Positions 1 through 52,246 of a DNA stretch of 52,246 nucleotides are shown piece after piece (the first letter of the stretch is position 1; the number at the start of each line of letters is the position of its first letter). The stretch is taken from contig JAFTLZ010000102.1 in NCBI GenBank assembly GCA_017452665.1, forward strand, positions 1-52,246. The letters are read 5' to 3'. A model generated the notes under the pieces. That model did no database searches. It was not told the origin of the DNA and saw only the letters and a program-made list of their open reading frames with translations. A program made the position numbers and the translations under genes. The stretch is from Clostridia bacterium. GTDB taxonomy: Bacteria; Bacillota; Clostridia; Oscillospirales; CAG-272.

Positions 1-1531
1 CACAGATTATGTTAATCTTGATGATACGCATACGTCGGAGCTTTTATCTACTATACGCCAAAATCTGAACGGTGGCGGTTGGGGGTTGTACTATGTAATT
101 GAGTGTTATGAGGATCTATGCTCAAATGTACTAACCATTTTCGGTGGTCTTGCACTTACCGTGTCATTATTTATCAGCAAAATTCCTACCGAATCATGTT
201 CGCTAATAATATTGAACAATCCGTTAGTCGTTATTGCCGTGGTTGTTCTGATGTTGGCAGTTACCTTTATCGCACCGATCTTAAATAACAAGTCAGGTAG
301 CTATTACGCTAAATACGCAGATTCTCATAACCTTGGAAACCGTTTGTTTTCTTTCTTCGGCTATCTTGGATACTACACCGAACTTGGAACAGACATGAGA
401 ATGTACCGCCAAGATAAGATATGTGACAGATATAATCGAAACAAAGAAGATACCTTCGGTTCTAACGGCTTATTCGCTCACTTCGCTTGGGGTTCTATGG
501 GCTTGTATGCTGCTGCCTCTGCCGCCGTATCGGTTATCTTCACAGGAGTTGTATATATTTTCGTATGTCTTAAAGCATTGGCAGGTGCGTTCGGACTTGG
601 TTCGGTTACACAGTATATTGCTTCTATCACAAAGGTATCGGGCGGTATGTCAAGTCTTATATCCACCCTTGGTCTTATGCGTAACAATGCACCGTTCTTT
701 AAACTGATACTTGAATATTTGGATATTCCCAATAATATGTACCAAGGAAGTCTTACCGTGGAAAAACGCCGCGACCGTGATTATGAGATAGAGTTCCGCA
801 ATGTATCCTTCAAGTATCCCGGTAGCGAAAATTACGCACTCCGCAATGTCAATATGAAATTCAAAGTGGGCAAACGCCTTGCAGTTGTCGGGATGAACGG
901 CTCGGGCAAAACCACTTTTATCAAACTACTTTGCAGACTCTATGATCCCACTGAAGGAGAAATTCTGCTGAATGGTATTGATATTCGTAAGTACAATTAT
1001 CGGGAATACATGGACATCTTCGCTGTTGTGTTTCAGGACTTCAAGCTCCTTAGCTTGAAACTCGGCGAGAATGTAGCATCAAAGGTTGATTATGACAAAG
1101 AGCTTGTTACGGATTGCCTTGAAAAGGCAGGCTTCTCCGACAGACTTGCCGAAATGAAAAACGGCATGGAAACCTATCTCTACAAGGACTACGATAAAGA
1201 TGGCGTTGATGTTTCGGGCGGTGAAGGGCAGAAGATTGCTATCGCCCGTGCGCTCTACAAGGATGCTCCGTTCATTATCCTCGACGAGCCTACTGCTGCG
1301 CTTGATCCTATCGCAGAAGCGGAGATTTATTCCAAGTTCGATGAGATTGCGGGTGACAAAACCGCAATCTATATCTCCCACCGTCTGTCCTCTTGCAAGT
1401 TCTGCGACGAAATTGCCGTATTCCACGAAGGTGCGGTCATTCAGCAAGGAACGCACGCTTCGCTTGTTAGCGATGAAAATGGCAAATACTACGAGTTGTG
1501 GCACGCACAAGCACAGTACTATACGAAATAA
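1..1531 (+). CDS. ABC transporter permease/ATP-binding protein (exporter type), 5' end outside window
   Basis: The reading frame is open from base 2 with no stop before the listed ORF at 86. It has TM-rich N-terminal part, then Walker A GMNGSGKTT, signature VSGGEGQKIAIARAL, Walker B FIILDEPT and H-loop ISHR. Confidence 0.9.
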   Translation, partial: TDYVNLDDTHTSELLSTIRQNLNGGGWGLYYVIECYEDLCSNVLTIFGGLALTVSLFISKIPTESCSLIILNNPLVVIAVVVLMLAVTFIAPILNNKSGSYYAKYADSHNLGNRLFSFFGYLGYYTELGTDMRMYRQDKICDRYNRNKEDTFGSNGLFAHFAWGSMGLYAAASAAVSVIFTGVVYIFVCLKALAGAFGLGSVTQYIASITKVSGGMSSLISTLGLMRNNAPFFKLILEYLDIPNNMYQGSLTVEKRRDRDYEIEFRNVSFKYPGSENYALRNVNMKFKVGKRLAVVGMNGSGKTTFIKLLCRLYDPTEGEILLNGIDIRKYNYREYMDIFAVVFQDFKLLSLKLGENVASKVDYDKELVTDCLEKAGFSDRLAEMKNGMETYLYKDYDKDGVDVSGGEGQKIAIARALYKDAPFIILDEPTAALDPIAEAEIYSKFDEIAGDKTAIYISHRLSSCKFCDEIAVFHEGAVIQQGTHASLVSDENGKYYELWHAQAQYYTK

Positions 1532-1585
1532 AATGCTCTAAATAATGGGGAATACATTTGTCGTGCGATCGCCCAAATAAAAAAT

Positions 1586-1621
1586 AACGGCGGAAAAGAA
1601 GTAAGCTTCCTTTCCGCCGTT
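1586..1621. terminator. Hairpin between convergent ABC and rubredoxin genes (likely bidirectional terminator)
   Basis: AACGGCGGAAA (1586-1596) pairs with TTTCCGCCGTT (1611-1621). An A-run lies upstream. Confidence 0.55.
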
Positions 1622-1633
1622 CGCAATTTGTGT

Positions 1634-1792
1634 TTAATCCGCTTTGCTGAACTCTTCTTTTCCTACTCCGCAAAGGGGACATACAAAATCCTCGGGAAGA
1701 TCCTCGAATTTGGTGCCGGGAGCAATTCCGTTGTCGGGATCGCCAACTGCCTCATCGTATTCCCAGCCGCATACATCACATACATATTTCAT
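1634..1792 (-). CDS. Rubredoxin
   Basis: 52 aa, [14 protein letters not shown]...FVCPLCGV, with two CxxC pairs. A GGAGG RBS precedes the ATG at 1792. The upstream part of the listed 78-aa ORF is judged non-coding. Confidence 0.9.
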
Positions 1793-1829
1793 TGTTTTTC
1801 CTCCAGAATAAAATGATAAATTGATTTTG

Positions 1830-2342
1830 TTACAGTACCAAAGACGGTGCGGTATAAACTCTTGCCGCAAGCTCTTGGTTGAGCATATACAGACTCTTGG
1901 GATCCGAGCCGAACAGCTCCATTTTTGTAATCATATCCTTGGCGTTGGTCTCTTCTTCGCCCTGCTCCTTGACAAACCAATCAAGGAACTGCATCGTGCG
2001 GAAGTCTTTTACCTCATATGCCGCTGCATAAATATCGTTGATCAACGAGGTCACGTACTTCTCATGCTCCAGCCCTGCCTTGAGAACGTCCATGTGGCAG
2101 GTGATCGCTTTGTCGGGCTTGGCAATGGCTTCCAGCGTTACCTTTTGATCTTCATTCTGCAAATACTGATAGAACAGCATTGCATGGTCGCGCTCTTCCT
2201 GCGCCTGAACCTTATACCAGTTTGCAAAGCCATCCAATCCGGCATCCTCAAAATAGTTCGAAAAATCAAGGTAGAGGTATGCGGAATAAAATTCCTTGTT
2301 GATTTGGCTGTTCAACAGTTCATGTACCTTTGCATTCATCAT
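1830..2342 (-). CDS. ftn: Ferritin (non-haem, Ftn type)
   Basis: [24 protein letters not shown]...[10 protein letters not shown] shows ferritin di-iron ligand motifs. An AAGGAGG RBS precedes the ATG at 2342. Confidence 0.85.
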
Positions 2343-2352
2343 TGATTCCTCC

Positions 2353-2736
2353 TTAAATATCCGTTTTCCACAAGCCGTGGAGATTGCAATATGCATAAGC
2401 CGCAATAGACTTTTCATCGATCAAAGCAAAGGTTGCAACGGGCGTTTTTCCAACTTCAAGACATTTTCGCTGACCGCCCTTATCGGTTTGAAGATAGACC
2501 CAAAGGATGCTGTGTTCCTCTGACATAGGATGCTCGACCGAACCGATCGCAACCTTTACGGTGTTGTTCTCAACCGTTACCACGGGAATATGCTTTTCGT
2601 GGCTGGCTTCCACGGTTCCAGACTCCAGCTTGGTCATTTTTTGTCCGCAGCAAATAATGGGAACACCCGAATCATGGATCATTCCGATCAAGTTGCCGCA
2701 ATGCTCGCAAATATAAAATTTATTGTTATCACACAT
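2353..2736 (-). CDS. dfx: Desulfoferrodoxin (superoxide reductase)
   Basis: N-terminal desulforedoxin-like CEHCGN...CCGQ. C-terminal SOR centre motifs HIP, EHPMSEEHSILW and CNLHGLW. Confidence 0.85.
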   Translation of the reverse strand: MCDNNKFYICEHCGNLIGMIHDSGVPIICCGQKMTKLESGTVEASHEKHIPVVTVENNTVKVAIGSVEHPMSEEHSILWVYLQTDKGGQRKCLEVGKTPVATFALIDEKSIAAYAYCNLHGLWKTDI

Positions 2737-2803
2737 GGTTTCGTTCCTCCGTGTCTTATTTTTTTGTTGTGAGTATATTATATCATTTTTTTAAACACGA
2801 TTC

Positions 2804-2818
2804 TGTGACTTAGTCACA
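2804..2818. promoter_or_regulatory. TGTGAC-TTA-GTCACA palindrome, candidate Crp/Fnr-family operator
   Basis: 15-nt near-perfect palindrome. It lies exactly 21 nt upstream (minus strand) of a TGATATAAT extended -10 (2777-2785) for the dfx operon. A near-identical site occurs at 5774-5788. Confidence 0.55.
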
Positions 2819-2860
2819 TATCAAAAAATCAAATGGTTGCATCAAAAATTACACCAATTC

Positions 2861-2889
2861 TTGAAAAACTTTCCAAAATGTGATATAAT
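2861..2889 (+). promoter_or_regulatory. Sigma-A type promoter of the Crp/Fnr regulator gene
   Basis: TTGAAA (2861-2866), 17-nt spacer, TATAAT (2884-2889) with a TG extension. Confidence 0.5.
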
Positions 2890-2972
2890 TACTAACGTCA
2901 ATCTGCGGCAACGCTTCTTACTGTTCATATTTCCATAGCATAGCCGTGTTTTTTAATAAAGGAGCTTTTAAA

Positions 2973-3650
2973 ATGGATGAATTGGAATTCACGCAACTTT
3001 TTGAGAAAACCTTTCCTTTTTGGAATCGGATGAGCGCGATGGATCGGGAAACCTTTTTGCGTTCTTCTCAGCGTGTTCAATTTAAGAAAGGAACGAATAT
3101 TCACAACGGAGACGAGTGCACCGGTGTGATCCTGGTCAGAAGCGGATTCCTGCGCCTGTATCTGCTTTCGGAGGATGGCAAGGAGGTCACGCTTTATCGA
3201 CTGTATCCGGGAGATATGTGTATTCTTTCCGCTTCCTGCGTTCTCAGCGCCGTTACCTTTGATGTGTTTGTGGATTCGGAAGAAAACAGTGATTGCATCG
3301 TTATCGGCGGTTGTGCCTATGAGGATCTCACCAGACGAATGCCCGAGGCTAAGATTTTTACGCTTGAAACCGCGCTCAGCCGTTTTTCGGACATTATGTG
3401 GGTCATGCAGCAGATTCTTTTTATGAGCATGGATAAGCGTCTTGCCATATTCTTGCTTGACGAATCAGCCAAAACAGGAAGTGATGTCGTCAAGCTGACG
3501 CACGAGCAGATTGCAAAATATACCGGTTCTGCCCGCGAGGTGATATCAAGAATGCTCAAATATTTTGCTTCCGAAGGCTGGATCTCCTCATCTCGAACGG
3601 AAGGTATCAGGATCCTTGACAAAAAGAAGCTTCGTGCCTTGACGCGTTGA
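2973..3650 (+). CDS. Crp/Fnr family transcriptional regulator
   Basis: N-terminal cNMP-binding-like beta-roll and C-terminal HTH (THEQIAKYTGSAREVISRMLKYF). AAAGGAG RBS before the ATG at 2973. Confidence 0.85.
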   Translation: MDELEFTQLFEKTFPFWNRMSAMDRETFLRSSQRVQFKKGTNIHNGDECTGVILVRSGFLRLYLLSEDGKEVTLYRLYPGDMCILSASCVLSAVTFDVFVDSEENSDCIVIGGCAYEDLTRRMPEAKIFTLETALSRFSDIMWVMQQILFMSMDKRLAIFLLDESAKTGSDVVKLTHEQIAKYTGSAREVISRMLKYFASEGWISSSRTEGIRILDKKKLRALTR

Positions 3651-3795
3651 TAAAGAGTTATACCCCAATCGATTTTTCATAATTTTCATTATAGCATAAA
3701 AAATAAGATAGGTCAAGAAGCGAAATGCTTTTCATATGTTTTTCTGCAATTTGTCTTGCATTTTGTTGGAAGCTGTGGTATAATGAAAATGCGAA

Positions 3796-4437
3796 TTGGG
3801 GAGGATACCCATTGTAAAAAACGAGATTCGCAAAAAGCAAATCAATACAAAGGGGGCGGCACCCATCGAAAAAAACGTGATTGTTGTTGATGAGCAAGGA
3901 AATGAATATGAAGCGACCTACCCGAAACGGGCGAGAGGTCTTGTAAAAAACGGCAGGGCACGCTTCGTAGGTGAAAATAAAATATGCCTTGCGTGTCCTC
4001 CGGATAAAATTTTGGAGGAAAACAAAATGGAAGAAAATAAATTGACATCCAGAGAAATATTCGTACAGCTTACCGTTCTTCAAAAGCAGTTAACAGAAAA
4101 CAGTCAAACCTCCTTGCATCGCTTATCCGATGCCATTACCTCGATTGGCGAAGAGGAAAATGAGGCTCGGTACGCACAGATTGCAGAGGTTTGTGATGTG
4201 TTTAAAACAAGAGAGTTGACGATCTTGAAAATGCTTGAAATGTATGAAAAAATGTACGAGGATGTTCAAAACGAGGAATCCCAAAGGGTGGATTTGATCA
4301 GCCGTGCTTTTGATCAGAATATGGCATTTATCAATGATTCCGATCTTCAAACGGAAGATAAATATGCCGCACTGGGATATGTGACCGATAAAATTGCAGA
4401 GCTCGTTGGAAAAATTCTCGTCAATAAAGAAAATTAA
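3796..4437 (+). CDS. Hypothetical protein (basic N-terminus, acidic coiled-coil-like C-terminus)
   Basis: 213-aa ORF behind a TTGCAT-N17-TATAAT promoter (about 3752-3780) and followed by a terminator. The start codon is uncertain (TTG at 3796 overlaps the GGGGAGG). Confidence 0.6.
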   Translation: MGRIPIVKNEIRKKQINTKGAAPIEKNVIVVDEQGNEYEATYPKRARGLVKNGRARFVGENKICLACPPDKILEENKMEENKLTSREIFVQLTVLQKQLTENSQTSLHRLSDAITSIGEEENEARYAQIAEVCDVFKTRELTILKMLEMYEKMYEDVQNEESQRVDLISRAFDQNMAFINDSDLQTEDKYAALGYVTDKIAELVGKILVNKEN

Positions 4438-4486
4438 CAACAAAATTGCAGTTCTCTTTTAAGGGGACACAGCAAAAAATACCCGG

Positions 4487-4536
4487 GCGGGGGCTTGAAT
4501 GTGATTGCACGTTCGAGCACCCGCCTTTTTTATTTT
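4487..4536 (+). terminator. Rho-independent terminator
   Basis: GCGGGGGCTTGAA pairs imperfectly with TTCGAGCACCCGC and is followed by CTTTTTTATTTTT. Confidence 0.6.
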
Positions 4537-4551
4537 TGAGATTAACGCTGT

Positions 4552-5316
4552 TTATCCCAACAGCACGTCCATGATGAGCATCATGGAAAATCCCGCCAGC
4601 AAGGCATAGGTTGCGCCGCGTTCACTTCCATGCGCGTGTGTTTCGGGAATCATTTCGTCACTGATGACGTACAGCATGGTACCGCCGGCAAATGCCAGCG
4701 CAAAGGGAAGAATCGTGGCGGATAAGCTGACTGCAAAGTATCCGATCAACGTTCCAACCACCTCAACCAGCCCTGTCAGCAACGCAATCAAAAAGGTGCG
4801 TCGCGGCGTAACTCCTGCTGCCAGCATGGGCGCAATGATGACCATCCCTTCGGGAATATTCTGCAGGGCAATACCGCCCGCAATGATCAGCGCCTGCGCA
4901 TGATCACCCGAACCAAAGCCAACGCCTGCCGCAATCCCTTCTGGCAAATTATGAATGGCGATCGCCATAACAAACAGCATGACCTTGCCCAAGCTGCTGT
5001 CTCCGTGTGCCTCCTGATCTACGCCCGCCAGCTTGTGTAGGTGCGGAACGACCTTGTCGATCAGGTTCAAACACACCGCCCCCAGAAAGAGCCCGGCAAC
5101 CGTGATCAGCAACGCGATAGGCGTACCGTACACCGTTCCGTATTCTACCGAGGGAATGATTAGTCCCAACACCGCGGCAGCCAGCATTACTCCTGCCGCA
5201 AATGCCAGCACGATGTCGCTGAACTTATGTGACATTTTTTTAAACAAAAATCCGATAGCTGCACCGATTACGGTAGCCCCGCCAACACCAAGGGCTGTCA
5301 GTAAAACAATGGTCAT
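4552..5316 (-). CDS. zupT: ZIP family divalent-metal transporter (ZupT-like)
   Basis: Multi-TM protein with IHNLPEGIA and LQNIPEG motifs typical of ZIP/ZupT. Confidence 0.85.
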   Translation of the reverse strand: MTIVLLTALGVGGATVIGAAIGFLFKKMSHKFSDIVLAFAAGVMLAAAVLGLIIPSVEYGTVYGTPIALLITVAGLFLGAVCLNLIDKVVPHLHKLAGVDQEAHGDSSLGKVMLFVMAIAIHNLPEGIAAGVGFGSGDHAQALIIAGGIALQNIPEGMVIIAPMLAAGVTPRRTFLIALLTGLVEVVGTLIGYFAVSLSATILPFALAFAGGTMLYVISDEMIPETHAHGSERGATYALLAGFSMMLIMDVLLG

Positions 5317-5397
5317 ACGATCACCTCACCGCTTTTGTCTTCCTTTTATAAGGTTCCGATCAATTCTTGTAACGCATCTTAAAAAGATCCGTACGGG

Positions 5398-5706
5398 TTA
5401 AGCCTCTAACATTGCAAGAATCTGTGCCTTTGGACGGGCGCCCGTGGCTTGATTGACGATCTGGCCATCCTTGATGACGACAAGTGTGGGAATACTGAAT
5501 ACCCCAAACTCGCCTGCAAGCTCCTGCTCATGGTCTACATTGACCTTGCCCACGATGATATCCTCACGTTCTTTTGCAATTTCGTCTATGACGGGAGAAA
5601 GCATACGGCAAGGACCGCACCAATCCGCATAAAAATCGAGAAGAATCGTCTTATTGCTGTTTTTGACTGCTTCAAAATTATTTTTGCTTATTTTGTGGAT
5701 TGACAT
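5398..5706 (-). CDS. trxA: Thioredoxin
   Basis: 102 aa with WCGPC active site. AAAGGAG RBS before the ATG at 5706. The longer listed ORF start has no RBS. Confidence 0.9.
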   Translation of the reverse strand: MSIHKISKNNFEAVKNSNKTILLDFYADWCGPCRMLSPVIDEIAKEREDIIVGKVNVDHEQELAGEFGVFSIPTLVVIKDGQIVNQATGARPKAQILAMLEA

Positions 5707-5773
5707 TTTAATTTCTCCTTTTCGATGTTTTTTTCTTTGTATTGATATTTTACCATATTGATATCTGCAATTC

Positions 5774-5788
5774 TGTGATTTAGTCACA
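5774..5788. promoter_or_regulatory. TGTGAT-TTA-GTCACA palindrome, second copy of the candidate Crp/Fnr operator
   Basis: Same 19-nt context (TTCTGTGAYTTAGTCACAT) as 2801-2819. It lies exactly 21 nt upstream (minus strand) of the TGGTAAAAT extended -10 (5747-5755) of trxA. Confidence 0.55.
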
Positions 5789-5928
5789 TTTTCTTCTTAA
5801 AAAGAATATTTTTTATCATCCTGAAAAAACGGTTGCTTTTGCTCTGATTTTATGATATACTGTAAATAAGCTCTCCACATACGGCAACGGAAACAACTTT
5901 GTGGGGGAATGAAGGAGCATACCAAGCG

Positions 5929-7605
5929 ATGAAGAAAAAAGAGTATATTTTATTAATGGAAAAGGCGCTTAGTGCATATTCTGAAGAACACATACGGCAA
6001 TATTTTGCTACGGTGAAGCAGAATGGGTTGAGCGAGCACGGTTTTCCGAGACTGACCGCAAACCTTGGAATTCTGATCTGCCACGGCATCCGAACCGATC
6101 TGTTGACTCTGTTTTGTGAGATGATGGATTTTTGATGTAAGACGGTTCCAACTGTCAAGGCGGCAAACGATTTTTCGGTTAAGGAATTGATATTTTGTAT
6201 TCTGGAGTTGGAAAATGCTCAAATTCTGGAACCGGATGCGATAGAGTGCTGGAAAAATTGTCTTGCTTCCATTCATCCCGAGGCCTGCTACAATCAGTAT
6301 GCCAAAACACCGGAGGAGCATCTGTTTAACTGGGTGCTGTTTACCGCAGTGAGCGAATATATGCGGCAATATCTTGGCCTTTGCAATTCATCGGAATTTA
6401 TTGATATCCAAATTTCAACGCAGCTGAGGCATCTGGATGAAAACGGGATGTATATGGATGCGGATATCCACCCGCCCATGGTGTATGATCTTGTGTCGCG
6501 CGGGCTCTTTTGTCTATTGTTGCACTTTGGCTATCACGGAACATATGCTGCACAAATGGATTCGTGCTTAAAAAAGGCAGGCCTTTTAACCCTGCAGATG
6601 CAATCGGTAAGTGGCGAGATCCCTTATGGGGGAAGGAGTAATCAATTTTTATTTAATGAAGCTCTTTTTGCCATTGTATGCGAATACGAGGCCAACCGAT
6701 ACGAGCGGGAAGGGAACCTTACTTTGGCAAATTGCTTCAAGGCGGCGATTACACGTGCACTTCGAGTCACGGCAGCATATTTGAATCAATCACCGATTCG
6801 CCACATCAAAAATCGCTTTTCTGTCAAAACCCAGTACGGCTGTGAGGAGTACGCTTACTTTGATAAATATATGATCACAACAGCGTCGTATTTATATGCC
6901 GCATATCTGCTTTGCAATGATACAGTTTCCGATGCAGAAGCGAGCAATACTTCCACGGCAATTTTTTGTTCATCATCGCATTTTCATAAGATTTTTTTGA
7001 AAAGTGGAGAATATGCGCTCGAATTTGATACCGATGCCGATCCGCATTACGATGCAAGCGGTTTGGGGCGCGTTCATCGCAAGGGCGCGCCGTCTGCAAT
7101 TTGCTTATCGGTGCCTTGCCCCTCAACGGCAAACTATATCATTGATCTTCCAAATCCGCCGGCGCTGTCACTCTGTCCTGGCGTTTTACAAGATGGTGTA
7201 TGGCAATTTGCTACGGGTGCGGACACAAAATATGAATTGCTTTCCGCAACGCAAACGGAGAATTACGCCTCGATGCAGCTTTCCTGCCGCTTCTCCGACG
7301 GGCAGTGCGTTACCGCAACGTACACCGTAGATCAAACGGGTGTGAAGATCGAAGTTTGCGGTGACGGTACGATTTCTTTTGCACTCCCTGCGCTCTGCTT
7401 TGACGGAGAAACATCTCCGCAGATTGCACAGAGTGAAAATCATCTCGCTGTGGCGTTGGATCATTGGGTCTGCCAATATACTACCGATGGAGCTATTCGG
7501 GATTCCGGAGCGGTCTCTTGCAACCGGAACGGTCACTACCGTGCGTTTTTTGCAACTGCAAATCAAAAATTGAACGTACATATCGAAATTTTTTCAGATG
7601 ATTGA
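5929..7605 (+). pseudogene. Large soluble protein of unknown function interrupted by one in-frame TGA (6133-6135)
   Basis: ORFs 5899-6135 and 6187-7605 are in the same frame and separated only by a single TGA. GAAGGAG RBS before the ATG at 5929. No independent RBS before 6187. Confidence 0.6.
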
Positions 7606-7688
7606 GAAGCCCATACTTTTCTCCGCTTGTTTCTTAAAATGCATTTTTATGAGTGCAAGATTTCTATTTTTTTGAGCAAATTTTTTCA

Positions 7689-7717
7689 TTGACAACATGG
7701 TATTGATTTGTTATAAT
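7689..7717 (+). promoter_or_regulatory. Consensus sigma-A promoter
   Basis: TTGACA (7689-7694), 17-nt spacer, TATAAT (7712-7717). Confidence 0.55.
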
Positions 7718-7840
7718 GATAATAAAAAGCGCATAAAGATTTTGATTGCGGAGGATGGGTATGGTTTTACTGAATGAGGAATCGAAAAAAGATATTGCGC
7801 ATTTTGGGAAAATGAAGCTTATGACCGCTTTTTAACTTAC

Positions 7841-8830
7841 ATGGCGATTGGAAAAGGTGCAAACTTACGTCCGGAAGGGATGAGTGACGAGGAGTTCGTT
7901 TATTATAAATGGAGCAATATTGATTATCGCGTACGCTGTGCAGAAAGCAGCTGCAGGAACGCGCAGTATTTTTTAGATGCTTTTCCCAGGAAATTTATCA
8001 ATTTTGGACCGGGATCGCTTGCACCAAGCATCGGCGGAAATTTTCAGTACGCAGCAAATACAATTTGGTTCGATCAAAATCCGGTGATACGGGATTGGAA
8101 AAGTGCTCCCCGATTTGCTTTTAACGAGCAAGAAGAATTATGGCAAAAAACGCTTGCATTTACCGATGCAATTCTTGATACCGGTATGATGTACGCATCG
8201 GTTTCGGATTTGGGCGGTACTATGGATATCATTGCATCTCTGCGCGGAACAAATGATCTGTTGTTTGATTTGTATGATTATCCGGAGGAGATCAACGCTC
8301 TGCGAAAAACGGTGCAGGCTGCTTGGAAGCAGGCGTATACGATTCTGGCCGATCGCATTCTTGCCCGTGTTGATGGCACGACCTCTTGGATGCCTGTTTG
8401 GTGCCGCGACCGTTATTCTCCCTTGCAATGCGATTTTTCGGCTATGATCTCTCCCGATATGTTCGAAGAATTTATTTTGCCAGATCTGATTGAAATGACC
8501 GAATTTTTGGATAAATCCATTTATCATATGGATGGAATCGATGAAATTCCGCATTTGGATCATTTGCTGTCGATTCCGCGTTTGAATGCCATTCAGTGGA
8601 CTTCCGGTGCCGGTCATGAAGACGTGGCGGATCCGTGTTGGTTTGAAATGTATGATAAAATTCAAGCTGCGGGAAAAGGGTTGGTATTATTTGTAGGAAA
8701 CAATGACCTGTTGGAGCCGTTGTTAAAGCACCTTTCTCCGAAAGGCGTATTTCTGTCTGTTGGTGCCAAGGATGAATACGAGGCAAAGCAGATTTCACAT
8801 ATGATCGAATCGATTGGTTTGAAAAAGTAA
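7841..8830 (+). CDS. Uroporphyrinogen-decarboxylase (URO-D)-like family protein; true N-terminus probably at 7761 via a frameshift
   Basis: 329-aa ORF with overall URO-D-like sequence character, recognised from memory only. There is no RBS before 7841. A GGAGGA RBS plus ATG lies at 7761 in another frame (see finding). Confidence 0.7.
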   Translation: MAIGKGANLRPEGMSDEEFVYYKWSNIDYRVRCAESSCRNAQYFLDAFPRKFINFGPGSLAPSIGGNFQYAANTIWFDQNPVIRDWKSAPRFAFNEQEELWQKTLAFTDAILDTGMMYASVSDLGGTMDIIASLRGTNDLLFDLYDYPEEINALRKTVQAAWKQAYTILADRILARVDGTTSWMPVWCRDRYSPLQCDFSAMISPDMFEEFILPDLIEMTEFLDKSIYHMDGIDEIPHLDHLLSIPRLNAIQWTSGAGHEDVADPCWFEMYDKIQAAGKGLVLFVGNNDLLEPLLKHLSPKGVFLSVGAKDEYEAKQISHMIESIGLKK

Positions 8831-8956
8831 CATACTGTAAAACGGCTGTTTGACACCTTAGGTGATCTGGCTGCCGTTTTTTGAGTTCTGTTTGCCATAT
8901 TGTAACATTTTTTACGTTATATCGTTTGATATAACCCCACTATAACATTTTGGTTA

Positions 8957-8985
8957 TTCACATTTTCCGAAAAGTATGTTAAAAT
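8957..8985 (+). promoter_or_regulatory. Putative adhE promoter
   Basis: TTCACA (8957-8962), 17-nt spacer, TAAAAT (8980-8985). Confidence 0.35.
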
Positions 8986-9017
8986 AATAACGAACTCAAG
9001 AAAACGGAGGATCGGAT

Positions 9018-11636
9018 ATGGAGACGAAAACTTATGAGATCGTAGACAGCGTGGAAAAGCTGGAAGAAGCGATTGCACGCACCAGAGCGGCACAGCAGAT
9101 TTTTGCAACCTACACGCAGGAGCAAGTGGATAAAATCTTTCTTGCTGCAGCATCTGCCGCGGATAAGGCCAGAATCTCGCTTGCCAAGCTGGCGGTTGAA
9201 GAGACCGGAATGGGTATTGTAGAAGACAAGGTGATCAAAAATCACTATGCCGCTGAATATATATATAACGCTTACAAAAATACCAAGACCTGCGGCGTTA
9301 TCGAAGAGGATAAGGCGTACGGTATCAAAAAGATCGCAGAGCCGATCGGCGTGATCGCGGCTGTCATTCCGACAACCAACCCCACGTCCACTGCAATTTT
9401 CAAGTGTCTGATCGCATTGAAGACCAGAAACGCGATCATCATCAGCCCTCACCCCCGTGCAAAGAACTCCACCATTGCCGCAGCAAAGCTCGTGCTGGAG
9501 GCGGCAGTTGCAGCGGGCGCTCCCGAGGGGATCATCGATTGGATCGACGTTCCTTCGCTGGATATGACCAACACGGTGATGAAGGAAGCAGATATCATCC
9601 TCGCAACAGGCGGCCCCGGAATGGTTAAGGCGGCATACTCCAGCGGTAAGCCCGCACTCGGCGTTGGAGCAGGTAACACCCCCGCCATCATTGACGATAC
9701 GGCAGATATCCTTCTCGCCGTGAACTCGATCATCCACTCCAAGACTTTTGACAACGGTATGATTTGTGCGTCCGAGCAATCCGTCATTGTTCTGGAAAGC
9801 ATTTACGATGCCGTAAAGGCGGAATTTGCGAACAGAGGATGCTATTTCCTGAATGCTGTGGAGACCGAAAAGGTCAGAAAGACCATCATTATCAACGGTG
9901 CGCTGAATGCAAAGATTGTCGGTCAGAAGGCGGCAAAGATTGCCGAGCTGTCGGGCGTCAGCGTTCCCGCAAATACCAAGATCCTCATCGGTGAGGTTGA
10001 GAGTGTAGAGCTGAGCGAGGAATTTGCACACGAAAAGCTTTCTCCTGTGCTGGCTATGTATAAAGCCAAGACCTTTGCGGAAGCGCTTGACAAGGCAGAC
10101 CGCTTGGTTGCTGACGGCGGATATGGACACACCTCTTCGGTTTATCTCAATGCCGTTACCGAAAAGGAAAAGCTGGATGCCTTTGCTGCACGCATGAAGA
10201 CCTGCCGTATTCTTGTCAATACACCCTCTTCCCACGGCGGTATCGGTGATCTGTATAACTTCAAGCTCGCTCCCTCGCTCACGCTGGGCTGCGGCTCCTG
10301 GGGCGGTAACAGCGTTTCCGAAAACGTGGGTGTCAAGCACCTGCTCAACATCAAAACAGTAGCCGAGAGGAGAGAAAATATGCTTTGGTTCCGCACCCCC
10401 GAAAAGGTTTATATCAAAAAGGGCTGTCTTCCCGTAGCTCTTGACGAGCTGAAGAACGTCAGAGGCGCAAAGAAGGCGTTCATCGTAACCGATACCTTCC
10501 TGTATCAAAACGGCTATACCAAGCCGATTACCGATAAGCTGGATGAAATGGGCATTCAGCACACCACTTTCTTTAACGTACAGCCCGATCCTACGCTTGC
10601 AAACGCAACCGAGGGCGCGGCACAGATGAGCGCGTTCCAGCCCGATACCATCATTGCACTTGGCGGTGGCTCCGCAATGGACGCGGCAAAGATCATGTGG
10701 GTTCTTTACGAGCATCCGGAGGCAGACTTTATGGATATGGCAATGAGATTCATTGATATCCGTAAGAGAGTTTACACCTTCCCGAAGATGGGTGAGAAGG
10801 CATACTTCATTGCCATCCCCACATCTGCAGGTACCGGCTCCGAGGTAACTCCTTTCGCAGTCATTACCGATGAAAAGACCGGCGTAAAATATCCGCTTGC
10901 AGATTACGAGCTGCTTCCCAATATGGCGATCATTGATACCGATTTCCATATGTCCGCTCCCCGCGGTTTGACTGCCGCTTCGGGTATCGACGCAGTTACG
11001 CACGCAGTTGAGGCTTATGCCGCAATGCTTGCAACCGACTACACCGACGGTCTTGCACTCCAGGCACTGAAGAGCATCTTCAAGTATCTGCCCAGAGCAT
11101 ATGACAACGGACAAACCGACGTAGAAGCACGTGAAAAGATGGCAAATGCCGCAACCATGGCAGGTATGGCATTCGCAAACGCATTCCTCGGCGTCTGCCA
11201 CTCGATGGCGCACAAGCTGGGCGCATTCCACCACCTGCCGCACGGCGTGGCAAACGCGCTGATGATCGAGGAGGTCCTGCGCTTCAATGCATCCGAGACT
11301 CCCGTTAAGATGGGAACCTTCTCGCAGTACGATCACCCGCATACTCTTGCACGCTATGCAGAAATTGCAGACTACCTGGGACTTGGCGGCAAGAATGACG
11401 AAGAAAAGCTGGAAAACCTCATCAAGGCAATCAACGATCTCAAGGCTCGCGTTGGTATCAAGGCGACCATCAAGGATTACGGCATTGACGAAAAGGACTT
11501 CCTTGCCCGTCTTGACGATATGGTTGAGCAGGCATTTGACGACCAGTGCACCGGTGCCAACCCCAGATATCCTCTTATGAGCGAGATCAAGCAGATGTAT
11601 CTCAATGCTTACTACGGCAAGCACGAACAAGTATAA
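9018..11636 (+). CDS. adhE: Bifunctional acetaldehyde-CoA/alcohol dehydrogenase
   Basis: 872 aa. N-terminal aldehyde dehydrogenase domain (active-site region MICASEQS) fused to an iron-type alcohol dehydrogenase (GGGSAMDAAK, HSMAHKLG). GGAGG RBS. Confidence 0.95.
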   Translation: METKTYEIVDSVEKLEEAIARTRAAQQIFATYTQEQVDKIFLAAASAADKARISLAKLAVEETGMGIVEDKVIKNHYAAEYIYNAYKNTKTCGVIEEDKAYGIKKIAEPIGVIAAVIPTTNPTSTAIFKCLIALKTRNAIIISPHPRAKNSTIAAAKLVLEAAVAAGAPEGIIDWIDVPSLDMTNTVMKEADIILATGGPGMVKAAYSSGKPALGVGAGNTPAIIDDTADILLAVNSIIHSKTFDNGMICASEQSVIVLESIYDAVKAEFANRGCYFLNAVETEKVRKTIIINGALNAKIVGQKAAKIAELSGVSVPANTKILIGEVESVELSEEFAHEKLSPVLAMYKAKTFAEALDKADRLVADGGYGHTSSVYLNAVTEKEKLDAFAARMKTCRILVNTPSSHGGIGDLYNFKLAPSLTLGCGSWGGNSVSENVGVKHLLNIKTVAERRENMLWFRTPEKVYIKKGCLPVALDELKNVRGAKKAFIVTDTFLYQNGYTKPITDKLDEMGIQHTTFFNVQPDPTLANATEGAAQMSAFQPDTIIALGGGSAMDAAKIMWVLYEHPEADFMDMAMRFIDIRKRVYTFPKMGEKAYFIAIPTSAGTGSEVTPFAVITDEKTGVKYPLADYELLPNMAIIDTDFHMSAPRGLTAASGIDAVTHAVEAYAAMLATDYTDGLALQALKSIFKYLPRAYDNGQTDVEAREKMANAATMAGMAFANAFLGVCHSMAHKLGAFHHLPHGVANALMIEEVLRFNASETPVKMGTFSQYDHPHTLARYAEIADYLGLGGKNDEEKLENLIKAINDLKARVGIKATIKDYGIDEKDFLARLDDMVEQAFDDQCTGANPRYPLMSEIKQMYLNAYYGKHEQV

Positions 11637-11653
11637 TCAGGAGGTGACGAATT

Positions 11654-12403
11654 ATGAAACTGGATCGAGTGATTGCAGTCAGAAACAACAAAACCGTTTA
11701 CCGCGACGGAGATAAGTGCATTAAGGTATTCAATTCGGAATATTCCAAGGCAGACGTCCTCAACGAGGCGCTCAATCAGGCAAGAATTGAGGAAACGGGA
11801 TTGAACATTCCCAAAATTCTGGAAGTTACTATGATCGACGGCAAATGGGCGATTGTCTCCGAATTCATCAAGGGAAAAACCTTGGCACAGCTGATGGAGG
11901 AGAATCCCGAGCGCAAGGACGAATATATCAACCTTTTAGTGGATCTGCAGATGAGCGTTCATGCAAAAAAATGCCCCTTGCTTGGCAAGCTGAAGGACAA
12001 GATGAACCGCAAGATCGCAGAGACCAAGCTGGACGCTACCACCCGTTACGACCTGCATACCCGTCTTGAGGGAATGCCCAAGCACAACAAGGTCTGCCAC
12101 GGAGATTTCAACCCCTCCAATATCATCATCAGCGAAGACGGAACGCCGTATATTTTGGACTGGTCGCACGCAACGCAGGGCAATGCTTCTGCAGACGTGG
12201 CAAGAACCTATCTGCTGTTCTGGCTGAACGGGGATATCGAGGGTGCCAAGACCTATCTGAATCAATTCTGCACCAAGAGCGATACCGCAAAGCAGTACGT
12301 ACAAAAGTGGATGCCCATTGTAGCAGCATCGCAATCGGTCAAGGGCAACGAAAAAGAACGCGAGTTCCTCATGTCCTGGGTCAACGTTGTAGATTACGAA
12401 TAA
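11654..12403 (+). CDS. Phosphotransferase-family (APH/choline-kinase-like) protein
   Basis: HGDFNPSNIII catalytic loop and ILDWSHA motif. AGGAGG RBS. It lies 18 nt after adhE. Confidence 0.8.
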   Translation: MKLDRVIAVRNNKTVYRDGDKCIKVFNSEYSKADVLNEALNQARIEETGLNIPKILEVTMIDGKWAIVSEFIKGKTLAQLMEENPERKDEYINLLVDLQMSVHAKKCPLLGKLKDKMNRKIAETKLDATTRYDLHTRLEGMPKHNKVCHGDFNPSNIIISEDGTPYILDWSHATQGNASADVARTYLLFWLNGDIEGAKTYLNQFCTKSDTAKQYVQKWMPIVAASQSVKGNEKEREFLMSWVNVVDYE

Positions 12404-12427
12404 TAGAATTCTTGAATGTTAAAACGA

Positions 12428-12459
12428 GTAGGAGCAAACTCAAGGGAGTCTGCTCCTAC
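12428..12459. terminator. Hairpin between convergent genes
   Basis: GTAGGAGCA (12428-12436) pairs with TGCTCCTAC (12451-12459). Confidence 0.5.
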
Positions 12460-12465
12460 ATGCTT

Positions 12466-13017
12466 TTAGATATTTTTCATCGTATCCTGCTGTGCCAGAT
12501 AATAGCGTTGCTTGATAAAGTAGAGTAGGGCGGCAGCGTCAACCAGCATCAGCAACACGTATATCAACGCTTCGCTGTTGAAACCCATTCCCGCAGTGCT
12601 GTTTGCCACCGCATATTCGTCATCTCCGCAAACCATCACAACCGATGTTACGCGGTCGTAATTGTACCCGTCCTGCCACTCCTTGTACAGCTCGTATTTG
12701 GTGCGCGCCGGCATGGTAAAGCCGGGGAGAACCAGCTCCGTTTCCTGCTTTCCGTCGCTTACCGTGACCAGAAGCGCATCTACCGTCAGGGGGATCTCTC
12801 CAACGTTGCTCACAATGCCGGTCAACTGGCAGGAATAGTCCTGCGAGCCTTTTTGTATCAGAGCGGAGGAGACCGTTATTTGCTCTTTCACTTCAAAGCC
12901 GAGCGTGTCGTCCGATGTAACCAAGCTGATAATCAACAAAACGGAAAGAGCAATCTCCAACACTGCAAACAGAAGAATCAGCAAATTGGTTCCGATGTGG
13001 GTTATCAGATGTTTCAT
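12466..13017 (-). CDS. Hypothetical membrane-anchored protein
   Basis: 183 aa with an N-terminal and a C-terminal TM helix. GAGGAA RBS before the ATG at 13017. Confidence 0.65.
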   Translation of the reverse strand: MKHLITHIGTNLLILLFAVLEIALSVLLIISLVTSDDTLGFEVKEQITVSSALIQKGSQDYSCQLTGIVSNVGEIPLTVDALLVTVSDGKQETELVLPGFTMPARTKYELYKEWQDGYNYDRVTSVVMVCGDDEYAVANSTAGMGFNSEALIYVLLMLVDAAALLYFIKQRYYLAQQDTMKNI

Positions 13018-13031
13018 TTTTATTTCCTCAC

Positions 13032-14153
13032 TTATTTCAACGTCTCGCCGTGCAAAATCACACGGCAAATGTCAAGCTGATCGTTTACCAACAGCAAATT
13101 TGCCCGCTTTCCGGCTTCAATACTGCCAACCGTACGGTCAATTCCCACCATGCGTGCGGGATTAATTGTTGCGCAGGCAACCGCATCTGCAAGACCGATG
13201 CCCGCAAAAGCCATCAGATTTTTTACACCGTCCCACAAATTCAGCGTACTGCCCGAAATTATGCCGTCTAGGGTTAGCGCTCTTCCGTTTTTCACAACGA
13301 CCGGACGTCCCGCAATTGAGTAATTACCGTCTCCGCAGTTTGTTGCCGCCATCGAGTCGGTGATCAGCACCGTACGATCTTTGCCCATACAGCGATAAGC
13401 CAGCCGAACCATGTCGGGGCAGATATGTACGCCATCTACGATCAGCTCTCCGTAGCCTGCACCGTTGAGGCAGACCGAAACCGCACCGCCATCACGGTGG
13501 TGAAGGGGAGGCATTGCGTTGAAAAGATGGGTAAAGGAGGTCACACCGTTCTGTACGGCAATGCGTGCTTCTTCTGCCGTAGCGCAGGTGTGTCCCAATC
13601 CCAGCGTTGCGCCGTATTCCAAAGCCTTTGCGGCAAAGCTCCCGTCGCGATCCAACTCAGCCGCCACAGTTACATGACAGGGAACGTGAATTTCTTTCAG
13701 CACAGTTTCCAGATCCGAGGCATCCGCTGCTGTCAAAAGTTCCATCGCGTGCGCACCGCGCTTGCCGGGATTGAGATAGCGTCCCTCCAGATGGATTCCG
13801 TCATAGCCGCAGGCTTCAATCGCGCGGATCGATTTCAACCATTGCTCCTGCGTTGCTGATGCCAGCGTAGCAAACACAGAGGTTACTCCGTGTCGTGCAT
13901 AATCCTCCTTCATCGCCAACATTTGCTCCTGCGAGGCTTCGTCAAAATCAAATCCGATGCGCCCATGGGTGTGTACGTCCACCAATCCGGGCAGTACTGT
14001 CATGCCCGTAATATCTACCGTCTCGTCTGCATCGTAACGGGTACATTCTGCACCCGTGGCAAGAATCTGCCCCCCATCCAATAAAATCGAGTCATTCTCT
14101 GTAAAAGAACCGTCCGCGTGCCATACGCGCCCGCCAATCAATAATTGTTTCAT
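13032..14153 (-). CDS. nagA: N-acetylglucosamine-6-phosphate deacetylase
   Basis: Amidohydrolase signature LVDVHTHG, and NagA-like length and sequence. AAGGAGG RBS before the ATG at 14153. Confidence 0.9.
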   Translation of the reverse strand: MKQLLIGGRVWHADGSFTENDSILLDGGQILATGAECTRYDADETVDITGMTVLPGLVDVHTHGRIGFDFDEASQEQMLAMKEDYARHGVTSVFATLASATQEQWLKSIRAIEACGYDGIHLEGRYLNPGKRGAHAMELLTAADASDLETVLKEIHVPCHVTVAAELDRDGSFAAKALEYGATLGLGHTCATAEEARIAVQNGVTSFTHLFNAMPPLHHRDGGAVSVCLNGAGYGELIVDGVHICPDMVRLAYRCMGKDRTVLITDSMAATNCGDGNYSIAGRPVVVKNGRALTLDGIISGSTLNLWDGVKNLMAFAGIGLADAVACATINPARMVGIDRTVGSIEAGKRANLLLVNDQLDICRVILHGETLK

Positions 14154-14299
14154 GTTTTTGCCTCCTTGTTGTTTTTCATTACATACATTATAGCATATTT
14201 TTTTTGGCTCTGCAATAGTTAACCCAAACTTTTTATTTGTTTTTTCGCAATATCGTTTGATCCGATCGGGCAATCACCGCGATAATTTTGTAAAAAGTA

Positions 14300-14328
14300 T
14301 TGCAAAAAGGAAAAAAAGGTGCTATAAT
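14300..14328 (+). promoter_or_regulatory. Sigma-A promoter of the large lipoprotein gene
   Basis: TTGCAA (14300-14305), 17-nt spacer, TGCTATAAT (TATAAT at 14323-14328). Confidence 0.5.
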
Positions 14329-14386
14329 GATCCTGACAACTTATTCCCGCGTAACAAAATCACTTTGTGACGAAGAAAGGAAGAAT

Positions 14387-17300
14387 ATGATGAAGCTTTT
14401 TAATCGCTGTTTATTAACCGCACTTGCACTTTTGATGATCTTTTCACTTTGTGCGTGCGACCTGCTGGAGTCTCTCAATGGCAGCTCCGGAACTAAGGAT
14501 TCCTCCGATGATTCCACGGGAAGCGAATCCGATTCGGATTCCACCTCCGGAGACCTCACCCCGGAGCCGGAAGAGGATTCCTCAACCGGTGATGAGATCG
14601 ATAGCGGAATCGGCGGTACCGAAAACGGAAGCACCGAAAACGGTACGGCTGGCGGAACGGTGACGGCTACTCCCGGCGGAGAGAATAGCGCACCGCCGAT
14701 TGAAGACACCGTCGGAAGCGACAAAACCGATCCGGTGCCGACTCCCGATCCCGAACCGGGTACGGAAACCGGCTCCAAGCAAGAAGAAACGAAGGTACCG
14801 AATCCCGATCCGAAGCCGGACGATGATACCACTGCAGAAGAGCATCCCGGTACCGATCCCGGTAGTGATTCGTCGTCTAACGAGGATGCTACCACTGCGG
14901 TCCCTGATCCGGAGCCTTCACCCAACCCCGGAACGGATACAGAGACCGATTCCGGTAAGGATACGGAGACTACTGAACCCGAACCGCTACCCGATCCGGA
15001 ACCCACAACGATGGAAGTTATCTTTTCTTATGCCAATCCGATGGGAGAATCTGGCAAGGAGTTGGTAACGGTTGAATCCACTTCCATGCCTTTGGCAGAG
15101 CTGGTTGACAAATACATTTCCAAATACATGGGTGGTATGGACTATGCCACCAGTCTGAACTACTGTAAGTGGTACGTGGACGATACTCCCGCAACTGCCG
15201 CGACCGTTATTTATAACGGCCAGATCGTGCACTGCGAGGTTGTGAGCATTCCCAGTGGCGGAGGCTCCGACGTTGAGCAGACAACGATGGAAGTTATCTT
15301 TTCTTATGCCAACCCGATGGGAGAATCCGGCAAGGAGTTGGTAACGGTTGACGCTGTTTCCATGTCCTTGGCAGAGCTGGTTGATAAGTACATTTCCAAA
15401 TACATGGGTGGTATGGACTATGCCACCAGTCTGAACTACTGTAAGTGGTACGTGGACGGTACTCCCGCAACTGCCGCGACCGTTATTTATAACGGCCAGG
15501 TCGTGCACTGCGAGGTTGTGAGCATTCCCAGTGGCGGAGGCTCTGACGTTGAACAGGAAACGATTGAAATCTACTACACTGCTAAAAATAGCTTTGCAGG
15601 CATCAACGAAAGTGGATCCGTAACGGTTCCCGCACCTTCCATTACGCTGGAAGCGCTGGTGAATGGATATTTGTCGGAATTTCTTGGCATGGATTACACC
15701 TCCAGCTTGAACTACTGCACGTGGACGGTTGACGGCGCACTTGCTGATGCAGATACCGAGATCACCGCGGGACAAACGGTGTACTGTGAGATTATTGCAC
15801 TGCCCGGTGGCAATGTTGAGGTCAACCCCGATCCCGGTTCGACAACCGTTTCGGTCAATATTTCCTCGGATACCAATGAGCTGTACAGCGATGTTACTAT
15901 GAACGAGGAATCTGTCCCGCTTTCGCAAGTTGTCGATCAGTACGTCTATGTGATGCTGAAGTATACTTATGAAGAATCCTTAAAGCTTGGCGTCTGGTAC
16001 ATCAATGGGGACTCTGCCAATGCCGATGACGTGGTGGTGCCCGGAGATAAGGTTGTATTTGAAGTTGCATTGAGCCGTGAGGATTGTGTACACTCTTGGA
16101 GTGCAGGCTTTTGCGCGCTGTGCGGATACACCTGCCCGCACGAGACCTTTACAAATGGTGTTTGTGACCTTTGCGGCTCTATCATGAATCAGGTGGAATT
16201 CCCCGACGGTTTTGCAATTACGATCACGTTGGAATCCGACGCGTTCGGCTCCGCCGTTGTGGGCTACCCCATGGGAACCACGGTAGGGGAAGTTCTTTCC
16301 ATGACCTGGGGCGTTACGGTAGAAGATCTGATTGCCAAGAGCTTTTGCGTAATCATCGGAGACCGAGAAATTACAAGCTCCGACGAGACACTGTACGAAA
16401 GCTGCACGATCGCAGTGATCTTCCGGGAATCGGCAGAAGATCAGCCCAGCGAACTTGTCAGCTATGTAATTGATTATTACGGCAAGACCTTTGATATGAG
16501 CGAGCCGATCTCTTTGCGTGATTTTGTTGGAAACGTGCTGGGGCAAAACTATGACGATTCCGTTTTGAACGGCTATTGGATGGTTGACGGCGGTTCCGTT
16601 GACGAAAGTTATATCTTTGGCTATAGCTGTTACGTGACCTATGAGGAGTATCCCGCCCCTGTATGTGAGCATTCCTGGCAATCGGGCTATTGTACGCTGT
16701 GCAACATGCCTTGCCCTGAGGATCACAACGCGCTTGGCGGCTTGATCTGCCCGATTTGTAATTTCAGTACCAATGGCGGAGAGCTGAATCACTTTTCCGT
16801 TACGGTTTATATGGACGGAAATTATTACACCACTCTCAATTATTCTCTCGTCTTTGGAGATTACGTGACCTTGGATACTGTGTTGCAGGGGGCACTGTAT
16901 GAGAGCGGTAGTATCCTGCTGGAGAAGTATACTGTTGCGGTAGACGGAACCGAAACAACCAACCTTTTGTATGAAATTTCCTACAATGCACAGGTATTCT
17001 TGACGGCCGCTCCGATGATGACAACATACAATATTCTGTATGAAAACAACGGCGGGATTTATATGATTACGGAGCCCACCACGGTAAGAGTCTTTTTAGA
17101 CTGTTATCTGTCCATCAGCTACGACGAGATGGTTGCGAACGGTTATTTTACCGTGGACGGTTTACATGTTGACGGTGAATATATGCTGATGGGTAATTAC
17201 ACACTGGCATATGTGGAGACGATTAAGCTCGAATGTGAGCACAACTGGGATTCCTACACCGGAACCTGCCACCATTGTGGTGAGGCTTGCCCCGAAGATC

Positions 17301-18130
17301 ACAAAGCGCTTCCGTTTGGAGACGCTTGCTCGAATTGCGAGTACGTGATCAACGGCGGTCAGTATTTTATTCTGTATTTCACACTTTCCGAAGCCGACAG
17401 ACAGCTGGTTGAAGTTGGAAATGATCCGGAACCGTATTGTACCACCAATACCAAAATGACGGTTGCCGATCTGATCAGCGAATGTAAGATCTCCATGGAT
17501 AATGCTGTTCTTGAAATCAACGGAACTTACATTTCTTCGGCAGACGATGCTACTTTGCTGTATCGGTTACTGCGTTCCTACGGCGCTCATGAGATCACCA
17601 TTCATATTCGCAAGGTTGATTTTGAGGTTGCCATCTACGATCTTTACGGCGAGAGCAGCTATTGCGGCTTTGATACGATTTTGACCTTCCCCATTTATGC
17701 AAGCGGGATCGATGTTGCTGCCCGCTTGGAAATTGATCCCAATTACTACACCTGGTTGCTTTACACGTACGACGAATCCACCGGCGAGAAGACGGTCGAG
17801 ATATTGCCGAGCCAAGTATTCGATTCTCACGGCGGAGATTGGGATAAGTACACCTCAACGGCAGAGTATTGTCTGATTTTGATGCCAAACGAATTCATGG
17901 TAACCACAGTGGTGTATGATCACGAGTATAACCAAATTTTCTACAATGAAACGGTTTTCTCACAGCCGGTTACCGTAGAGGATGTGATGGGAATGCACGG
18001 TTACAAATGGGATGATACGGTTGCATCCGTATTTACCAATCACGATATTCCCACGCTGGGCACATGGATTTCCAAGCGTTGCTTGTTGGAGATCTATCTG
18101 TACGAATCGGTTACAGAAGAAGTGATCTGA
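14387..18130 (+). CDS. Large secreted modular lipoprotein of unknown function
   Basis: Signal peptide with lipobox (LMIFSLCAC). About 180 aa of D/S/T/E/P-rich linker. Then about 12 small repeat domains punctuated by three Cys/His-rich motifs (CxHxW...CxxC...CP...CxxC). Confidence 0.85.
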   Translation: MMKLFNRCLLTALALLMIFSLCACDLLESLNGSSGTKDSSDDSTGSESDSDSTSGDLTPEPEEDSSTGDEIDSGIGGTENGSTENGTAGGTVTATPGGENSAPPIEDTVGSDKTDPVPTPDPEPGTETGSKQEETKVPNPDPKPDDDTTAEEHPGTDPGSDSSSNEDATTAVPDPEPSPNPGTDTETDSGKDTETTEPEPLPDPEPTTMEVIFSYANPMGESGKELVTVESTSMPLAELVDKYISKYMGGMDYATSLNYCKWYVDDTPATAATVIYNGQIVHCEVVSIPSGGGSDVEQTTMEVIFSYANPMGESGKELVTVDAVSMSLAELVDKYISKYMGGMDYATSLNYCKWYVDGTPATAATVIYNGQVVHCEVVSIPSGGGSDVEQETIEIYYTAKNSFAGINESGSVTVPAPSITLEALVNGYLSEFLGMDYTSSLNYCTWTVDGALADADTEITAGQTVYCEIIALPGGNVEVNPDPGSTTVSVNISSDTNELYSDVTMNEESVPLSQVVDQYVYVMLKYTYEESLKLGVWYINGDSANADDVVVPGDKVVFEVALSREDCVHSWSAGFCALCGYTCPHETFTNGVCDLCGSIMNQVEFPDGFAITITLESDAFGSAVVGYPMGTTVGEVLSMTWGVTVEDLIAKSFCVIIGDREITSSDETLYESCTIAVIFRESAEDQPSELVSYVIDYYGKTFDMSEPISLRDFVGNVLGQNYDDSVLNGYWMVDGGSVDESYIFGYSCYVTYEEYPAPVCEHSWQSGYCTLCNMPCPEDHNALGGLICPICNFSTNGGELNHFSVTVYMDGNYYTTLNYSLVFGDYVTLDTVLQGALYESGSILLEKYTVAVDGTETTNLLYEISYNAQVFLTAAPMMTTYNILYENNGGIYMITEPTTVRVFLDCYLSISYDEMVANGYFTVDGLHVDGEYMLMGNYTLAYVETIKLECEHNWDSYTGTCHHCGEACPEDHKALPFGDACSNCEYVINGGQYFILYFTLSEADRQLVEVGNDPEPYCTTNTKMTVADLISECKISMDNAVLEINGTYISSADDATLLYRLLRSYGAHEITIHIRKVDFEVAIYDLYGESSYCGFDTILTFPIYASGIDVAARLEIDPNYYTWLLYTYDESTGEKTVEILPSQVFDSHGGDWDKYTSTAEYCLILMPNEFMVTTVVYDHEYNQIFYNETVFSQPVTVEDVMGMHGYKWDDTVASVFTNHDIPTLGTWISKRCLLEIYLYESVTEEVI
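15005..15556 (+). repeat. Tandem duplication, 2 x 276 bp, in frame within the lipoprotein gene
   Basis: ACAACGATGGAAGTT starts both units (15005 and 15281). The encoded 92-aa units differ at 6 residues. Confidence 0.9.
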
Positions 18131-18143
18131 TAAAAAACAATGA

Positions 18144-18191
18144 AAAAGCACTTATGACACACGGGTTGACTCGTATATCATAAGTGCTTTT
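18144..18191. terminator. Bidirectional terminator hairpin
   Basis: AAAAGCACTTATGA (18144-18157) pairs with TCATAAGTGCTTTT (18178-18191). It sits between convergent genes. Confidence 0.65.
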
Positions 18192-18197
18192 GTATAG

Positions 18198-18734
18198 TTA
18201 TGGCTTGATGCGAAGCCGATTGCGCAGCTTCACAAAATAAAACGTGATCAGCCGTGTCAGGCAAACGTCGTACAAAATAAAGCAAACAAGGCTCATTACA
18301 TACAACAGCAACAGCATCGGCAGGGTTTCGGCGCCCTCCAGCGCCGTGGGGAGAAAGAGCTTCATGATCAAATAAATTACACCGAGGCAAATATGAAATA
18401 CCACAAGCTTGAGGATCCAGGAGGGAACACGCGGGAGCTTTTCCATTTTCGCCTTTAAAATCGGATAAAATCCCGTCAGCAACGCATAAAACAGCACCGG
18501 AGTTTTCATCGGCAATAGCAAAAATGCAACCACCGATGTGACCAACCAGATCATCCAAGGGTAAATTCCGCCAATCTCGATCACGGCATAAACGCAAAAA
18601 AGGGAAGCAATCACAGCAACGCTGATGTCAACCGTTTCGATCAGGGCGCCGAGCGCCAGAACGATGACACTCACGGCACATAGCATGGCACTGACAGTCA
18701 GATATTTGATCTGCGTACTTGAGCTTTTTGGCAT
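18198..18734 (-). CDS. Hypothetical polytopic membrane protein
   Basis: 178 aa with 5-6 predicted TM helices and no recognised motif. Confidence 0.7.
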   Translation of the reverse strand: MPKSSSTQIKYLTVSAMLCAVSVIVLALGALIETVDISVAVIASLFCVYAVIEIGGIYPWMIWLVTSVVAFLLLPMKTPVLFYALLTGFYPILKAKMEKLPRVPSWILKLVVFHICLGVIYLIMKLFLPTALEGAETLPMLLLLYVMSLVCFILYDVCLTRLITFYFVKLRNRLRIKP

Positions 18735-18755
18735 AGCAAACGTCCTTTCGCAATG

Positions 18756-19379
18756 TCAGCAACAACGAATCAAGTCGCCGCCCATCATTTCACAGCAACA
18801 ATCGGCGCAAGCCAACTTCAGGCAGCAATCGCAGGTTTGGTCAGAGCTGGAGGTTGTGCGGTAGCCGGAGCCGTAATTTGCGGTTTGCGCATGGAGCTGA
18901 TCCCGCGCCGCACGGTATTCGGTGTTGTAGGGATCCATGCTGCAGGCGCGGTCAAACATTTTTTGTGCGTCCACAAAATATCCGCGCTTGTAGACCACAC
19001 ATCCCATCAAAAAGTACCATTCCGCATTCTGCATCGTTGGCTCCATTCCGCGCAAAATCTGCTCGGCGCGCATAATTTCGTTGGCGTTGATCAAGCGGCG
19101 CACCTCTGCAAAGCGCGCGTCGGAGCTACCGTTCGTACGGGGATTTCCGTTGTAGGCGTTCCCGCCGGCGTTCGAGGATTTATTCCCCCCCGCCCGCAGT
19201 TTCTGAATTTCTTCATATGCGGCGTTGATCTCCTTCATTTTTTCGCTGGCAAGATCGGCAAGATCGCTGTCGCGGTATTTATCCGGATGATATTTTCGCG
19301 CCAGATTGCGGTAAGCTTTTTTTACTTCTTCATCGGTGGCGTTAGGGGAGACCCCAAGGACCTCATAAGGATTTTTCAT
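18756..19379 (-). CDS. J-domain protein with Cys-rich C-terminal tail
   Basis: [10 protein letters not shown]...[16 protein letters not shown]-domain. C-terminus [25 protein letters not shown]. Confidence 0.85.
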
Positions 19380-20256
19380 GGTTGGTTGATTCACCTTTCG
19401 CAGTTTGATTCAAAATGGTAGTTGCAGTCTCGGGCAAGCCGAGGTAAAGGATATTACACAAAATTTCTTTCAGCTCGGGGAGCGGAAAACGGTCGATCAA
19501 AAGAAAGGCGCATTCCGCATCACTCAACAGCCGCGTCATAGCAAGCTTGACCGCCTCCCAATCCTCGCTTGTCGGATGCTCTCCAAACAAGCGTAAAAAG
19601 GGATTAAAGCTACCACTTTTGCGGTCTTTTACAAAGTCGTCTGCCGCATCGGCAAGATAGATCCAATGACCAATCGAGCGTCCGATCCCCGCCGCAATGC
19701 GTGCATCTGCTCCGGTCAGACCCTGTGCAAAAACGGATTCCATCAGTTTTCCAAAAATCTCAGCCGGCGCGTCGGCGCTTGGGGGAAGGGATTCGTTCGT
19801 TTCGTAGTTTCGCAATTCTTCAAGACTTTTTGCAATGGCAGTGTCCAGCTCCGGATAACGCTTTTTTGCGTTCCGATATCCGGAGGAAAACAACAGCAAT
19901 GCCAGCCGCGCACGCATTTTTTTGAATCCGCGCTCGTCCGCAAGATCGTCGCGGCATTTGTGATAGGTCAGGAGCGCCGAGGCATCGGCACAGTATTTCA
20001 GCGTTTCGGAATCTTTTACGGTTTTTCGCTTGTGCAACGGGTGTACCGGGCAACGGGAAAGGATTGTGGTAACGGGTTCGTTTAAAATGGAAATGCGCAC
20101 CGCCGCAAGAAATACAAAATCGTAACTGAGAGAAAAGCGGGAGCATTGCCCAGTGCATTTTCCCATATGGCGGCAAAGTCCGCAATAAAGCGCACGGTAA
20201 ATCTCGTAGTCACGCAACCGCAGCTCAGGTCCTTGCGTGCGGATATATCCCAACAT
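19363..20256 (-). CDS. Hypothetical protein, DUF5685-like (family recalled from memory)
   Basis: N-terminal MLGYIRTQ...[16 protein letters not shown] motif. It overlaps the J-domain gene start by 17 nt. Confidence 0.65.
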
Positions 20257-20494
20257 ATCAAAAAAGCCCCCTCTCTACAAAAGCAATAGCGATACTATTA
20301 TATGATATCGCATTTCTTTGTAAATTGCAAGAAGTTTTTGTGTTTTTTTCGAAAAAAGATTTCTTTTTTATAAAATATTTCCCAATAATTTCGTTTTCAA
20401 GCATTGACTTTTGCATTTGCAAATGATATACTGGTATTAAATATGCGGCCGAAGGGCTATCGGCTGTCAACAAAATATAAAGGAGTACAGACTG

Positions 20495-21436
20495 ATGAAA
20501 AAAGACTTTATGTGGGCGCACCTATTGCAGCTTGGTTCCAATATGTGGAACGAAGAGGGAAACACCCGCGGGCGGGAACACCGTTCTAATTCAGAGGCGT
20601 CTCCGGTTCTGCGCTTTGACAGAAGGCTATGGGACGAATATGTTCTAGAGTTGAAACAGGCGGGCGTCAATACGCTGATCATTGATATCGGAGAAGCAAT
20701 GGCATACGAATCTCACCCGGAGCTTGCTGTGCTTGGCTCCTGGTCGCGTGCGCAGATGTGTGCCGAGGTAGAACGCCTAAAAAAACTGGGCTTTGAGGTG
20801 GTTCCAAAGCTGAACTTTTCGGCGTGCCACGACGCATGGTTGAAGGATTATTCGCGTATGCTCTCCACGCCCATCTACTATACGGTGTGCAGTGACCTGA
20901 TTCACGAGGTTTGCGAGGTATTCAAGCCCAAATATTTTCATATCGGTATGGATGAAGAGCGCATCGAATATCAAAAACAGTACGATTACGCCGTGTGCCG
21001 TCAATTCGATCTGTGGTGGAAGGATTTTTACTTCCTTGTAAATTGTGTGGAACGCGAAAACGTCCGCGCATGGATCTGGTCGGATTACATTTGGTCACAG
21101 CCCGAAGAATTTTTAAAGAAAATGCCCAAGTCCGTTCTGCAAAGCAACTGGTACTACGGGAATTTTGAAGGGGAAGCCCTGCAAAGAGCGGAAGTGCGTA
21201 GCTTTGATCTTTTGGAAGAACACGGATACGATCAGGTTCCCACGGGTAGCGTTTGGTCAAAACGTGAAAACTTTGAACTGTTGACACAGTACTGTTCTAA
21301 GCACATCTCCTCCGAGCGCTTGTACGGATTGATGCAAACCACGTGGGAGCGCATTGCCGATCCTTGGATGCAAAAGCATCATGCTGCCGCCGATTCACTT
21401 GCTTCCGCAAAAACGTGGTTAAACAATCAAAATTAA
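20495..21436 (+). CDS. Putative TIM-barrel glycoside-hydrolase-like protein
   Basis: 313 aa. The FHIGMDEE motif resembles the HxGGDE catalytic motif of GH20 hexosaminidases. Function is uncertain. Confidence 0.7.
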   Translation: MKKDFMWAHLLQLGSNMWNEEGNTRGREHRSNSEASPVLRFDRRLWDEYVLELKQAGVNTLIIDIGEAMAYESHPELAVLGSWSRAQMCAEVERLKKLGFEVVPKLNFSACHDAWLKDYSRMLSTPIYYTVCSDLIHEVCEVFKPKYFHIGMDEERIEYQKQYDYAVCRQFDLWWKDFYFLVNCVERENVRAWIWSDYIWSQPEEFLKKMPKSVLQSNWYYGNFEGEALQRAEVRSFDLLEEHGYDQVPTGSVWSKRENFELLTQYCSKHISSERLYGLMQTTWERIADPWMQKHHAAADSLASAKTWLNNQN

Positions 21437-21530
21437 AAAAGAAATATTCAACAGGAGGTTTGGTTAATTTTTAAAAGTTCCTTATGATCCCTTAAAGGCG
21501 TTGGTTATATTTGATGACGTACATAAAAAG

Positions 21531-21580
21531 CGTAGTGCCTCAAATGCGATTTCACGTTTGAGGCACTACGCTTCTTTTTG
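21531..21580. terminator. Bidirectional terminator
   Basis: CGTAGTGCCTCAAA (21531-21544) pairs with TTTGAGGCACTACG (21557-21570), followed by CTTCTTTTT. Confidence 0.7.
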
Positions 21581-21673
21581 TTTGGAATTTTAACTTTTTG
21601 CAATCCCTTCTGCTCGCTTTGCGAACTTCCTCCAATTTGCGTAGCAAATCTTTACACCAAGGGAGGCTTGGGA

Positions 21674-22633
21674 TTACATTCCAAGAACCGCCGCACCGAT
21701 GATACCCGCATCGTTGCGCAGGGTAGCAATACGGATCGCAGGAGTTTGTACTACACTGGTTCCGTAGATCTCCTCATGTACCTTCGGCACTACTAAATCC
21801 AACAGGAACTGCCCCTCGTTAGAGATACCGCCGCCGATGGAGATAACCTCAGGCTGGAAGATATTGATCATGCTTGCCAAGCCGCTTGCCAGATATTTGA
21901 TGTATTCGTCCACAACCTCTTTTGCCGCCTCGTCGCCCTTGCGCATTCCGTCAAATGCAGTACGTCCGTTGACCTTGCCAACTTCAGCAACAATCTGTGT
22001 CATCACAGTTGCACGACCTGCCTTTTCGCATTCTGCCAGCTTATCTTTCGTCATGTTAATCAAGCCGGTAGCCGAGGAATATGCCTCCCAGCAGCCTTTT
22101 CTGCCGCAGGAGCAAGGACGTCCGTCCACATGAATCACAATGTGACCCAACTCACCCGCCGCAGAGTTAAAGCCTTTGAATATCTTACCGCCATCGATGA
22201 TTCCACCGCCAACACCGGTGCCAAGCGTGATCATTACCGAGGACTTGGTACCTTTTGCGGCGCCTGCAATTGCCTCTCCCCATGCAGCCGCGTTTGCGTC
22301 GTTTTCGATGTGAATTTCGGGCACAGCCAACTGCTTTTTCAACAGAGAGCAGATGGGGAAGTGATCAAAGGGAAGGTTGTTTGCGTAAATCGCTTCTCCA
22401 CTCTCATCATCTACAATGCCGGGAGATGCAATACCAACCGATGCAATGTCAGCCTCCGTGATCCCAAGATCGGCGCAAAGCTTTTTGCAAAGGTTTGCAA
22501 TGTCGGTAACGATCTCTTCTCCGGGGCGATTCGCGTTGGTAGGAACGCTGTCCTTCGCAATGATCTTAAATTCCTCGTTTACGATTCCGGCGGCAATGTT
22601 GGTTCCGCCAAGGTCGATGCCAATACGATACAT
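21674..22633 (-). CDS. glcK: ROK family glucokinase
   Basis: GIDLGGTN ATP-binding motif and the ROK zinc motif CSCGRKGCWEAY. Confidence 0.9.
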   Translation of the reverse strand: MYRIGIDLGGTNIAAGIVNEEFKIIAKDSVPTNANRPGEEIVTDIANLCKKLCADLGITEADIASVGIASPGIVDDESGEAIYANNLPFDHFPICSLLKKQLAVPEIHIENDANAAAWGEAIAGAAKGTKSSVMITLGTGVGGGIIDGGKIFKGFNSAAGELGHIVIHVDGRPCSCGRKGCWEAYSSATGLINMTKDKLAECEKAGRATVMTQIVAEVGKVNGRTAFDGMRKGDEAAKEVVDEYIKYLASGLASMINIFQPEVISIGGGISNEGQFLLDLVVPKVHEEIYGTSVVQTPAIRIATLRNDAGIIGAAVLGM

Positions 22634-22696
22634 AGGTAAAGTCTCCTTTATTTCATAAAAGTGTTATGTGTATTATAATCTCTTTTTTGGGGCTCG

Positions 22697-23518
22697 TCAA
22701 GTGGTTTTTGTATTTTTGATGTAAAATTTATCCGATTCTTTCAGATCCAGCAGATCGATCGCACGTTCGAAGATCGGCTTCACCTTCCGGAAGTAATCGG
22801 GATGGTGCGCGTCGCTGGCGGTGTAGAACTTGCATCCCGCCGCCTTTGCAATGCGGAACATCCTAAGCACCGCGTCGGTTTCGCCGTCCGAAAAATCCAT
22901 ATCGGTGGAGTTGAGCTCAATGCCGACCCCCAGCACAGCGGCTTTTTGGAACAGCCGCTCCATCTCCGACGATGGGATCTTTTCCAGTACGGCAAGATAA
23001 TTTTCACGGGAGTCGGGTGTGAGCAGCCCGCAAGCAAGATGCGCGATGCCTACCTTGTGGAAGGGAAGTGCCATGTTCAGTACTGCCTCCAGACGGGTCG
23101 TCCACAGCCGTGCGCGTGCATCGAGCGAGGATGCGTCCTCCTTGGAGATGGTAAAGCTGTTCATGTGCAGGTGCGTGGTGGGAATCACGATGAAATCGAA
23201 ATCGTCAAAGCGGCTCTCGGGTATGCCGAGCGTCAGGTTTTGATCCAGATCGGTCTCACAGCCGAAAAGAAAACGGATGCCGTCCTCTTGCGGAAGAGGG
23301 CGCGATGCCGCAATGTGGTCAAAGTTTTGTGGCTTGTACCAATTCGAAACGCCCGGAACTGCGGAGTCCCAGTAGTGGTCGGTCAGGCAAACGGTAGAAA
23401 GCCCCACCTCTTTCGCATATTGTAAAATCCGCGCAGGCGTTTGCTCCGGATCAGACGAGCAGGAAGAAATCTGTGAATGAATATGCAAGTCGTGGTCGAA
23501 TACAAAGCGTTTATTCAT
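22697..23518 (-). CDS. PHP-domain metal-dependent phosphoesterase
   Basis: N-terminal DLHIHS motif, plus further His/Asp motifs (LTDHYWD, SDAHHP). Confidence 0.8.
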   Translation of the reverse strand: MNKRFVFDHDLHIHSQISSCSSDPEQTPARILQYAKEVGLSTVCLTDHYWDSAVPGVSNWYKPQNFDHIAASRPLPQEDGIRFLFGCETDLDQNLTLGIPESRFDDFDFIVIPTTHLHMNSFTISKEDASSLDARARLWTTRLEAVLNMALPFHKVGIAHLACGLLTPDSRENYLAVLEKIPSSEMERLFQKAAVLGVGIELNSTDMDFSDGETDAVLRMFRIAKAAGCKFYTASDAHHPDYFRKVKPIFERAIDLLDLKESDKFYIKNTKTT

Positions 23519-23527
23519 TTTGACACC

Positions 23528-24415
23528 TCAAAACATGGCGGCAATATCGTCGCGGTTGTAATATTGCTTTTTGTCGCAGAATCGACACGCAACCTCCAAG
23601 CGTTCGGGCTTTCCCTCGGCAACTTGCTCCTCCAACAAACGGAGCAGATCCTCCCGTCCCAGCGTGATCAAAGCCTTGGTGGTTCTCTCCCGACTGCAGT
23701 TGCAACGGTACTCCACGTCCAATTCGTCGAATACGTCAAACGGAATATCCCGGAACGCCACACGGGCAATCTCTTCGGGCGTCATGCCGGCGTCAAACAT
23801 TGCCGATACGTTGGACAGATCTGCTATGTTACGCTCGATCAGATCCACCGTAGCGGGATCGGCAAAGGGAAGGAGCTGAATCAAAACGCCGCCTGCGGCA
23901 CGGCAGGTGCAATCGGTGTTGATCAGAACCCCCAACGCACACACCGTGGGAATTTGCTCGCTTTTTGCGTAATAAGCCGCAATATCCTCAGCAATCTCTC
24001 CGCTGACCAGCTCAATGGAGCCGTTGTAAGGCTCGGTTCCGCCGGTGTCGCGAATGATATTCAAAAAGCCTTGCCCGACCGCACCGCCAACGTCCAGCTT
24101 TCCGTTGGAGCGCTTCAGCGGCAGATCAACGTTCGGATTTTGAATGTAGCCGCGTACGTTTCCAATATAATCGGCAACCGCAAGAACCGTGCCCGCAGGA
24201 CCGTTGCCCTTGAGACTGACCGTAATAGAATCTGTTTTTTCTCCCAGCATACACCCCATCATCGAGGTGGCGGTCAGCAATCTGCCCAGTGTGGCAGATG
24301 CCGTGGGGGTGGTGTGGTGGAGATGAATGGCTTTGTTAACGATCTCCGTCGAGCGGATGACGTGAATGCGCGCGCTTCCGTCCGCAGACATGGCGCGTAA
24401 AATAACTGATGACAT
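23528..24415 (-). CDS. hslO: Redox-regulated chaperone Hsp33
   Basis: Hsp33-like sequence with C-terminal zinc centre CNCSRE...CRFCDKK. GAAGGA RBS before the ATG at 24415. Confidence 0.9.
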
Positions 24416-24454
24416 GATTGTATATCCTTCGTTTGGTTTAGAATCCAATAAATT

Positions 24455-25255
24455 TTAAGCTTTCACCGCACGCGCCGCAATGTACCAGCGCTCGGTGGTG
24501 TCGTTCGCCTCGGCAAAGGCATAGTCCGACCACACTCCAAGCGGCATCAAGCCAGCTTGCTTCAAAAGCTGTAATACGGTGTCAAGCTCGTAGCACCTCT
24601 CCGTTTGGTGCTCGTCGGTACGGCGGTACGTTCCTCCCGGAAGTTCTTCAAACAGCGAGAGATCAAACTCACATAAGCCGCTGTCCGGGTGATAGGTGTT
24701 TTGCCAACCGCAGTAAATTGCCGCGCGCTCCTCGTCTGCCTCCCCCTCGCCGTATACCGTTTCGTCCTCCAACACGTAAGCATTGTTGCCGTAAACGGTG
24801 CGGAATTTGTAGGGCGTGTTCATGTCAAACAGGAACAACCCATCGGGATCCAAATAATTGTGCACGCAGGCAAAGCAACGGGCAAGATCTTCAGGGGAGA
24901 GCAGATAGTTCAGGCTGTCCAGACAGCAGATCACAGCGACCACCGTGCCGTAAAGCTCAAATGCGCGCATATCCTGCTGTAGCCATAAAATCTGCGGAAC
25001 CCCGATCGCGCGGGAAAACGCTTCCGAAAGCATATCCGCACTGCCGTCCACGCCGATCATATCGTAGCCGCGCTTGGCAAGCTCCAACGTCATGCTACCC
25101 GTACCGCAGGCGAGATCTAACACCAATTCGGGGCGTTTCGGAAGAAAGCGGTCAAAGCAAGCTTCTACAAAATCCGCCCAAGCAGGGTAGTCGATCTCGG
25201 CATTGAGCTTGTCGTAGACGTGCGCAATCGCTTCATACCCCTCACATCCGCTCAT
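24455..25255 (-). CDS. Class I SAM-dependent methyltransferase
   Basis: Motif I VLDLACGTG. The start ATG at 25255 overlaps the stop of the upstream gene (ATGA). Confidence 0.85.
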   Translation of the reverse strand: MSGCEGYEAIAHVYDKLNAEIDYPAWADFVEACFDRFLPKRPELVLDLACGTGSMTLELAKRGYDMIGVDGSADMLSEAFSRAIGVPQILWLQQDMRAFELYGTVVAVICCLDSLNYLLSPEDLARCFACVHNYLDPDGLFLFDMNTPYKFRTVYGNNAYVLEDETVYGEGEADEERAAIYCGWQNTYHPDSGLCEFDLSLFEELPGGTYRRTDEHQTERCYELDTVLQLLKQAGLMPLGVWSDYAFAEANDTTERWYIAARAVKA

Positions 25256-25554
25256 CAATGGTGCGCCTTTCTGTCCAGGCGGTCCAATACCACGCCGTAG
25301 CCGTCGGTTCCGTATTTCAAGCAACGGTTTACGCGGCTGATGGTCGCGGTGGAAAGTCCGGTTCGGGTCGCGATTTCCGAGTAGATGTAATTGCTTTTCA
25401 GCATTTTGGCCGCCAAAAGGCGTCTGGACATTTCCTGTAGCTCCGAGGTTGTGCAAAGATCTTCCAAAAAGTGCTTGCATTCCTCTGGCGTTTGCAGTGT
25501 CAAAAAGCCGTGGCACAAATATTCCAAAAGCTCGTCGGTGGTTCGATTTTCCAT
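25255..25554 (-). CDS. TrpR-like YerC/YecD family protein
   Basis: 99 aa with HTH region GLSTATISRVNRCLKYGTDGY. Confidence 0.8.
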   Translation of the reverse strand: MENRTTDELLEYLCHGFLTLQTPEECKHFLEDLCTTSELQEMSRRLLAAKMLKSNYIYSEIATRTGLSTATISRVNRCLKYGTDGYGVVLDRLDRKAHH

Positions 25555-25674
25555 ATGGGAATCTCCTTTGCATTGTGATGGGCTTGATATCCGTGTCAAA
25601 AATCACATTGTTAATCACATTGTACCACAAAATCAAACGAATGTAAATAGATTACGGGAACTTTTTACAAAAAA

Positions 25675-25709
25675 ATGCGAAAAAATTTGGAGAGGATATC
25701 CTCTCCAAA
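25675..25709 (-). terminator. Rho-independent terminator downstream of coaW
   Basis: Perfect 24-nt palindrome TTTGGAGAGGATATCCTCTCCAAA (25686-25709), followed on the minus strand by a T-run. Confidence 0.7.
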
Positions 25710-25750
25710 TCAAAAAATACGATAAAATTCCGCAATGTACCTGACGAAAA

Positions 25751-26599
25751 TTATTTTTCGTTCAACGCCGCGCCGATTACAGTGCCGAACTGTGCGTTTT
25801 CGGGAATGATAAAACGAACGCCAAAATTGTCGGCAAGACTTTCAAATACGTTGCGTACGGGGGCCAGGGTGGTCAGATTTCCGATCAGGACAATATCTTT
25901 GATCTGATAGCTGCGTGCCGCAAAAATTGAGAGCATAGCAATGGTTTCGGCAACCATATTTGCAATGCCCAGTGCCAGATCCGCAGGACTTGCCATATCC
26001 GAGACCTTGCCAAAGTTTGCCGCCGTCAGATTCTCGTTGATGCCGTGATAGGTGTGGTTTTGTGAAATATCCTTGATGCGCAAATCCACATTGTCAAGGT
26101 TTCCTTCGGCGCAAAGTCGCTCAATGTGCTCCACCGTGTCCACTCCGGTCAGCTTGCGGGAAAGTCCCACCAGCGTGCCGCCGCCAACACCGGTACCGCC
26201 AAGATATTTGATGTCAAATTTATTTCCTGTCTTTTTTGCGTGATTGAGCGCCGTTCCGGTACCCATGCTGACTACAATCGCCTCGGAAAGCCCCGATAGA
26301 TACAGCCCTCCGATTCCGCTGCTCGAAAACTCCGGAACGGGAATACACTCGCAGTTGTAGATGCTTTTTTTGATGACCGAGCATCCTGCACCCGTCATCA
26401 GAATGCGGTCAATATCCTCCAGCTCCAAGCCGTTTTCCGCCGTAAATTTGCCAAACGCGCCGTATATGGAGGTCAAAGGGTCGGTCGCGCGTACGAACTG
26501 CGGGGAGATCAGCTCCGGTTTTCCGTATTCATGCTTCCGAAACCCAACGATCTTTGTTGTCGTTCCTCCTACGTCAATTCCAATTACGGTTCTGCTCAT
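25751..26599 (-). CDS. coaW: Type II pantothenate kinase
   Basis: ASKHA-fold motifs GIDVGGTTTKIV and GGTGVGGGTLVGL typical of type II PanK. Confidence 0.75.
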   Translation of the reverse strand: MSRTVIGIDVGGTTTKIVGFRKHEYGKPELISPQFVRATDPLTSIYGAFGKFTAENGLELEDIDRILMTGAGCSVIKKSIYNCECIPVPEFSSSGIGGLYLSGLSEAIVVSMGTGTALNHAKKTGNKFDIKYLGGTGVGGGTLVGLSRKLTGVDTVEHIERLCAEGNLDNVDLRIKDISQNHTYHGINENLTAANFGKVSDMASPADLALGIANMVAETIAMLSIFAARSYQIKDIVLIGNLTTLAPVRNVFESLADNFGVRFIIPENAQFGTVIGAALNEK

Positions 26600-26750
26600 T
26601 CGGGTCACGCTTTTCGGGAAGCCAATCGCCCCTCCGAAATCCTTTCGAAAAATATTCTTGATAATAATTATATCATTTACTTGTAAAAATTGCAAGATTA
26701 TGTTATAATATTTTTTAAGAAGTTTTTGAAAGAGCGGAGGAAACTGAAAA

Positions 26751-28517
26751 ATGGCGTTTGATGCGGGAATGCTTGCCTGTGTAATCGCGGAGGTGCGCGC
26801 GAAGTCCCTGGGGGCAAGAATCGAAAAGGTTTTTCAGCCGGAGCGGGACGAAATCGTTTTGCAAATGCGCAGTACCGAGGGCGGAAAACGCCTTTTGATC
26901 AATGCAGGCTCCAATACGCCGCGCTTCGGTTTTACCTCCGAGCAAAAGGAAAATCCTATGACACCGCCGATGTTCTGTATGCTGTTGCGCAAGCATCTGC
27001 AGGGCGCAAAGCTGACTGACGTCCGTCAAGAGGGCTTTGAGCGCGTGGTTACGCTGGAGTTTGAAACCCGCGATGAAATGGGCTTTGACTGCCGCCGCTA
27101 TCTGATTGCCGAGGTCATGGGAAAATACAGCAATCTGATTTTTGCAAACGAGGATAAGAAAATCCTATCGGCTCTGCACACGGTCGATTTCTCCACCTCC
27201 GGCTTGCGTCAGGTCTTGCCGGGGATGATTTACGAGCTGCCTCCCAAGCAGGAAAAAACAGACCCGCTGTCGGTCACGGAGGAGGCGTTTGATGCAATGT
27301 GGCAGGCTGGCGGAGCCGACCGCCCCTGCGACAAATGGATCGCCGCCACCTTCCTCGGTATTTCTTCTGCCGTTGCAAGGGAGGTTGCTTACCGCGCTAC
27401 GGGGCACACCGATACGCCGCTTGCAAGCTGCCGCAGAGAAAAGCTGTGGGGTGCATTTGCGGGGCTGACCGAAATGATCCGCTCCTCACGCTTCTCTCCG
27501 TGCATGATCCTGCGCGAGGGTAAGCCGGTGGAATACGCATTTTGCGAGCTGCGGCATTACGGCTCGGATTTTGAAATGCGTCCCTACGAGAGCGCCGGAT
27601 TGTTATTGGACGATTTTTTCCACACCCGCGACCGCGAAAACCACATCCGCCAGCGCGCCGCCGACGTGTTGCGCATCCTGACAAATGCAGATGCCCGCAT
27701 CCGAAAAAAGTTGGAATTGCAAAAGGGCGAGCTTGCCGATTGCGAAAAAGGGGAAGAGTACAAAAAATACGCGGACCTGATCACGGCAAATCTTTATCAG
27801 CTCAGCCGCGGAATGAGTCGTGCAGAACTGATCGACTACGAGGATTATCACGAGGATGGCACCTTCGGCACCTGCGTAATCACGCTGGATAGCCGTCTGT
27901 CTCCTTCTGCAAACGCGCAGGCGTACTACAAGCGCTACAACAAATCCAAAAACGCCAAGGTGGAGCTGACGCGCCAGATCGCACTCGGAGAGAGCGAATT
28001 GCACTATATTGACACCGTTTTTGATGCCTTGACACACGCGGAGAGCAGTGCAGATCTGACCGAGATCCGTGATGAGCTTTACCGCTCCGGTTACGCTTCC
28101 CGTATGAAAAATTATACTGTTTCCAAAAAGCAGACCACGCCAACCGTAGCCGAGTTTCGCACCTCCGGCGGTTTTCGTGTGCTGTGCGGAAAAAACAACG
28201 TGCAAAACGAGTACATTACCCACAAGCTGGCAGAAAAGAATGACTACTGGTTCCACGTCAAAAATCTGCCCGGCTCGCATACGGTTATGCTGTGTGGCGG
28301 TGTGGAGCCGAGTGAGCAGGATTTCACCGAGGCGGCAGAGATCGCGGCGCATTTTTCCAAAGGCGCGGACGGGCAAAACGTGGAGGTGGACTATACACTG
28401 GTGCGTCACGTCAAAAAGCCCTCCGGTACCAAACCGGGATTTGTGATCTATCACACCAACTGGTCCTGTATCGTGACACCGAATGCCGAGCGCATTCAAC
28501 AGCTACGTATTAAATAA
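26751..28517 (+). CDS. rqcH: NFACT-family ribosome quality control protein (RqcH / FbpA-like)
   Basis: 588 aa. NFACT-N-like N-terminus (MAFDAGML...), central coiled coil, and C-terminal NFACT-R region (WFHVKNLPGSH). Confidence 0.85.
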   Translation: MAFDAGMLACVIAEVRAKSLGARIEKVFQPERDEIVLQMRSTEGGKRLLINAGSNTPRFGFTSEQKENPMTPPMFCMLLRKHLQGAKLTDVRQEGFERVVTLEFETRDEMGFDCRRYLIAEVMGKYSNLIFANEDKKILSALHTVDFSTSGLRQVLPGMIYELPPKQEKTDPLSVTEEAFDAMWQAGGADRPCDKWIAATFLGISSAVAREVAYRATGHTDTPLASCRREKLWGAFAGLTEMIRSSRFSPCMILREGKPVEYAFCELRHYGSDFEMRPYESAGLLLDDFFHTRDRENHIRQRAADVLRILTNADARIRKKLELQKGELADCEKGEEYKKYADLITANLYQLSRGMSRAELIDYEDYHEDGTFGTCVITLDSRLSPSANAQAYYKRYNKSKNAKVELTRQIALGESELHYIDTVFDALTHAESSADLTEIRDELYRSGYASRMKNYTVSKKQTTPTVAEFRTSGGFRVLCGKNNVQNEYITHKLAEKNDYWFHVKNLPGSHTVMLCGGVEPSEQDFTEAAEIAAHFSKGADGQNVEVDYTLVRHVKKPSGTKPGFVIYHTNWSCIVTPNAERIQQLRIK

Positions 28518-28531
28518 AGGAGTGAATGTTT

Positions 28532-29449
28532 ATGATATACGATTTGATGATTATCGGCGCCGGCCCTGCGGGAATGACTGCGGCTTTGTATGGCGCGCGT
28601 GCAGGACGCAGCGTCCTGCTGTTTGAGGCGGAAGCACCCGGCGGACAGATTTTAAATTCTCCGAAGATCGAAAATTATCCCGCCCTGCCGCAAACCGACG
28701 GTTATACGTTTTCAGAAAACCTGCGTCAACAGCTACCGCAGGATCTGGTCACGGTCGTGTCTGAAAAAGTGACGCAGATATCGCGCTGCAACGGACTTTT
28801 TTGCGCGCATACGGGTAATGAAATTTACAGTGGCCGCAAGCTGATTCTGGCAACCGGACTCAAGCACCGAAAGCTGGGCGTGCCCGGCGAGGAATCCTTG
28901 CTTGGCAAGGGCGTTTCCTTCTGCGCCACCTGTGACGGGATGTTCTTCCGCAAAAAAGAGGTTGCCGTGCTGGGCGGTGGAAATACCGCCGTACAGGATG
29001 CGCTGTATCTTGCCGAAATTTGCTCCCGTGTCTATCTGATCCACCGCCGTGCCGAGCTGCGTGCCGAGCAATGGCTGGTTGACCGCATGAGAGAAAATGA
29101 GAAGATTACCTTTATCGGCGAAACCGTCGTGGAGGAAATGTGCGGCGCCCCGCTGTTGCAAGCCTTGAAATTACAGAATACCGTGACAAAAGAAACACGT
29201 GAATTACCGGTTTCGGGGGTATTCGAGGCAATCGGACTCGTTCCTCAGCACGAAATGTTTGGCGACCTGATCACCACCGACAAAGACGGTTATATTTTGA
29301 CCGACGAGCGCTGTGCGGCTGCAACACCGGGCGTTTACGCAGCAGGTGACTGCCGTGCCAAAACGGTGCGCCAGCTAACCACCGCTACGGCGGACGGTAC
29401 CGTTGCGGCTTTGGCGGCAGTGGAGGATCTGCGCCGCGAAGGCTTATAA
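28532..29449 (+). CDS. trxB: Thioredoxin-disulfide reductase
   Basis: GAGPAG FAD motif and CATCDG redox-active disulfide. The AAGGAG RBS favours the ATG at 28532 over 28526. Confidence 0.9.
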   Translation: MIYDLMIIGAGPAGMTAALYGARAGRSVLLFEAEAPGGQILNSPKIENYPALPQTDGYTFSENLRQQLPQDLVTVVSEKVTQISRCNGLFCAHTGNEIYSGRKLILATGLKHRKLGVPGEESLLGKGVSFCATCDGMFFRKKEVAVLGGGNTAVQDALYLAEICSRVYLIHRRAELRAEQWLVDRMRENEKITFIGETVVEEMCGAPLLQALKLQNTVTKETRELPVSGVFEAIGLVPQHEMFGDLITTDKDGYILTDERCAAATPGVYAAGDCRAKTVRQLTTATADGTVAALAAVEDLRREGL

Positions 29450-29474
29450 AATCTGACTGTAAGGAGATATCACT

Positions 29475-30836
29475 GTGAAAATACTCATTGCCGGATGCGG
29501 CGACGTTGGAAAAACTTTAGCAAAGCAGCTCTCTGCCGAGGGCTATGATCTGACATTGATGGATGCCGATCCCGAAGTGCTGGAAACAGGTATCGCACGG
29601 TACGATGTCATGACCGTGCAGGGAAACTGCGGCTCTATGGATACGCTCCGCCGCGCGGGTGTCAAAAAGTCCAATCTTCTGATCGCCTGCACGGGAAGCG
29701 ATGAGCTGAATCTGCTCTGCTGCATGACGGCACACACGATGAATCCGCGTCTGCATACCATCGCACGCATTCGTGATCCCGAATATCTGGAGCAGGTTTA
29801 CGCCATGCGGGATGCGTTTGGTATTTCCATGACCTTCAATCCCGAACAGGATGCGGCAACCGAAATGGAGCGCCTGATCAAATATCCGGGCTTTCTCAAG
29901 CGGGAGAGTTTTCTGGGCGGCAGAGTCGAAATTGCAGAGCTGCGGGTGGACGCCGACAGCCGCTTGTGCAATGTGGCGCTGAATCATCTGAGCGGAATCG
30001 TCAAGTGCCAAATTCTGATCTGTGCGGTCCTGCGTGACGGCGTGGCAACCATTCCCGACGGTAACTTCATTTTGGAAGAAGGCGACCGCGTGTTCGTTAC
30101 GGCATCCTCCGACGACCTTTCCATGCTGCTCAAAAGCCTTGGCATTGTGACCCACCGTGTGCGTCGGGTCATGATCGCAGGCGGCGGAACGGTGGCGTAC
30201 TATCTTGCAAAGGGACTGAAAAACAACCGCTCGATCGAAATCGAGGTAATCGAAAAGGATGCCGAGCGTTGCCGTGAACTTGCCGAGCTTTTGCCGCGCG
30301 TCAAGGTCATCAAGGGGGACGCATGCGACCGTGCTCTGCTGGAAAGCGAAGGACTCTCCGCAACGGATACGCTTGTCTCAACAACGGGGCTTGACGAGCT
30401 CAACGTAATTACCTCTCTTTATGGAAGCGGTCGTAAGCTCTCGCAGATCATTACCGTGCTGGACCGTATGGAAAACATTGATTTTATTGCAGATCTGCCG
30501 CTCGGTAGCGTCATCTCTCCCAGCAAGCTTTGTTGTAATACCATCGTGCGTTATGTCCGCGCCATGCAAAAGCAGGCAGGCGCCGCCGTAACCATCCACA
30601 CCATTGCCGACGGTCGTGCCGAGGCGATCGAATTTCCCGTGGATCTCAAAACGCGCTTCCGCAATACGCCGCTCAAGCAAATCAAGCTGCGCTCCAACAT
30701 CCGTCTGGCGTGCATCGCACGCGGAAACGAGATCATCATCCCCAACGGCGATTCCTATTTTGCCGAGGGGGACAGCGTTGTTGTCGTTGTCAGCGGCGGC
30801 ACCGTCGTTTTGAATCTGAACGACATTTTCGATTGA
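29475..30836 (+). CDS. trkA: Trk potassium uptake system, NAD-binding subunit
   Basis: Two RCK_N (GCGDVGK, GGGTVAYYL) plus RCK_C modules, 453 aa. Confidence 0.9.
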   Translation: MKILIAGCGDVGKTLAKQLSAEGYDLTLMDADPEVLETGIARYDVMTVQGNCGSMDTLRRAGVKKSNLLIACTGSDELNLLCCMTAHTMNPRLHTIARIRDPEYLEQVYAMRDAFGISMTFNPEQDAATEMERLIKYPGFLKRESFLGGRVEIAELRVDADSRLCNVALNHLSGIVKCQILICAVLRDGVATIPDGNFILEEGDRVFVTASSDDLSMLLKSLGIVTHRVRRVMIAGGGTVAYYLAKGLKNNRSIEIEVIEKDAERCRELAELLPRVKVIKGDACDRALLESEGLSATDTLVSTTGLDELNVITSLYGSGRKLSQIITVLDRMENIDFIADLPLGSVISPSKLCCNTIVRYVRAMQKQAGAAVTIHTIADGRAEAIEFPVDLKTRFRNTPLKQIKLRSNIRLACIARGNEIIIPNGDSYFAEGDSVVVVVSGGTVVLNLNDIFD

Positions 30837-30860
30837 TTCTGGCAGAAAGGTTTTTCGGAT

Positions 30861-32336
30861 ATGAATTATAAAATGATGTTTCGCTTCTATGCGTTGGTGT
30901 GCCTTTTGGAGGGGGTTTTTCTCATTCCTTCGCTTTGCATCGGCATCGCAGACGGAACACAGCGCACCGCACTTGGCTTTGCTGTAACGATGATGCTGTC
31001 CTGGGGGCTGGCCTTGCTGTTCAAGCTTCTCTCGCGCAACGCTCCAAAAGACTTTTTCGCGCGTGAGGGCTTTATCTGCGTTGCTTCCGCTTGGATTCTT
31101 TTGAGTCTGATCGGTGCACTCCCGTTTTTCTTTTCGGGCGAGATCCCCAATTATATCGACGCACTGTTTGAAACCGTGTCCGGCTTTACCACTACGGGGG
31201 CCTCAATTCTGGGTAACGTCGAGGCACTTTCCCGTGCTTGTCTGTATTGGCGGAGCTTTAGCCACTGGATCGGCGGTATGGGTGTTTTGGTCTTTTTGCT
31301 TGCATTGGTACCTGCAGGAGGGAAGAACGAGGGCTTTACCATGCACCTGTTCCGTGCCGAAAGCCCCGGCCCTGAGGTTGGCAAGCTGGTCCCAAAGTTG
31401 AGACAAACTGCGGCAATGCTGTACATTACCTATCTTGTACTGACCGTTCTGAATTTTATTTTCCTGATGCTTGGCGATATCCCGGTGTTTGAAGCCGTTT
31501 GTACAACGCTCGGAACGGCGGGAACCGGCGGCTTCGGTATCAAAAATGACAGCATGGCAAGCTACAGCCCCTATATTCAAAACGTGACCACCGTGTTTAT
31601 GCTACTGTTCGGAGTCAACTTCAGTTGTTATTATCTTCTCATTTTGCGGCAGTTCCGTGCGGTTTTTCGCGACGAGGAGCTGCGGATGTATCTTTGCATC
31701 GTAGTAGCTTCCGTTTTGCTGATCACTTGGAACATCAGCTCCATGTATTCCTCCGTTGGAGAAGCCTTGCGCCACGCGGCATTCCAGGTAGCAAGCATCA
31801 TCTCTACATCCGGATTTTCCAGCACGGATTTTGATCTTTGGCCTTCGTTTTCCAAAGGGATTTTAATGCTTTTGATGGTTACCGGCGCCTGCGCGGGAAG
31901 TACCTGTGGCGGAATGAAGTGCGCACGTGTGCTTTTGTTGCTCAAGGGCTTGCGCCGCAATATCTCCAATCTTCTTCATCCGCAGAGAGTGCAGTCGGTC
32001 CGCGTCAACGACCGTGTGATAGACGAAAAGGTGATGGCAAACACCAACGCCTATCTTTCGGCATACGTCGTCATCCTGATCGGCAGCTTTTTGCTGATTT
32101 CACTCGATGAGTTTTCCATCGCCACCAACTTTACCGCGGTGCTCACCTGCTTCAACAATGTCGGCCCCGGCTTTGAGGGCGTAGGACCGATGATGAACTT
32201 TGGTGCATTCAGTTATTTTTCCAAGCTGATCCTGATTTTTGATATGCTTGCGGGACGCTTGGAGATCTTCCCAATGCTACTGCTGTTTTCGGGGTCATTG
32301 CCTCACAAACGCCGGTGCGTCGCCCGCACAGCGTAA
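30861..32336 (+). CDS. trkH: Trk potassium uptake system, membrane subunit
   Basis: Polytopic protein with TrkH selectivity-filter-like SGFTTTGAS and GTAGTGGFG. Confidence 0.9.
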   Translation: MNYKMMFRFYALVCLLEGVFLIPSLCIGIADGTQRTALGFAVTMMLSWGLALLFKLLSRNAPKDFFAREGFICVASAWILLSLIGALPFFFSGEIPNYIDALFETVSGFTTTGASILGNVEALSRACLYWRSFSHWIGGMGVLVFLLALVPAGGKNEGFTMHLFRAESPGPEVGKLVPKLRQTAAMLYITYLVLTVLNFIFLMLGDIPVFEAVCTTLGTAGTGGFGIKNDSMASYSPYIQNVTTVFMLLFGVNFSCYYLLILRQFRAVFRDEELRMYLCIVVASVLLITWNISSMYSSVGEALRHAAFQVASIISTSGFSSTDFDLWPSFSKGILMLLMVTGACAGSTCGGMKCARVLLLLKGLRRNISNLLHPQRVQSVRVNDRVIDEKVMANTNAYLSAYVVILIGSFLLISLDEFSIATNFTAVLTCFNNVGPGFEGVGPMMNFGAFSYFSKLILIFDMLAGRLEIFPMLLLFSGSLPHKRRCVARTA

Positions 32337-32361
32337 AATGATAAACGGAACGGAGATAAAA

Positions 32362-33783
32362 ATGGAACAGATTCAAAAACGTACAACCAATACCGCACGC
32401 CGTGACGTGGATATGACGCAGGGAAGCATTTGGCGTCATTTGCTGGTCTTTGCGTTTCCCTTGTTGCTGGGCAATATTTTTCAACAGTTGTATAATATGG
32501 TGGATACCTGGGTGGTTGGAAACTACGTCAGCAACGAGGCGTTTTCCGCCGTCGGCTCGGTTGGCTCTATCATCAATATGCTCATCGGCTTTTTCGGTGG
32601 ACTTGCCAGCGGCGCGGGTGCGGTGATTTCGCAGTACTACGGTGCAAAAAAGAACGACCGCGTCAGCGATACCGTGCACACCGCAATCGTAATGACCTTG
32701 ATTCTCGGCGTGGTGCTCACCGTCATCGGTTTGGCAATCACTCCGCTGATGCTGAATCTGATGAATACGCCGGATAGTGTGTTCGACGATTCCAAAACCT
32801 ATCTTTCCATCTATTTTTCCGGGATTCTCGGACTCATGCTCTACAATATGGGCGCAGGAATTTTGCGAGCCGTGGGAGACTCCCGACGTCCGTTCTATTT
32901 TCTTGTGGTCTCCGCACTGATCAATACCGGACTGGATCTGCTCTTCGTCCTGGTGTTTGGCATGGGTGTTGGCGGCGTTGCTTTGGCAACCATCATCGCA
33001 CAAGGTGTTTCCGCTGTTCTGGTCCTCCTCACGCTTTTGCGGAGTGATTCCTGCATTCGCCTGCAATTTAACAGGCTACGGCTTCATTTTGATATTTTAA
33101 AGGATATCGTCAAAATCGGAATTCCCGCCGCTCTGCAAATGGCGGTTACGGCGTTTTCCAACGTGTTCGTGCAATCCTACATCAACAATTTCGGCCCCGA
33201 CGGTATGTCCGGCTGGACTGCGTACGCAAAGATCGACCAGCTGATCCTTTTGCCCATGCAATCGGTTTCGCTGGCTTCCACCACGTTTGTGGCGCAAAAT
33301 CTCGGCAGTCGACAGGAAGCACGTGCCAGACGCGGCGTGCGCGATGCACTCTTGATCTCCATCGCAACCACCGTCCTCTGTATGATCCCCGTCATTCTGT
33401 TTGCGCCCACCTTCGTCGCTTTCTTCAACAGCAAGGCGGAGGTCATCTCGCTTGGTGCTCTGCTGTTGCGTTGGATCTCTCCGTTCTACGTGCTGTGCTG
33501 TGTCAACCAGATCTACGCCGGTGCCTTGCGTGGAGCAGGGAACAGCCGTTCTTCGATGATCATCATGCTTTGCTCCTTCGTCGTATTCCGTCAGATCTTT
33601 TTGTACGTCCTGACGAATGGGGTCATTCCGTATTTGCAAAGCATCATGGAGCTGACCGTAGAATCGCGCTATATCTTAACGGCAATGAGCTATCCCGCAG
33701 GCTGGCTTCTTGCCACCGTCCTGATTTCCGTTTACTACCACCACACTAAATTTACCAAAACGGCAATCATAAAAGAGAATTAA
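32362..33783 (+). CDS. MATE family efflux transporter
   Basis: 12-TM protein with typical MATE N-terminus (IWRHLLVFAFPLLLGNIFQQLYNMVDTWVVG). GGAG RBS before the ATG at 32362. Confidence 0.9.
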   Translation: MEQIQKRTTNTARRDVDMTQGSIWRHLLVFAFPLLLGNIFQQLYNMVDTWVVGNYVSNEAFSAVGSVGSIINMLIGFFGGLASGAGAVISQYYGAKKNDRVSDTVHTAIVMTLILGVVLTVIGLAITPLMLNLMNTPDSVFDDSKTYLSIYFSGILGLMLYNMGAGILRAVGDSRRPFYFLVVSALINTGLDLLFVLVFGMGVGGVALATIIAQGVSAVLVLLTLLRSDSCIRLQFNRLRLHFDILKDIVKIGIPAALQMAVTAFSNVFVQSYINNFGPDGMSGWTAYAKIDQLILLPMQSVSLASTTFVAQNLGSRQEARARRGVRDALLISIATTVLCMIPVILFAPTFVAFFNSKAEVISLGALLLRWISPFYVLCCVNQIYAGALRGAGNSRSSMIIMLCSFVVFRQIFLYVLTNGVIPYLQSIMELTVESRYILTAMSYPAGWLLATVLISVYYHHTKFTKTAIIKEN

Positions 33784-33794
33784 ATGAAAAAAAC

Positions 33795-33836
33795 GCATGG
33801 CAACCTACTTTAAAGCAAGTTGCCATGCAGTTTTTT
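33795..33836. terminator. Terminator hairpin between convergent genes
   Basis: GCATGGCAAC (33795-33804) pairs with GTTGCCATGC (33819-33828), followed by AGTTTTTT. Confidence 0.65.
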
Positions 33837-34971
33837 AACGCTTTCCGCCATTCGGCTTAAAATACTGATAAAGATTGCAGGGGATCATCCCGTTGTAAAG
33901 CTTGCGGATCTTGTCGGCGCGGCGGCCGTAAAAATGCTCGAATTTCGGGTGCGAGGTGATGATATAGATCTGCCACGGCGAGAGCGTAGCAAACACGCGT
34001 CCCATGTCGCGGTAAAGCTCTTCCGCTTCCGCAGGCGTCATCAATCGCTCTCCGTAGGGAGGATTGCAAACAATCGTTCCGCGGCGTCCCTCCGGCTTTT
34101 TCAAATCGCGCACGTCCGCCTGAAAAATGTTCAAATGCTCCTCCACACCGGCACGCAGCGCGTTTTCGTACACCGTGTCCAAAATATCTTCGTCAATGTC
34201 CGAGGCATACACCTCGTAGGCAGCGTCGGTCTTGATCTCCGATTGCGCACGCTCTCGCGCTTCCTGCCACATCTGCGGGGGGATTTGCGGGAACGCCTCT
34301 GCGGCAAAGCTCCTGCCAAGCCCGGGCGCGCGGTTTTCCAAAATCATAGCCGCCTCAATGGCAATGGTGCCGGAGCCGCACATCGGATCCCAAAACAGCA
34401 CGTCCTCCCGTGGGCGCGAGGTCAACGCCAGGGCAGCTGCCAGCGTCTCACGCAACGGAGCAGGTCCGGCCGCAGGACGGTATCCACGCTTGTGGAGCGG
34501 AATTCCGGAGGTGTCCAGCATCAAGCAGGCAACGTCTTTAAAAATGAAAAATTCGATCTGATATTTCACACCGCTTTCGGCAAACCAGCGGATGCCATAA
34601 TGTGCAGAAAGCCGCTCGACCACCGCTTTTTTGATAATGCTCTGGCAATCGGGAACCGAGTAAAGCTTGCTTTTGATCGCGTGCCCCTTGACCGGGAATG
34701 CATCCTCCCGCCCAATCCAATTCTCCCATGCAATCGCCTTCACGCCGTCAAACAGTTCCGTAAAGCTCGTGGCGGGAAAGGCGGCAAGCTTGATAAACAC
34801 GTGCTCGGCACAGCGCAAGCCAATGTTTGCGTGTGCAACGTCTGCAAGCTCGCCTTCAAAGGTCACGCGCCCGTCCATGGTGTCCAGACGTTTCAGCCCC
34901 AGCGCATCAATTTCTTCACCCAATAATTTTTCCAACCCGAACAAGCAGGTGGCAACCAATTCCATTTTCAT
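33835..34971 (-). CDS. THUMP-domain class I SAM-dependent RNA methyltransferase
   Basis: N-terminal THUMP-like region, DPMCGSGTI (motif I) and NPPYGER (motif IV). Confidence 0.85.
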   Translation of the reverse strand: MKMELVATCLFGLEKLLGEEIDALGLKRLDTMDGRVTFEGELADVAHANIGLRCAEHVFIKLAAFPATSFTELFDGVKAIAWENWIGREDAFPVKGHAIKSKLYSVPDCQSIIKKAVVERLSAHYGIRWFAESGVKYQIEFFIFKDVACLMLDTSGIPLHKRGYRPAAGPAPLRETLAAALALTSRPREDVLFWDPMCGSGTIAIEAAMILENRAPGLGRSFAAEAFPQIPPQMWQEARERAQSEIKTDAAYEVYASDIDEDILDTVYENALRAGVEEHLNIFQADVRDLKKPEGRRGTIVCNPPYGERLMTPAEAEELYRDMGRVFATLSPWQIYIITSHPKFEHFYGRRADKIRKLYNGMIPCNLYQYFKPNGGKR

Positions 34972-35120
34972 ATATACTCTCCAAAAAGTTGTTCCCATCT
35001 ATTATACTATTTCGGCAAAAAAATGTCAATAAGGCTCTTGCAATTTTTCAAAAAATCGTGTATAATAGTATATTATTACTTTTGTAAGTCAAAGCATCGC
35101 AACAGAAAGGATCAAGTGCT

Positions 35121-36197
35121 ATGAGTAAAATGAAAGTCGGCGTCATCGGCGCTACGGGAATGGTAGGTCAGCGTTTTTTGACGCTCCTTGCCGACCATCC
35201 GTATTTTGAGGTTTCGGTTTTGGCAGCATCCGCGCGCTCCGCAGGAAAAACCTATGAGGAGGCAGTTGGCGACCGCTGGAAGATGACCACCCCCATGTCC
35301 GAACAGTTCAAGAGCATGGTCGTCGTGGACGCGGCAGATATCGCAAAGGTCGGGGAGCAATGCTCCTTCGTGTTCTGCGCCGTCGATATGAAAAAGGAAG
35401 AGATCCGTGCCCTGGAGGAGGCGTATGCCAAGGCGGAGATCCCCGTGGTCTCCAATAACTCCGCAAACCGCTGGACGCCGGACGTTCCGATGGTCATCCC
35501 GGAGATCAACGACGCACACCTTGAGGTCATTGCCGCACAGCGCAAGAGATTGGGAACCAAGCGGGGTTTTATCGCTGTTAAGCCCAACTGTTCCATCCAG
35601 TCCTATGTTCCCGCGCTGACGCCTCTGCTCAAATACGGCATCAAGGAGGTCGTCGCCACCACCTACCAGGCAATTTCGGGAGCCGGCAAAACCTTCCGTG
35701 AGTGGCCCGAAATGGTCGATAACGTGATTCCTTACATCGGCGGCGAGGAAGAGAAGAGCGAGCAGGAGCCCCTGCGCGTTTGGGGACACGTAGAGAACGG
35801 CGAGATCGTCAAGGCAGCGGCACCGCTCATCACCACGCAGTGCATCCGCGTGCCCGTAACCGACGGTCACACTGCAGCTGTGTTTGTGCGCTTTGAAAAC
35901 AAGCCCACTAAGGAAGAAATTCTGGACGCATGGAAGAACTTTTCCGGCAAGCCGCAGGCGCTGGAGCTGCCGCACGCACCCAAGCAGTTCATCACCTATT
36001 TTGAAGAGGACAACCGCCCGCAGGTCAAGCTCGACCGTGATATCTACGGCGGCATGGGCGTTACGGTAGGTCGCCTGCGCGAGGACACCCTGTTTGACTA
36101 TAAGTTTGTGGGACTTTCCCACAACACACTCCGCGGAGCGGCAGGAGGCGCAGTTCTGATCGCAGAATTGCTCTACCGCGAGGGCTACTTCAACTAA
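35121..36197 (+). CDS. asd: Aspartate-semialdehyde dehydrogenase
   Basis: GATGMVGQRF NAD(P) motif, active-site NCSIQ, 358 aa. Confidence 0.95.
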   Translation: MSKMKVGVIGATGMVGQRFLTLLADHPYFEVSVLAASARSAGKTYEEAVGDRWKMTTPMSEQFKSMVVVDAADIAKVGEQCSFVFCAVDMKKEEIRALEEAYAKAEIPVVSNNSANRWTPDVPMVIPEINDAHLEVIAAQRKRLGTKRGFIAVKPNCSIQSYVPALTPLLKYGIKEVVATTYQAISGAGKTFREWPEMVDNVIPYIGGEEEKSEQEPLRVWGHVENGEIVKAAAPLITTQCIRVPVTDGHTAAVFVRFENKPTKEEILDAWKNFSGKPQALELPHAPKQFITYFEEDNRPQVKLDRDIYGGMGVTVGRLREDTLFDYKFVGLSHNTLRGAAGGAVLIAELLYREGYFN

Positions 36198-36216
36198 CAA
36201 AATCCAAAATAGCCCC

Positions 36217-36255
36217 CCCGCCAACCACTTTCGCAGTTGGCGGGTTTTCTATTTT
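36217..36255 (+). terminator. asd terminator = island hairpin copy 1
   Basis: 9-bp GC-rich stem (36217-36225 / 36236-36244) followed by TTTTCTATTTT. Confidence 0.75.
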
Positions 36256-36294
36256 GCACAAAAACAGTGCGCTGATTTTGTTGTGTTTTGCATA

Positions 36295-36323
36295 TTGACA
36301 CCATTTTACCTGTATGGTATAAT
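36295..36323 (+). promoter_or_regulatory. Cassette 1 promoter
   Basis: TTGACA (36295-36300), 17-nt spacer, TGG-TATAAT (36318-36323). Confidence 0.75.
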
Positions 36324-36434
36324 AAAATTGCAGATGGCGCGCTGGTTATCCTCTCAATTTTTACTACTACTATTATTATTGGTGAAGTTGTTGTGATATC
36401 CGGTAGCGTTATTAAGTTGTTTGAATAGGAAGGA

Positions 36435-36626
36435 ATGGCTATGAGAAAAATATATTTATTTAATTGTATTGTTTTAGCTTTCAATATTATTCTTTCTATC
36501 ATATCAATTCTTCTTTGTAAGGCGAACGTGTTTCATTATATTGCTTTGGTTGCGTTAGTTATTGCGTTGATTTGTGTTATAGTCCAAATAAAGAAAGATA
36601 AAAAAAGCCAGCAAGGAGAATCCTAA
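36435..36626 (+). CDS. Small membrane protein (63 aa)
   Basis: Two hydrophobic helices and a basic tail. AGGAAGG RBS. Its stop overlaps the next start (TAATG). Confidence 0.65.
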   Translation: MAMRKIYLFNCIVLAFNIILSIISILLCKANVFHYIALVALVIALICVIVQIKKDKKSQQGES

Positions 36627-37249
36627 TGAAATATGTTGTATATATCATTTTGTTTTTCTGTGCCGGCTTTTTGTTTTTGCCTCGAACCGGAACCACAGAG
36701 ATCCGCAATCAACCTCTTCTAATACTGATTCTTTCACTCATTCTGATCTTGATTTTGATTCGTTTCTTCAAATACGTTGTCTTAATGGCAAAAACACAAA
36801 AATTACTCAAAAAGCATAGGACTAAGCTGATAAAAATCAAGTTTTTTCCATGGACTTCGCGCTTTCACGGTCATTACAGTATTACTTTTCAACACGAAAA
36901 GCAAACGGTTCAGCTCGTTCTTCTATCCCGAAAAAAGAAATACCAGCGGTACCATTTTGAACGTATAGATCGGTTGGAATTTTACCGGGCAAACCGAGTT
37001 GTTTTCAAGAGTACCCAAAAATTGGGAGGTATCATCTCCAACCTTGTAGAAATCAATCAGGTTGGCAAACAAAGGATAAAATGGGAAGATTCTGCAGAAC
37101 TCCGCATCGTTCTTTTTGATAAGCTACCGGATCTGATAACGGATTCCGTAAAAAAAGAACCCCTTGGCGTAGGCGATCGGATATGCGCATCCGATAGTTA
37201 TGTATTGGATTGGAGCTCGTTATCCAAACATATCCATGCAGATAAATAA
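36626..37249 (+). CDS. Hypothetical protein, N-terminal TM hairpin plus basic soluble domain
   Basis: 207 aa, AAGGAG RBS, translationally coupled to the preceding ORF. Confidence 0.75.
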   Translation: MKYVVYIILFFCAGFLFLPRTGTTEIRNQPLLILILSLILILILIRFFKYVVLMAKTQKLLKKHRTKLIKIKFFPWTSRFHGHYSITFQHEKQTVQLVLLSRKKKYQRYHFERIDRLEFYRANRVVFKSTQKLGGIISNLVEINQVGKQRIKWEDSAELRIVLFDKLPDLITDSVKKEPLGVGDRICASDSYVLDWSSLSKHIHADK

Positions 37250-37294
37250 CAATTTCTACTCAATAAAATCTAAATTTGAAAGGCGGTGTTTTAT

Positions 37295-37831
37295 ATGAAG
37301 AACGCAATGGTACTAATTCTGTTTTTGTCGTTGTGCTTGTTTGGCTCATGTGCTACAGGAGGATATAATTTGAGCAGTGAAGTATCTTCGCCTGATAAAA
37401 AACTAACGGATTTAGCATCTAAAACATATGATGATTCAACGCTGTTGGATATTGTAAATTTTGATGGCTCAAGCGATGAGTTGAACGTTTTATATCCGAT
37501 TGAATGTGTAAGAAAACTTGATGATATTTATCGAGTATCATATCTTGGCGAAGATAGTGTTGCGGTTCTTTTATTTGACAATTCAGGCAATAAATTGTCC
37601 GGAACAATCTACGACAATCAAAAGTCAAAATCAGACTTTGCTGAATTGGAAAAAGGACAGTCTCTACAAAAAGTAAGAGAGCTTGATCCAAACGGAGCAT
37701 ATATATTCCTTTACACCGGAAGTGTTGATACTCCCAAAATCTCTTCGCACTACACGAATGACGGTTATTTAATTACCATCGAATACGACGCTTCAAATAT
37801 AATCACAAGCATATGTGAAGAACTGATTTGA
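37295..37831 (+). CDS. Hypothetical lipoprotein
   Basis: Signal peptide MKNAMVLILFLSLCLFGSC with lipobox, 178 aa. Confidence 0.75.
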   Translation: MKNAMVLILFLSLCLFGSCATGGYNLSSEVSSPDKKLTDLASKTYDDSTLLDIVNFDGSSDELNVLYPIECVRKLDDIYRVSYLGEDSVAVLLFDNSGNKLSGTIYDNQKSKSDFAELEKGQSLQKVRELDPNGAYIFLYTGSVDTPKISSHYTNDGYLITIEYDASNIITSICEELI

Positions 37832-37853
37832 TTTATGAATCGGCATCAAATGT

Positions 37854-37885
37854 CTCCCGCCAACCACTTCCGTGGTTGGCGGGAG
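37854..37885. repeat. Island hairpin copy (14-bp stem, loop TTCC)
   Basis: CTCCCGCCAACCAC (37854-37867) pairs with GTGGTTGGCGGGAG (37872-37885). No T-run follows. Confidence 0.85.
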
Positions 37886-37925
37886 CAGACTGTAGACAAA
37901 ACAACCGGCTTTCGTCAGTTTGAAG

Positions 37926-38088
37926 AAAAGTTTTGGTCGAGCTTTTTCAAAAGCTCGCGCAGTGGAGGGCGCGGAGCCATCCTCGCCCTTCGCAGAGGGC
38001 GAAATAGCCTCTTTATGGCGCTTTTCTTTTTGCCAAGCTTTTTCTTTTGCGCCTTCTTGGTCAAAAGAAAAAGCGGCACTAACAAATT
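37926..38088 (+). ncRNA. Structured multi-hairpin repeat element, copy A (function unknown; ncRNA or MITE/REP-like)
   Basis: Hairpins at 37938-37957, 37984-38001 and 38037-38074 (12-bp stem). A homologous inverted copy lies at 47948-48097, with compensatory changes in two stems. Confidence 0.5.
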
Positions 38089-38122
38089 TGTGCAATATTA
38101 CAAATTGAATACCTTTGGTCTA

Positions 38123-38168
38123 CAACCAGCTCCCGCCAACCACAGAAGTGGTTGGCGGGAGCTGGTTG
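38123..38168. repeat. Island hairpin copy (perfect 21-bp stem, loop AGAA)
   Basis: CAACCAGCTCCCGCCAACCAC (38123-38143) pairs with GTGGTTGGCGGGAGCTGGTTG (38148-38168). Confidence 0.9.
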
Positions 38169-38226
38169 CATCGTATAAAGTAAAAAACGAATCGGTAAGA
38201 CCATAAATGAAGTCGTCACGGTGCTC

Positions 38227-38255
38227 TTGACAGTTTTTTTGAATTATGGTATAAT
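38227..38255 (+). promoter_or_regulatory. Cassette 2 promoter
   Basis: TTGACA (38227-38232), 17-nt spacer, TGG-TATAAT (38250-38255). Confidence 0.7.
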
Positions 38256-38313
38256 ACAGATGTATATGTGTCAATACCTACAGATCAGACAAACGGTTCG
38301 GGAGGTGATTTCT

Positions 38314-38892
38314 ATGCGAAAAACTTATGCAAATTTGCTTCGTGTTAAGGTTGCCAAAGGATTGCTTCGCGGCCTCGTTTGGTTTGCGGTAATTCAAATT
38401 GTAATTCTTGCTGTATATGCTTTGGAATCTCATTCAAATGCTCCCATCAGCATAACCGATTTAAAAAGTGCCACTATTACAGTTGATCAAATCGGAAAAG
38501 ATGTCCGTTTTGTTGGTGGATCTAGAATTTATGTTGTTTCCGATTCTGTAAAGTATACTTTTTCTAAGTCAGAGACACTCGACAACGGGCAATATACCAA
38601 AGATGAGTTGCAAAAAGCGATTTCCGTTGGTGATGAGTTGTCAATACGATATAAGGAAGAGGACAGCTTTTTTACGGGCAGTGTGAATTATATTTACGAT
38701 GCTACGATGGGTGATAAACAACTGCGTTCTATTGAAACACATAATCAAGAGTTGATCAATATGCATAGTTTGGCAACTGTTTGTTTTGTGGTTGTAGAAA
38801 TTATCTTTTCTCTAACCCTTATTGTTTGTGCTTGCCTTTATATCTCTTTTAACTGGAAGGGAATGAAGCTTTTTCAAAAGCGCAAGCACTAA
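38314..38892 (+). CDS. Hypothetical membrane protein (N- and C-terminal TM helices)
   Basis: 192 aa. GGGAGGTG RBS 7 nt before the ATG at 38314. Confidence 0.75.
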   Translation: MRKTYANLLRVKVAKGLLRGLVWFAVIQIVILAVYALESHSNAPISITDLKSATITVDQIGKDVRFVGGSRIYVVSDSVKYTFSKSETLDNGQYTKDELQKAISVGDELSIRYKEEDSFFTGSVNYIYDATMGDKQLRSIETHNQELINMHSLATVCFVVVEIIFSLTLIVCACLYISFNWKGMKLFQKRKH

Positions 38893-38898
38893 CCTCTT

Positions 38899-39017
38899 CC
38901 GCCAACCACTTTTGCAGTTGGCGGGTTTTCTGTTTTGCACAAAAACGGCGCGCTGATTTTGTTGTATTTTGCATATTGACGTCATTTTACATGTATGGTA
39001 TAATAAAATTACAAATG
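38899..39017 (+). repeat. Hairpin + promoter module, copy 2
   Basis: CCGCCAAC...GTTGGCGG, TTTTCTGTTTTGCACAAAAA..., TTGACG-N17-TGGTATAAT (38976-39004). Confidence 0.9.
38976..39004 (+). promoter_or_regulatory. Cassette 3 promoter
   Basis: TTGACG, 17-nt spacer, TGG-TATAAT. Confidence 0.7.
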
Positions 39018-39086
39018 ACACCATCGGTATTTGGTGCACAGATACGGTTACAATTTTAAAACAGATAGCCAAAGGAGGGATTAAGT

Positions 39087-39734
39087 ATGAAACGTATCAA
39101 ACCGATTTTATTCTGTATAGGAATTGTTCTGTTGGTGTGCTGTATTTTATGGATAGCTCTTCGCGCATATGGATGTTCTTTAACAACATATATTACTGAT
39201 CTTGAAAAGTATGCTGGAGAAGAATATGCTTTTTGTATAGTATTTCCGAGAAAAATACCGGAAACTGCAGTTGAAAAAAACTTTTCTTATCATCAATATA
39301 TCGACGAAAGAGATATCTATCTGGAATTGGTTTTTCAAAATGTTGCAGATATGGAGCAATATCTTGCGGATTTAAAAGCGAACGGCGATGGTATTGCCTC
39401 AATAACTTTGCAAAATCCTTATGACACAGACTATACTGATTTGCTTTTTGCAGAAGGAGGTACATTGACGCAAAATGGTTCCGTTTTTTATGAGTACGAG
39501 ATTGAGCAGATAGAAAACTATTCTTTAAAGATTAGCGGAAGTTATTCTGCCATTAGTTATTCTTATGAAACTTTAACGGTGATTTCTGCTCATTTTGATG
39601 GTCAGAGATTTGTAAAGGAGTTTTCTTCGGAAAGAGTTCCTGCATATTTGAAAAGATTTTCTGTCGATCTGAATACACCTATTGAATATCGGGTTGATTT
39701 CCCCACGGAAAATTCTGATTTGACGACAGAATGA
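39087..39734 (+). CDS. Hypothetical membrane-anchored protein
   Basis: 215 aa with an N-terminal TM anchor. AAAGGAGG RBS. Confidence 0.8.
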   Translation: MKRIKPILFCIGIVLLVCCILWIALRAYGCSLTTYITDLEKYAGEEYAFCIVFPRKIPETAVEKNFSYHQYIDERDIYLELVFQNVADMEQYLADLKANGDGIASITLQNPYDTDYTDLLFAEGGTLTQNGSVFYEYEIEQIENYSLKISGSYSAISYSYETLTVISAHFDGQRFVKEFSSERVPAYLKRFSVDLNTPIEYRVDFPTENSDLTTE

Positions 39735-39798
39735 ATAAGCGAATCGGTTAATATGATCGCAGTTGAGCAGGGTACAGCATATATATGGAGGCAATAAA

Positions 39799-40221
39799 AT
39801 GAAATACAAAAAGAGTATTCTGGTTCTCTATCTCATTTCCGCTTTGAAGCTGATTATGACATTTATCTATTTTTTCGGTTTCACATCTGATTTTTATTAT
39901 TTAACAATTATCTCTATTCCCATGTGTATAGCGAATATGTTTAACGAAAAAATAGCATTGCTTTGTGTCGTAATTTTAGCGGTTACTTTGTTGATATGGC
40001 TTGTTGCGGTTGTACTTTCGATATTTGGAATTAAATTTCAAAGGGCTCGAATCGGTTCTGTATTTATGTTTGCTTTGGCTACAGTAATTGATTTTGGATC
40101 TGTATTTTTATCTGATAATTGGGTTCTAAAAATCGTTTGTAGCATAATATCAGCATTTGTACTGCTGATATCAATCAAAGCACTTTGCGATATTAACAAA
40201 AATTGTAGATATCCAAAATAA
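39799..40221 (+). CDS. Hypothetical polytopic membrane protein
   Basis: 140 aa with about 4 TM helices. GGAGG RBS 7 nt before the ATG at 39799. Confidence 0.75.
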   Translation: MKYKKSILVLYLISALKLIMTFIYFFGFTSDFYYLTIISIPMCIANMFNEKIALLCVVILAVTLLIWLVAVVLSIFGIKFQRARIGSVFMFALATVIDFGSVFLSDNWVLKIVCSIISAFVLLISIKALCDINKNCRYPK

Positions 40222-40256
40222 TCCTTTATAATAGTCAGATTTTAGAGGCTTTATCC

Positions 40257-40370
40257 CCCGCCAACCGCGAAAACGGTTGGCGGGCTTTCTGTTTTGCACA
40301 AAAGAGCCATATATATTTTGTCTTATTTTATATATTGACACTCTTTCTGTTGTATGATATAATAAAACAT
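40257..40370 (+). repeat. Hairpin + promoter module, copy 3 (diverged)
   Basis: CCCGCCAACCG-N6-CGGTTGGCGGG, CTTTCTGTTTTGCACAAAA..., TTGACA-N17-TGATATAAT (40335-40363). Confidence 0.85.
40335..40363 (+). promoter_or_regulatory. Cassette 4 promoter
   Basis: TTGACA (40335-40340), 17-nt spacer, TGA-TATAAT (40358-40363). Confidence 0.7.
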
Positions 40371-40422
40371 ATAGGAGCCCCGTTCTTGCCATTCGATTTT
40401 ATGATAAGCGGCAAAAGGAGTG

Positions 40423-40827
40423 ATGACTTTGTTTGAATTTAACCGATCTCAAATCGAAGGTTTAAAGCGTTATATTTATCATAGCGATATTCACGATTCG
40501 AAAATTGATGCTTGGAATTATGATAGAGAGAAAAGAATTCTTAATATCAAAACGGTTAATCCGATTTTTGGTACTCAAATGAACCTAACTTTTAAGGAAG
40601 TTATCATTTTTCTCTCCATTAGCGGCAATGAAATCGGAGCCCGCGAAACAATCCTCAGTTTAACAGTTGAAGAAGATTATTCGTATTTCCAAAATTGCAC
40701 ACAAGTATGCGGCGAATGTTTCGGTGATTCTTTGTATCTTCTTTTTCAAATGTTTTCCGGAGACGAATTGCATATTGTTTCTAAAAGCGTAGTTATCTTT
40801 ACGACACAACTTATTCCACGCGCGTGA
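40423..40827 (+). CDS. Hypothetical small soluble protein
   Basis: About 134 aa. AAAGGAG RBS. The start is ambiguous (GTG 40420, ATG 40423 or TTG 40429). Confidence 0.7.
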   Translation: MTLFEFNRSQIEGLKRYIYHSDIHDSKIDAWNYDREKRILNIKTVNPIFGTQMNLTFKEVIIFLSISGNEIGARETILSLTVEEDYSYFQNCTQVCGECFGDSLYLLFQMFSGDELHIVSKSVVIFTTQLIPRA

Positions 40828-41507
40828 TGGAAGAAAAACACCAAAATTGTTCCGGTACGTTTTTCAACGAAGCGATTTGGGATATCAATGACTATTTATC
40901 AAAAAGCACTGTCATGTTGGGGGATAATATCAAAATGCTGAATCAATTTTTTACACGAATCGAGCGCAAAATGCTCCTCTCAAGGCTAAAAGCATTGCTG
41001 GCATGGCTGTTTCTCATCGGTGCTTATGTTTTCTTTTTTCTGTACGATTGGCGAAGGGGAATTTTTTTCCTGTTCCTTCTTCCAATGCTTGTGGCAATTT
41101 ATAGGACTGATAATTGGTATTTTCCGGCGGAAGATTATTTTCGGAAGTATGCATTCAAGCATTCCAAAGAAGAACGGTGGAATTTATCCGAAAAATGTTC
41201 ATTGAAAGGGAGATATCTATATATCGGGCAAGCGATTTTTTTGGAGGATTTTGTTTTGTTAGAGGAATTCGGCGTTGTTTTGTATTATAGCGAAATCCGC
41301 GAAATCACCTACAAAACCATGAAAACCAGATTAAACGATACCCGATATCGGTTGATCTTCCGTTTAAAAAAAGCACCTCGAAAATACGCTTGTGATATCT
41401 ATAACAGTGAAAAACTTTTTGTAGGTCGTGATTGTAAATATCGACAAGCATGCGAATTGTTGAGGCAAAAAAATAAAAATCAAACTCCTAATGAAAGGCA
41501 AATATGA
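40827..41507 (+). CDS. Hypothetical protein, TM hairpin plus soluble domain
   Basis: 226 aa. The start overlaps the upstream stop (GTGATG). Confidence 0.75.
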   Translation: MEEKHQNCSGTFFNEAIWDINDYLSKSTVMLGDNIKMLNQFFTRIERKMLLSRLKALLAWLFLIGAYVFFFLYDWRRGIFFLFLLPMLVAIYRTDNWYFPAEDYFRKYAFKHSKEERWNLSEKCSLKGRYLYIGQAIFLEDFVLLEEFGVVLYYSEIREITYKTMKTRLNDTRYRLIFRLKKAPRKYACDIYNSEKLFVGRDCKYRQACELLRQKNKNQTPNERQI

Positions 41508-41878
41508 TGGATTTATTAGTTTGTTTGAACGAGCATGTCATTACAACTGTTGGCCGGTCGGATGAGGATAAATGTGTGATTATAGAAGCCATCGTTGACA
41601 ATCCGGAAGAGCTTGTAGAGCAGGTCATAAAAAATGATTGTTATATTTCTCAAATTATTTGGTGGGATAGAGCGTTGCGCTCAAAAGGATCATCTATAGG
41701 TATGGGAGGCCCTCTTGATCCGCGAGATCCTGACAATTATTATTTTGCAGAATTGTATATTTGTGATACATTTGGCCCGGAAACAACGGCTGATGAATAT
41801 GTTGAATATCTGAATAGGATAAAAAAGAAATATCCTATGTGTGATTTGTATCCGGATTTTAATATTTATAGAAAATAA
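41504..41878 (+). CDS. Hypothetical small acidic soluble protein
   Basis: 124 aa. The start overlaps the upstream stop (ATGATG). Confidence 0.75.
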   Translation: MMDLLVCLNEHVITTVGRSDEDKCVIIEAIVDNPEELVEQVIKNDCYISQIIWWDRALRSKGSSIGMGGPLDPRDPDNYYFAELYICDTFGPETTADEYVEYLNRIKKKYPMCDLYPDFNIYRK

Positions 41879-41934
41879 TCATGCGATTTGCCCAAGGCAA
41901 AAAATCCTCCCCAAAATGCTGAAAGGAGCGAAAG

Positions 41935-42402
41935 ATGAGCAACATGATCCATGGAACCGTTTATTACACGACAAGGCCCCCGCTTGGTGATTTTGATAGT
42001 GATTGGACACGATACTGTCTGGATAACGAATTTGCAATTCATTTTTTAAGCTTACATCATAATATATCAACGGGTAAGGGGACTATTGTATTCGAGTTGG
42101 CCGATTCCTTTGTGGCACACTGTTGTGAGAATTTTATGGATATTGTCCTCTATACGGTTGATGGACACCCCATATTAGATCCAATCCATAAAGATTTGGG
42201 CAAATTAAAGGGCTTGGTTCAAAAAATATTCGATTTCAAATCTGTGGAAATGGTTGAATTGAGGTTTTCGTTTGGCGAAGTCATAGAGGAAGACTATGAA
42301 ATTTGTAAGACGAATCTTGATGGAATGACGAACGTTATTTTATCAAAATACTTGGAGGAAGCCACACAAGTTCCTACCATAAAAGTAATGATCGAAAAAT
42401 AA
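41935..42402 (+). CDS. Hypothetical soluble protein
   Basis: 155 aa, GAAAGGAG RBS. Confidence 0.75.
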   Translation: MSNMIHGTVYYTTRPPLGDFDSDWTRYCLDNEFAIHFLSLHHNISTGKGTIVFELADSFVAHCCENFMDIVLYTVDGHPILDPIHKDLGKLKGLVQKIFDFKSVEMVELRFSFGEVIEEDYEICKTNLDGMTNVILSKYLEEATQVPTIKVMIEK

Positions 42403-42426
42403 AGAACCGCTTGGAGGTGTGACCAC

Positions 42427-42906
42427 TTGGATATCTGGCTCATAGAAAAATGGCAAGATTATTATAAAGATCATCCTTGCCGAAGCGGCTTGCGAGTATA
42501 TTATGATAAAAATGTGGATCCTGAAGTAAAGCGCGCCATTAAGGAGTGCGTTGCATGGCTTCGTCGCGAATATGTTTTTCCTAAAAGAGTACGAATGTAT
42601 GTAAAATCCAATCGACGCATCAAAGCAAAAAACGGCGATATGGTGTGCGGTACTTTTTTCAGACCCACTGATAGAGATGTGGAACCGTATATTCGAATTG
42701 CCACAGGAGACTATTTGGAACTTTTCGAACAAAGGGGAAAGGACAATGCTTTAGCAGCTATCTTGCAAGCAATGATGCATGAACTCTCCCATTATTTTCA
42801 GTGGTTGAACGATTTGGATTTAACCTTCATCGGTGAAGAACGTCAGGCAACAAACTATTCGCGTCGGTTGATGAGTCTCTATGCAGAAACCAGAGATCAT
42901 CCGTAA
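42427..42906 (+). CDS. Hypothetical protein with HExxH motif
   Basis: 159 aa. TTG start 7 nt after GGAGGTG. MMHELSHYFQW is a possible zincin-like metal site. Confidence 0.7.
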   Translation: MDIWLIEKWQDYYKDHPCRSGLRVYYDKNVDPEVKRAIKECVAWLRREYVFPKRVRMYVKSNRRIKAKNGDMVCGTFFRPTDRDVEPYIRIATGDYLELFEQRGKDNALAAILQAMMHELSHYFQWLNDLDLTFIGEERQATNYSRRLMSLYAETRDHP

Positions 42907-42968
42907 ATTTTTGCTTTCACTATTGCAGGTATATCCATTTGTTTTCATTTTTTGAGGAGGAGTCATTC

Positions 42969-43208
42969 ATGGATAAAATTAAATTTTACAAAATACTAAA
43001 AGAAAACGGCATAGATACGAACAAAGTTTGTTTTGATGATGCTTTTGAAGATGATGTTTTTTGTGTTTACTCCTACCATGGTTTTTGGGATGTTTTTTAT
43101 CGAGAACGCGGAAAAACTTATAATCTAAAAACTTTTTCAAGTGAGTCTGCGGCACTACTCGATTTATTAAAACGATTGTTACCGACCATTCCCCCAAACT
43201 CCCCCTAA
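42969..43208 (+). CDS. Hypothetical small protein (79 aa)
   Basis: GAGGAGGAG RBS 6 nt before the ATG at 42969. Confidence 0.7.
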   Translation: MDKIKFYKILKENGIDTNKVCFDDAFEDDVFCVYSYHGFWDVFYRERGKTYNLKTFSSESAALLDLLKRLLPTIPPNSP

Positions 43209-43244
43209 TAAAACTGTCCGTACTTTAATGATTGGAGAATCGCA

Positions 43245-43538
43245 ATGTATATAAATGTTCTATATGAAGGTGATTATTGTGATTGTGATATTATATTTGT
43301 TCCTGATTCTATTGGAGATAAGATTGAACAATATGCGCAACAATTTTGTGATTGGCTAAATACTCCTTACGTTTCGAATGATTATTATGTGACCATAAAT
43401 GGCAAGGAATACCTGAGTTTAGAAACCGACGGATTTGTTCGTTGGCTCAATCATTATATTTGCAAAGATCAATGCTTGGCGCATATAGTAAAACAGCACA
43501 CAAATTTAGTTCCTTCGTACAAGGTGATAGAATTTTAA
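43245..43538 (+). CDS. Hypothetical small protein (97 aa)
   Basis: GGAG RBS. Cys- and Tyr-rich soluble protein. Confidence 0.7.
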   Translation: MYINVLYEGDYCDCDIIFVPDSIGDKIEQYAQQFCDWLNTPYVSNDYYVTINGKEYLSLETDGFVRWLNHYICKDQCLAHIVKQHTNLVPSYKVIEF

Positions 43539-43581
43539 GGGTTGTTTTCTTTCTATCCTAATCCGAAAAGGAGTAACCATT

Positions 43582-44310
43582 ATGAAAACTATTCAAAGAT
43601 GTGTTTGTGTATTGATAATTCTATCCGCGATGTTTCTTTCGTCTTCTTGCAAAAATTATTATTCGGGCGATGAGTATCATATGCTTGGTTCATACATTCC
43701 GGGATTTCCAACAACAGATGTGAGAGATTCAATACATGAAGTCCTTGAAACTGACGAATACGGAAGAGTGTTATTTTCTTTCTCCTTCAGTTATAACTGT
43801 CTGTACGGTAAAGAAATGTTGGCATATGCTGTTTTGCAGGATTTAGATGGTGATTTCATTTATTTTTATGAAGATGTGTTTTATACCGTTTCTAAAACTC
43901 CCGATCTTGAATTGTTGAAACAAATAAATGATTGGGGTGAAGAATTAAATCAATCACAGCTTGCAAAACGTCCGATTCGCGGTTATTTTCACTATAATAT
44001 CAAAAAAACATTGCTTGAATTTGATCGCCGATCCGATCGGAAAAGAATTGTTCAAGAAATAGAGCAAGCGCTTCCTTCCAAAGGCGTTCACTTAACTGAC
44101 ATATGCCAGATCTGTGATTATGATTTATCCGAGTTGCAACTGGAGCTATGCGGGATTGAAGAGGAAGATGGGGAAATCGTATATTATTTCATTCTTATAA
44201 ATTCAAGCGGCGTTGTAGATTTTATGAGAATCGAAGATATTTATGATTATCAAGAAGATCTGATTGCCTTCAAGACGAAAAACGGTTGGAATTATCCTAC
44301 CGGAAACTGA
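43582..44310 (+). CDS. Hypothetical lipoprotein
   Basis: Signal peptide with lipobox (MFLSSSC), 242 aa, AAAGGAG RBS. Confidence 0.8.
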   Translation: MKTIQRCVCVLIILSAMFLSSSCKNYYSGDEYHMLGSYIPGFPTTDVRDSIHEVLETDEYGRVLFSFSFSYNCLYGKEMLAYAVLQDLDGDFIYFYEDVFYTVSKTPDLELLKQINDWGEELNQSQLAKRPIRGYFHYNIKKTLLEFDRRSDRKRIVQEIEQALPSKGVHLTDICQICDYDLSELQLELCGIEEEDGEIVYYFILINSSGVVDFMRIEDIYDYQEDLIAFKTKNGWNYPTGN

Positions 44311-44342
44311 AAAATTGTATAGGAGGTTATGCAATAAACAGT

Positions 44343-44759
44343 ATGAGTTTTGTTGAATATATTTTGGTATATACTCTCTGGCTTCTCCTGATGGTGTTTA
44401 TTACACGTGGCATCATTTTCTATGTAATTAGCTATCAACTGAGTAGAAAAGCATATGTCAAACGAAAGCGAAAACAGTCTTTTCTTCAATGGTTGACGTA
44501 TGCTCTTTTTAAAGAACAAATTCCTAAGTTTTTGATTTTTTGGTATTTTGGTCATTTTGCGTTTTATATTGTTGAAATCTTGCTTCTTAGTATTTTAACA
44601 TTTTTTAAAATGCCATATGATGCTGCAAAAATCTTGTTGGGAATCAATTTCTATGTATACGGTGGCGCCCCGTGTTTGATACTGGGTTTTATTCTTTTTG
44701 ATTTTAAAGATCGGGGAAAGGTTCATGTGGAAAGGCTGATTAAAAAGAAGAAAAAATGA
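44343..44759 (+). CDS. Hypothetical polytopic membrane protein
   Basis: 138 aa with about 4 TM helices and a KKKKK tail. The start is uncertain (TTG 44286 or ATG 44343). Confidence 0.7.
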   Translation: MSFVEYILVYTLWLLLMVFITRGIIFYVISYQLSRKAYVKRKRKQSFLQWLTYALFKEQIPKFLIFWYFGHFAFYIVEILLLSILTFFKMPYDAAKILLGINFYVYGGAPCLILGFILFDFKDRGKVHVERLIKKKKK

Positions 44760-44775
44760 TTATAAATCAATTTTC

Positions 44776-44812
44776 CCCGCCAACTGCGAAAGTGGTTGGC
44801 GGGTTTCTAATT
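44776..44812 (+). terminator. Terminal island hairpin (loop inverted relative to copy 1)
   Basis: CCCGCCAAC (44776-44784), TGCGAAAGTG, GTTGGCGGG (44795-44803), followed by TTTCTAATTTT. The loop is the exact reverse complement of the copy 1 loop CACTTTCGCA. Confidence 0.75.
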
Positions 44813-44842
44813 TTCAGTCAAAATTTTGCACAAACCGCATTT

Positions 44843-45661
44843 TTATGCGTCGGCGCTGTTCCGTGCTGTCAAATGACGGTACTCCGACGGAGTCATACCG
44901 GTAAATTCACGAAACGTCTCCCGAAAATAAGACGCTGAATGAAATCCGCAGCGGTCGGCAATCCCATCCATCGGCAGATCTGTGTCCCGCAATAACGCAG
45001 CCGCATTTTCCACCCGCAGCTCGTTGCGGTAGTGAATCGGCGTCGTGTCAAGCTCACGCTTAAAGATGTGATACAAACGGGATTCGCTGATACAGCAATG
45101 CGCCGCCAGCGCGGAGATGTCAAAATCCGTGTGGCAGTTTTGCTCAATGTAATCCAGCGCCGCGCGCAAAGAAGCATGCTGACGCAAGGGCGGCTCCTGT
45201 TGCAAATAAGGAAGCACATCCGCATAAAACTCGTAGTACAACCCAATGGCGCGAATTTTGTTCGTCCGCTCTCCGGTGGCAAACAGCTCGTAAATCTGCT
45301 CAAATCGTTTCTGCGTTTCCGGCGTGGACATTTGCGCAAGATGCGCCATGGCGTAGTTTGGCGTGTCGGCAGGATCGGGACGCTTGGAAACGATCTCCAA
45401 CGCGTAAAACTCAATTTCAGGCGCGCCGTGCCATACCGAGTGGTAACGAATCCCTTCGGGAATATAAAACAGACTTCCCGTACCCATTGCAATTCGTTTG
45501 CCCGCCGTGTGCAGCGTTACCTCCCCCTTGATCACAAATCCAAAGCTGGAGTAAACTCTGCCCGCGCCCGCATCGTAGTAGTGCGCGTTCGTCGCGTATG
45601 AATGTGTCGCACGAAGCTCGCTCATACAAAGTTTTTTGCTATATCCCACACTGTTTCCCAT
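44843..45661 (-). CDS. AraC family transcriptional regulator (cupin sensor + HTH)
   Basis: N-terminal cupin-like region. C-terminal AraC HTH signature (GFHSASYFRETFREFTGMTPSEYR). Confidence 0.85.
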   Translation of the reverse strand: MGNSVGYSKKLCMSELRATHSYATNAHYYDAGAGRVYSSFGFVIKGEVTLHTAGKRIAMGTGSLFYIPEGIRYHSVWHGAPEIEFYALEIVSKRPDPADTPNYAMAHLAQMSTPETQKRFEQIYELFATGERTNKIRAIGLYYEFYADVLPYLQQEPPLRQHASLRAALDYIEQNCHTDFDISALAAHCCISESRLYHIFKRELDTTPIHYRNELRVENAAALLRDTDLPMDGIADRCGFHSASYFRETFREFTGMTPSEYRHLTARNSADA

Positions 45662-45781
45662 AAAAAACCTCCAAAAACGGCAGAATTGTTGTGCTTAACG
45701 ACAGTATACCATATTTACAACCGTTTGTCAATGTGATATAATGATATCGTAAAAAACAAATCCGAAAGCGAGGAACCCGAT

Positions 45782-46765
45782 ATGAAAGCCATTTTGGTAC
45801 AACAAGATAAATCCCTTACCTGGAGTGATGTCCCCGATCCCACCGTGGGCGCGGAGGACGTGCTGGTTGAAATTCACTGTGCCGCATTGAACCGTGCCGA
45901 CCTGATGCAGCGAGACGGCGATTATCCGCCTCCCGCAGGCTGTCCCGAATGGATGGGTCTGGAGATCGCAGGCGTGATCGTGGAAATGGGCGCCGTTGCC
46001 GCCGAAAAATCCAACTTCAAGCTCGGAGACAAGGTCTGCGCCCTGCTTGGCGGCGGAGGCTATGCCGAGTACGTCACGGTCAAATACGATATGCTGATGC
46101 CGGTTCCCAAGGGACGCTCATTGGTCGAGGCATCCGCCATGCCGGAGGCATACGCCACAGCTTACCTTAATCTTTTTATCGAGGGAAAAGCCAAGCCCGG
46201 CGACACACTCCTGATGCACGCAGGGGCAAGCGGCCTGGCGTCGGTGGTCATCCCCATGGCAAAGGCGTTCGGTCTGCGGGTGATTACCACAGTCCTATCG
46301 GACGAGATCGCCGAAAAAATCAAGCCCCTTGGCGCCGATCTCATCGTCAATACAAGCAAGGAGAACATTGCCCGGGTGCTCAAAGCCCAGCTGGAGGCAG
46401 GTACACCCGTGGACGTCGCCATCGATTGCCTTGGCGGCAGTTTTATGGGCGGATGCTTGCCGTATCTTGCCCACGGTGCCCGCTGGATCATGATCGCCGC
46501 TCTTGCAGGACAGATCACCGAAATTGACCTAAAGAACATCTATGTGCGCAACGTACGCATCATCGGCAGTACTTTGCGCTCCCGTACCCCCGCGTTCAAG
46601 GCGGAGCTACTCGCAAAGCTGGTTTCCGACGTGTGGCCAAAGGTGGAGGCAGGGATGATCAAGCCCTCCATTTATAAGGTCCTGCCCATTCAGCAGGCAG
46701 AGGAGGCACACGCCATTCTTCAACGCGGCGAAAACGTGGGCAAGGTCGTTCTGACCGTCAAATAA
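45782..46765 (+). CDS. NAD(P)H:quinone oxidoreductase (medium-chain dehydrogenase/reductase family)
   Basis: 327 aa with MDR fold features (GGGGYAEY, HAGASGLAS nucleotide-binding region). Confidence 0.8.
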   Translation: MKAILVQQDKSLTWSDVPDPTVGAEDVLVEIHCAALNRADLMQRDGDYPPPAGCPEWMGLEIAGVIVEMGAVAAEKSNFKLGDKVCALLGGGGYAEYVTVKYDMLMPVPKGRSLVEASAMPEAYATAYLNLFIEGKAKPGDTLLMHAGASGLASVVIPMAKAFGLRVITTVLSDEIAEKIKPLGADLIVNTSKENIARVLKAQLEAGTPVDVAIDCLGGSFMGGCLPYLAHGARWIMIAALAGQITEIDLKNIYVRNVRIIGSTLRSRTPAFKAELLAKLVSDVWPKVEAGMIKPSIYKVLPIQQAEEAHAILQRGENVGKVVLTVK

Positions 46766-46778
46766 AAGCAAAAGGGGA

Positions 46779-47789
46779 ATGAAACCAATGTCAGTGCAAA
46801 AAAAGATCTTGATTCCGGGCGGTACGGGTGCCATGGGAACCTACCTCGTCCCCGAACTGCTGCGTATGGGCTATCGCGTCGATGTCGTCTCTCTGGACGA
46901 TCGCACCTCCGATCATCCCTCCCTGCGTTATTTTCGCGCCAATTTTAAGGAGGACGGCATAGCCGACACCTTTTTGAAAAACGAATACGACGCCATCGTA
47001 GATTTTATGGTATACGGAACCGACGAGTTCTGTGAAAAGGTCTTTCCGCTCATCCGCGGTTGCGGACACTATATTTTCCTGTCCTCCTACCGCGTCTATG
47101 CCAATGAGGAACACCCGATCACCGAGCGCTCTCCGCGGCTACTGGACGTTTCCAAAGATCAAAAATTTCTTGCCACCGACGATTATTCGCTCTACAAAGC
47201 AAGAGGGGAGAACTTTTTAAAGGCATCGGATCTGCCCAACTGGACGGCAATCCGCCCCGCCATCACCTTCTCTCAACGCCGTTATCAGTTGGTCACCTTG
47301 GAGGCACCTTTGGTAGTCGGCCGTGCAAGAGCCGGGAAAAAGGTCGTCCTTCCGCGCGAGGCACTCTCCGTGCAGGCAACCATGACCTGGGCAGGCGACG
47401 TAGCCAAAATGATCGCGCGTCTGCTTTTCAACCCCGCCACCTACCGCGAGATTTATAATGTCTCCACCGCCGAGCACAATACATGGGAAACTGTCGCAAG
47501 CTACTATCAAAGGCTGATCGGCTTGGAGTACGTCGCCGTTGATAAGGAGGACTTTTTAAATCTCGTCACCGACGACACCGAGCATCCGCGCTGGCAGCTG
47601 GAATACGACCGCCTGTTCGATCGCATCGTGGATAACACCAAAATTCTGAACGTCACGGGACTCAAGCAATCCGACCTGACTCCCGTGTACGACGGCTTGG
47701 CGCGGGAGCTGAACGCCTTGCCGCAGAATGTTCTCTTCACCGATGATACCCGAAACGCCAAAATGGACGCCTACCTGAAAACACTGTAA
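46779..47789 (+). CDS. NAD-dependent epimerase/dehydratase family protein
   Basis: N-terminal Rossmann GGTGAMGTY. 336 aa. The ATG at 46788 is an alternative start. Confidence 0.8.
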   Translation: MKPMSVQKKILIPGGTGAMGTYLVPELLRMGYRVDVVSLDDRTSDHPSLRYFRANFKEDGIADTFLKNEYDAIVDFMVYGTDEFCEKVFPLIRGCGHYIFLSSYRVYANEEHPITERSPRLLDVSKDQKFLATDDYSLYKARGENFLKASDLPNWTAIRPAITFSQRRYQLVTLEAPLVVGRARAGKKVVLPREALSVQATMTWAGDVAKMIARLLFNPATYREIYNVSTAEHNTWETVASYYQRLIGLEYVAVDKEDFLNLVTDDTEHPRWQLEYDRLFDRIVDNTKILNVTGLKQSDLTPVYDGLARELNALPQNVLFTDDTRNAKMDAYLKTL

Positions 47790-47802
47790 TCCAAACCGAA
47801 AA

Positions 47803-47850
47803 GGGGATGCGGAACAAATCAAAACGTTTCGCATCTCCGTATTTTTTTCT
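47803..47850 (+). terminator. Rho-independent terminator
   Basis: GGGGATGCGGAAC pairs imperfectly with GTTTCGCATCTCC and is followed by GTATTTTTTT. Confidence 0.6.
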
Positions 47851-47947
47851 GGTTTCAAAAAGACAGGGAGCCTTTCAGATTACTACATAGAATACTGATA
47901 AATTTTATTTCAAAAGCAACAGTTTATTAAATTAACAAAATCTGCTA

Positions 47948-48097
47948 GCCGCTTTTTCTTTTGACGATGTAGGCGCAAAAGAAAAAGCTTGGTAAAAAGA
48001 AAAACGCCGTAAAGGAATTTCGCGCTCTGCGGAGCGCGACAAGGGCGCCGTGCCCTTGACCTCGCCGCCTTTTGAAAAAAGGCGGGCGAAAACTTTT
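47948..48097 (-). ncRNA. Structured multi-hairpin repeat element, copy B (inverted relative to copy A)
   Basis: The reverse complement aligns with 37926-38088. It has the same 12-bp stem GCTTTTTCTTTT/AAAAGAAAAAGC (47951-47988). The other stems are changed in a compensatory way. Confidence 0.5.
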
Positions 48098-48176
48098 ACT
48101 GTTTTTGAAAGTACTAACTCCTTTGTTAGTGAGCTGAGCGGGGAGCCTTTCAGCTCCCCACAAAAATTGTTTGTGC

Positions 48177-48572
48177 TTAAATCAACCCGTAGCGATCCGT
48201 AATGTGCGTCGCCGTAGCGGGCAGCTCCACCTGAATGGAAGCCAGCGCGTCGGAGTAGAGCGAAAAATATTTGTCGCTCATGCGCTCGTTTTCATCTATC
48301 ACCAGCATCGCGGCAAGATAATAGACCGCTGCCGGCGCAAAGATCCCGCAAAGCGGAAATGCTTCACCCAGGTCAATCGCAGCGCCTTCAAACGCTTCCA
48401 CAGCATCCAATCCGTGTGCCAATCTGTATCTCGCATCCAGCGGCGCACATTGCGTCAAACAGGAGGCAAGCAGATAGGGCGCACGCTCGGTATAGTCTTC
48501 CAAATTCTGCGGCAGTGATGGATCCTCACAAACCAAACGCACCGCCGCATCCAAAAGCTCCTGACAGGTCAT
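48177..48572 (-). CDS. Phage protein of unknown function (position suggests head completion/connector)
   Basis: 131 aa, GGAGG RBS, immediately downstream of the capsid gene. Confidence 0.6.
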   Translation of the reverse strand: MTCQELLDAAVRLVCEDPSLPQNLEDYTERAPYLLASCLTQCAPLDARYRLAHGLDAVEAFEGAAIDLGEAFPLCGIFAPAAVYYLAAMLVIDENERMSDKYFSLYSDALASIQVELPATATHITDRYGLI

Positions 48573-48586
48573 TTGTTACCTCCGCA

Positions 48587-49426
48587 TCAAACCGCGTCCG
48601 CGATGTTCAGATCCAAAAGTACCATTTCGGAGGGGTAAACCACCTTCGCACCGTAAAGATGCAAGCCCTTTACCGCATCTGCAAAGCGCAGCTCGGGACG
48701 ATATGCGTCAATCTCGGAGAGCTGCTCCGCAAATGCGATGGCGCGCTTGGTGCGTGCCAGGCACTTGTGCTTGTAGCCGGTGTCGCTTTCGGCTTTGACG
48801 ATGTTGTTGGAAACGTAAATTTTGCAACCGCCGATCGAGCCGATGCAACCGTTTTCCAGCGCGTCACCGTTGTCGCTTGCCAAATTGACCTTCGCCTTCA
48901 GAATCATGCCGGCAATGTCGGGAGAAACCTCGATCACAATGTCCTGCGGATCGGAAACGTTGTTGGTAAAGAGTTTGGTACGCGCATCGATCAGCAGATC
49001 AATAATGTTGTCCACCGTCGTATCCTCGGCAGAAATTTTCACTCCTGCATCGTTGTAAAGATTGTAGATGTAACGGTCTGCGTCGTTTGCCAACGCATTT
49101 GCGGCGTTGCGCATCGCAGCCTCCATCAGCTTCGGGGAAGCCTGCGCACGGTCGATATCGTCGATCTGGAAGTTAAAGTACTTCGCCTGATCAATTACCA
49201 AATCGCGCACGTTGTCGGAGAGGCTGGAGGGAGAACTCATATTGGAATTTTTTGTGTACTCCGAAACGGTCACGGCATTGATGCCGCAAATGCGTACAGT
49301 GTTGCCTTTCTCGCGGATCTCGCCCTCAAAATCGCGGTTGCAGTTGGATACCGCAATGTACTGCTTGTTCAGCTCCTGATACAGATTTTCGCTCCATACA
49401 GTGGGAATAAAGTTTGTAATAGCCAT
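48587..49426 (-). CDS. Phage major capsid protein (P22-coat-like family)
   Basis: The N-terminus MAITNFIPTVWSENLYQEL...NRDFEGEI..KGNTVRI matches my memory of P22 coat-like capsid proteins. It follows the scaffold gene. Confidence 0.75.
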   Translation of the reverse strand: MAITNFIPTVWSENLYQELNKQYIAVSNCNRDFEGEIREKGNTVRICGINAVTVSEYTKNSNMSSPSSLSDNVRDLVIDQAKYFNFQIDDIDRAQASPKLMEAAMRNAANALANDADRYIYNLYNDAGVKISAEDTTVDNIIDLLIDARTKLFTNNVSDPQDIVIEVSPDIAGMILKAKVNLASDNGDALENGCIGSIGGCKIYVSNNIVKAESDTGYKHKCLARTKRAIAFAEQLSEIDAYRPELRFADAVKGLHLYGAKVVYPSEMVLLDLNIADAV

Positions 49427-49483
49427 AATTTTTATCCTTTCTTTTTTAAAAAATATAAAATAATTCTTGTTCTTATTCTAAAA

Positions 49484-50074
49484 TCAGCGCCATTTTTGCA
49501 TAGATCGCATGATTTTTGGCAGATTTGCCCGTACTTCGGTCGCGGACATTGCGCGTACCTCGTCAGGCGAAAATTCTTCGGCTTCCTGTGCTTTCAGTGC
49601 ACCTGCCGAGCGGTTTCGGTTTTCTTCGTTCCGTTGCATTGCCATCTCCTGTGCACAAACCCTGCGCCGTTCCGCCAATGCATAAGCGGCAGCAAGAGAG
49701 GTGCCGCGGGTCTGTACCTCTTCCCAAATGGATGCGGGAAGTGTCGCCACGGGAATCTCGGGATACAGCTTGTAAAACTCCTCGTATTCGCTTTCAATGC
49801 GGCTGAGCACCGCACTTTGCCCCGCAAGCTTTTCCTGCAGGCGCGCTATTTCGGTTCGCAGGTCGGCAAGCTCGTCCTCGTCAGCTTTTGAAACAGCGGG
49901 CTCAGAATCAGGATTAGGATCTGCACCGGAATTTTCAAAAATTGCATCGCCGACAGTCTCTTCCATTGCAGCATCTGCCGATCCTGCTCCTGTCTCTGCG
50001 CTTTGAGAATCCGCACAGCTCCGCGTTGCATCCTCCGAATCCGAATTTTCGATAACAGTTTGATTTTCATTCAT
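49484..50074 (-). CDS. Phage scaffolding protein
   Basis: 196 aa with an acidic, low-complexity N-terminus and a helical coiled-coil region. It lies between the portal and capsid genes. AAAGGAG RBS. Confidence 0.7.
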   Translation of the reverse strand: MNENQTVIENSDSEDATRSCADSQSAETGAGSADAAMEETVGDAIFENSGADPNPDSEPAVSKADEDELADLRTEIARLQEKLAGQSAVLSRIESEYEEFYKLYPEIPVATLPASIWEEVQTRGTSLAAAYALAERRRVCAQEMAMQRNEENRNRSAGALKAQEAEEFSPDEVRAMSATEVRANLPKIMRSMQKWR

Positions 50075-51533
50075 TTTCTGACGCTCCTTTCACAAAAATT
50101 TTTTGGATCATTGCATCCCGGTCGATCAATACCCCGTCGGGTAGCAGCTCCAGATATTGGCGGACATCCAAATGCCCCTTGTCCAACAGCTTGTCCAGCA
50201 CCGTTACGGTTGCCGACGGCGTGTAGCTGCTGAGGCCGTTTACCTGTGCAGTTGCCCGCAAAAGCTCCTTTTTCATCAGCGCAAAATCGGTCTCCTGCGC
50301 GCTCTGCGTGCCGTCTGCATCCAGCGTCACAAGTAGACGCTCGGCAGGGTAGTAGGTGCAAATCATATCCGCCCAAATATCGGCAAGCTCACCGATACAG
50401 CGTTGAAAATTCGCACGCACGTGTGCCAGAGCCAGCTGTGAGGCTTCCTGCAAAGCAAGAATGGCACTTGTGTTGTTCGCTTCCGCGTCGCCAAGAGCTG
50501 CGTCGGTCGCGTTCATCATGCTCTTGGTGTTTTCAATGATGTGCGTGATCAGGTCCAGGTATCCGTCCTGCATCTTGCCCACACCCACCACCGATACCGC
50601 ATCCGCCACGTTTCCGCCGCCCATCGCAGCAATCGCCTCGCCCACCTCATTCGACCAATCCGGGATACGGGATTTGTCATAAACGACCTTGGAGAACGCC
50701 GTGTCGCTCATGTGCTTCATAGCCAATGCATACGCAGAATTGATATACTTTTGGTTTGCAATCATATCGCTGATGGGCGCGCTGCCGTGAAAGCTGTTTT
50801 TGCAATCGTGCCAATGAAAGTAGGCAACAGGGTAGTGGTGCAAGCCCGTGTGTACGCGGCGGATCAGGCAGTAGCGCGTGGACTTTTCAAATACCACCTC
50901 GCCGTTTTCACGGAAAAAGCGGATCAGATAGGTCGTTTTCTCCGCGTTGTTCAGTTCGCATTTTGCAAGATCTCCCGCTTGTAGCTCGGCTTCGCCATCT
51001 CCCGTAATGCGCAAGACGTCGCGCTCGCTTACCCCCGCCTCCAAGGCCTCATGGCGCAGAGATGATACGGTCGCGCGTCCGGAGAGCAGAACGTATTCCT
51101 GTGATTGCAGATCCGAGCAGTTGACGTCCGAAACAAACAGATTGGTACTGTCAATGCGATCGGTGCGGATGTCACCCGTGTAGAGCTGACCATCCGTGTG
51201 GTCGGGATCCCACCAGCAGTAAAATACACCGTCTCCCGAGATTGCCGCATCTAACAGAGCACCGTAGGAGAGTACCTCCATCCGACCCTGTTGCCAACGC
51301 CACAGCGCATTCTTGTTCAAAACCTCGATCCCCTGTAAAATCCGTTCCCGCGCGTCAGGCTCGCGGATAAAGGGGAGCGCGTCGTCCGAGTAGCGGACCG
51401 TAAGATTTTCCGACATCACGCCGGCTACCAGATAATCGGTAATTCTTCGTACCAGGTTAAAAACGGGGCGGGGCAGATCGGTACAAATCCCGTGCCACTG
51501 ATCGCCGCGGTAAAATCTCTCGTTGCGCCGCAC
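50067..51533 (-). CDS. Phage portal protein (true start probably further upstream, near 51620)
   Basis: Portal-typical N-terminal NERFYRGDQW motif, about 490 aa, gene order. The frame stays open upstream to an AAAGGAGG at 51622-51629 (see finding). Confidence 0.8.
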   Translation of the reverse strand: MRRNERFYRGDQWHGICTDLPRPVFNLVRRITDYLVAGVMSENLTVRYSDDALPFIREPDARERILQGIEVLNKNALWRWQQGRMEVLSYGALLDAAISGDGVFYCWWDPDHTDGQLYTGDIRTDRIDSTNLFVSDVNCSDLQSQEYVLLSGRATVSSLRHEALEAGVSERDVLRITGDGEAELQAGDLAKCELNNAEKTTYLIRFFRENGEVVFEKSTRYCLIRRVHTGLHHYPVAYFHWHDCKNSFHGSAPISDMIANQKYINSAYALAMKHMSDTAFSKVVYDKSRIPDWSNEVGEAIAAMGGGNVADAVSVVGVGKMQDGYLDLITHIIENTKSMMNATDAALGDAEANNTSAILALQEASQLALAHVRANFQRCIGELADIWADMICTYYPAERLLVTLDADGTQSAQETDFALMKKELLRATAQVNGLSSYTPSATVTVLDKLLDKGHLDVRQYLELLPDGVLIDRDAMIQKIFVKGASENE

Positions 51534-51632
51534 CGTCTCGTAAAGTCCGATTCGACGCTTGTACTCTTTTCCCGCCTCGTATTCCTGCCATGCTTGAGTA
51601 GTTGGTTGAGAAATAACAATTCCTCCTTTCGT

Positions 51633-52246
51633 TTAAAAATTTGAATAGATTGACAGCCGATAAAGGCTGGTTTTTGCCACGCCCGTAACCGAGATCGAAA
51701 ACCGCAAAAATCGGTGTCTGCCGGTCAGCGCACGGAAATCAAAATACTCGGGAGCCACAGCGTCCGTATGGCCGATCAGGTTTCGGGTCAGTGTACGATT
51801 CTCGGTCTCAGCGCACAGCGTTGCCTCATTCGCGCCGATGCTCGCCACCAGCGAAAGACGCAACGACCGCCGCACAAGCTCGGGGGAGCCAAAGTCGAAA
51901 TATCCGCTTCGATAGTACGCCGTAATTGCATTGCCGTCATCCGCGGCAAGCGTGTCGTCAAAAACGTAAACCGTACTACCGCCAAAAAAGCAGACCCCGT
52001 AGCCCGTGGTCGAAAACAGATCCGCACCGATGCCGTCAAAGCGGAGCCACTCCTCACGGGATAGACTGTATACCCACACCGTACCGCTGTCATCCAACCG
52101 ATCTCTGACCCACAGCTCCTCGCGAGCCGCGTCCCAGAACACGGTGGTACGTCTTGCAAATCCTGATGGTAAGAGCGCCGAGATCGGCTCGGAGATCTTT
52201 TCGCAGCTAATGTTTTCAGGATGTGACGCACTTGCTTTGAGCCAAA
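51633..52246 (-). CDS. Phage-associated protein, 5' end outside window
   Basis: The frame is open from 52142 to the window edge with no stop. The C-terminal part is beta-rich and is not terminase-like by eye. Confidence 0.6.
   Translation of the reverse strand, partial: WLKASASHPENISCEKISEPISALLPSGFARRTTVFWDAAREELWVRDRLDDSGTVWVYSLSREEWLRFDGIGADLFSTTGYGVCFFGGSTVYVFDDTLAADDGNAITAYYRSGYFDFGSPELVRRSLRLSLVASIGANEATLCAETENRTLTRNLIGHTDAVAPEYFDFRALTGRHRFLRFSISVTGVAKTSLYRLSIYSNF

Follow-up and report, generated by a model that had tools for sequence, protein, structure and literature searches.

A probable toxin-less immunity gene array, divided into four predicted transcription units, in an uncultured rumen Clostridia genome

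What is the nature of an AT-rich island of small genes lodged between asd and an AraC-family gene in an uncultured rumen Clostridia genome (a metagenome-assembled genome, MAG)? Within the window (the whole 52-kb stretch of DNA analysed), GC content falls to 0.34-0.40 over 36-45 kb versus 0.50-0.56 in both flanks, and the limits of the drop coincide exactly with those of a block of 15 ORFs, all on one strand, that spans ~36.2-44.8 kb (8.6 kb; Table 1). The two neighbouring genes are convergent, and the island sits in their terminator region. The tandem genes, compared with each other, show no mutual relatedness, and their products are lipoproteins, membrane proteins or soluble proteins. Neither a toxin gene, an Rhs gene or a toxin remnant nor a recombinase is present in the 52-kb window. 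On composition, on the ORFs and their setting, on the lack of recombinase and toxin genes and, approximately, on the split of the products, the first-pass annotation thus described the island correctly. It went astray in treating the proteins as orphans and the whole as a system that could not be assigned to any described one. We posit that the island is probably a horizontally acquired, toxin-less immunity gene array, that is, a heterogeneous polyimmunity locus or orphan-immunity island.

Table 1. Features of the island and its borders (intervals for promoters begin at the -35 element)
Feature	Position	Strand	Description
asd	35121-36197		upstream neighbour of island
Hairpin H1	36217-36244	+	CCCGCCAAC-N10-GTTGGCGGG; 20 nt past asd stop; flanks CAAAATAG, CTATTTTG
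Module copy 1	36217-36349	+	hairpin, TTTTCTATTTTGCACAAAA tail, promoter; heads unit 1
Promoter in module copy 1	36295-36323		-35 at 36295, -10 end at 36323; TG extended
g01	36441-36626	+	61 aa, 2 TM segments
g02	36626-37249	+	207 aa, 2 N-terminal TM segments and soluble domain; MBQ7335988.1
g03	37295-37831	+	178 aa, predicted lipoprotein
MITE-like element	37854-38161	.	308 bp; 48-nt inverted repeats, 90% complementary; ends are H2 (37856-37883) and H3 (38132-38159); interior 212 nt
Unit 2 promoter	38227-38255	+	12/12 match, TG; outside repeated module
g04	38314-38892	+	192 aa, TM segments at both termini
Module copy 2	38898-39030	+	88% identical to copy 1; H4, tail, promoter 38976-39004; end of unit 2, head of unit 3
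g05	39087-39734	+	215 aa, N-terminal membrane anchor
g06	39799-40221	+	140 aa, 4 TM segments
Module copy 3	40257-40389	+	64% identical overall to copy 1; H5, tail, promoter 40335-40363; end of unit 3, head of unit 4
g07	40423-40827	+	~132-134 aa, soluble; relatives 47-53% identical
g08	40827-41507	+	226 aa, membrane protein; start overlaps g07 stop codon
g09	41504-41878	+	124 aa, soluble; conserved motif GGxxDPRDPxNYYFAE
g10	41935-42402	+	155 aa, soluble; relatives 41-44% identical
g11	42427-42906	+	159 aa, conserved HExxH, zincin-like predicted fold
g12	42969-43208	+	79 aa, soluble
g13	43245-43538	+	97 aa, soluble
g14	43582-44310	+	242 aa, predicted lipoprotein
g15	44343-44759	+	138 aa, 4 TM segments
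Hairpin H6	44776-44837	+	reverse complement of H1, exact over 28 nt; then tail TTTCTAATTTT[13-nt insert]GCACAAA, abutting stop codon of AraC-family gene
AraC-family gene	44843-45661	-	downstream neighbour

No product reaches the cut-off of any family in Pfam, NCBIfam, PHROG or PADLOC. Known Imm family models match no product at threshold, which counts against immunity. The proteins are not orphans, however: a full HMMER scan yielded ~1,400 relatives, and at least seven products (g03, g07, g09, g10, g11, g14 and g15) have relatives elsewhere, with none that is informative for g01, g02, g04, g05, g06, g08, g12 and g13. The immunity reading is supported by the gene neighbourhoods of g03, g11 and g15, three genes spread over two units, whose relatives are positioned behind Rhs/YD-repeat or orphan Rhs-CT genes. 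Relatives of g03 are encoded at 75 metagenome loci, and at 48 of these one Rhs-CT domain, complete or truncated, ends ≤150 nt upstream; at one locus (L169) a full-length Rhs protein of 2086 aa ends in this domain. Judged from this coupling, the g03 family is predicted to provide cognate immunity to one C-terminal toxin domain of Rhs proteins. The g11 family comprises 509 clusters. In Bacillus sp. AFS055030 (L094) a g11 relative follows a 2296-aa Rhs gene at a distance of 16 nt, on a metagenome contig (L097) another overlaps with an orphan Rhs-CT gene of 204 aa, and the two toxins have a basic C-terminal motif in common. Further g11 relatives occur in arrays alongside Imm33, DUF1963 and DUF5071, and with g03 relatives in L105, L106, L108 and L111; still others are fused (g11-g11, g11-HEAT and g11-g14, the last joining g14-like and g11-like domains in P0046 and P0031). 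The HExxH motif of g11 is conserved, a hint of catalysis that would be unusual in an immunity protein and speaks against such a role. For g15, one weak relative stands directly behind an orphan Rhs-CT gene (L092) and another lies inside the array of L167.

Since relatives lie behind Rhs toxins and the window contains neither a toxin nor a recombinase, a heterogeneous polyimmunity locus fits. The proposal of an immunity or defence array is thus supported for the three families with informative neighbourhoods, but not the suggestion that its kind is undescribed. For the remaining twelve genes we infer an immunity function; that direct neighbourhood evidence covers 3 of 15 genes weighs against the reading. 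In five other assemblies the island is a colinear, syntenic block of 99.5-100% identity, an outcome that the first-pass annotation had named as refuting its reading; at this identity the five represent a single population and make a weak test of cassette variation. Among them we found no gene-content variation, cassette-level variant or empty site, a constancy that tells against immunity, as polyimmunity loci usually vary. In g09 the assemblies differ by five synonymous changes and one non-synonymous change, which counts in favour of the reading. Their contigs break at the MITE-like element.

How is the array organised? As the first-pass annotation had noted, four near-perfect sigma-A promoters (TTGACA-17-TATAAT, 11-12 of 12 positions matched, extended -10 TG) are present, versus 0.24 expected from island shuffles (+ strand). 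The hairpin CCGCCAAC-N10-GTTGGCGG occurs in six copies versus 0.03 expected, all within the island and none in the remaining 44 kb of sequence, and marks every unit boundary and both island ends. A module of ~130 nt, composed of the hairpin, a TTTTGCACAAAA tail and a promoter, heads three units only; the promoter at 38227 lies outside it. The first 50 nt of the module recur at the far end of the island, where the H6 region makes a fourth copy of hairpin and tail. Homology between modules starts exactly with the first hairpin base (the preceding 20 nt are ~30% identical), and the most diverged copy retains the arms (18/18) and tail (17/20) but only 15 of the following 30 nt; the 10-nt hairpin centres vary among copies. 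Computed folds show that hairpin and U-tract fit intrinsic terminators. H1, which has an A-tract on one flank and a T-tract on the other and therefore looks bidirectional, is probably the asd terminator and a predicted bidirectional one, and the H6 region is the predicted terminator of unit 4. H2 and H3 lack a U-tract, and unit 1 consequently has no canonical intrinsic terminator. The imperfect end of unit 1 and the lack of an adjoining recombinase are also at odds with the immunity reading.

We propose that the four strong promoters, with their extended -10 elements, would drive four transcription units, three of them closed by hairpin-plus-U-tract terminators, and that the module arose by joining a duplicated native asd/AraC-gene terminator to a promoter. 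Such a module would insulate and drive each unit and, as a side effect, provide ~130 nt of homology where units could be gained, lost or exchanged. The targets would be the C-terminal domains of toxins that competing gut Firmicutes deliver, of the Rhs/YD-repeat type and probably of other polymorphic types; the products would bind or otherwise neutralise these domains, with lipoproteins and membrane proteins guarding the envelope and small soluble proteins the cytosol. The cell would thus be protected without making toxins itself.

The repeats could have a different origin, one compatible with an immunity function: hairpins and modules might be debris of a small non-autonomous mobile family (MITE- or REP-like, cf. 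Correia elements carrying terminators and promoters) that spread through the gaps between the genes of an ordinary acquired island, the cassette look being a by-product. We regard this as unlikely, even though the MITE-like element has terminal inverted repeats formed from the same hairpin and 22 nt of its internal sequence are repeated shortly before H4. In an unrelated immunity array (L105, L106, L108), three internally deleted IS630-like copies are present, each with its own promoter and heading different genes; promoter-bearing mobile debris therefore does accumulate in immunity arrays. The 130-nt modules, however, lack a second inverted end and a visible target duplication, the window contains no copies in its other 44 kb, neither the module nor a related element is found in any collection searched, and there is no transposase.

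Less probable still is a gene-capture array, in which CCCGCCAAC-N10-GTTGGCGGG-TTTCT-TTTTGCACAAAA would act as a target of site-specific recombination, like attC or Xer/dif-type sites, and promoter-bearing immunity cassettes would be inserted or excised singly by a recombinase whose gene lies elsewhere in the genome. Inverted arms of 9-11 bp around a short spacer have the shape of a tyrosine-recombinase core site, but differing central 10 nt would block strand exchange by such an enzyme. The hairpins at all boundaries, the perfect 28-nt inversion between H1 and H6, the onset of homology exactly at the hairpin, the retention of arms and tail in the most diverged copy, and the far-end hairpin and tail set against the AraC-family stop codon like a duplicated target all favour capture. 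So does the precedent of the recombinase-associated acquired interbacterial defence (rAID-1) clusters of Bacteroidales, which combine repetitive intergenic sequences with an XerD-family recombinase (Ross et al. 2019, 10.1101/471110). Against it, an intrinsic terminator fully explains hairpin and U-tract, the 52-kb window has no recombinase, the other assemblies show neither cassette-level variants nor an empty site, the site turns up only as chance singletons in 185,579 species genomes and not at all in the metagenome collection or IMG/VR, and integron cassettes do not carry their own promoters.

It is highly improbable that the island holds mixed accessory genes with no immunity role, such as prophage morons or genes for anti-phage defence associated with the prophage that lies 3.5 kb downstream (its capsid, portal and terminase genes are at ~48.3-52.2 kb): most products have no assigned function, but three genes of host composition intervene, PHROG and PADLOC give no match to phage or anti-phage defence families, relatives of g07, g09, g10 and g11 are absent from IMG/VR, relatives' contexts are mostly phage-free, and both the g03 and the g11 family show tight coupling to Rhs toxin domains.

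Among known systems, the integron cassette arrays invoked earlier share a repeated imperfect palindrome bounding units of unrelated genes, but the analogy fails: the island has no intI, attI or attC-type site with R/L boxes, and its units carry their own promoters and one to nine genes each. MITEs that bear promoters or terminators, e.g., the Neisseria Correia elements, and "putative mobile promoters" likewise provide unrelated downstream genes with a terminator and promoter from a short repeated non-coding module, and the island has one true MITE-like copy; its modules, in contrast, lack terminal inverted repeats, and copies occur in this island only. Orphan Rhs-CT/immunity arrays lie downstream of rhs genes, and WapA/WapI of B. 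subtilis is such a toxin/immunity pair. The g03, g11 and g15 families occur in comparable settings (L090-L092, L097, L108, L111, L163, L169), whereas the window holds immunity halves only, with no rhs gene or Rhs-CT fragment. Bacteroidales defence islands were also invoked earlier: like rAID-1, the island is an orphan immunity gene array whose GC content is skewed and whose intergenic sequences are repetitive, and it is predicted to protect from toxins of other strains and species. Unlike rAID-1, it belongs to a Clostridia MAG, lacks an XerD-family recombinase gene, has as partner toxins not T6SS effectors but Rhs/YD-repeat proteins of Gram-positive bacteria, and carries its repeats, which are terminator-plus-promoter-like, at four or five unit boundaries instead of between every ORF. 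The closest fit is to heterogeneous polyimmunity loci, reported from Firmicutes and other phyla (Zhang, de Souza, Anantharaman, Iyer, Aravind 2012, Biol Direct 7:18; PMC3482391). These, too, are tandem one-orientation arrays of small, structurally unrelated proteins uninterrupted by toxin genes, with relatives behind polymorphic (Rhs) toxins, and the fusions of g11 with itself, HEAT and g14 match "polyimmunity proteins". They differ in forming one tightly packed presumed operon, whereas the island, which shows no strain variation in five assemblies and has no match among the published Imm families of Pfam/NCBIfam, consists of four separately promoted, mostly terminated units split by a 130-nt module without an adjacent recombinase. 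The locus is thus of a kind already described, and what is unusual is its four-unit split by a repeated module with predicted terminator and promoter activity.

The 15 island genes (g01 to g15), all on the + strand between asd and an AraC-family gene, occupy a stretch whose GC content falls to 0.34-0.40 over exactly 36-45 kb, against 0.50-0.56 in the flanks; the distinct island described in the first-pass annotation is real and well delimited. The source is an NCBI metagenome-assembled genome, "Clostridia bacterium", in which the locus tags run as IJW92_059xx and the island proteins as MBQ7335988 to MBQ7336000. These proteins are small and mutually unrelated, all-against-all BLASTP revealing no paralogy among them, and their genes form units of one to nine, each with its own promoter at the start; in unit 4, nine genes overlap or are separated by about 60 nt or less. 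As a whole, the island has four predicted promoters and three or four predicted terminators. Within the window we found no recombinase (among called genes and, by eye, in ORF translations of 11.6-25.7 kb), no Rhs gene or remnant of an Rhs C-terminal toxin domain (Rhs-CT; tblastn with the Rhs proteins and Rhs-CT modules of related loci), no toxin domain by Pfam, and nothing in Rfam and tRNA scans; for the island, the earlier observation that it carries neither a recombinase nor a toxin gene thus holds. Features discussed here are collected in the table.

Coordinates of features in the window and in related loci of other genomes and metagenomes (L-numbers)
Sequence	Feature	Coordinates	Strand
Window	lower-GC stretch	1-9000	
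Window	gene for 1276-aa protein	14300-18130	+
Window	asd	35121-36197	
Window	module copy 1, start	36217	
Window	unit 1 promoter	36295	+
Window	hairpin H2, one end of MITE-like element	37856	
Window	interior piece of MITE-like element	37940-37961	
Window	hairpin H3, other end of MITE-like element	38132	
Window	unit 2 promoter	38227	+
Window	repeat of the interior piece, last g04 codons	38867-38888	
Window	module copy 2, start	38898	
Window	unit 3 promoter	38976	+
Window	module copy 3, start	40257	
Window	unit 4 promoter	40335	+
Window	AraC-family gene	44843-45661	-
Window	ADH	45782-46765	
Window	prophage genes	48200-52246	-
L082	50-nt direct repeats	3710-3759, 3988-4037	
L094	Rhs C-terminus	~9700-9985	
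L094	serine recombinase gene	10899-11504	
L095	serine recombinase gene	6670-7278	
L097	Rhs C-terminus	7826-8440	
L105	IS630-like copies	5455-5837, 7580-7962, 9854-10155	
L108	IS630-like copy	1807-2283	

ENA and Logan records supplied further assemblies of this population; two of the record names carry SAMN15829953 and SAMN15829954, and the source samples (these two and SRR12529367) are from rumen. Across the island, five other assemblies show the same gene order at 99.5-100% identity, and because of this identity they represent one population; among the few differences between assemblies is a g09 patch in which five changes are synonymous and one is non-synonymous. The asd-AraC interval, in which the first-pass annotation proposed to look for cassettes gained, lost or shuffled, is a colinear block without cassette variation, as seen within that one population. 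When asd, the AraC-family protein and the neighbouring zinc-dependent alcohol dehydrogenase (ADH) were looked up as exact proteins, the same arrangement alone came back, with no empty site or variant island. Some 3.5 kb past the island come prophage genes (Phage_capsid_4, P22-type portal) in a region of host-like GC, with the terminase beyond the window end, in L180; the gap holds the AraC-family gene, the ADH gene and a gene of the epimerase family. Elsewhere in the window, a 1276-aa predicted secreted protein without a Pfam match combines an acidic, Thr/Pro-rich N-terminal region with repeated modules of about 90 aa and Cys-rich CxxCxxxCP motifs, and a second lower-GC stretch (0.41-0.47) holds genes for an ABC ATPase, a Crp-family regulator and a ZIP transporter together with three ORFs (213, 472 and 329 aa) without a Pfam match.

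No model in Pfam, NCBIfam, PHROGs or PADLOC reached threshold for any of the 15 proteins, the immunity families in Pfam and NCBIfam included. In PADLOC-DB, no hit fell under E = 0.003 and there was no match at system level, and the one weak match was that of the HExxH protein g11 to DUF6639 (E = 1.6e-4), a family not mentioned in the literature searched. Clusters of island proteins at 90% identity have one or two members only. When eight island proteins, joined end to end, served as the query of a full HMMER scan over 1.84 billion representative proteins, 1,419 proteins matched at E ≤ 0.001; the best 150 of these, assigned back to genes, include 73 relatives of the predicted lipoprotein g03, 64 of g11, six of g07 (one a near-identical g07 copy), three of g09 and two of g10. 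The g07, g09 and g10 families give good alignments, with 41-53% identity and conserved motifs, and two relatives (P0046 and P0031) fuse a domain like that of g14, another predicted lipoprotein, to a g11-like domain. With relatives elsewhere, no fewer than seven of the fifteen (g03, g07, g09, g10, g11, g14 and g15) are not the orphans they had been taken for. When 14 of the 15 proteins (g01 left out) were compared with plasmids by tblastn, g11 alone was found, as isolated or decayed copies in uninformative contexts on Bacillus mycoides and Priestia megaterium plasmids. IMG/VR holds no relatives of the g07, g09, g10 or g11 families, profiles of the g03 and g11 families match nothing significantly among PDB sequences, and a single-sequence AlphaFold model of g03 (pLDDT 36.6) is unusable.

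In the metagenome scan, g03 relatives occupy 75 loci, many of them from the same gut species and hence not independent of one another; 48 of the 75 have one particular Rhs C-terminal domain, whole or truncated, that ends within 150 nt upstream of the relative. The toxin fragments at these loci vary in extent and identity, and at L169 the g03-paired domain forms the C-terminal end of a full-length Rhs protein of 2086 aa. A common human-gut group (L117-L148) keeps only the last 100-130 or so Rhs-CT residues before an intact g03 relative; here the putative toxin is decayed and the putative immunity gene retained. Relatives of g03 and g11 occur together in L105, L106, L108 and L111, in arrays that also contain DUF1963 and DUF5071 proteins. 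A weak relative of the four-TM protein g15 (28% identity, E ~1e-9) is encoded immediately after a 306-aa orphan Rhs-CT gene in L092, and the L167 array contains a further one; g14 is tied to immunity solely via its fusion to g11-like domains.

The g11 family comprises 509 clusters, of which the 120 listed are 53-80% identical. In Bacillus sp. AFS055030 (L094), a g11 relative begins 16 nt past a 2296-aa Rhs protein that carries DUF6531 and YD-shell domains, and in L097 another overlaps a 204-aa orphan Rhs-CT gene, itself downstream of a 2241-aa Rhs gene; the Rhs C-termini of the two loci have in common a short, very basic C-terminal motif. This motif, about 55 aa long, lysine/arginine-rich (…PGQKKQGRENKTKARK…HTP…) and without a Pfam match, makes for an odd-looking toxin module, and its immunity partner retains an intact HExxH. 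The Rhs C-terminal domains paired with g03 and with g11 belong to no known toxin family in Pfam. Further g11 relatives are found (i) in the gene tail after a 2109-aa Rhs gene (L090, L091), (ii) in a small-gene array alongside Imm33 and DUF1963 (L098, L099), and (iii) in an array of sample-dependent gene content (L082-L089), where one variable 77-aa gene is bracketed by 50-nt direct repeats. These repeats, 96% identical in L082, span the ribosome-binding site and first codons flanking the 77-aa gene, which is missing from the otherwise identical L085 array; its absence there and the short flanking repeats together suggest that it was gained or lost through recombination between them. A resolvase-type serine recombinase gene adjoins g11 relatives on a Bacillus sp. 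chromosome contig (L094) and on a B. mycoides plasmid (L095). Along with the g11-g14 fusions, tandem g11-g11 proteins (P0017, P0018, P0020, P0033, P0039 and others) and g11-HEAT fusions (P0045, P0059) are of the polyimmunity type.

The HExxH residues H118, E119 and H122 are kept in at least 90% of 39 aligned g11 sequences, and AlphaFold, given that alignment, yields a model whose mean pLDDT is 93.9. Its best PDB matches, the metal-dependent hydrolase YbeY, the homologue TM1509 and archaemetzincin, are weak (E 0.013-0.4, TM-scores of about 0.45). On the strength of the conserved motif and these model matches, g11 looks like a minimal zincin-type metalloprotein. More speculatively, its family may act as an enzyme on the short, very basic tail of its Rhs toxin instead of binding it. 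Relatives of g03, g11 and g15 behind Rhs toxin genes or orphan Rhs-CT genes support the immunity-array idea of the first-pass annotation: we infer immunity from gene neighbourhood for these three genes and by association for the rest.

What stands out in the island is its organization into four self-promoted units separated by a repeated terminator-promoter module, the promoter and terminator activities being predicted from sequence. All four units are headed by a TTGACA-17-TATAAT site with 11-12 matches in 12 positions and a TG that extends the -10; the four such sites compare with 0.24 on the + strand in island shuffles, and since promoters of equal quality precede host genes elsewhere in the window, those of the island are of the host type. 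The hairpin CCGCCAAC-N10-GTTGGCGG occurs in six copies (H1 to H6) confined to the island, with none across the remaining 44 kb, against 0.03 expected; the copies are 28 nt long, GC-rich and, with the exceptions of H2 and H3, followed by a U-tract. Three times it opens a module of about 130 nt consisting of the hairpin, a tail TTTTCTNTTTTGCACAAAA, a spacer of about 30 nt and the promoter, with 88% (copy 2) and 64% (copy 3) identity to copy 1, and hairpin and tail together follow the pattern CCCGCCAAC-N10-GTTGGCGGG-N-TTTCT-N-TTTTGCACAAA. Module homology begins at the hairpin's first base, the preceding 20 nt being about 30% identical, and peters out about 15 nt past the -10 element; the most diverged copy retains 18/18 positions in the hairpin arms, 17/20 in the tail and 15/30 in the 30 nt that follow. 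Hairpin and tail appear for the fourth time, here with 13 nt inserted, at the end of the island, abutting the stop codon of the AraC-family gene; the hairpin of this copy, H6, is the exact reverse complement of H1 across 28 nt, and because the flanks keep their direct orientation, only the palindrome centre is flipped. H1, 20 nt past the asd stop codon with an A-tract on one side and a T-tract on the other, is probably the native bidirectional terminator that the convergent asd and AraC-family genes share. H2 and H3 mark the two ends of a MITE-like element, 308 bp long and with inverted repeats of 48 nt, inside which contigs of other assemblies break. The earlier picture of four promoter-headed, hairpin-ended units survives in its predicted promoters and needs amending on two points: unit 1 is without a canonical terminator because H2 and H3 have no U-tract, and the unit 2 promoter lies outside the repeated module. 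The last g04 codons, just before H4, are an 86% repeat of a 22-nt interior piece of the MITE-like element, from which the g04 3' end may have been built.

As for the origin of the repeats, we favor a scenario in which the asd terminator region and a promoter would have been duplicated as units were added, the copies acting simply as terminator and promoter while also giving homology for recombination. It is rather unlikely that the repeats are instead debris of a MITE-like family. One true MITE-like copy does sit within the island, and promoter-bearing IS630-like remnants are scattered through an unrelated immunity array (L105, L106, L108); no hairpin copy lies outside the island in the 52-kb contig, and the genome, metagenome and viral collections hold chance singletons only. 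A search of 185,579 species genomes gave 73 single hairpin matches across unrelated phyla, none with tail or promoter, which we read as chance terminators; IMG/VR gave two single matches, likewise taken as chance, and metagenome contigs gave no match to the module. The IS630-like element of that human-gut array is internally deleted, has 25-nt inverted ends and is present in three copies, which keep transposase remnants such as PYSPDMNPIEMLWSKVK and each carry their own TTGACA...TACAAT promoter, placed before a different gene.

A scenario that we consider improbable, and more so than MITE-like debris, makes the hairpin and its TTTTGCACAAAA tail a recombination site and the island a Gram-positive gene-capture array, into which a recombinase encoded elsewhere in the genome would have inserted promoter-bearing immunity cassettes singly at the asd terminator. 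Arms and tail that do not vary, the boundary exactly at the hairpin and the copy at the island's far end speak for it, but the window lacks a recombinase, the spacers differ between copies, no variants were seen, and the site is absent from every collection searched. Were it correct, the island would be the functional counterpart of integrons and rAID-1, its cassettes being self-expressed and insulated by terminators. Only inside this scenario do we keep the notion of dif/Xer-like sites, as the hairpins have variable spacers and are unlike the dif consensus.

Immunity arrays of this kind are known; new here are two putative toxin-immunity pairs and the repeated module as a lead. The island is a clear Clostridia example for the theme of polyimmunity and acquired interbacterial defence, on which experimental work has been done mainly in Bacteroidales. 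Gene neighbourhoods point to two uncharacterised pairs, the g03 lipoprotein family with an Rhs C-terminal domain of about 200 aa and the HExxH zincin-like g11 family with a short basic Rhs tail, and the terminator-promoter module, from one locus in one population, offers a lead on how Firmicutes arrays are assembled and their expression sustained.

Among known systems, anti-phage defence islands differ in that the proteins of this island match no known defence-system family in PADLOC-DB. The integron-like analogy drawn in the first-pass annotation fails: where integrons have an intI integrase with attI and the Pc promoter beside the array, the window has no integrase, and there are no attC-type sites; whereas attC cassettes are single-gene and promoterless, here the repeats are hairpins with U-tracts and every unit, of one to nine genes, has its own promoter. 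The rAID-1 clusters of Bacteroidales have a XerD-family tyrosine recombinase at their head, skewed GC, repetitive intergenic sequences and homologues of T6SS immunity genes (Ross et al. 2019, 10.1101/471110); the island shares the skewed GC and the intergenic repeats (three module copies and a fourth hairpin-tail) but has neither a XerD-family recombinase nor a T6SS connection, its host being a Clostridia MAG and its partner toxins Firmicutes Rhs/YD-repeat proteins. Closest are the heterogeneous polyimmunity loci of Firmicutes, tandem same-orientation genes for unrelated immunity proteins, uninterrupted by toxin genes, with counterparts elsewhere fused as polyimmunity proteins (Zhang et al. 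2012, PMC3482391). Where such loci have at least four tandem genes for unrelated small proteins in one orientation, the island has 15, likewise free of toxin genes or cassettes, and the position of their families directly behind polymorphic toxin genes or cassettes elsewhere is seen for three of the 15, g03, g11 and, weakly, g15. The short intergenic distances of polyimmunity loci, which suggest a single polycistronic message, recur within unit 4; the island as a whole has several predicted promoters and terminators. Polyimmunity loci vary in gene content between strains; for the island, the comparison covers five other assemblies, all colinear and all of one population, and related arrays elsewhere do vary (L082 versus L085 and L088). 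Judged by these features, the island is probably a heterogeneous polyimmunity locus, and the view that it fits no described system gives way to its placement in an already known kind of immunity array.

Follow-up and report, generated by a model that had tools for sequence, protein, structure and literature searches.

What does a block of non-coding DNA that joins a hairpin to a promoter do when it is repeated in front of several unrelated sets of genes, and how might it have come to stand there? The question is raised by the window analysed here, a stretch of 52,246 nucleotides from a Clostridia bacterium, in which three co-linear modules of about 120-130 nt each precede a transcription unit. 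The original prediction described these modules as an unusual reuse of a combined terminator and promoter, and suggested that they travel with mobile cassettes or form the junctions between them. The anatomy of the modules, the island in which they are embedded, the genes that they precede and the known systems that they resemble are considered in turn below.

Anatomy of the repeated modules

A repeat search together with a three-way alignment recovers the three modules where the original prediction had placed them and with the elements in the order that it gave, namely a GC-rich hairpin with a T-run, ATTTTGCACAAAA, an AT-rich spacer, and TTGAC(A/G)-17-TGnTATAAT (Table 1). With positions 36218-36349 as the reference, the second copy (38899-39030) is 88% and the third (40258-40389) 64% identical to the first; the third is thus the more diverged yet co-linear copy, as had been claimed. 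The spacing of hairpin, operator and promoter is identical across the three copies, and the invariant blocks of the alignment are the hairpin stem, TTTCTnTTTTGCACAAAA, TTGAC and TGnTATAATAAAA. Stem, T-run, ATTTTGCACAAAA, -35 and -10 are constant from module to module while the spacers diverge and bring down the overall identity, and this element-wise conservation points to selection on function. The 31-nt spacer from ATTTTGCACAAAA to the -35 is rich in T-tracts in every copy.

The promoters of modules 1, 2 and 3 score 12/12, 11/12 and 12/12, respectively; in each of them the spacer is 17 nt long and the -10 is extended by TG. Judged by this near-perfect consensus they would be strong promoters of the sigma-A type, and transcription from module 1 is predicted to start near 36330. 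The fourth consensus promoter that had been proposed, at 38227-38255, was also found; it stands alone, lacking the hairpin and the operator-like left part, and is predicted to drive the gene for a 192-aa membrane protein. The pattern TTGACR-N14-TGNTATAAT occurs five times in the window, four of them within the island, as against none in 100 shuffles of the window and none in 2000 shuffles of the island region, and its occurrence is not a matter of chance. The last hairpin of the island, at 44776, had been said to keep the left part of the module (TTTCTAATTTT...TTTTGCACAAA) with no promoter, and this description holds: H6 is followed by TTTCTAATTTT and, after 13 additional nt, by TTTTGCACAAA (44824-44834). 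Five junctions have the repeated module or hairpin, which is absent between genes inside operons.

Table 1. Coordinates of the island, its modules, promoters, cassettes and MITE-like insert within the window
Feature	Position	Strand	Details
Low-GC island	36217..44834	+	From H1 to the truncated terminal module
Module 1	36217..36336	+	H1 36217-36244; T-run TTTTCTATTTT 36245-36255
Module 1, operator-like part		+	ATTTTGCACAAAA 36251-36263; ATTTTGT 36275-36281
Module 1, promoter		+	-35 TTGACA 36295-36300; TGg 36315-36317; -10 TATAAT 36318-36323
Cassette 1	36435..37831	+	Three genes: 63-aa membrane peptide 36435-36626; 207-aa protein 36626-37249; 178-aa lipoprotein 37295-37831
MITE-like insert	37854..38161	.	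308 bp; 48-nt terminal inverted repeats 37854-37901 and 38114-38161
Promoter 4 (stand-alone)	38227..38255	+	TTGACA-17-TGgTATAAT; score 12/12 with TG
Promoter 4 unit	38314-38892	+	192-aa membrane protein
Module 2	38898..39017	+	H4 38898-38925; GTTTTGCACAAAA 38932-38944
Module 2, promoter		+	-35 TTGACG 38976-38981; -10 TATAAT 38999-39004
Cassette 2	39087..40221	+	215-aa protein 39087-39734; 140-aa membrane protein 39799-40221
Module 3	40257..40370	+	H5 40257-40284; GTTTTGCACAAAA 40291-40303
Module 3, promoter		+	-35 TTGACA 40335-40340; -10 TATAAT 40358-40363
Cassette 3	40429..44759	+	Nine-gene operon; products of 132, 226, 124, 155, 159, 79, 97, 242 (lipoprotein) and 138 aa
Terminal truncated module	44776..44834	+	H6 44776-44803; promoter absent

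Hairpins and the operator-like motif

Six hairpins in the island share one invariant outer stem of 9 bp, CCCGCCAAC/GTTGGCGGG; these are H1 to H6, at 36217, 37856, 38132, 38898, 40257 and 44776. Loop orientation varies among the copies, and over 28 nt H6 is exactly the reverse complement of H1. The octamer CCGCCAAC is present 17 times where 1.9 occurrences are expected, and 12 of the 17 are hairpin arms. Folding energies for the six range from -14.7 to -46.1 kcal/mol, with z from -3.3 to -11.2 (H1 -16.7; H2 -30.1; H3 -46.1; H4 -14.7; H5 -23.0; H6 -22.9 kcal/mol). Four of the hairpins (H1, H4, H5 and H6) consist of a 9-12 bp stem followed by a T-run at the 3' end of a gene, a terminator-like arrangement which, on consensus and folding, is predicted to act as an intrinsic terminator. 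H2 and H3 have no T-run and are therefore not regarded as terminators. The outer stem is invariant even in these two hairpins, which a pure terminator role would not demand.

Both of the latter hairpins lie in the MITE-like insert, whose 48-nt repeats enclose 212 nt and contain H2 (37856-37883) and H3 (38132-38159). The inner 67-nt core of this insert (38011-38077) has an inverted second copy at 47948-48014 (91%), which carries a different terminal hairpin. In the 52 kb of genome scanned, the island hairpin itself is present six times in the 8.6-kb island and not once in the remaining 43 kb or so. A hairpin-only pattern, CCGCCAAC-N8-12-GTTGGCGG, gave single matches on many metagenome and viral contigs, with a T-run or operator in none of the matches listed, and is too generic to be informative in these collections; the more specific pattern of hairpin plus T-run had no match in IMG/VR. 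The 11+6+11 layout of the hairpin had suggested a chromosomal dif/Xer site, a candidate that seems unlikely, the consensus sequences of dif being rich in AT and bearing no relation to the hairpin. The original prediction had not included the six-hairpin family, the reverse complementarity of H1 and H6, the MITE-like insert, the operator-like motif held in common with phage promoters or the immunity-type cargo.

The left part of the module is one half of an inverted repeat, ATTTTGCACAAAA-N11-ATTTTGTGCAA, the right arm of which is degenerate in the window (ATTTTGTTGTG or ATTTTGTCTTA in place of ATTTTGTGCAA). This operator-like site, composed of ATTTTGCACAAAA and an ATTTTGT 11 nt further on, lies roughly 45-80 nt upstream of the predicted transcription start. 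A search of IMG/VR for ATTTTGCACAAAA-N7-12-ATTTTGT returned 34 stretches representing 31 distinct sites; 22 of these 31 share the 11-nt gap of the window, 12 reach the full inverted repeat ATTTTGTGCA, and a -35-like hexamer lies just 3' of the motif at 13. Modules from loci L329, L346 and L370 can be aligned gap-free with those of the window over the whole span between operator and -10, the -35 included. In the phage contig L329 a unit of hairpin, GCCCGGGCG, ATTTTGCACAAAA and promoter recurs between small genes, and phage loci contain as many as 15 extended -10 promoters per 7 kb. At the level of sequence, both the module design and the grammar of its upstream motif match the early-type promoters of many phage contigs. 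By analogy only, the motif may be bound by a protein acting in trans; the genes beside the phage copies are diverse, a few of them RHH-like, and no candidate binder emerged among them. The phage loci examined encode no relatives of the island proteins, module 1 had no blastn match among annotated phages and plasmids, and the exact module pattern GTTGGCGGGYTTTCTNTTTTGCACAAA had none in 185k GTDB representatives.

The island and its cargo

The modules are confined to an 8.6-kb island on a bacterial chromosome (Clostridia), situated between asd and an AraC-family gene as identified by Pfam. H1 begins 19 nt past the asd stop codon, and 9 nt separate the right end of the island from the stop of the AraC gene, which is convergent. 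Upstream of the array are asd and a gene for an RlmL-like methyltransferase. With a GC content of 34-40%, compared with 50-56% in the flanks, the island is on compositional grounds foreign, horizontally acquired DNA. All 15 of its open reading frames are on the + strand and encode proteins of 63-242 aa. Rfam gave no match in the window at the gathering threshold and, in the island at E<=1, matches at noise level only, an outcome that lends no support to a known structured RNA.

Independent metagenome assemblies cover every junction at 99.5-100% identity, and the arrangement of the modules is therefore no assembly artefact. Seven independent island contigs, 99.5-100% identical, share one gene order and invariant modules, and no presence/absence polymorphism of cassettes was found among them. 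Protein searches with asd, AraC and ADH gave only the identical arrangement and recovered no empty site, and in relatives with an asd 78-94% identical the downstream synteny is absent. No recombinase was found among the larger open reading frames of the window scanned for domains or in the annotations of overlapping loci. A module that moves with mobile cassettes, or that forms their junction, fits these data as a possibility only: no recombinase was found in the set scanned, the gene order is uniform and no empty site was recovered. The reuse of a terminator-promoter unit ahead of unrelated genes stands on firmer ground, the downstream genes being dissimilar and the island distinct from its flanks in composition.

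Comparison of the island proteins with Pfam, NCBIfam and PHROGs produced only a sub-threshold match to DUF6639, in the 159-aa protein of cassette 3, and one weak PHROG of unknown function. The 215-aa protein of cassette 2 is a near-ORFan with one distant homologue. The island proteins share no similarity with each other and are not paralogues, which rules out tandem gene duplication as the origin of the array. Homologues of the 178-aa lipoprotein occur in arrays of small genes 3' of giant RHS toxins, and those of the 132-aa protein lie 15 nt behind RHS toxins of 2122 and 2146 aa as well as inside orphan RHS-tip arrays. These RHS-linked families represent two of the 15 island genes, drawn from different cassettes, and from the genomic context of their homologues the cargo looks like orphan polymorphic-toxin immunity genes. 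For the other 13 genes the searches gave no informative homologues. The island itself contains neither toxins nor RHS remnants. The homologues in RHS arrays have no hairpin/promoter junctions, the best promoter there scoring 10/12, and the sequence directly 5' of them reads as a toxin-tip remnant; the modules are for this reason regarded as a feature of the organisation of this island.

Known systems and competing explanations

Of the known systems, the PeSL cassettes (promoter-early stem-loop) of T4-type phages come closest to the module in function. In a PeSL, a strong sigma-70 promoter is joined to AT-rich sequence upstream of it and to a stem-loop of the terminator type; PeSLs lie on either side of ORFans, and by recombining they shuffle the cassettes (Arbiol et al., 2010, PMC2839356; Comeau et al., 2014, PMC4122927). 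The likeness extends to the composite of about 100 nt, in which a GC-rich terminator stem-loop accompanies a strong promoter of the sigma-70 type with AT-rich sequence ahead of it, to repetition between unrelated ORFans in a plastic region where each cassette brings its own expression and insulation, and to conserved repeats that may act as homology for insertion or deletion. However, the island modules are chromosomal, lie outside any phage hyperplastic region and belong to the Clostridia, whereas PeSLs are found in T4-like phages of Gram-negative hosts, and they have another stem sequence, the additional operator-like ATTTTGCACAAAA and immunity-type cargo. Recombination products or indel polymorphisms, moreover, were not found for the island modules among the seven contigs, which held no informative variants.

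In Bacteroidales, rAID-1 arrays are low-GC sets of orphan immunity genes whose intergenic regions contain repetitive motifs (Ross et al., 2019, 10.1101/471110; PMC12247911). The island shares with them its predicted toxin-less orphan immunity genes, its repetitive intergenic motifs and a gut bacterium as host, along with at least two co-oriented short genes at a GC below 41%. It differs in that no XerD-family tyrosine recombinase is adjacent to the head of the array, in its Clostridia host, in a toxin link to RHS proteins rather than T6SS effectors, and in repeats that occupy only four or five junctions instead of lying between most genes and that are explicit terminator-promoter units. Orphan toxin-immunity arrays are also known 3' of rhs/cdi genes (Poole et al., 2011, PMC3150448; Zhang et al., 2012, PMC3482391), and two island gene families belong to such arrays in related Clostridia. 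The junctions of those arrays, however, are RHS core-coding repeats, with immunity genes directly after toxin tips, whereas the island junctions are non-coding terminator-promoter modules. Finally, putative mobile promoters, that is, promoters reused before non-homologous genes, have been documented genome-wide (Nijveen et al., 2012, PMC3575422). Highly similar promoter regions ahead of non-homologous genes, and single genes with their own promoter and terminator, are features that the island has in common with mobile promoters and phage morons, although the island unit is a fixed composite of terminator, operator and promoter clustered in one place. In light of PeSLs (PMC2839356, PMC4122927), promoter reuse (PMC3575422) and rAID motifs (10.1101/471110), to call the arrangement unusual was an overstatement. 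The module varies known designs, similar blocks exist in phage early regions, and it is no new kind of element.

The modules are probably, with some reserve, PeSL-like composites of terminator, operator and promoter by which acquired genes would be insulated and expressed. The GC-rich stem-loop and T-run would end the upstream unit as an intrinsic terminator, and the operator-like ATTTTGCACAAAA site then precedes a sigma-A-type promoter that is near-perfect and has an extended -10. The island would be divided into four autonomous, insulated and strongly expressed units by three complete modules, a promoter standing alone and a truncated module. The mobility of the modules is inferred, and it is by analogy only that cassettes may have been gained or swapped at repeats of some 50-130 nt acting as patches of homology.

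An unlikely alternative looks to local history, in which a native terminator and promoter 3' of asd, possibly the hpf promoter, were duplicated in situ and kept alike by gene conversion while foreign genes arrived by illegitimate insertion, the repeats having no role in mobility. Module 1 does match the hpf promoter directly after asd in one relative (L034) at 21/21 nt (GTATGGTATAATAAAATTGCA), and several relatives have hpf after asd with the conserved core TGGTATAATAAAAYTGCA, a gene that the window has lost from this place; the region downstream of asd is variable among relatives, and promoter reuse ahead of unrelated genes is common (PMC3575422). The likeness to the hpf promoter does not, however, go beyond the -10 region and the first part of the transcript, and hpf promoters have neither the hairpin nor the ATTTTGCACAAAA site. 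Furthermore, TGnTATAATAAAA occurs nine times per 1.23 Mb in relatives, ahead of various genes, the upstream grammar of the modules fits phage promoters instead, and the modules are embedded in low-GC foreign DNA. An hpf origin of module 1 is a lead only, the common string being a fairly common form of strong promoter.

It is doubtful, and on our estimate quite improbable, that the island is a site-specific array of the integron or rAID type, in which the 28-nt hairpin would be a recombination site served by a recombinase encoded elsewhere in the genome. Cassettes would have been inserted singly at the hairpin 3' of asd, the hairpin plus TTTCTnTTTTGCACAAA at both island ends would be a duplicated attachment core, and the promoter a cassette-borne arm. 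Such a history would be consistent with an outer stem of 9 bp that is invariant in six copies even though module 3 has fallen to 64% identity, with the hairpin and about 20 nt present at both ends of the island, where the right copy is promoterless and attR-like, and with the variable loop orientation and the exact reverse complementarity of H1 and H6. The rAID orphan immunity arrays likewise have repetitive intergenic motifs and low GC, and large serine recombinases are located within related RHS/immunity arrays. Against it, no recombinase domain was detected in the larger window frames or the annotations of overlapping loci, cassette content shows no polymorphism, and the exact hairpin plus T-run is missing from IMG/VR, as is the module from GTDB representatives. 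The repeat also runs about 90 nt past the hairpin in a form that matches phage promoter grammar, which a recombination core does not need.

The narrower comparison with integrons fails on the hairpin itself. The attC sites of integrons are 57-141 nt in length, with R''(RYYYAAC) and R'(GTTRRRY) boxes, imperfect pairing and extrahelical bases; clusters of attC sites without an integrase are termed CALINs, and integron cassettes are usually promoterless. A co-oriented array, a hairpin-forming repeat at cassette boundaries and, as in CALINs, no nearby integrase are points of likeness. The island hairpin, in contrast, is only 28 nt, with a perfectly symmetric, unbulged outer stem that has neither extrahelical bases nor the R''/L''/L'/R' layout; its ends, CGCCAAC and GTTGGCG, are each two positions off the R''/R' consensus, and each island unit has its own promoter. 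On hairpin length and consensus, and with no IntI found among the larger frames scanned and the annotations of overlapping loci, an integron/attC reading was rejected.

A selfish origin, in which the hairpin would be a repeat of the REP or MITE type that spreads autonomously, for instance along with the MITE-like element, and would be linked to promoters only secondarily, is very unlikely. In its favour, H2 and H3 form the ends, free of T-runs, of the 308-bp MITE-like element and lie in its 48-nt inverted repeats, every context has the identical outer stem, and other species-specific hairpin repeats lie 3' of asd in related MAGs. Against it, the hairpin is restricted to the island within the 52 kb scanned (six copies in 8.6 kb, none in the other 43 kb or so), four of the six copies have a T-run exactly at gene 3' ends, the second copy of the MITE-like core has another terminal hairpin, and the spacing of hairpin, operator and promoter is identical in three copies.

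The PeSL-like reading may be carried further, to a proposal considered here speculative and rather unlikely in its full form. The island may represent a recombinase-independent, PeSL-like chromosomal cassette system of gut Clostridia, a Firmicutes counterpart of rAID, in which toxin-less immunity genes uncoupled from RHS loci are combined with phage-derived modules. The motif ATTTTGCACAAAA-N11-TTTTGTGCAA would then be the binding site of a widespread host/phage regulator, island expression would be wired into a phage early-gene circuit, and the modules would serve as portable homology by which phages and chromosomes exchange cassettes.

To our knowledge, there is almost no promoter biology so far for these organisms. 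The ATTTTGCACAAAA inverted repeat, whose distance from consensus promoters is constant across dozens of contigs of uncultured phages, is a candidate regulator-binding site, and the modules could provide ready strong promoter and terminator parts for genetic tools in gut Clostridia. If the proposed explanation is true, the idea of the PeSL as an expression unit and recombination handle would be extended from T4-like phages to a bacterial chromosome, and rAID-like arrays of orphan immunity genes would reach beyond Bacteroidales into Clostridia. The island would show a gut Firmicute stockpiling defence genes against the toxins of its neighbours, with immunity genes that, once detached from toxin loci, obtain self-contained expression units otherwise seen in phage early regions.

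Modules and their setting

When 36000-40600 was read and the three intervals named by the original prediction were aligned, its three co-linear modules were borne out. Module conservation is element-wise, with diverged spacers and blocks that are invariant in all three copies, namely the hairpin stem, TTTCTnTTTTGCACAAAA, ATTTTGT, TTGAC, and TGnTATAATAAAA. In a consensus scan the three module promoters and a stand-alone promoter at 38227 were the top four sites of the region (12/12, 12/12, 12/12, and 11/12), and in all four the -10 is extended by TG and the spacer is 17 nt long. The pattern TTGACR-N14-TGNTATAAT has five matches across the 52-kb window, all but one of them inside the island, and no match in 100 window shuffles or 2000 island-region shuffles. 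The fifth promoter of the extended -10 type, also perfect (7689-7717, TTGACA-17-TGtTATAAT), precedes a 329-aa ORF without a family match in a stretch (1-9 kb) of 41-46% GC; neither a hairpin nor ATTTTGCACAAAA or any other upstream motif was found at this site.

An 8.6-kb island houses the modules; its GC content is 34-40%, compared with 50-56% in the surrounding DNA, and it extends from 19 nt past the asd stop to 9 nt short of the stop codon of an AraC-family gene in convergent orientation. All 15 island ORFs (63-242 aa) are on the + strand, several with membrane or lipoprotein-type N-termini. None of the 15 proteins matched Pfam, NCBIfam, or PHROG at curated thresholds, and mutual comparison revealed no paralogy among them, so that the module does precede unrelated genes, as had been predicted. 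Reuse of a promoter before non-homologous genes was already known (PMC3575422). The rest of the window comprises housekeeping genes, ORFs without family matches, and, right of ~48.2 kb, prophage structural genes. The latter (~48170-52246, - strand; Phage_capsid_4 and P22_portal, with the terminase beyond the window) begin directly after the second MITE-like copy and have a host-like GC content, unlike the island. A 1276-aa ORF (14300-18130) without a Pfam match contains a tandem 276-nt unit (15005-15556, two copies 95% identical) and is probably a repeat-containing surface protein.

The window is a contig from the MAG of an uncultured Clostridia bacterium at NCBI (locus tags IJW92_); the closest relatives by asd are MAGs from ruminant gut. 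Every island junction is covered by contigs from independent assemblies (seven contigs, four samples), at 99.5-100% identity and with unchanged gene order, and the island structure is thus not an assembly artefact. Across these contigs island and flanks are equally diverged, the modules are invariant, and no cassette polymorphism that could reveal movement was found. No empty site was recovered from the asd region of relatives or by a search with the AraC product, which has no record elsewhere. Relatives with asd 78-94% identical lack the downstream synteny; their post-asd region varies, carrying small genes and different hairpin repeats that are specific to the species, and appears to be a hotspot for variable DNA. 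Among the closest relatives (asd 93-94%), asd is followed by another repeated hairpin, of GGGGAGAACCTTTTTGCAAAAAGGTTCTCCCC type, and different small variable genes, and the region in one relative (L014) also has a TTGACA-17-TGGTACAAT promoter.

Coordinates of repeats in the window and of related features in database loci (L-handles; L329 and L340-L372 are from IMG/VR)
Feature	Position	Details
Module repeat, reference copy	36218-36349	Repeat search
Module repeat, copy 2	38899-39030	88% identity to reference
Module repeat, copy 3	40258-40389	64% identity to reference
MITE-like insert	37854-38161	308 bp; 48-nt terminal inverted repeats around 212 nt; inverted-repeat search
Second MITE-like copy, inverted	47945-48163	
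Example motif sites, uncultured phage contigs	L329:9907, L346:2989, L370, L357:2508	
Post-asd variable regions	L009:11075-12241, L013:9175-9260, L014:4445-4700	
538-aa serine recombinase loci	L335-L339 (e.g. L336:3175-4791), L375, L377 (1497-3113)	

Six hairpins and a MITE-like insert

The hairpins reported in the original prediction are real, but it overlooked the full set, a single type present in six copies (H1 to H6, at 36217, 37856, 38132, 38898, 40257, and 44776). All six share the outer stem CCCGCCAAC/GTTGGCGGG, and the octamer CCGCCAAC is found 17 times where 1.9 occurrences are expected, 12 of the 17 being hairpin arms. Predicted folding is strong (-14.7 to -46.1 kcal/mol, z -3.3 to -11.2). 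Apart from the first base of H4, where C is replaced by T, the outer 9 bp do not vary; the inner stem and loop do, with one compensatory pair (A-T to G-C) in H5. H1 is the exact reverse complement of H6 over the full 28 nt, so that the two hairpins at the island's borders carry their inner 10 nt in opposite orientation. Each of H1, H4, H5, and H6 marks a gene's 3' end, has a T-run after it, and looks like an intrinsic terminator. No T-run follows H2 or H3, which are the outer ends of the inverted repeats of a MITE-like insert. This insert contains a perfect 46-nt palindrome (38123-38168, -46 kcal/mol), and a 67-nt core recurs inverted at 47948-48014 with 91% identity, in a copy with a different terminal hairpin (GGGGAGC-CTTTCA-GCTCCCC). 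Spurious ORFs with similar "proteins" arise from both copies, and short-read assemblies break within the element (locus L001 ends at 38046 and L002 starts at 37937).

An upstream motif shared with phage promoters

A scan of a viral collection for TTTTGCACAAAA-gap-TTGAC-gap-TATAAT returned two contigs with spacing almost as in the window, and a second scan, for ATTTTGCACAAAA-N7-12-ATTTTGT, returned 34 stretches with 31 distinct sites. The window's 11-nt gap is present in 22 of these sites, a -35-like hexamer lies just downstream of 13, and GCCCGGGCG precedes five. Twelve extend to ATTTTGTGCA, making the full motif an inverted repeat, ATTTTGCACAAAA-N11-ATTTTGTGCAA, with arms that are reverse complements; the right arm is degenerate in the window. 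Many of the phage sites lie between divergent promoters, several of the contigs are 130-185 kb in length, and as many as 15 extended -10 promoters occur within 7 kb of such phage regions. In at least L329, L342, and L370, read by eye, a terminator hairpin precedes the GCCCGGGCG palindrome. L329, an 82.8-kb low-GC phage contig, repeats the series hairpin, GCCCGGGCG, ATTTTGCACAAAA, AT-rich spacer, and TTGACA-17-TGATATAAT between small genes. The window modules align without gaps to those of L329, L346, and L370 (the L356 row was excluded) over the whole stretch from the motif, across ATTTTGT and the -35, to the -10. From these sequence comparisons we conclude that the "left part" of the module is a putative operator, a promoter-upstream element common to phage early-type promoters, rather than an island-specific recombination core. 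The inverted repeat is a candidate regulator-binding site in many uncultured phages. The phage genes on either side of the motif are of many kinds, a few being RHH-like, and therefore offer no obvious binder; none of the papers searched mentions the motif.

Cargo genes and origin of the array

The first gene of cassette 3 (132 aa) has >226 homologues, which on longer contigs lie 15 nt downstream of RHS/YD-shell proteins (2122 and 2146 aa) and elsewhere within arrays of orphan RHS C-terminal fragments with AHH and PT-HINT domains. Homologues of the cassette 1 lipoprotein (178 aa; >189) occur in small-gene arrays behind giant RHS proteins, adjoining Ntox44 toxin tips and Imm-NTF2-2 immunity proteins. 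In polymorphic toxin systems genes in such post-toxin positions are immunity genes (PMC3482391, PMC3150448), and by that logic both families would occupy immunity-gene positions. Coming from different cassettes, these two of the 15 genes point to an island of orphan immunity genes without toxins; the remaining 13 are uninformative, a 215-aa protein having a single distant homologue. The repeated junctions of the RHS arrays are RHS core-coding sequences, the sequences directly 5' of the homologous genes may be read as toxin-tip remnants, and no consensus promoters were found in these arrays (best score 10/12), so that terminator-promoter modules are distinctive of this island's organisation. 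Related Clostridia have a large serine recombinase of 538 aa (Resolvase+Recombinase+Zn_ribbon_recom+DUF4368) within their RHS toxin/immunity arrays; it adjoins homologues of the 132-aa and 178-aa genes and may move immunity genes in blocks.

Each module most likely has two or three functions. Its hairpin, together with the T-run, is predicted to end the upstream transcription unit, the consensus promoter and AT-rich upstream region would drive strong constitutive transcription of the next, and the ATTTTGCACAAAA site may add control by a putative trans-acting factor. Acquired genes would be given autonomous, insulated expression, as shown experimentally for the promoter-early stem-loop (PeSL) cassettes of T4-type phages; PeSLs flank ORFans and recombine with one another to insert, delete, or circularise cassettes (PMC2839356; PMC4122927). 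By analogy with PeSLs, recombination between modules may have built the island. The truncated terminal copy, a hairpin and motif with no promoter, is compatible with the remnant expected of a crossover inside a module, and an att-like duplication would fit it too. Of the mobile-cassette reading in the original prediction, the repeated junction modules stand; movement does not follow from the seven invariant contigs and is argued by analogy.

A site-specific, integron- or rAID-like system (rAID, recombinase-associated acquired interbacterial defence) would explain the invariant stem and the repeats flanking the island. However, a scan of the larger window ORFs and the annotations of loci overlapping the window revealed no recombinase domain, the symmetric 28-nt hairpin does not qualify as attC, and the repeat continues across a promoter of phage type. 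A second alternative is that a native promoter was duplicated locally, as suggested by module 1: its -10 region and the start of its transcript (36310-36330) match, at 21 of 21 nt, the promoter of the ribosome hibernation factor gene hpf in the relative L034 (11200-11220), where hpf directly follows asd; hpf promoters of the clade share TGGTATAATAAAAYTGCA (also in L056, L074, and L031). The 21-nt string is, however, a fairly common strong-promoter form, and the hpf promoters have neither hairpin nor motif; hpf itself was not found in the window. A selfish REP/MITE-type origin of the hairpin, suggested by the position of H2 and H3 at the ends of the MITE-like insert, is countered by the confinement of all hairpin copies in the window to the island.

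The island and its unit are members of neither the PeSL nor the rAID system. The unit is predicted to work in the manner of PeSLs but lies outside any T4-type phage, and the island resembles a rAID array but lacks the rAID tyrosine recombinase; the Clostridia host sets it apart from both. Two by-products of the analysis are an inverted repeat that is conserved in many uncultured phages and may bind a regulator, and evidence of immunity islands without toxins in gut Clostridia.

Follow-up and report, generated by a model that had tools for sequence, protein, structure and literature searches.

A mobile MITE-like repeat family of gut Clostridia with a covarying core and a predicted pseudoknot-clamped triple helix

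The window analysed here, 52,246 nt of the Clostridia bacterium contig JAFTLZ010000102.1 (assembly GCA_017452665.1), contains two copies, A and B, of a family of non-coding, MITE-like repeats that reach high copy number in uncultured gut Clostridia. We observed that all helices of the family's core covary and that the runs on three of its strands track one another. Our overall reading, to which we give a probability of about 0.55, is that this is a mobile family with a pseudoknot-clamped triplex fold, that it is mobilised through an IS1182-family element, and that the fold serves as an RNA 3′ module.

Copies A and B have a 160-nt core in common with a mean identity of 77% (pairwise alignment of 37,880–38,130 on the + strand with 47,930–48,130 on the − strand). 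Repeat finding resolved this core into two inverted arms (38,011–38,077/47,948–48,014, 91% identity; 37,926–38,005/48,017–48,096, 71% identity), which upholds the inverted repeat described in a first-pass annotation of this DNA. The pairwise alignment contains a 3-nt indel between the copies. Folding of the T-rich strand against shuffled sequences gave z-scores of −5.5 for copy A and −4.3 for copy B.

Copy A is a complete MITE-like element of 244 nt (37,886–38,129, + strand) with leader, core, trailer and both terminal repeats. Its extent was set by whole-length homologues: L030, L009, L075, L062 and L043 match it end to end, and similarity stops outside the element. The left terminal inverted repeat (CAGACTGTAGACAAAAC; 37,886–37,902, + strand) could be aligned to either end of full-length IS1182-family elements (L123, L124, L009), and the right one (CCTTTGGTCTACAACCAG; 38,112–38,129, + strand) was likewise identified by alignment with IS1182 ends. 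Two complete 32-nt copies of an island hairpin abut these ends exactly. The left copy (CTCCCGCCAACCAC-TTCC-GTGGTTGGCGGGAG; 37,854–37,885, + strand) is a terminator-like hairpin of the upstream gene at 37,295–37,831; the right copy (38,130–38,161, + strand) was located by repeat finding. The same hairpin without an insert occurs at 36,215, 38,896, 40,255 and 44,774.

Copy B belongs to another subfamily and spans ~262 nt (47,879–48,140, − strand; core 48,098–47,948) between two copies of a 13-nt direct repeat, CTGAAAGGCTCCC. The upstream repeat (48,141–48,153, − strand) lies inside the complete terminator hairpin GGGGAGCTGAAAGGCTCCCC (48,159–48,140) of the gene at 48,572–48,177, and the downstream repeat (47,866–47,878, − strand) is followed by the T-tract of the original terminator. 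TGTAGAC ends were not found in copy B. The copy does sit at a junction between chromosome and prophage, as had been suggested, with a phage-like portal/capsid cluster on one side and chromosomal dehydrogenase genes on the other. This adjacency looks incidental: among 2.9 million viral contigs the family is all but missing, the stem pattern of hairpin H4 (described below) giving one match, unrelated. Copy A had no BLAST match among 50,697 phage and 72,556 plasmid records. With nothing in the phage and plasmid searches and one unrelated viral contig, we dropped a phage attachment site or phage-borne small RNA as candidates. We also set aside a 10-kb transposon or invertible segment with A and B as its terminal inverted repeats, since ends and flanking duplication are separate for each copy.

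A genome scan with the 12-bp H4 stem pattern gave at least 116 stretches, in which nhmmer found about 120 full-length copies. Among the matches listed, the carriers are almost all gut Clostridia MAGs with several copies per genome (no more than 13 per assembly within the fetched pieces), and the copies are intergenic and often at contig ends. A contig end lay within 200 nt for 48 of 87 copies on short contigs. Spacers between convergent genes were occupied more often than those between divergent genes (23 vs 10); in tandem-gene spacers, 15 copies were co-oriented and 15 anti-oriented with the genes (rough ORF calls). Units were often arranged as tail-to-tail pairs. Clustering of every ORF of 100 aa or more from 117 loci showed no protein family recurring beside the element, and the largest recurrent cluster covered 7 of the 117. 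The Rfam search that the first-pass annotation had recommended identified no family: Rfam 15 gave no match at gathering score in the whole window or in L001, and its matches at E ≤ 10 were miRNA-type hairpin noise.

The T-rich strand of the 155–165-nt core is predicted to fold into three GC-rich hairpins, H1–H3, followed by an H-type pseudoknot. On the + strand of copy A, H1 (CGAGCTTTT-TC-AAAAGCTCG; 37,938–37,957) is 96% paired across the family, with 5 of its 9 pairs changing on both sides. H2 (GGAGGGC-GCGGA-GCCATCC, one mismatch; 37,964–37,982) changes on both sides at all 7 pairs. H3 (37,983–38,002), defined by the family alignment and RNAalifold, is an 8-bp stem with a CGCA tetraloop, and its variants in the family include CCCT/AGGG, GCGCT/AGCGC, CCGCG/CGCGG and CCCGT/ACGGG. 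Sequence and folding place the same hairpins of copy B within 48,020–48,088 on the − strand (H1, 48,088–48,063; H2, 48,058–48,040; H3, 48,039–48,020).

Three stems had been named previously, and all were recovered in place: H1 (37,938–37,957 vs 48,088–48,063), H3 (as 37,984–38,001 vs 48,038–48,021) and the 12-bp H4, which is identical in both copies (38,037–38,048/38,063–38,074 vs 47,988–47,977/47,962–47,951). The compensatory changes claimed for these stems are present, but the claim had missed a fourth hairpin, H2, which also covaries (37,964–37,982 vs 48,058–48,040). The TCGCAG/CCGCAG difference is not a loop difference as had been proposed; in the 8-bp H3 it is a change in one more pair, U-G vs C-G.

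H1–H3 covary strongly across 55 aligned cores. In these cores, 96% of helix cells were paired, compared to 83% in shuffles and 41–61% in controls with slid partners. Double-change cells numbered 271, compared to 82 in shuffles and 35–56 in slid controls, and the covariation score was 0.336 (shuffles, 0.114; slid controls, at most 0.097). The shuffle control ignores relatedness, whereas the slid-partner controls keep it. RNAalifold independently predicted H1–H4, and stem variants were mixed and matched within one genome with pairing kept. The family alignment also contained 62 non-wobble mismatched cells. G·U exceeded A·C overall (45 vs 21), but not clearly once one ambiguous pseudoknot column was set aside (28 vs 21); by this count the hairpins give no clear sign of RNA or of either strand.

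The 14-nt loop of H4 had been described as a plain loop, but its first five bases pair with an upstream GGCGC. On the + strand of copy A, strand a (GGCGC, 38,017–38,021) and strand e (GCGCC, 38,049–38,053) are 94% paired across the family, and 4 of the 5 pairs change on both sides. A perfect 4-bp a/e helix was present in 41 of 55 distinct a/e combinations, compared to 31% ± 5% in shuffles, and at least 10 different paired 4-mers occur in the family. In the predicted fold, GGCGC:GCGCC would be stem 1 of the pseudoknot and the 12-bp H4 would be stem 2, with the 5′ arm (GCTTTTTCTTTT; 38,037–38,048, + strand) as the Watson-Crick pyrimidine strand and the 3′ arm (AAAAGAAAAAGC; 38,063–38,074, + strand) as the purine strand of a triplex. 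Between the stems lies T-run 1 (TTTTCTTTTT; 38,022–38,031, + strand), the predicted Hoogsteen third strand, which is a parallel image of 38,063–38,072. The corresponding module of copy B occupies 47,951–48,008 on the − strand (a, 48,008–48,004; third strand, 48,003–47,994; Watson-Crick arm, 47,988–47,977; e, 47,976–47,972; purine arm, 47,962–47,951). The pseudoknot, the triple helix and the high-copy mobile family had all escaped the first-pass annotation.

Among 139 asymmetric cases, T-run 1 contained the exact image of the purine arm in parallel sense in 121 and in antiparallel sense in 8. At least seven independent run variants (AAAGAAAAA, AAAGAAAA, AAAGAAAAAA, AAAAAGAAAA, AAAGAAAAAAA, AAGAGAAAAA and GAAAAGAAAGAGAA) each have a matching third strand. 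In L116, A-to-G change in the purine arm goes together with T-to-C change in both pyrimidine runs. The genome scan required exact H4 arms, so the invariance of H4 in the sample is partly by construction, and the variant runs come from additional copies within the same fetched stretches. Judged from sequence alone, T-run 1 tracks the purine arm as a Hoogsteen third strand would (U·A-U, C+·G-C). The run starts directly after stem 1. From the helical junction onwards it would therefore follow the major groove of H4 in parallel with the purine arm, forming ~10 base triples (nine U·A-U, or T·A-T, and one C+·G-C). Mirror repeats are made by no copying mechanism that we know of, and for this reason mirror-image runs would need selection. 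The fold would be a class IV pyrimidine-motif intrastrand triplex in the terms of Hoyne and Holder. Across the family it would comprise 9–14 layers, and in the L110 variant the third strand is joined by a 3-nt linker only. The same module recurs with different bodies in Bacteroidota contexts (L001/L053 and L007); in L007 it lies 180 nt after a gene, on that gene's strand.

Terminal repeats and hairpin duplications connect one subfamily to IS1182. The ends of the copy A subfamily (CAGACTGTAGACAAAAC/CTGGTTGTAGACCAAAGG) were compared with the IS ends (CAGACTGTAGACCAAAAG; L123, L124, L009): the MITE and IS1182-family ends have TGTAGAC.AAA in common, and TGTAGAC..AA is invariant in 13 ends. L123:894–2,390 and L124:244–1,746 scored 434 bits on NF033551, IS1182 transposase (cutoff 270). 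L009:1–445 is the start of an IS1182-type IS, and that contig also carries a MITE copy at ~4,441–4,685. Direct duplications of 13–34 bp that comprise a hairpin abut the ends in L009, L030, L075, L062, L026, L066 and copy A. The earlier suggestion that copy A had inserted at a hairpin and duplicated it thus holds, and six further loci behave alike with locus-specific hairpins; in L075 and L062, two loci of a single MAG, the duplicated hairpins differ. Most terminator-insertion sites lie between convergent genes. Copy A also meets the criteria of a MITE (244 nt, no transposase gene, a non-coding indel pattern, about 120 full copies).

IS1272, of the IS1182 family, has been reported to target terminator hairpins (PMC4923244), and a cruciform model drawn in this literature has a pathway in which the entire stem-loop is duplicated after attack at its 5′ feet (PMC5678879, Fig. 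13, pathway b). We read the copy A subfamily as a MITE that is mobilised in trans into terminator hairpins, presumably by an IS1182-family DDE transposase. The transposase would act on a terminator hairpin or cruciform at its two feet, joining the element's ends there, and repair would then duplicate the whole hairpin. Exact-protein look-ups of flanking genes recovered no empty sites; they led either to contigs broken within copy A or to an arrangement like that of copy B. IS1182 ends occur in only one subfamily; copy B and most other subfamilies lack both such ends and an evident duplication. Plant transposon ENEs suggested, by analogy, that the core might be the 3′ UTR of an IS1182 transposase mRNA, which we rejected: neither core nor triplex module is present in the full IS copies L123–L125 or in 77 further IS1182 relatives, and the partial core copies in L124 and L138 are merely adjacent to the IS. 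With the core absent from full IS copies, its origin is unexplained.

Known IS1182-family MITEs, studied for IS1272, are likewise short, non-coding and multi-copy, have terminal inverted repeats that match a co-resident IS, and use terminator hairpins without primary-sequence specificity. IS1272 and TnSha1, however, delete part or all of the target stem-loop without duplication (PMC4923244, PMC5678879), whereas the copy A family duplicates the whole stem-loop, an outcome for which the IS1272 papers offer no more than a hypothetical pathway. The copy A family also differs from IS1182 MITEs in conserving an internal structured core, which the IS lacks, and not its ends. REP/BIME/REPIN, ERIC, RUP, BOX and Correia repeats are also high-copy, intergenic and structure-conserving, prefer gene 3′ ends and form inverted pairs, but none has a pseudoknot or triplex. 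REPs are single 20–40-nt palindromes tied to RAYT Y1 transposases without target duplication, and ERIC and Correia are one long imperfect palindrome. The REP/REPIN criterion (a single 20–40-nt GC-rich palindrome with 5′ GTAG, no duplication of the target and one RAYT gene per genome) was not met by our family, in which the unit is 240–260 nt with four helices and hairpin-length duplications.

Potential intrastrand triplex (PIT) repeats were reportedly described by Hoyne & Maher in 2000. PIT, BoxC and TMECO repeats of E. coli and other bacteria are likewise dispersed, intergenic and built of three successive blocks of a single strand that could form a triplex (Holder et al. 2015, PMC4666352), a criterion that the family meets. 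The TMECO triplex is rich in G/C, follows the purine motif (class II), has 3–6-nt loops and cannot form in RNA (PMC4666352); our family would form an A/T-rich pyrimidine-motif class IV triplex that is RNA-compatible, with a 14-nt second loop in a pseudoknot, within a larger multi-hairpin element, and its triplex is backed by three-way covariation. Copies A and B do not meet the TMECO pattern CCCTCNCCC-N3-6-GGGNGAGGG-N3-GGGNGAGGG.

Long major-groove triplexes are known to stabilise RNA in herpesviruses, in vertebrate lncRNAs and in the transposon RNAs of plants and fungi. The MALAT1, MEN-β and PAN ENEs have the same order of a Hoogsteen U-rich strand, a Watson-Crick U-rich strand and an encoded A-rich 3′ strand, with ~10 major-groove U·A-U triples broken by C+·G-C, as predicted here; the ENE-like RNAs of plant and fungal transposons place the module on a transposable element, as in this family. 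The ENE strand criterion is met, with two U-rich strands and one A-rich strand and the Hoogsteen strand parallel to the purine strand (121/139). A U-rich internal loop flanked by ENE stems was not found in the family. Unlike the ENE, the host is bacterial, a pseudoknot stem rather than ENE stems holds the third strand, the A-rich strand is not shown to be an RNA 3′ end, and transcription and stabilisation are without evidence. Telomerase RNA P2b-P3 and the SAM-II, SAM-V and preQ1-II riboswitches have the topology predicted here, in which a U-rich loop 1 follows stem 1 and occupies the deep groove of stem 2, and stem 2 stacks on stem 1 without a loop 2. Those pseudoknots have 3–6 triples, are bound by ligand or protein and stand in a fixed context, whereas this family would have 9–14, is dispersed in many copies and matches no Rfam model. 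A fixed position in the 5′ leader of one gene class was not met in 117 loci, where gene 3′ ends were preferred. The bacterial triplexes listed in a 2026 review are only short ones in riboswitches and group II introns (PMC13541005).

Could the fold be incidental to an ordinary decaying MITE, with covariation produced by subfamily relatedness and palindrome-preserving repair? Dispersed palindromic repeats often look compensatory, the shuffle control is blind to relatedness, and many copies are mismatched (the 62 cells noted above). We consider this very unlikely: the slid controls keep relatedness and yet fall far below the observed pairing and double changes, hairpin-templated repair cannot maintain pseudoknot pairing or a mirror-image third strand, stem variants recombine within one genome with pairing kept, and the module recurs with unrelated bodies in another phylum. 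A cis-regulatory RNA, either a ligand-binding pseudoknot of the SAM-II/preQ1-II type with a major-groove triplex or a riboswitch-like leader, would likewise have an H-type pseudoknot whose U-rich loop 1 occupies the major groove of stem 2 (PMC13541005). Some copies lie 40–70 nt upstream of a ribosome-binding site and start codon, which this explanation would also accommodate. It is scarcely plausible given that the SAM-II, SAM-V and preQ1-II models were unmatched even at E ≤ 10, downstream genes are unrelated to one another with no gene class shared in 117 loci, each genome has many copies, which face either way and are mostly found at gene 3′ ends, and the ribosome-binding site is outside the fold. 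That the element encodes a small basic or hydrophobic peptide has next to nothing left to recommend it. Frames do cross the copies (for example 37,835–38,206, +, and 47,945–48,163, −), 50 of the 55 cores have at least one stop-free frame, and the indel between copies A and B is 3 nt long. Against these points, 24 indels are multiples of three and 90 are not, core lengths are evenly distributed modulo 3, neither a start codon nor a ribosome-binding site is conserved, the consensus has stops in its most protein-like frame, and substitutions are paired across stems. The candidate ATGTTCGCAC box lies 21–28 nt from the core in all three phases, and the conserved leader box [ATG]TGTTCGCAC was rejected as a start codon because its phase varies. 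The first-pass inference of selection on structure and not on a peptide is therefore supported by pairing (96% vs 83% in shuffles), double changes (271 vs 82) and the non-coding indels.

Whether the fold acts in RNA or in single-stranded DNA is inferred with less support, and its function is a guess without transcript evidence. In the RNA reading, the fold would act in a transcript made by read-through or from an unrecognised promoter, and may be an exonuclease-resistant 3′ module that guards the element RNA or the upstream mRNA. The module, and not the element ends, would then be what the subfamilies conserve. No σ70-like promoter was found in or just upstream of either window copy, and no promoter or terminator inside the element; the even orientation in tandem-gene spacers is unlike an obligatory role in the upstream mRNA. 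The most specific form of the RNA reading, built on analogy, is that a transcribed core with a U·A-U/C+·G-C triplex is a bacterial counterpart of the MALAT1/ENE 3′-end cap, a portable exonuclease block scattered by small transposable elements behind terminators and used independently by phage and Bacteroidota non-coding RNAs. We put this forward tentatively and think it will more probably prove wrong than right. The fold could instead matter in single-stranded or supercoiled DNA, with hairpins, pseudoknot and a T·A-T triplex on the T-rich strand during replication, repair or transposition, or as H-DNA or a cruciform. There it might be a recognition or pausing structure for the copying machinery, or it might do no more than cause instability, which has been proposed for the intrastrand triplex repeats of E. 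coli. The unbiased orientation relative to neighbouring genes, the lack of a promoter, the similar G·U and A·C counts in the hairpins and the frequent tail-to-tail pairs fit this explanation. Both DNA and RNA form pyrimidine-motif intrastrand triplexes, the PIT/BoxC/TMECO repeats with triplex potential were described at the DNA level (PMC4666352), and the partner transposase targets DNA hairpins (PMC4923244, PMC5678879). We still regard a DNA role as unlikely, though far from negligible. An IS1182-type DDE transposase needs only terminal repeats on duplex ends, yet the core is what subfamilies conserve; for H-DNA a mirror repeat suffices, without any purine arm in cis or covariation in a pseudoknot stem; and the L007 module, downstream of a gene and in the same sense, has the look of part of a transcript.

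The family disrupts gut-metagenome assemblies and yields spurious ORFs of 100–130 aa. Its whole-hairpin duplications give sequence-level support to the cruciform-attack model of the IS1182 family, until now only a drawing. The natural variation approaches a complete compensatory-mutation experiment for a 9–14-layer triplex in a bacterial repeat family, and the predicted triple helix resembles eukaryotic RNA-end protectors and had not previously been tied to a bacterial transposable element. If the fold acts in DNA, it would be the best-supported selected intrastrand DNA triplex so far. If it acts in RNA, it would be a new means of 3′-end protection for bacteria and transposons, and a compact part for engineering transcript stability. 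Should the 3′-cap reading hold, this would be the first long bacterial RNA triple helix with a stability role and the first on a bacterial transposon.

Window positions 37926-38088 (+) aligned with 48097-47948 (−) at 77% identity in a pairwise alignment, as expected from the first-pass annotation, which had described an element present twice in inverted orientation. A repeat search of the window returned inverted arms 67 nt (91%) and 80 nt (71%) long, and nhmmer found exactly two full-length copies, copy A (37886-38129, +) and copy B (~48140-47879, −). Folding of the T-rich strand gave z = −5.5 and −4.3 against dinucleotide shuffles for the two copies; the opposite strand of both also folded well. 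The stems named in that annotation were present at their positions, but the list was incomplete: a fourth covarying hairpin (H2) had been missed, and H3 is really an 8-bp stem closed by a CGCA tetraloop.

Over 55 aligned cores, pairing of four hairpins and one extra helix reached 96%, compared to 83% in column shuffles and 41-61% with partners slid by 1-3 columns. Both-side changes were observed in 271 cells, versus 82 in shuffles and 35-56 in the slid controls. RNAalifold recovered H1-H4 independently. H2 and H3 versions were freely combined inside a single MAG with pairing retained, and additional hairpins were inserted in H1 or H2 (again in a single MAG) with the remaining fold undisturbed. 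Family indels comprised 24 multiples of three and 90 others, and core lengths were even modulo 3; the open frames across the window copies are thus artefacts, and a peptide-coding reading of them was ruled out by this pattern. With helices that covary over the 55 cores and non-coding indels, these data support the earlier proposal that structure, not a peptide, is under selection.

The extra helix pairs GGCGC, directly upstream of the first T-run, with GCGCC. The latter is the first five bases of the 14-nt H4 loop, which had been taken for a plain loop and contains a pseudoknot strand. Covariants were GGCCC/GGGCC, GGGCC/GGCCC, GGCA/TGCC, GGTG/CACC, AGCG/CGCT and CCCC/GGGG, and a perfect 4-bp helix occurred in 41/55 distinct combinations versus 31% ± 5% (maximum 49%) in 2000 shuffles. 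Because this helix crosses H4, the 3' half of the core is an H-type pseudoknot without a loop 2. We are highly confident of these structural statements, much more so than of any role in RNA or DNA.

The strand complementary to the purine arm (AAAAGAAAAA) is the H4 5' arm (TTTTTCTTTT). Loop 1 of the pseudoknot (TTTTCTTTTT) is instead the parallel image of that purine arm, reading T where the arm has A and C where it has G. Among modules with an asymmetric purine run, the first T-run contained an exact parallel image in 121/139 and the antiparallel one in 8/139. Each departure from the majority purine run was tracked by both pyrimidine strands. Purine arms and first T-runs read, respectively, AAAGAAAAA and TTTCTTTTT, AAAGAAAA and TTTCTTTT, AAAGAAAAAA and TTTCTTTTTT, AAAAAGAAAA and TTTTTCTTTT, AAAGAAAAAAA and TTTCTTTTTTT, and, in the homologous stretches L116 and L110, AAGAGAAAAA and TTCTCTTTTT, and GAAAAGAAAGAGAA and CTTTTCTTTCTCTT. 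To our knowledge, a mirror repeat is neither made nor kept by duplication or hairpin-templated repair, and the sole interaction known to us that demands one is Hoogsteen pairing, in the major groove, of a third strand made of pyrimidines. Loop 1 of an H-type pseudoknot exits stem 1 at the helical junction and follows stem 2 in its deep groove, parallel to the 3' strand of that stem; the T-run starts directly after stem 1, an exact fit to this topology. We infer from sequence, without biochemical data, that the first T-run is a putative Hoogsteen third strand forming U.A-U or T.A-T, plus C+.G-C, triplets. In the Hoyne/Holder scheme this is a predicted class IV pyrimidine-motif intrastrand triplex, the rarest intrastrand class, compatible with RNA (PMC4666352). 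The predicted fold resembles the MALAT1/telomerase type, and its strand order (Hoogsteen, Watson-Crick, purine strand) is that of MALAT1. Both window copies carry the complete module (copy A, 38017-38074, +; copy B, 47951-48008, −).

Modules were also observed outside the main family. At L001:1743-2724 and in L053 (IMG/VR contig, Bacteroidales MAG; Bacteroidales phage-like contig), the module GGG, TTTCTTTTT, GCCA, GCTTTTTCTTTT, CCC, GTTTTTC, AAAAGAAAAAGC is joined to unrelated upstream sequence and terminates a 1-kb stretch without ORFs, antisense to its neighbours. Possibly this stretch is a large non-coding RNA whose 3' end forms a triplex; Rfam gave no match for that of L001. A minimal module (CCCC, TTTTCTTTTT, GGA, GCTTTTTCTTTT, GGGG, AGGC, AAAAGAAAAAGC) lies at L007:2090-2320 in a Cyclobacteriaceae MAG, 180 nt past the stop codon of a co-oriented 688-aa gene, with a convergent gene ahead. 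A sister family without the pseudoknot (L110, Clostridia MAG RGIG9149; 1026, 1180, 4619 and 6703) has the order GC hairpin, third strand, GGT and a hairpin with a 2-4-nt loop, with variant loops of 3 nt and 4 nt. It has three distinct run sequences, each with a matching third strand, and up to 14 triplets, four of them C+.G-C. A deletion derivative at L014:4540-4610 fuses the H1 5' arm straight to H4 (AAAAGTTTTGGTCAAGCTTTTTCTTTTGCGCC...), with loss of H2, H3 and the third strand.

No Rfam model reached its gathering score for the window element, with nothing meaningful at E ≤ 10, and BLAST against phage and plasmid records gave no match; the repeat family belongs to no Rfam family, REP/REPIN or TMECO pattern. 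Scanning 185,579 species genomes for the 12-bp stem, with any loop of 8-24 nt allowed, yielded at least 116 stretches, a sample biased toward the majority run since the H4 arms were fixed. Of those listed, ~100 came from uncultured gut Clostridia, in MAGs from humans and ruminants assigned to 'Eubacteriales', Oscillospiraceae, Acutalibacteraceae, Ruminococcus and Candidatus Apopatosoma. One nhmmer iteration from copy A gave ~120 full-length copies among the stretches listed. Several MAGs held 5-13 copies, counted only within a few fetched kilobases; MAG contigs precluded true copy counts and replication-strand analysis. A contig end lay within 200 nt of 48/87 copies on short contigs among the matches listed, and all contigs carrying the gene upstream of copy A break inside copy A, the signature of a high-copy repeat. 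Copies were intergenic, lying between convergent genes in 23 cases versus divergent genes in 10; tandem spacers had both orientations equally often (15 versus 15, from rough ORF calls). No neighbouring protein family recurred among 117 loci.

Several sequences accompany the copies. In MAG JAZKYO01 (L064, L086, L097), units of two subfamilies stand tail to tail ~85 nt apart in ~500-nt composites of REPIN-like arrangement; the outer ends (AAATTGTAGTTTGTAGGGGAGTTGTTCGCAC) form inverted repeats and are accompanied by a conserved hairpin (AGGAGCTGTC..GACAGCTCCT). Downstream of many copies in Apopatosoma and Ruminococcus MAGs (L003, L024, L031, L070, L072, L112), a second conserved sequence (..ATCTTTTG.TTTGGCTGTTG..TTTATCTTGTAGGGGTCGGCGCC..), GTAG then a GC-rich palindrome, looks REP-like. 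In several subfamilies, many leaders (for example in L012, L026, L068, L079, L090 and L096) carry a conserved box, [ATG]TGTTCGCAC, at 21-28 nt before the core, often preceded by AAATTGGGATTTATCG. It was rejected as a start codon because its phase varies, and it is no obvious promoter either.

Similarity between copy A and its homologues spans 244 nt and is lost beyond that, and the ends of its subfamily are inverted repeats (CAGACTGTAGACAAAAC ... CCTTTGGTCTACAACCAG). Both ends are abutted by a complete hairpin that differs per locus (32 nt at copy A, 29 nt in L009, others in L030, L075 and L062); in other subfamilies, such hairpins flank L066 and L026, the latter with a perfect terminator of 30 nt in which the A and T tracts are included. 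The hairpins of L075 and L062, both from one MAG, differ from each other, so the hairpins are target-derived. Loop sequences show direct duplication in L009, L030, L075 and L026; the window loops differ (TTCC versus AGAA). The suggestion that copy A had inserted into an island hairpin and duplicated it is supported by the same arrangement at other loci with locus-specific hairpins. The window has six perfect 28-33-nt island hairpins (CCCGCCAACC..GGTTGGCGGG) over 36215-44806 (at 36215, 37854, 38130, 38896, 40255 and 44774). Three sit in a 132-nt repeat with a consensus TTGACA-17-TATAAT promoter (36218, 38899, 40258), and the hairpins punctuate ~14 small ORFs without a Pfam match; each gene or small group thus resembles a cassette equipped with a terminator and promoter of its own. 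Elsewhere, a 276-nt tandem duplication (95% identical; 15005-15556) lies within a 1276-aa ORF (14300-18130).

On the L009 contig, an IS starts 4 kb from the repeat copy, with an outer end (CTGTAGACAAAAAGG) adjoining another hairpin; the N-terminal 123 residues that it encodes gave a match to the model of the IS1182 transposase (E = 2.4e-35). Full copies in metagenome relatives (L123:825-2414, L124:178-1771) encode transposases scoring 434 bits against a cutoff of 270 and have perfect TIRs (CAGACTGTAGACCAAAAG) with hairpins at the IS ends. TGTAGAC.AA is common to all 13 IS and repeat ends. IS1182-family direct repeats in ISfinder are 0-60 bp. The IS1182-family elements, also found in L125 from 1110 and at L009:1-445, are ~1.59 kb at full length and carry an internal TTGAC(A/G)-N17/18-TATAAT promoter; hairpins adjoin all of the ends examined, and the L009 transposase has an in-frame stop. 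IS1272 of this family inserts in terminator hairpins without sequence specificity (PMC4923244). A cruciform model has been drawn in which the stem-loop is duplicated in full when joining occurs at the 5' feet; its authors observed deletion, not duplication (PMC5678879). Movement here is like that of an IS1182 MITE, except that the target hairpin is duplicated instead of deleted. Given the shared ends, hairpin duplications and IS1182 partner, we infer with fair confidence, well above that in any role of the fold, that copy A is a MITE moved in trans by an IS1182-type transposase. The IS copies lack the core, which was therefore acquired, not inherited from the IS.

This inference is not extended to copy B, whose mobiliser is unidentified. 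Its subfamily has the trailer GGCTAAC...CTGTNGCTTT; copy A-type ends were not found in copy B, and insertion has left no mark there other than a 13-nt direct repeat belonging to the upstream terminator. The nearby phage-like cluster (48177-52246, −) comprises, within the window, only a P22-like portal gene, a 196-aa gene, a capsid gene (PF25209) and a 131-aa gene, and ends abruptly at a terminator beside chromosomal dehydrogenase genes. The cluster could be a remnant or satellite instead of an intact prophage end.

Between subfamilies the ends vary but the core is kept, from which we infer that the core serves the element or the host. As a DDE transposase requires duplex ends only, we infer a function in a single-stranded product, for which a T-rich-strand transcript is the simplest candidate. 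By analogy with MALAT1, the PAN ENE and plant and fungal transposon ENE-like elements, a long triplex burying the purine strand would block 3'-to-5' exonucleases. The module would then act as the 3'-terminal part of a transcript, which the L007 and L001 contexts fit. This RNA role is a tentative inference by analogy, without expression or biochemical data (probability roughly 0.35-0.4). Counting against it, no promoter was found in or just upstream of either window copy, orientation was unbiased relative to genes (rough ORF calls), and G.U showed no excess over A.C, a weak test because mismatches in dispersed copies are mostly neutral decay. The main rival, which we rate somewhat below the RNA reading, places the role in single-stranded or supercoiled DNA, as has been argued for E. 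coli PIT/TMECO repeats (PMC4666352).

Triplex potential in bacterial repeats is already known, as are RNA triplexes in eukaryotic transposon RNAs. In full-text searches and a 2026 review, we found no bacterial mobile repeat described as carrying a pyrimidine-motif triplex of 9-14 layers that is clamped by a pseudoknot and supported by covariation. The element should be of high interest to specialists in RNA structure and in transposons, and the readings given here can be tested directly.
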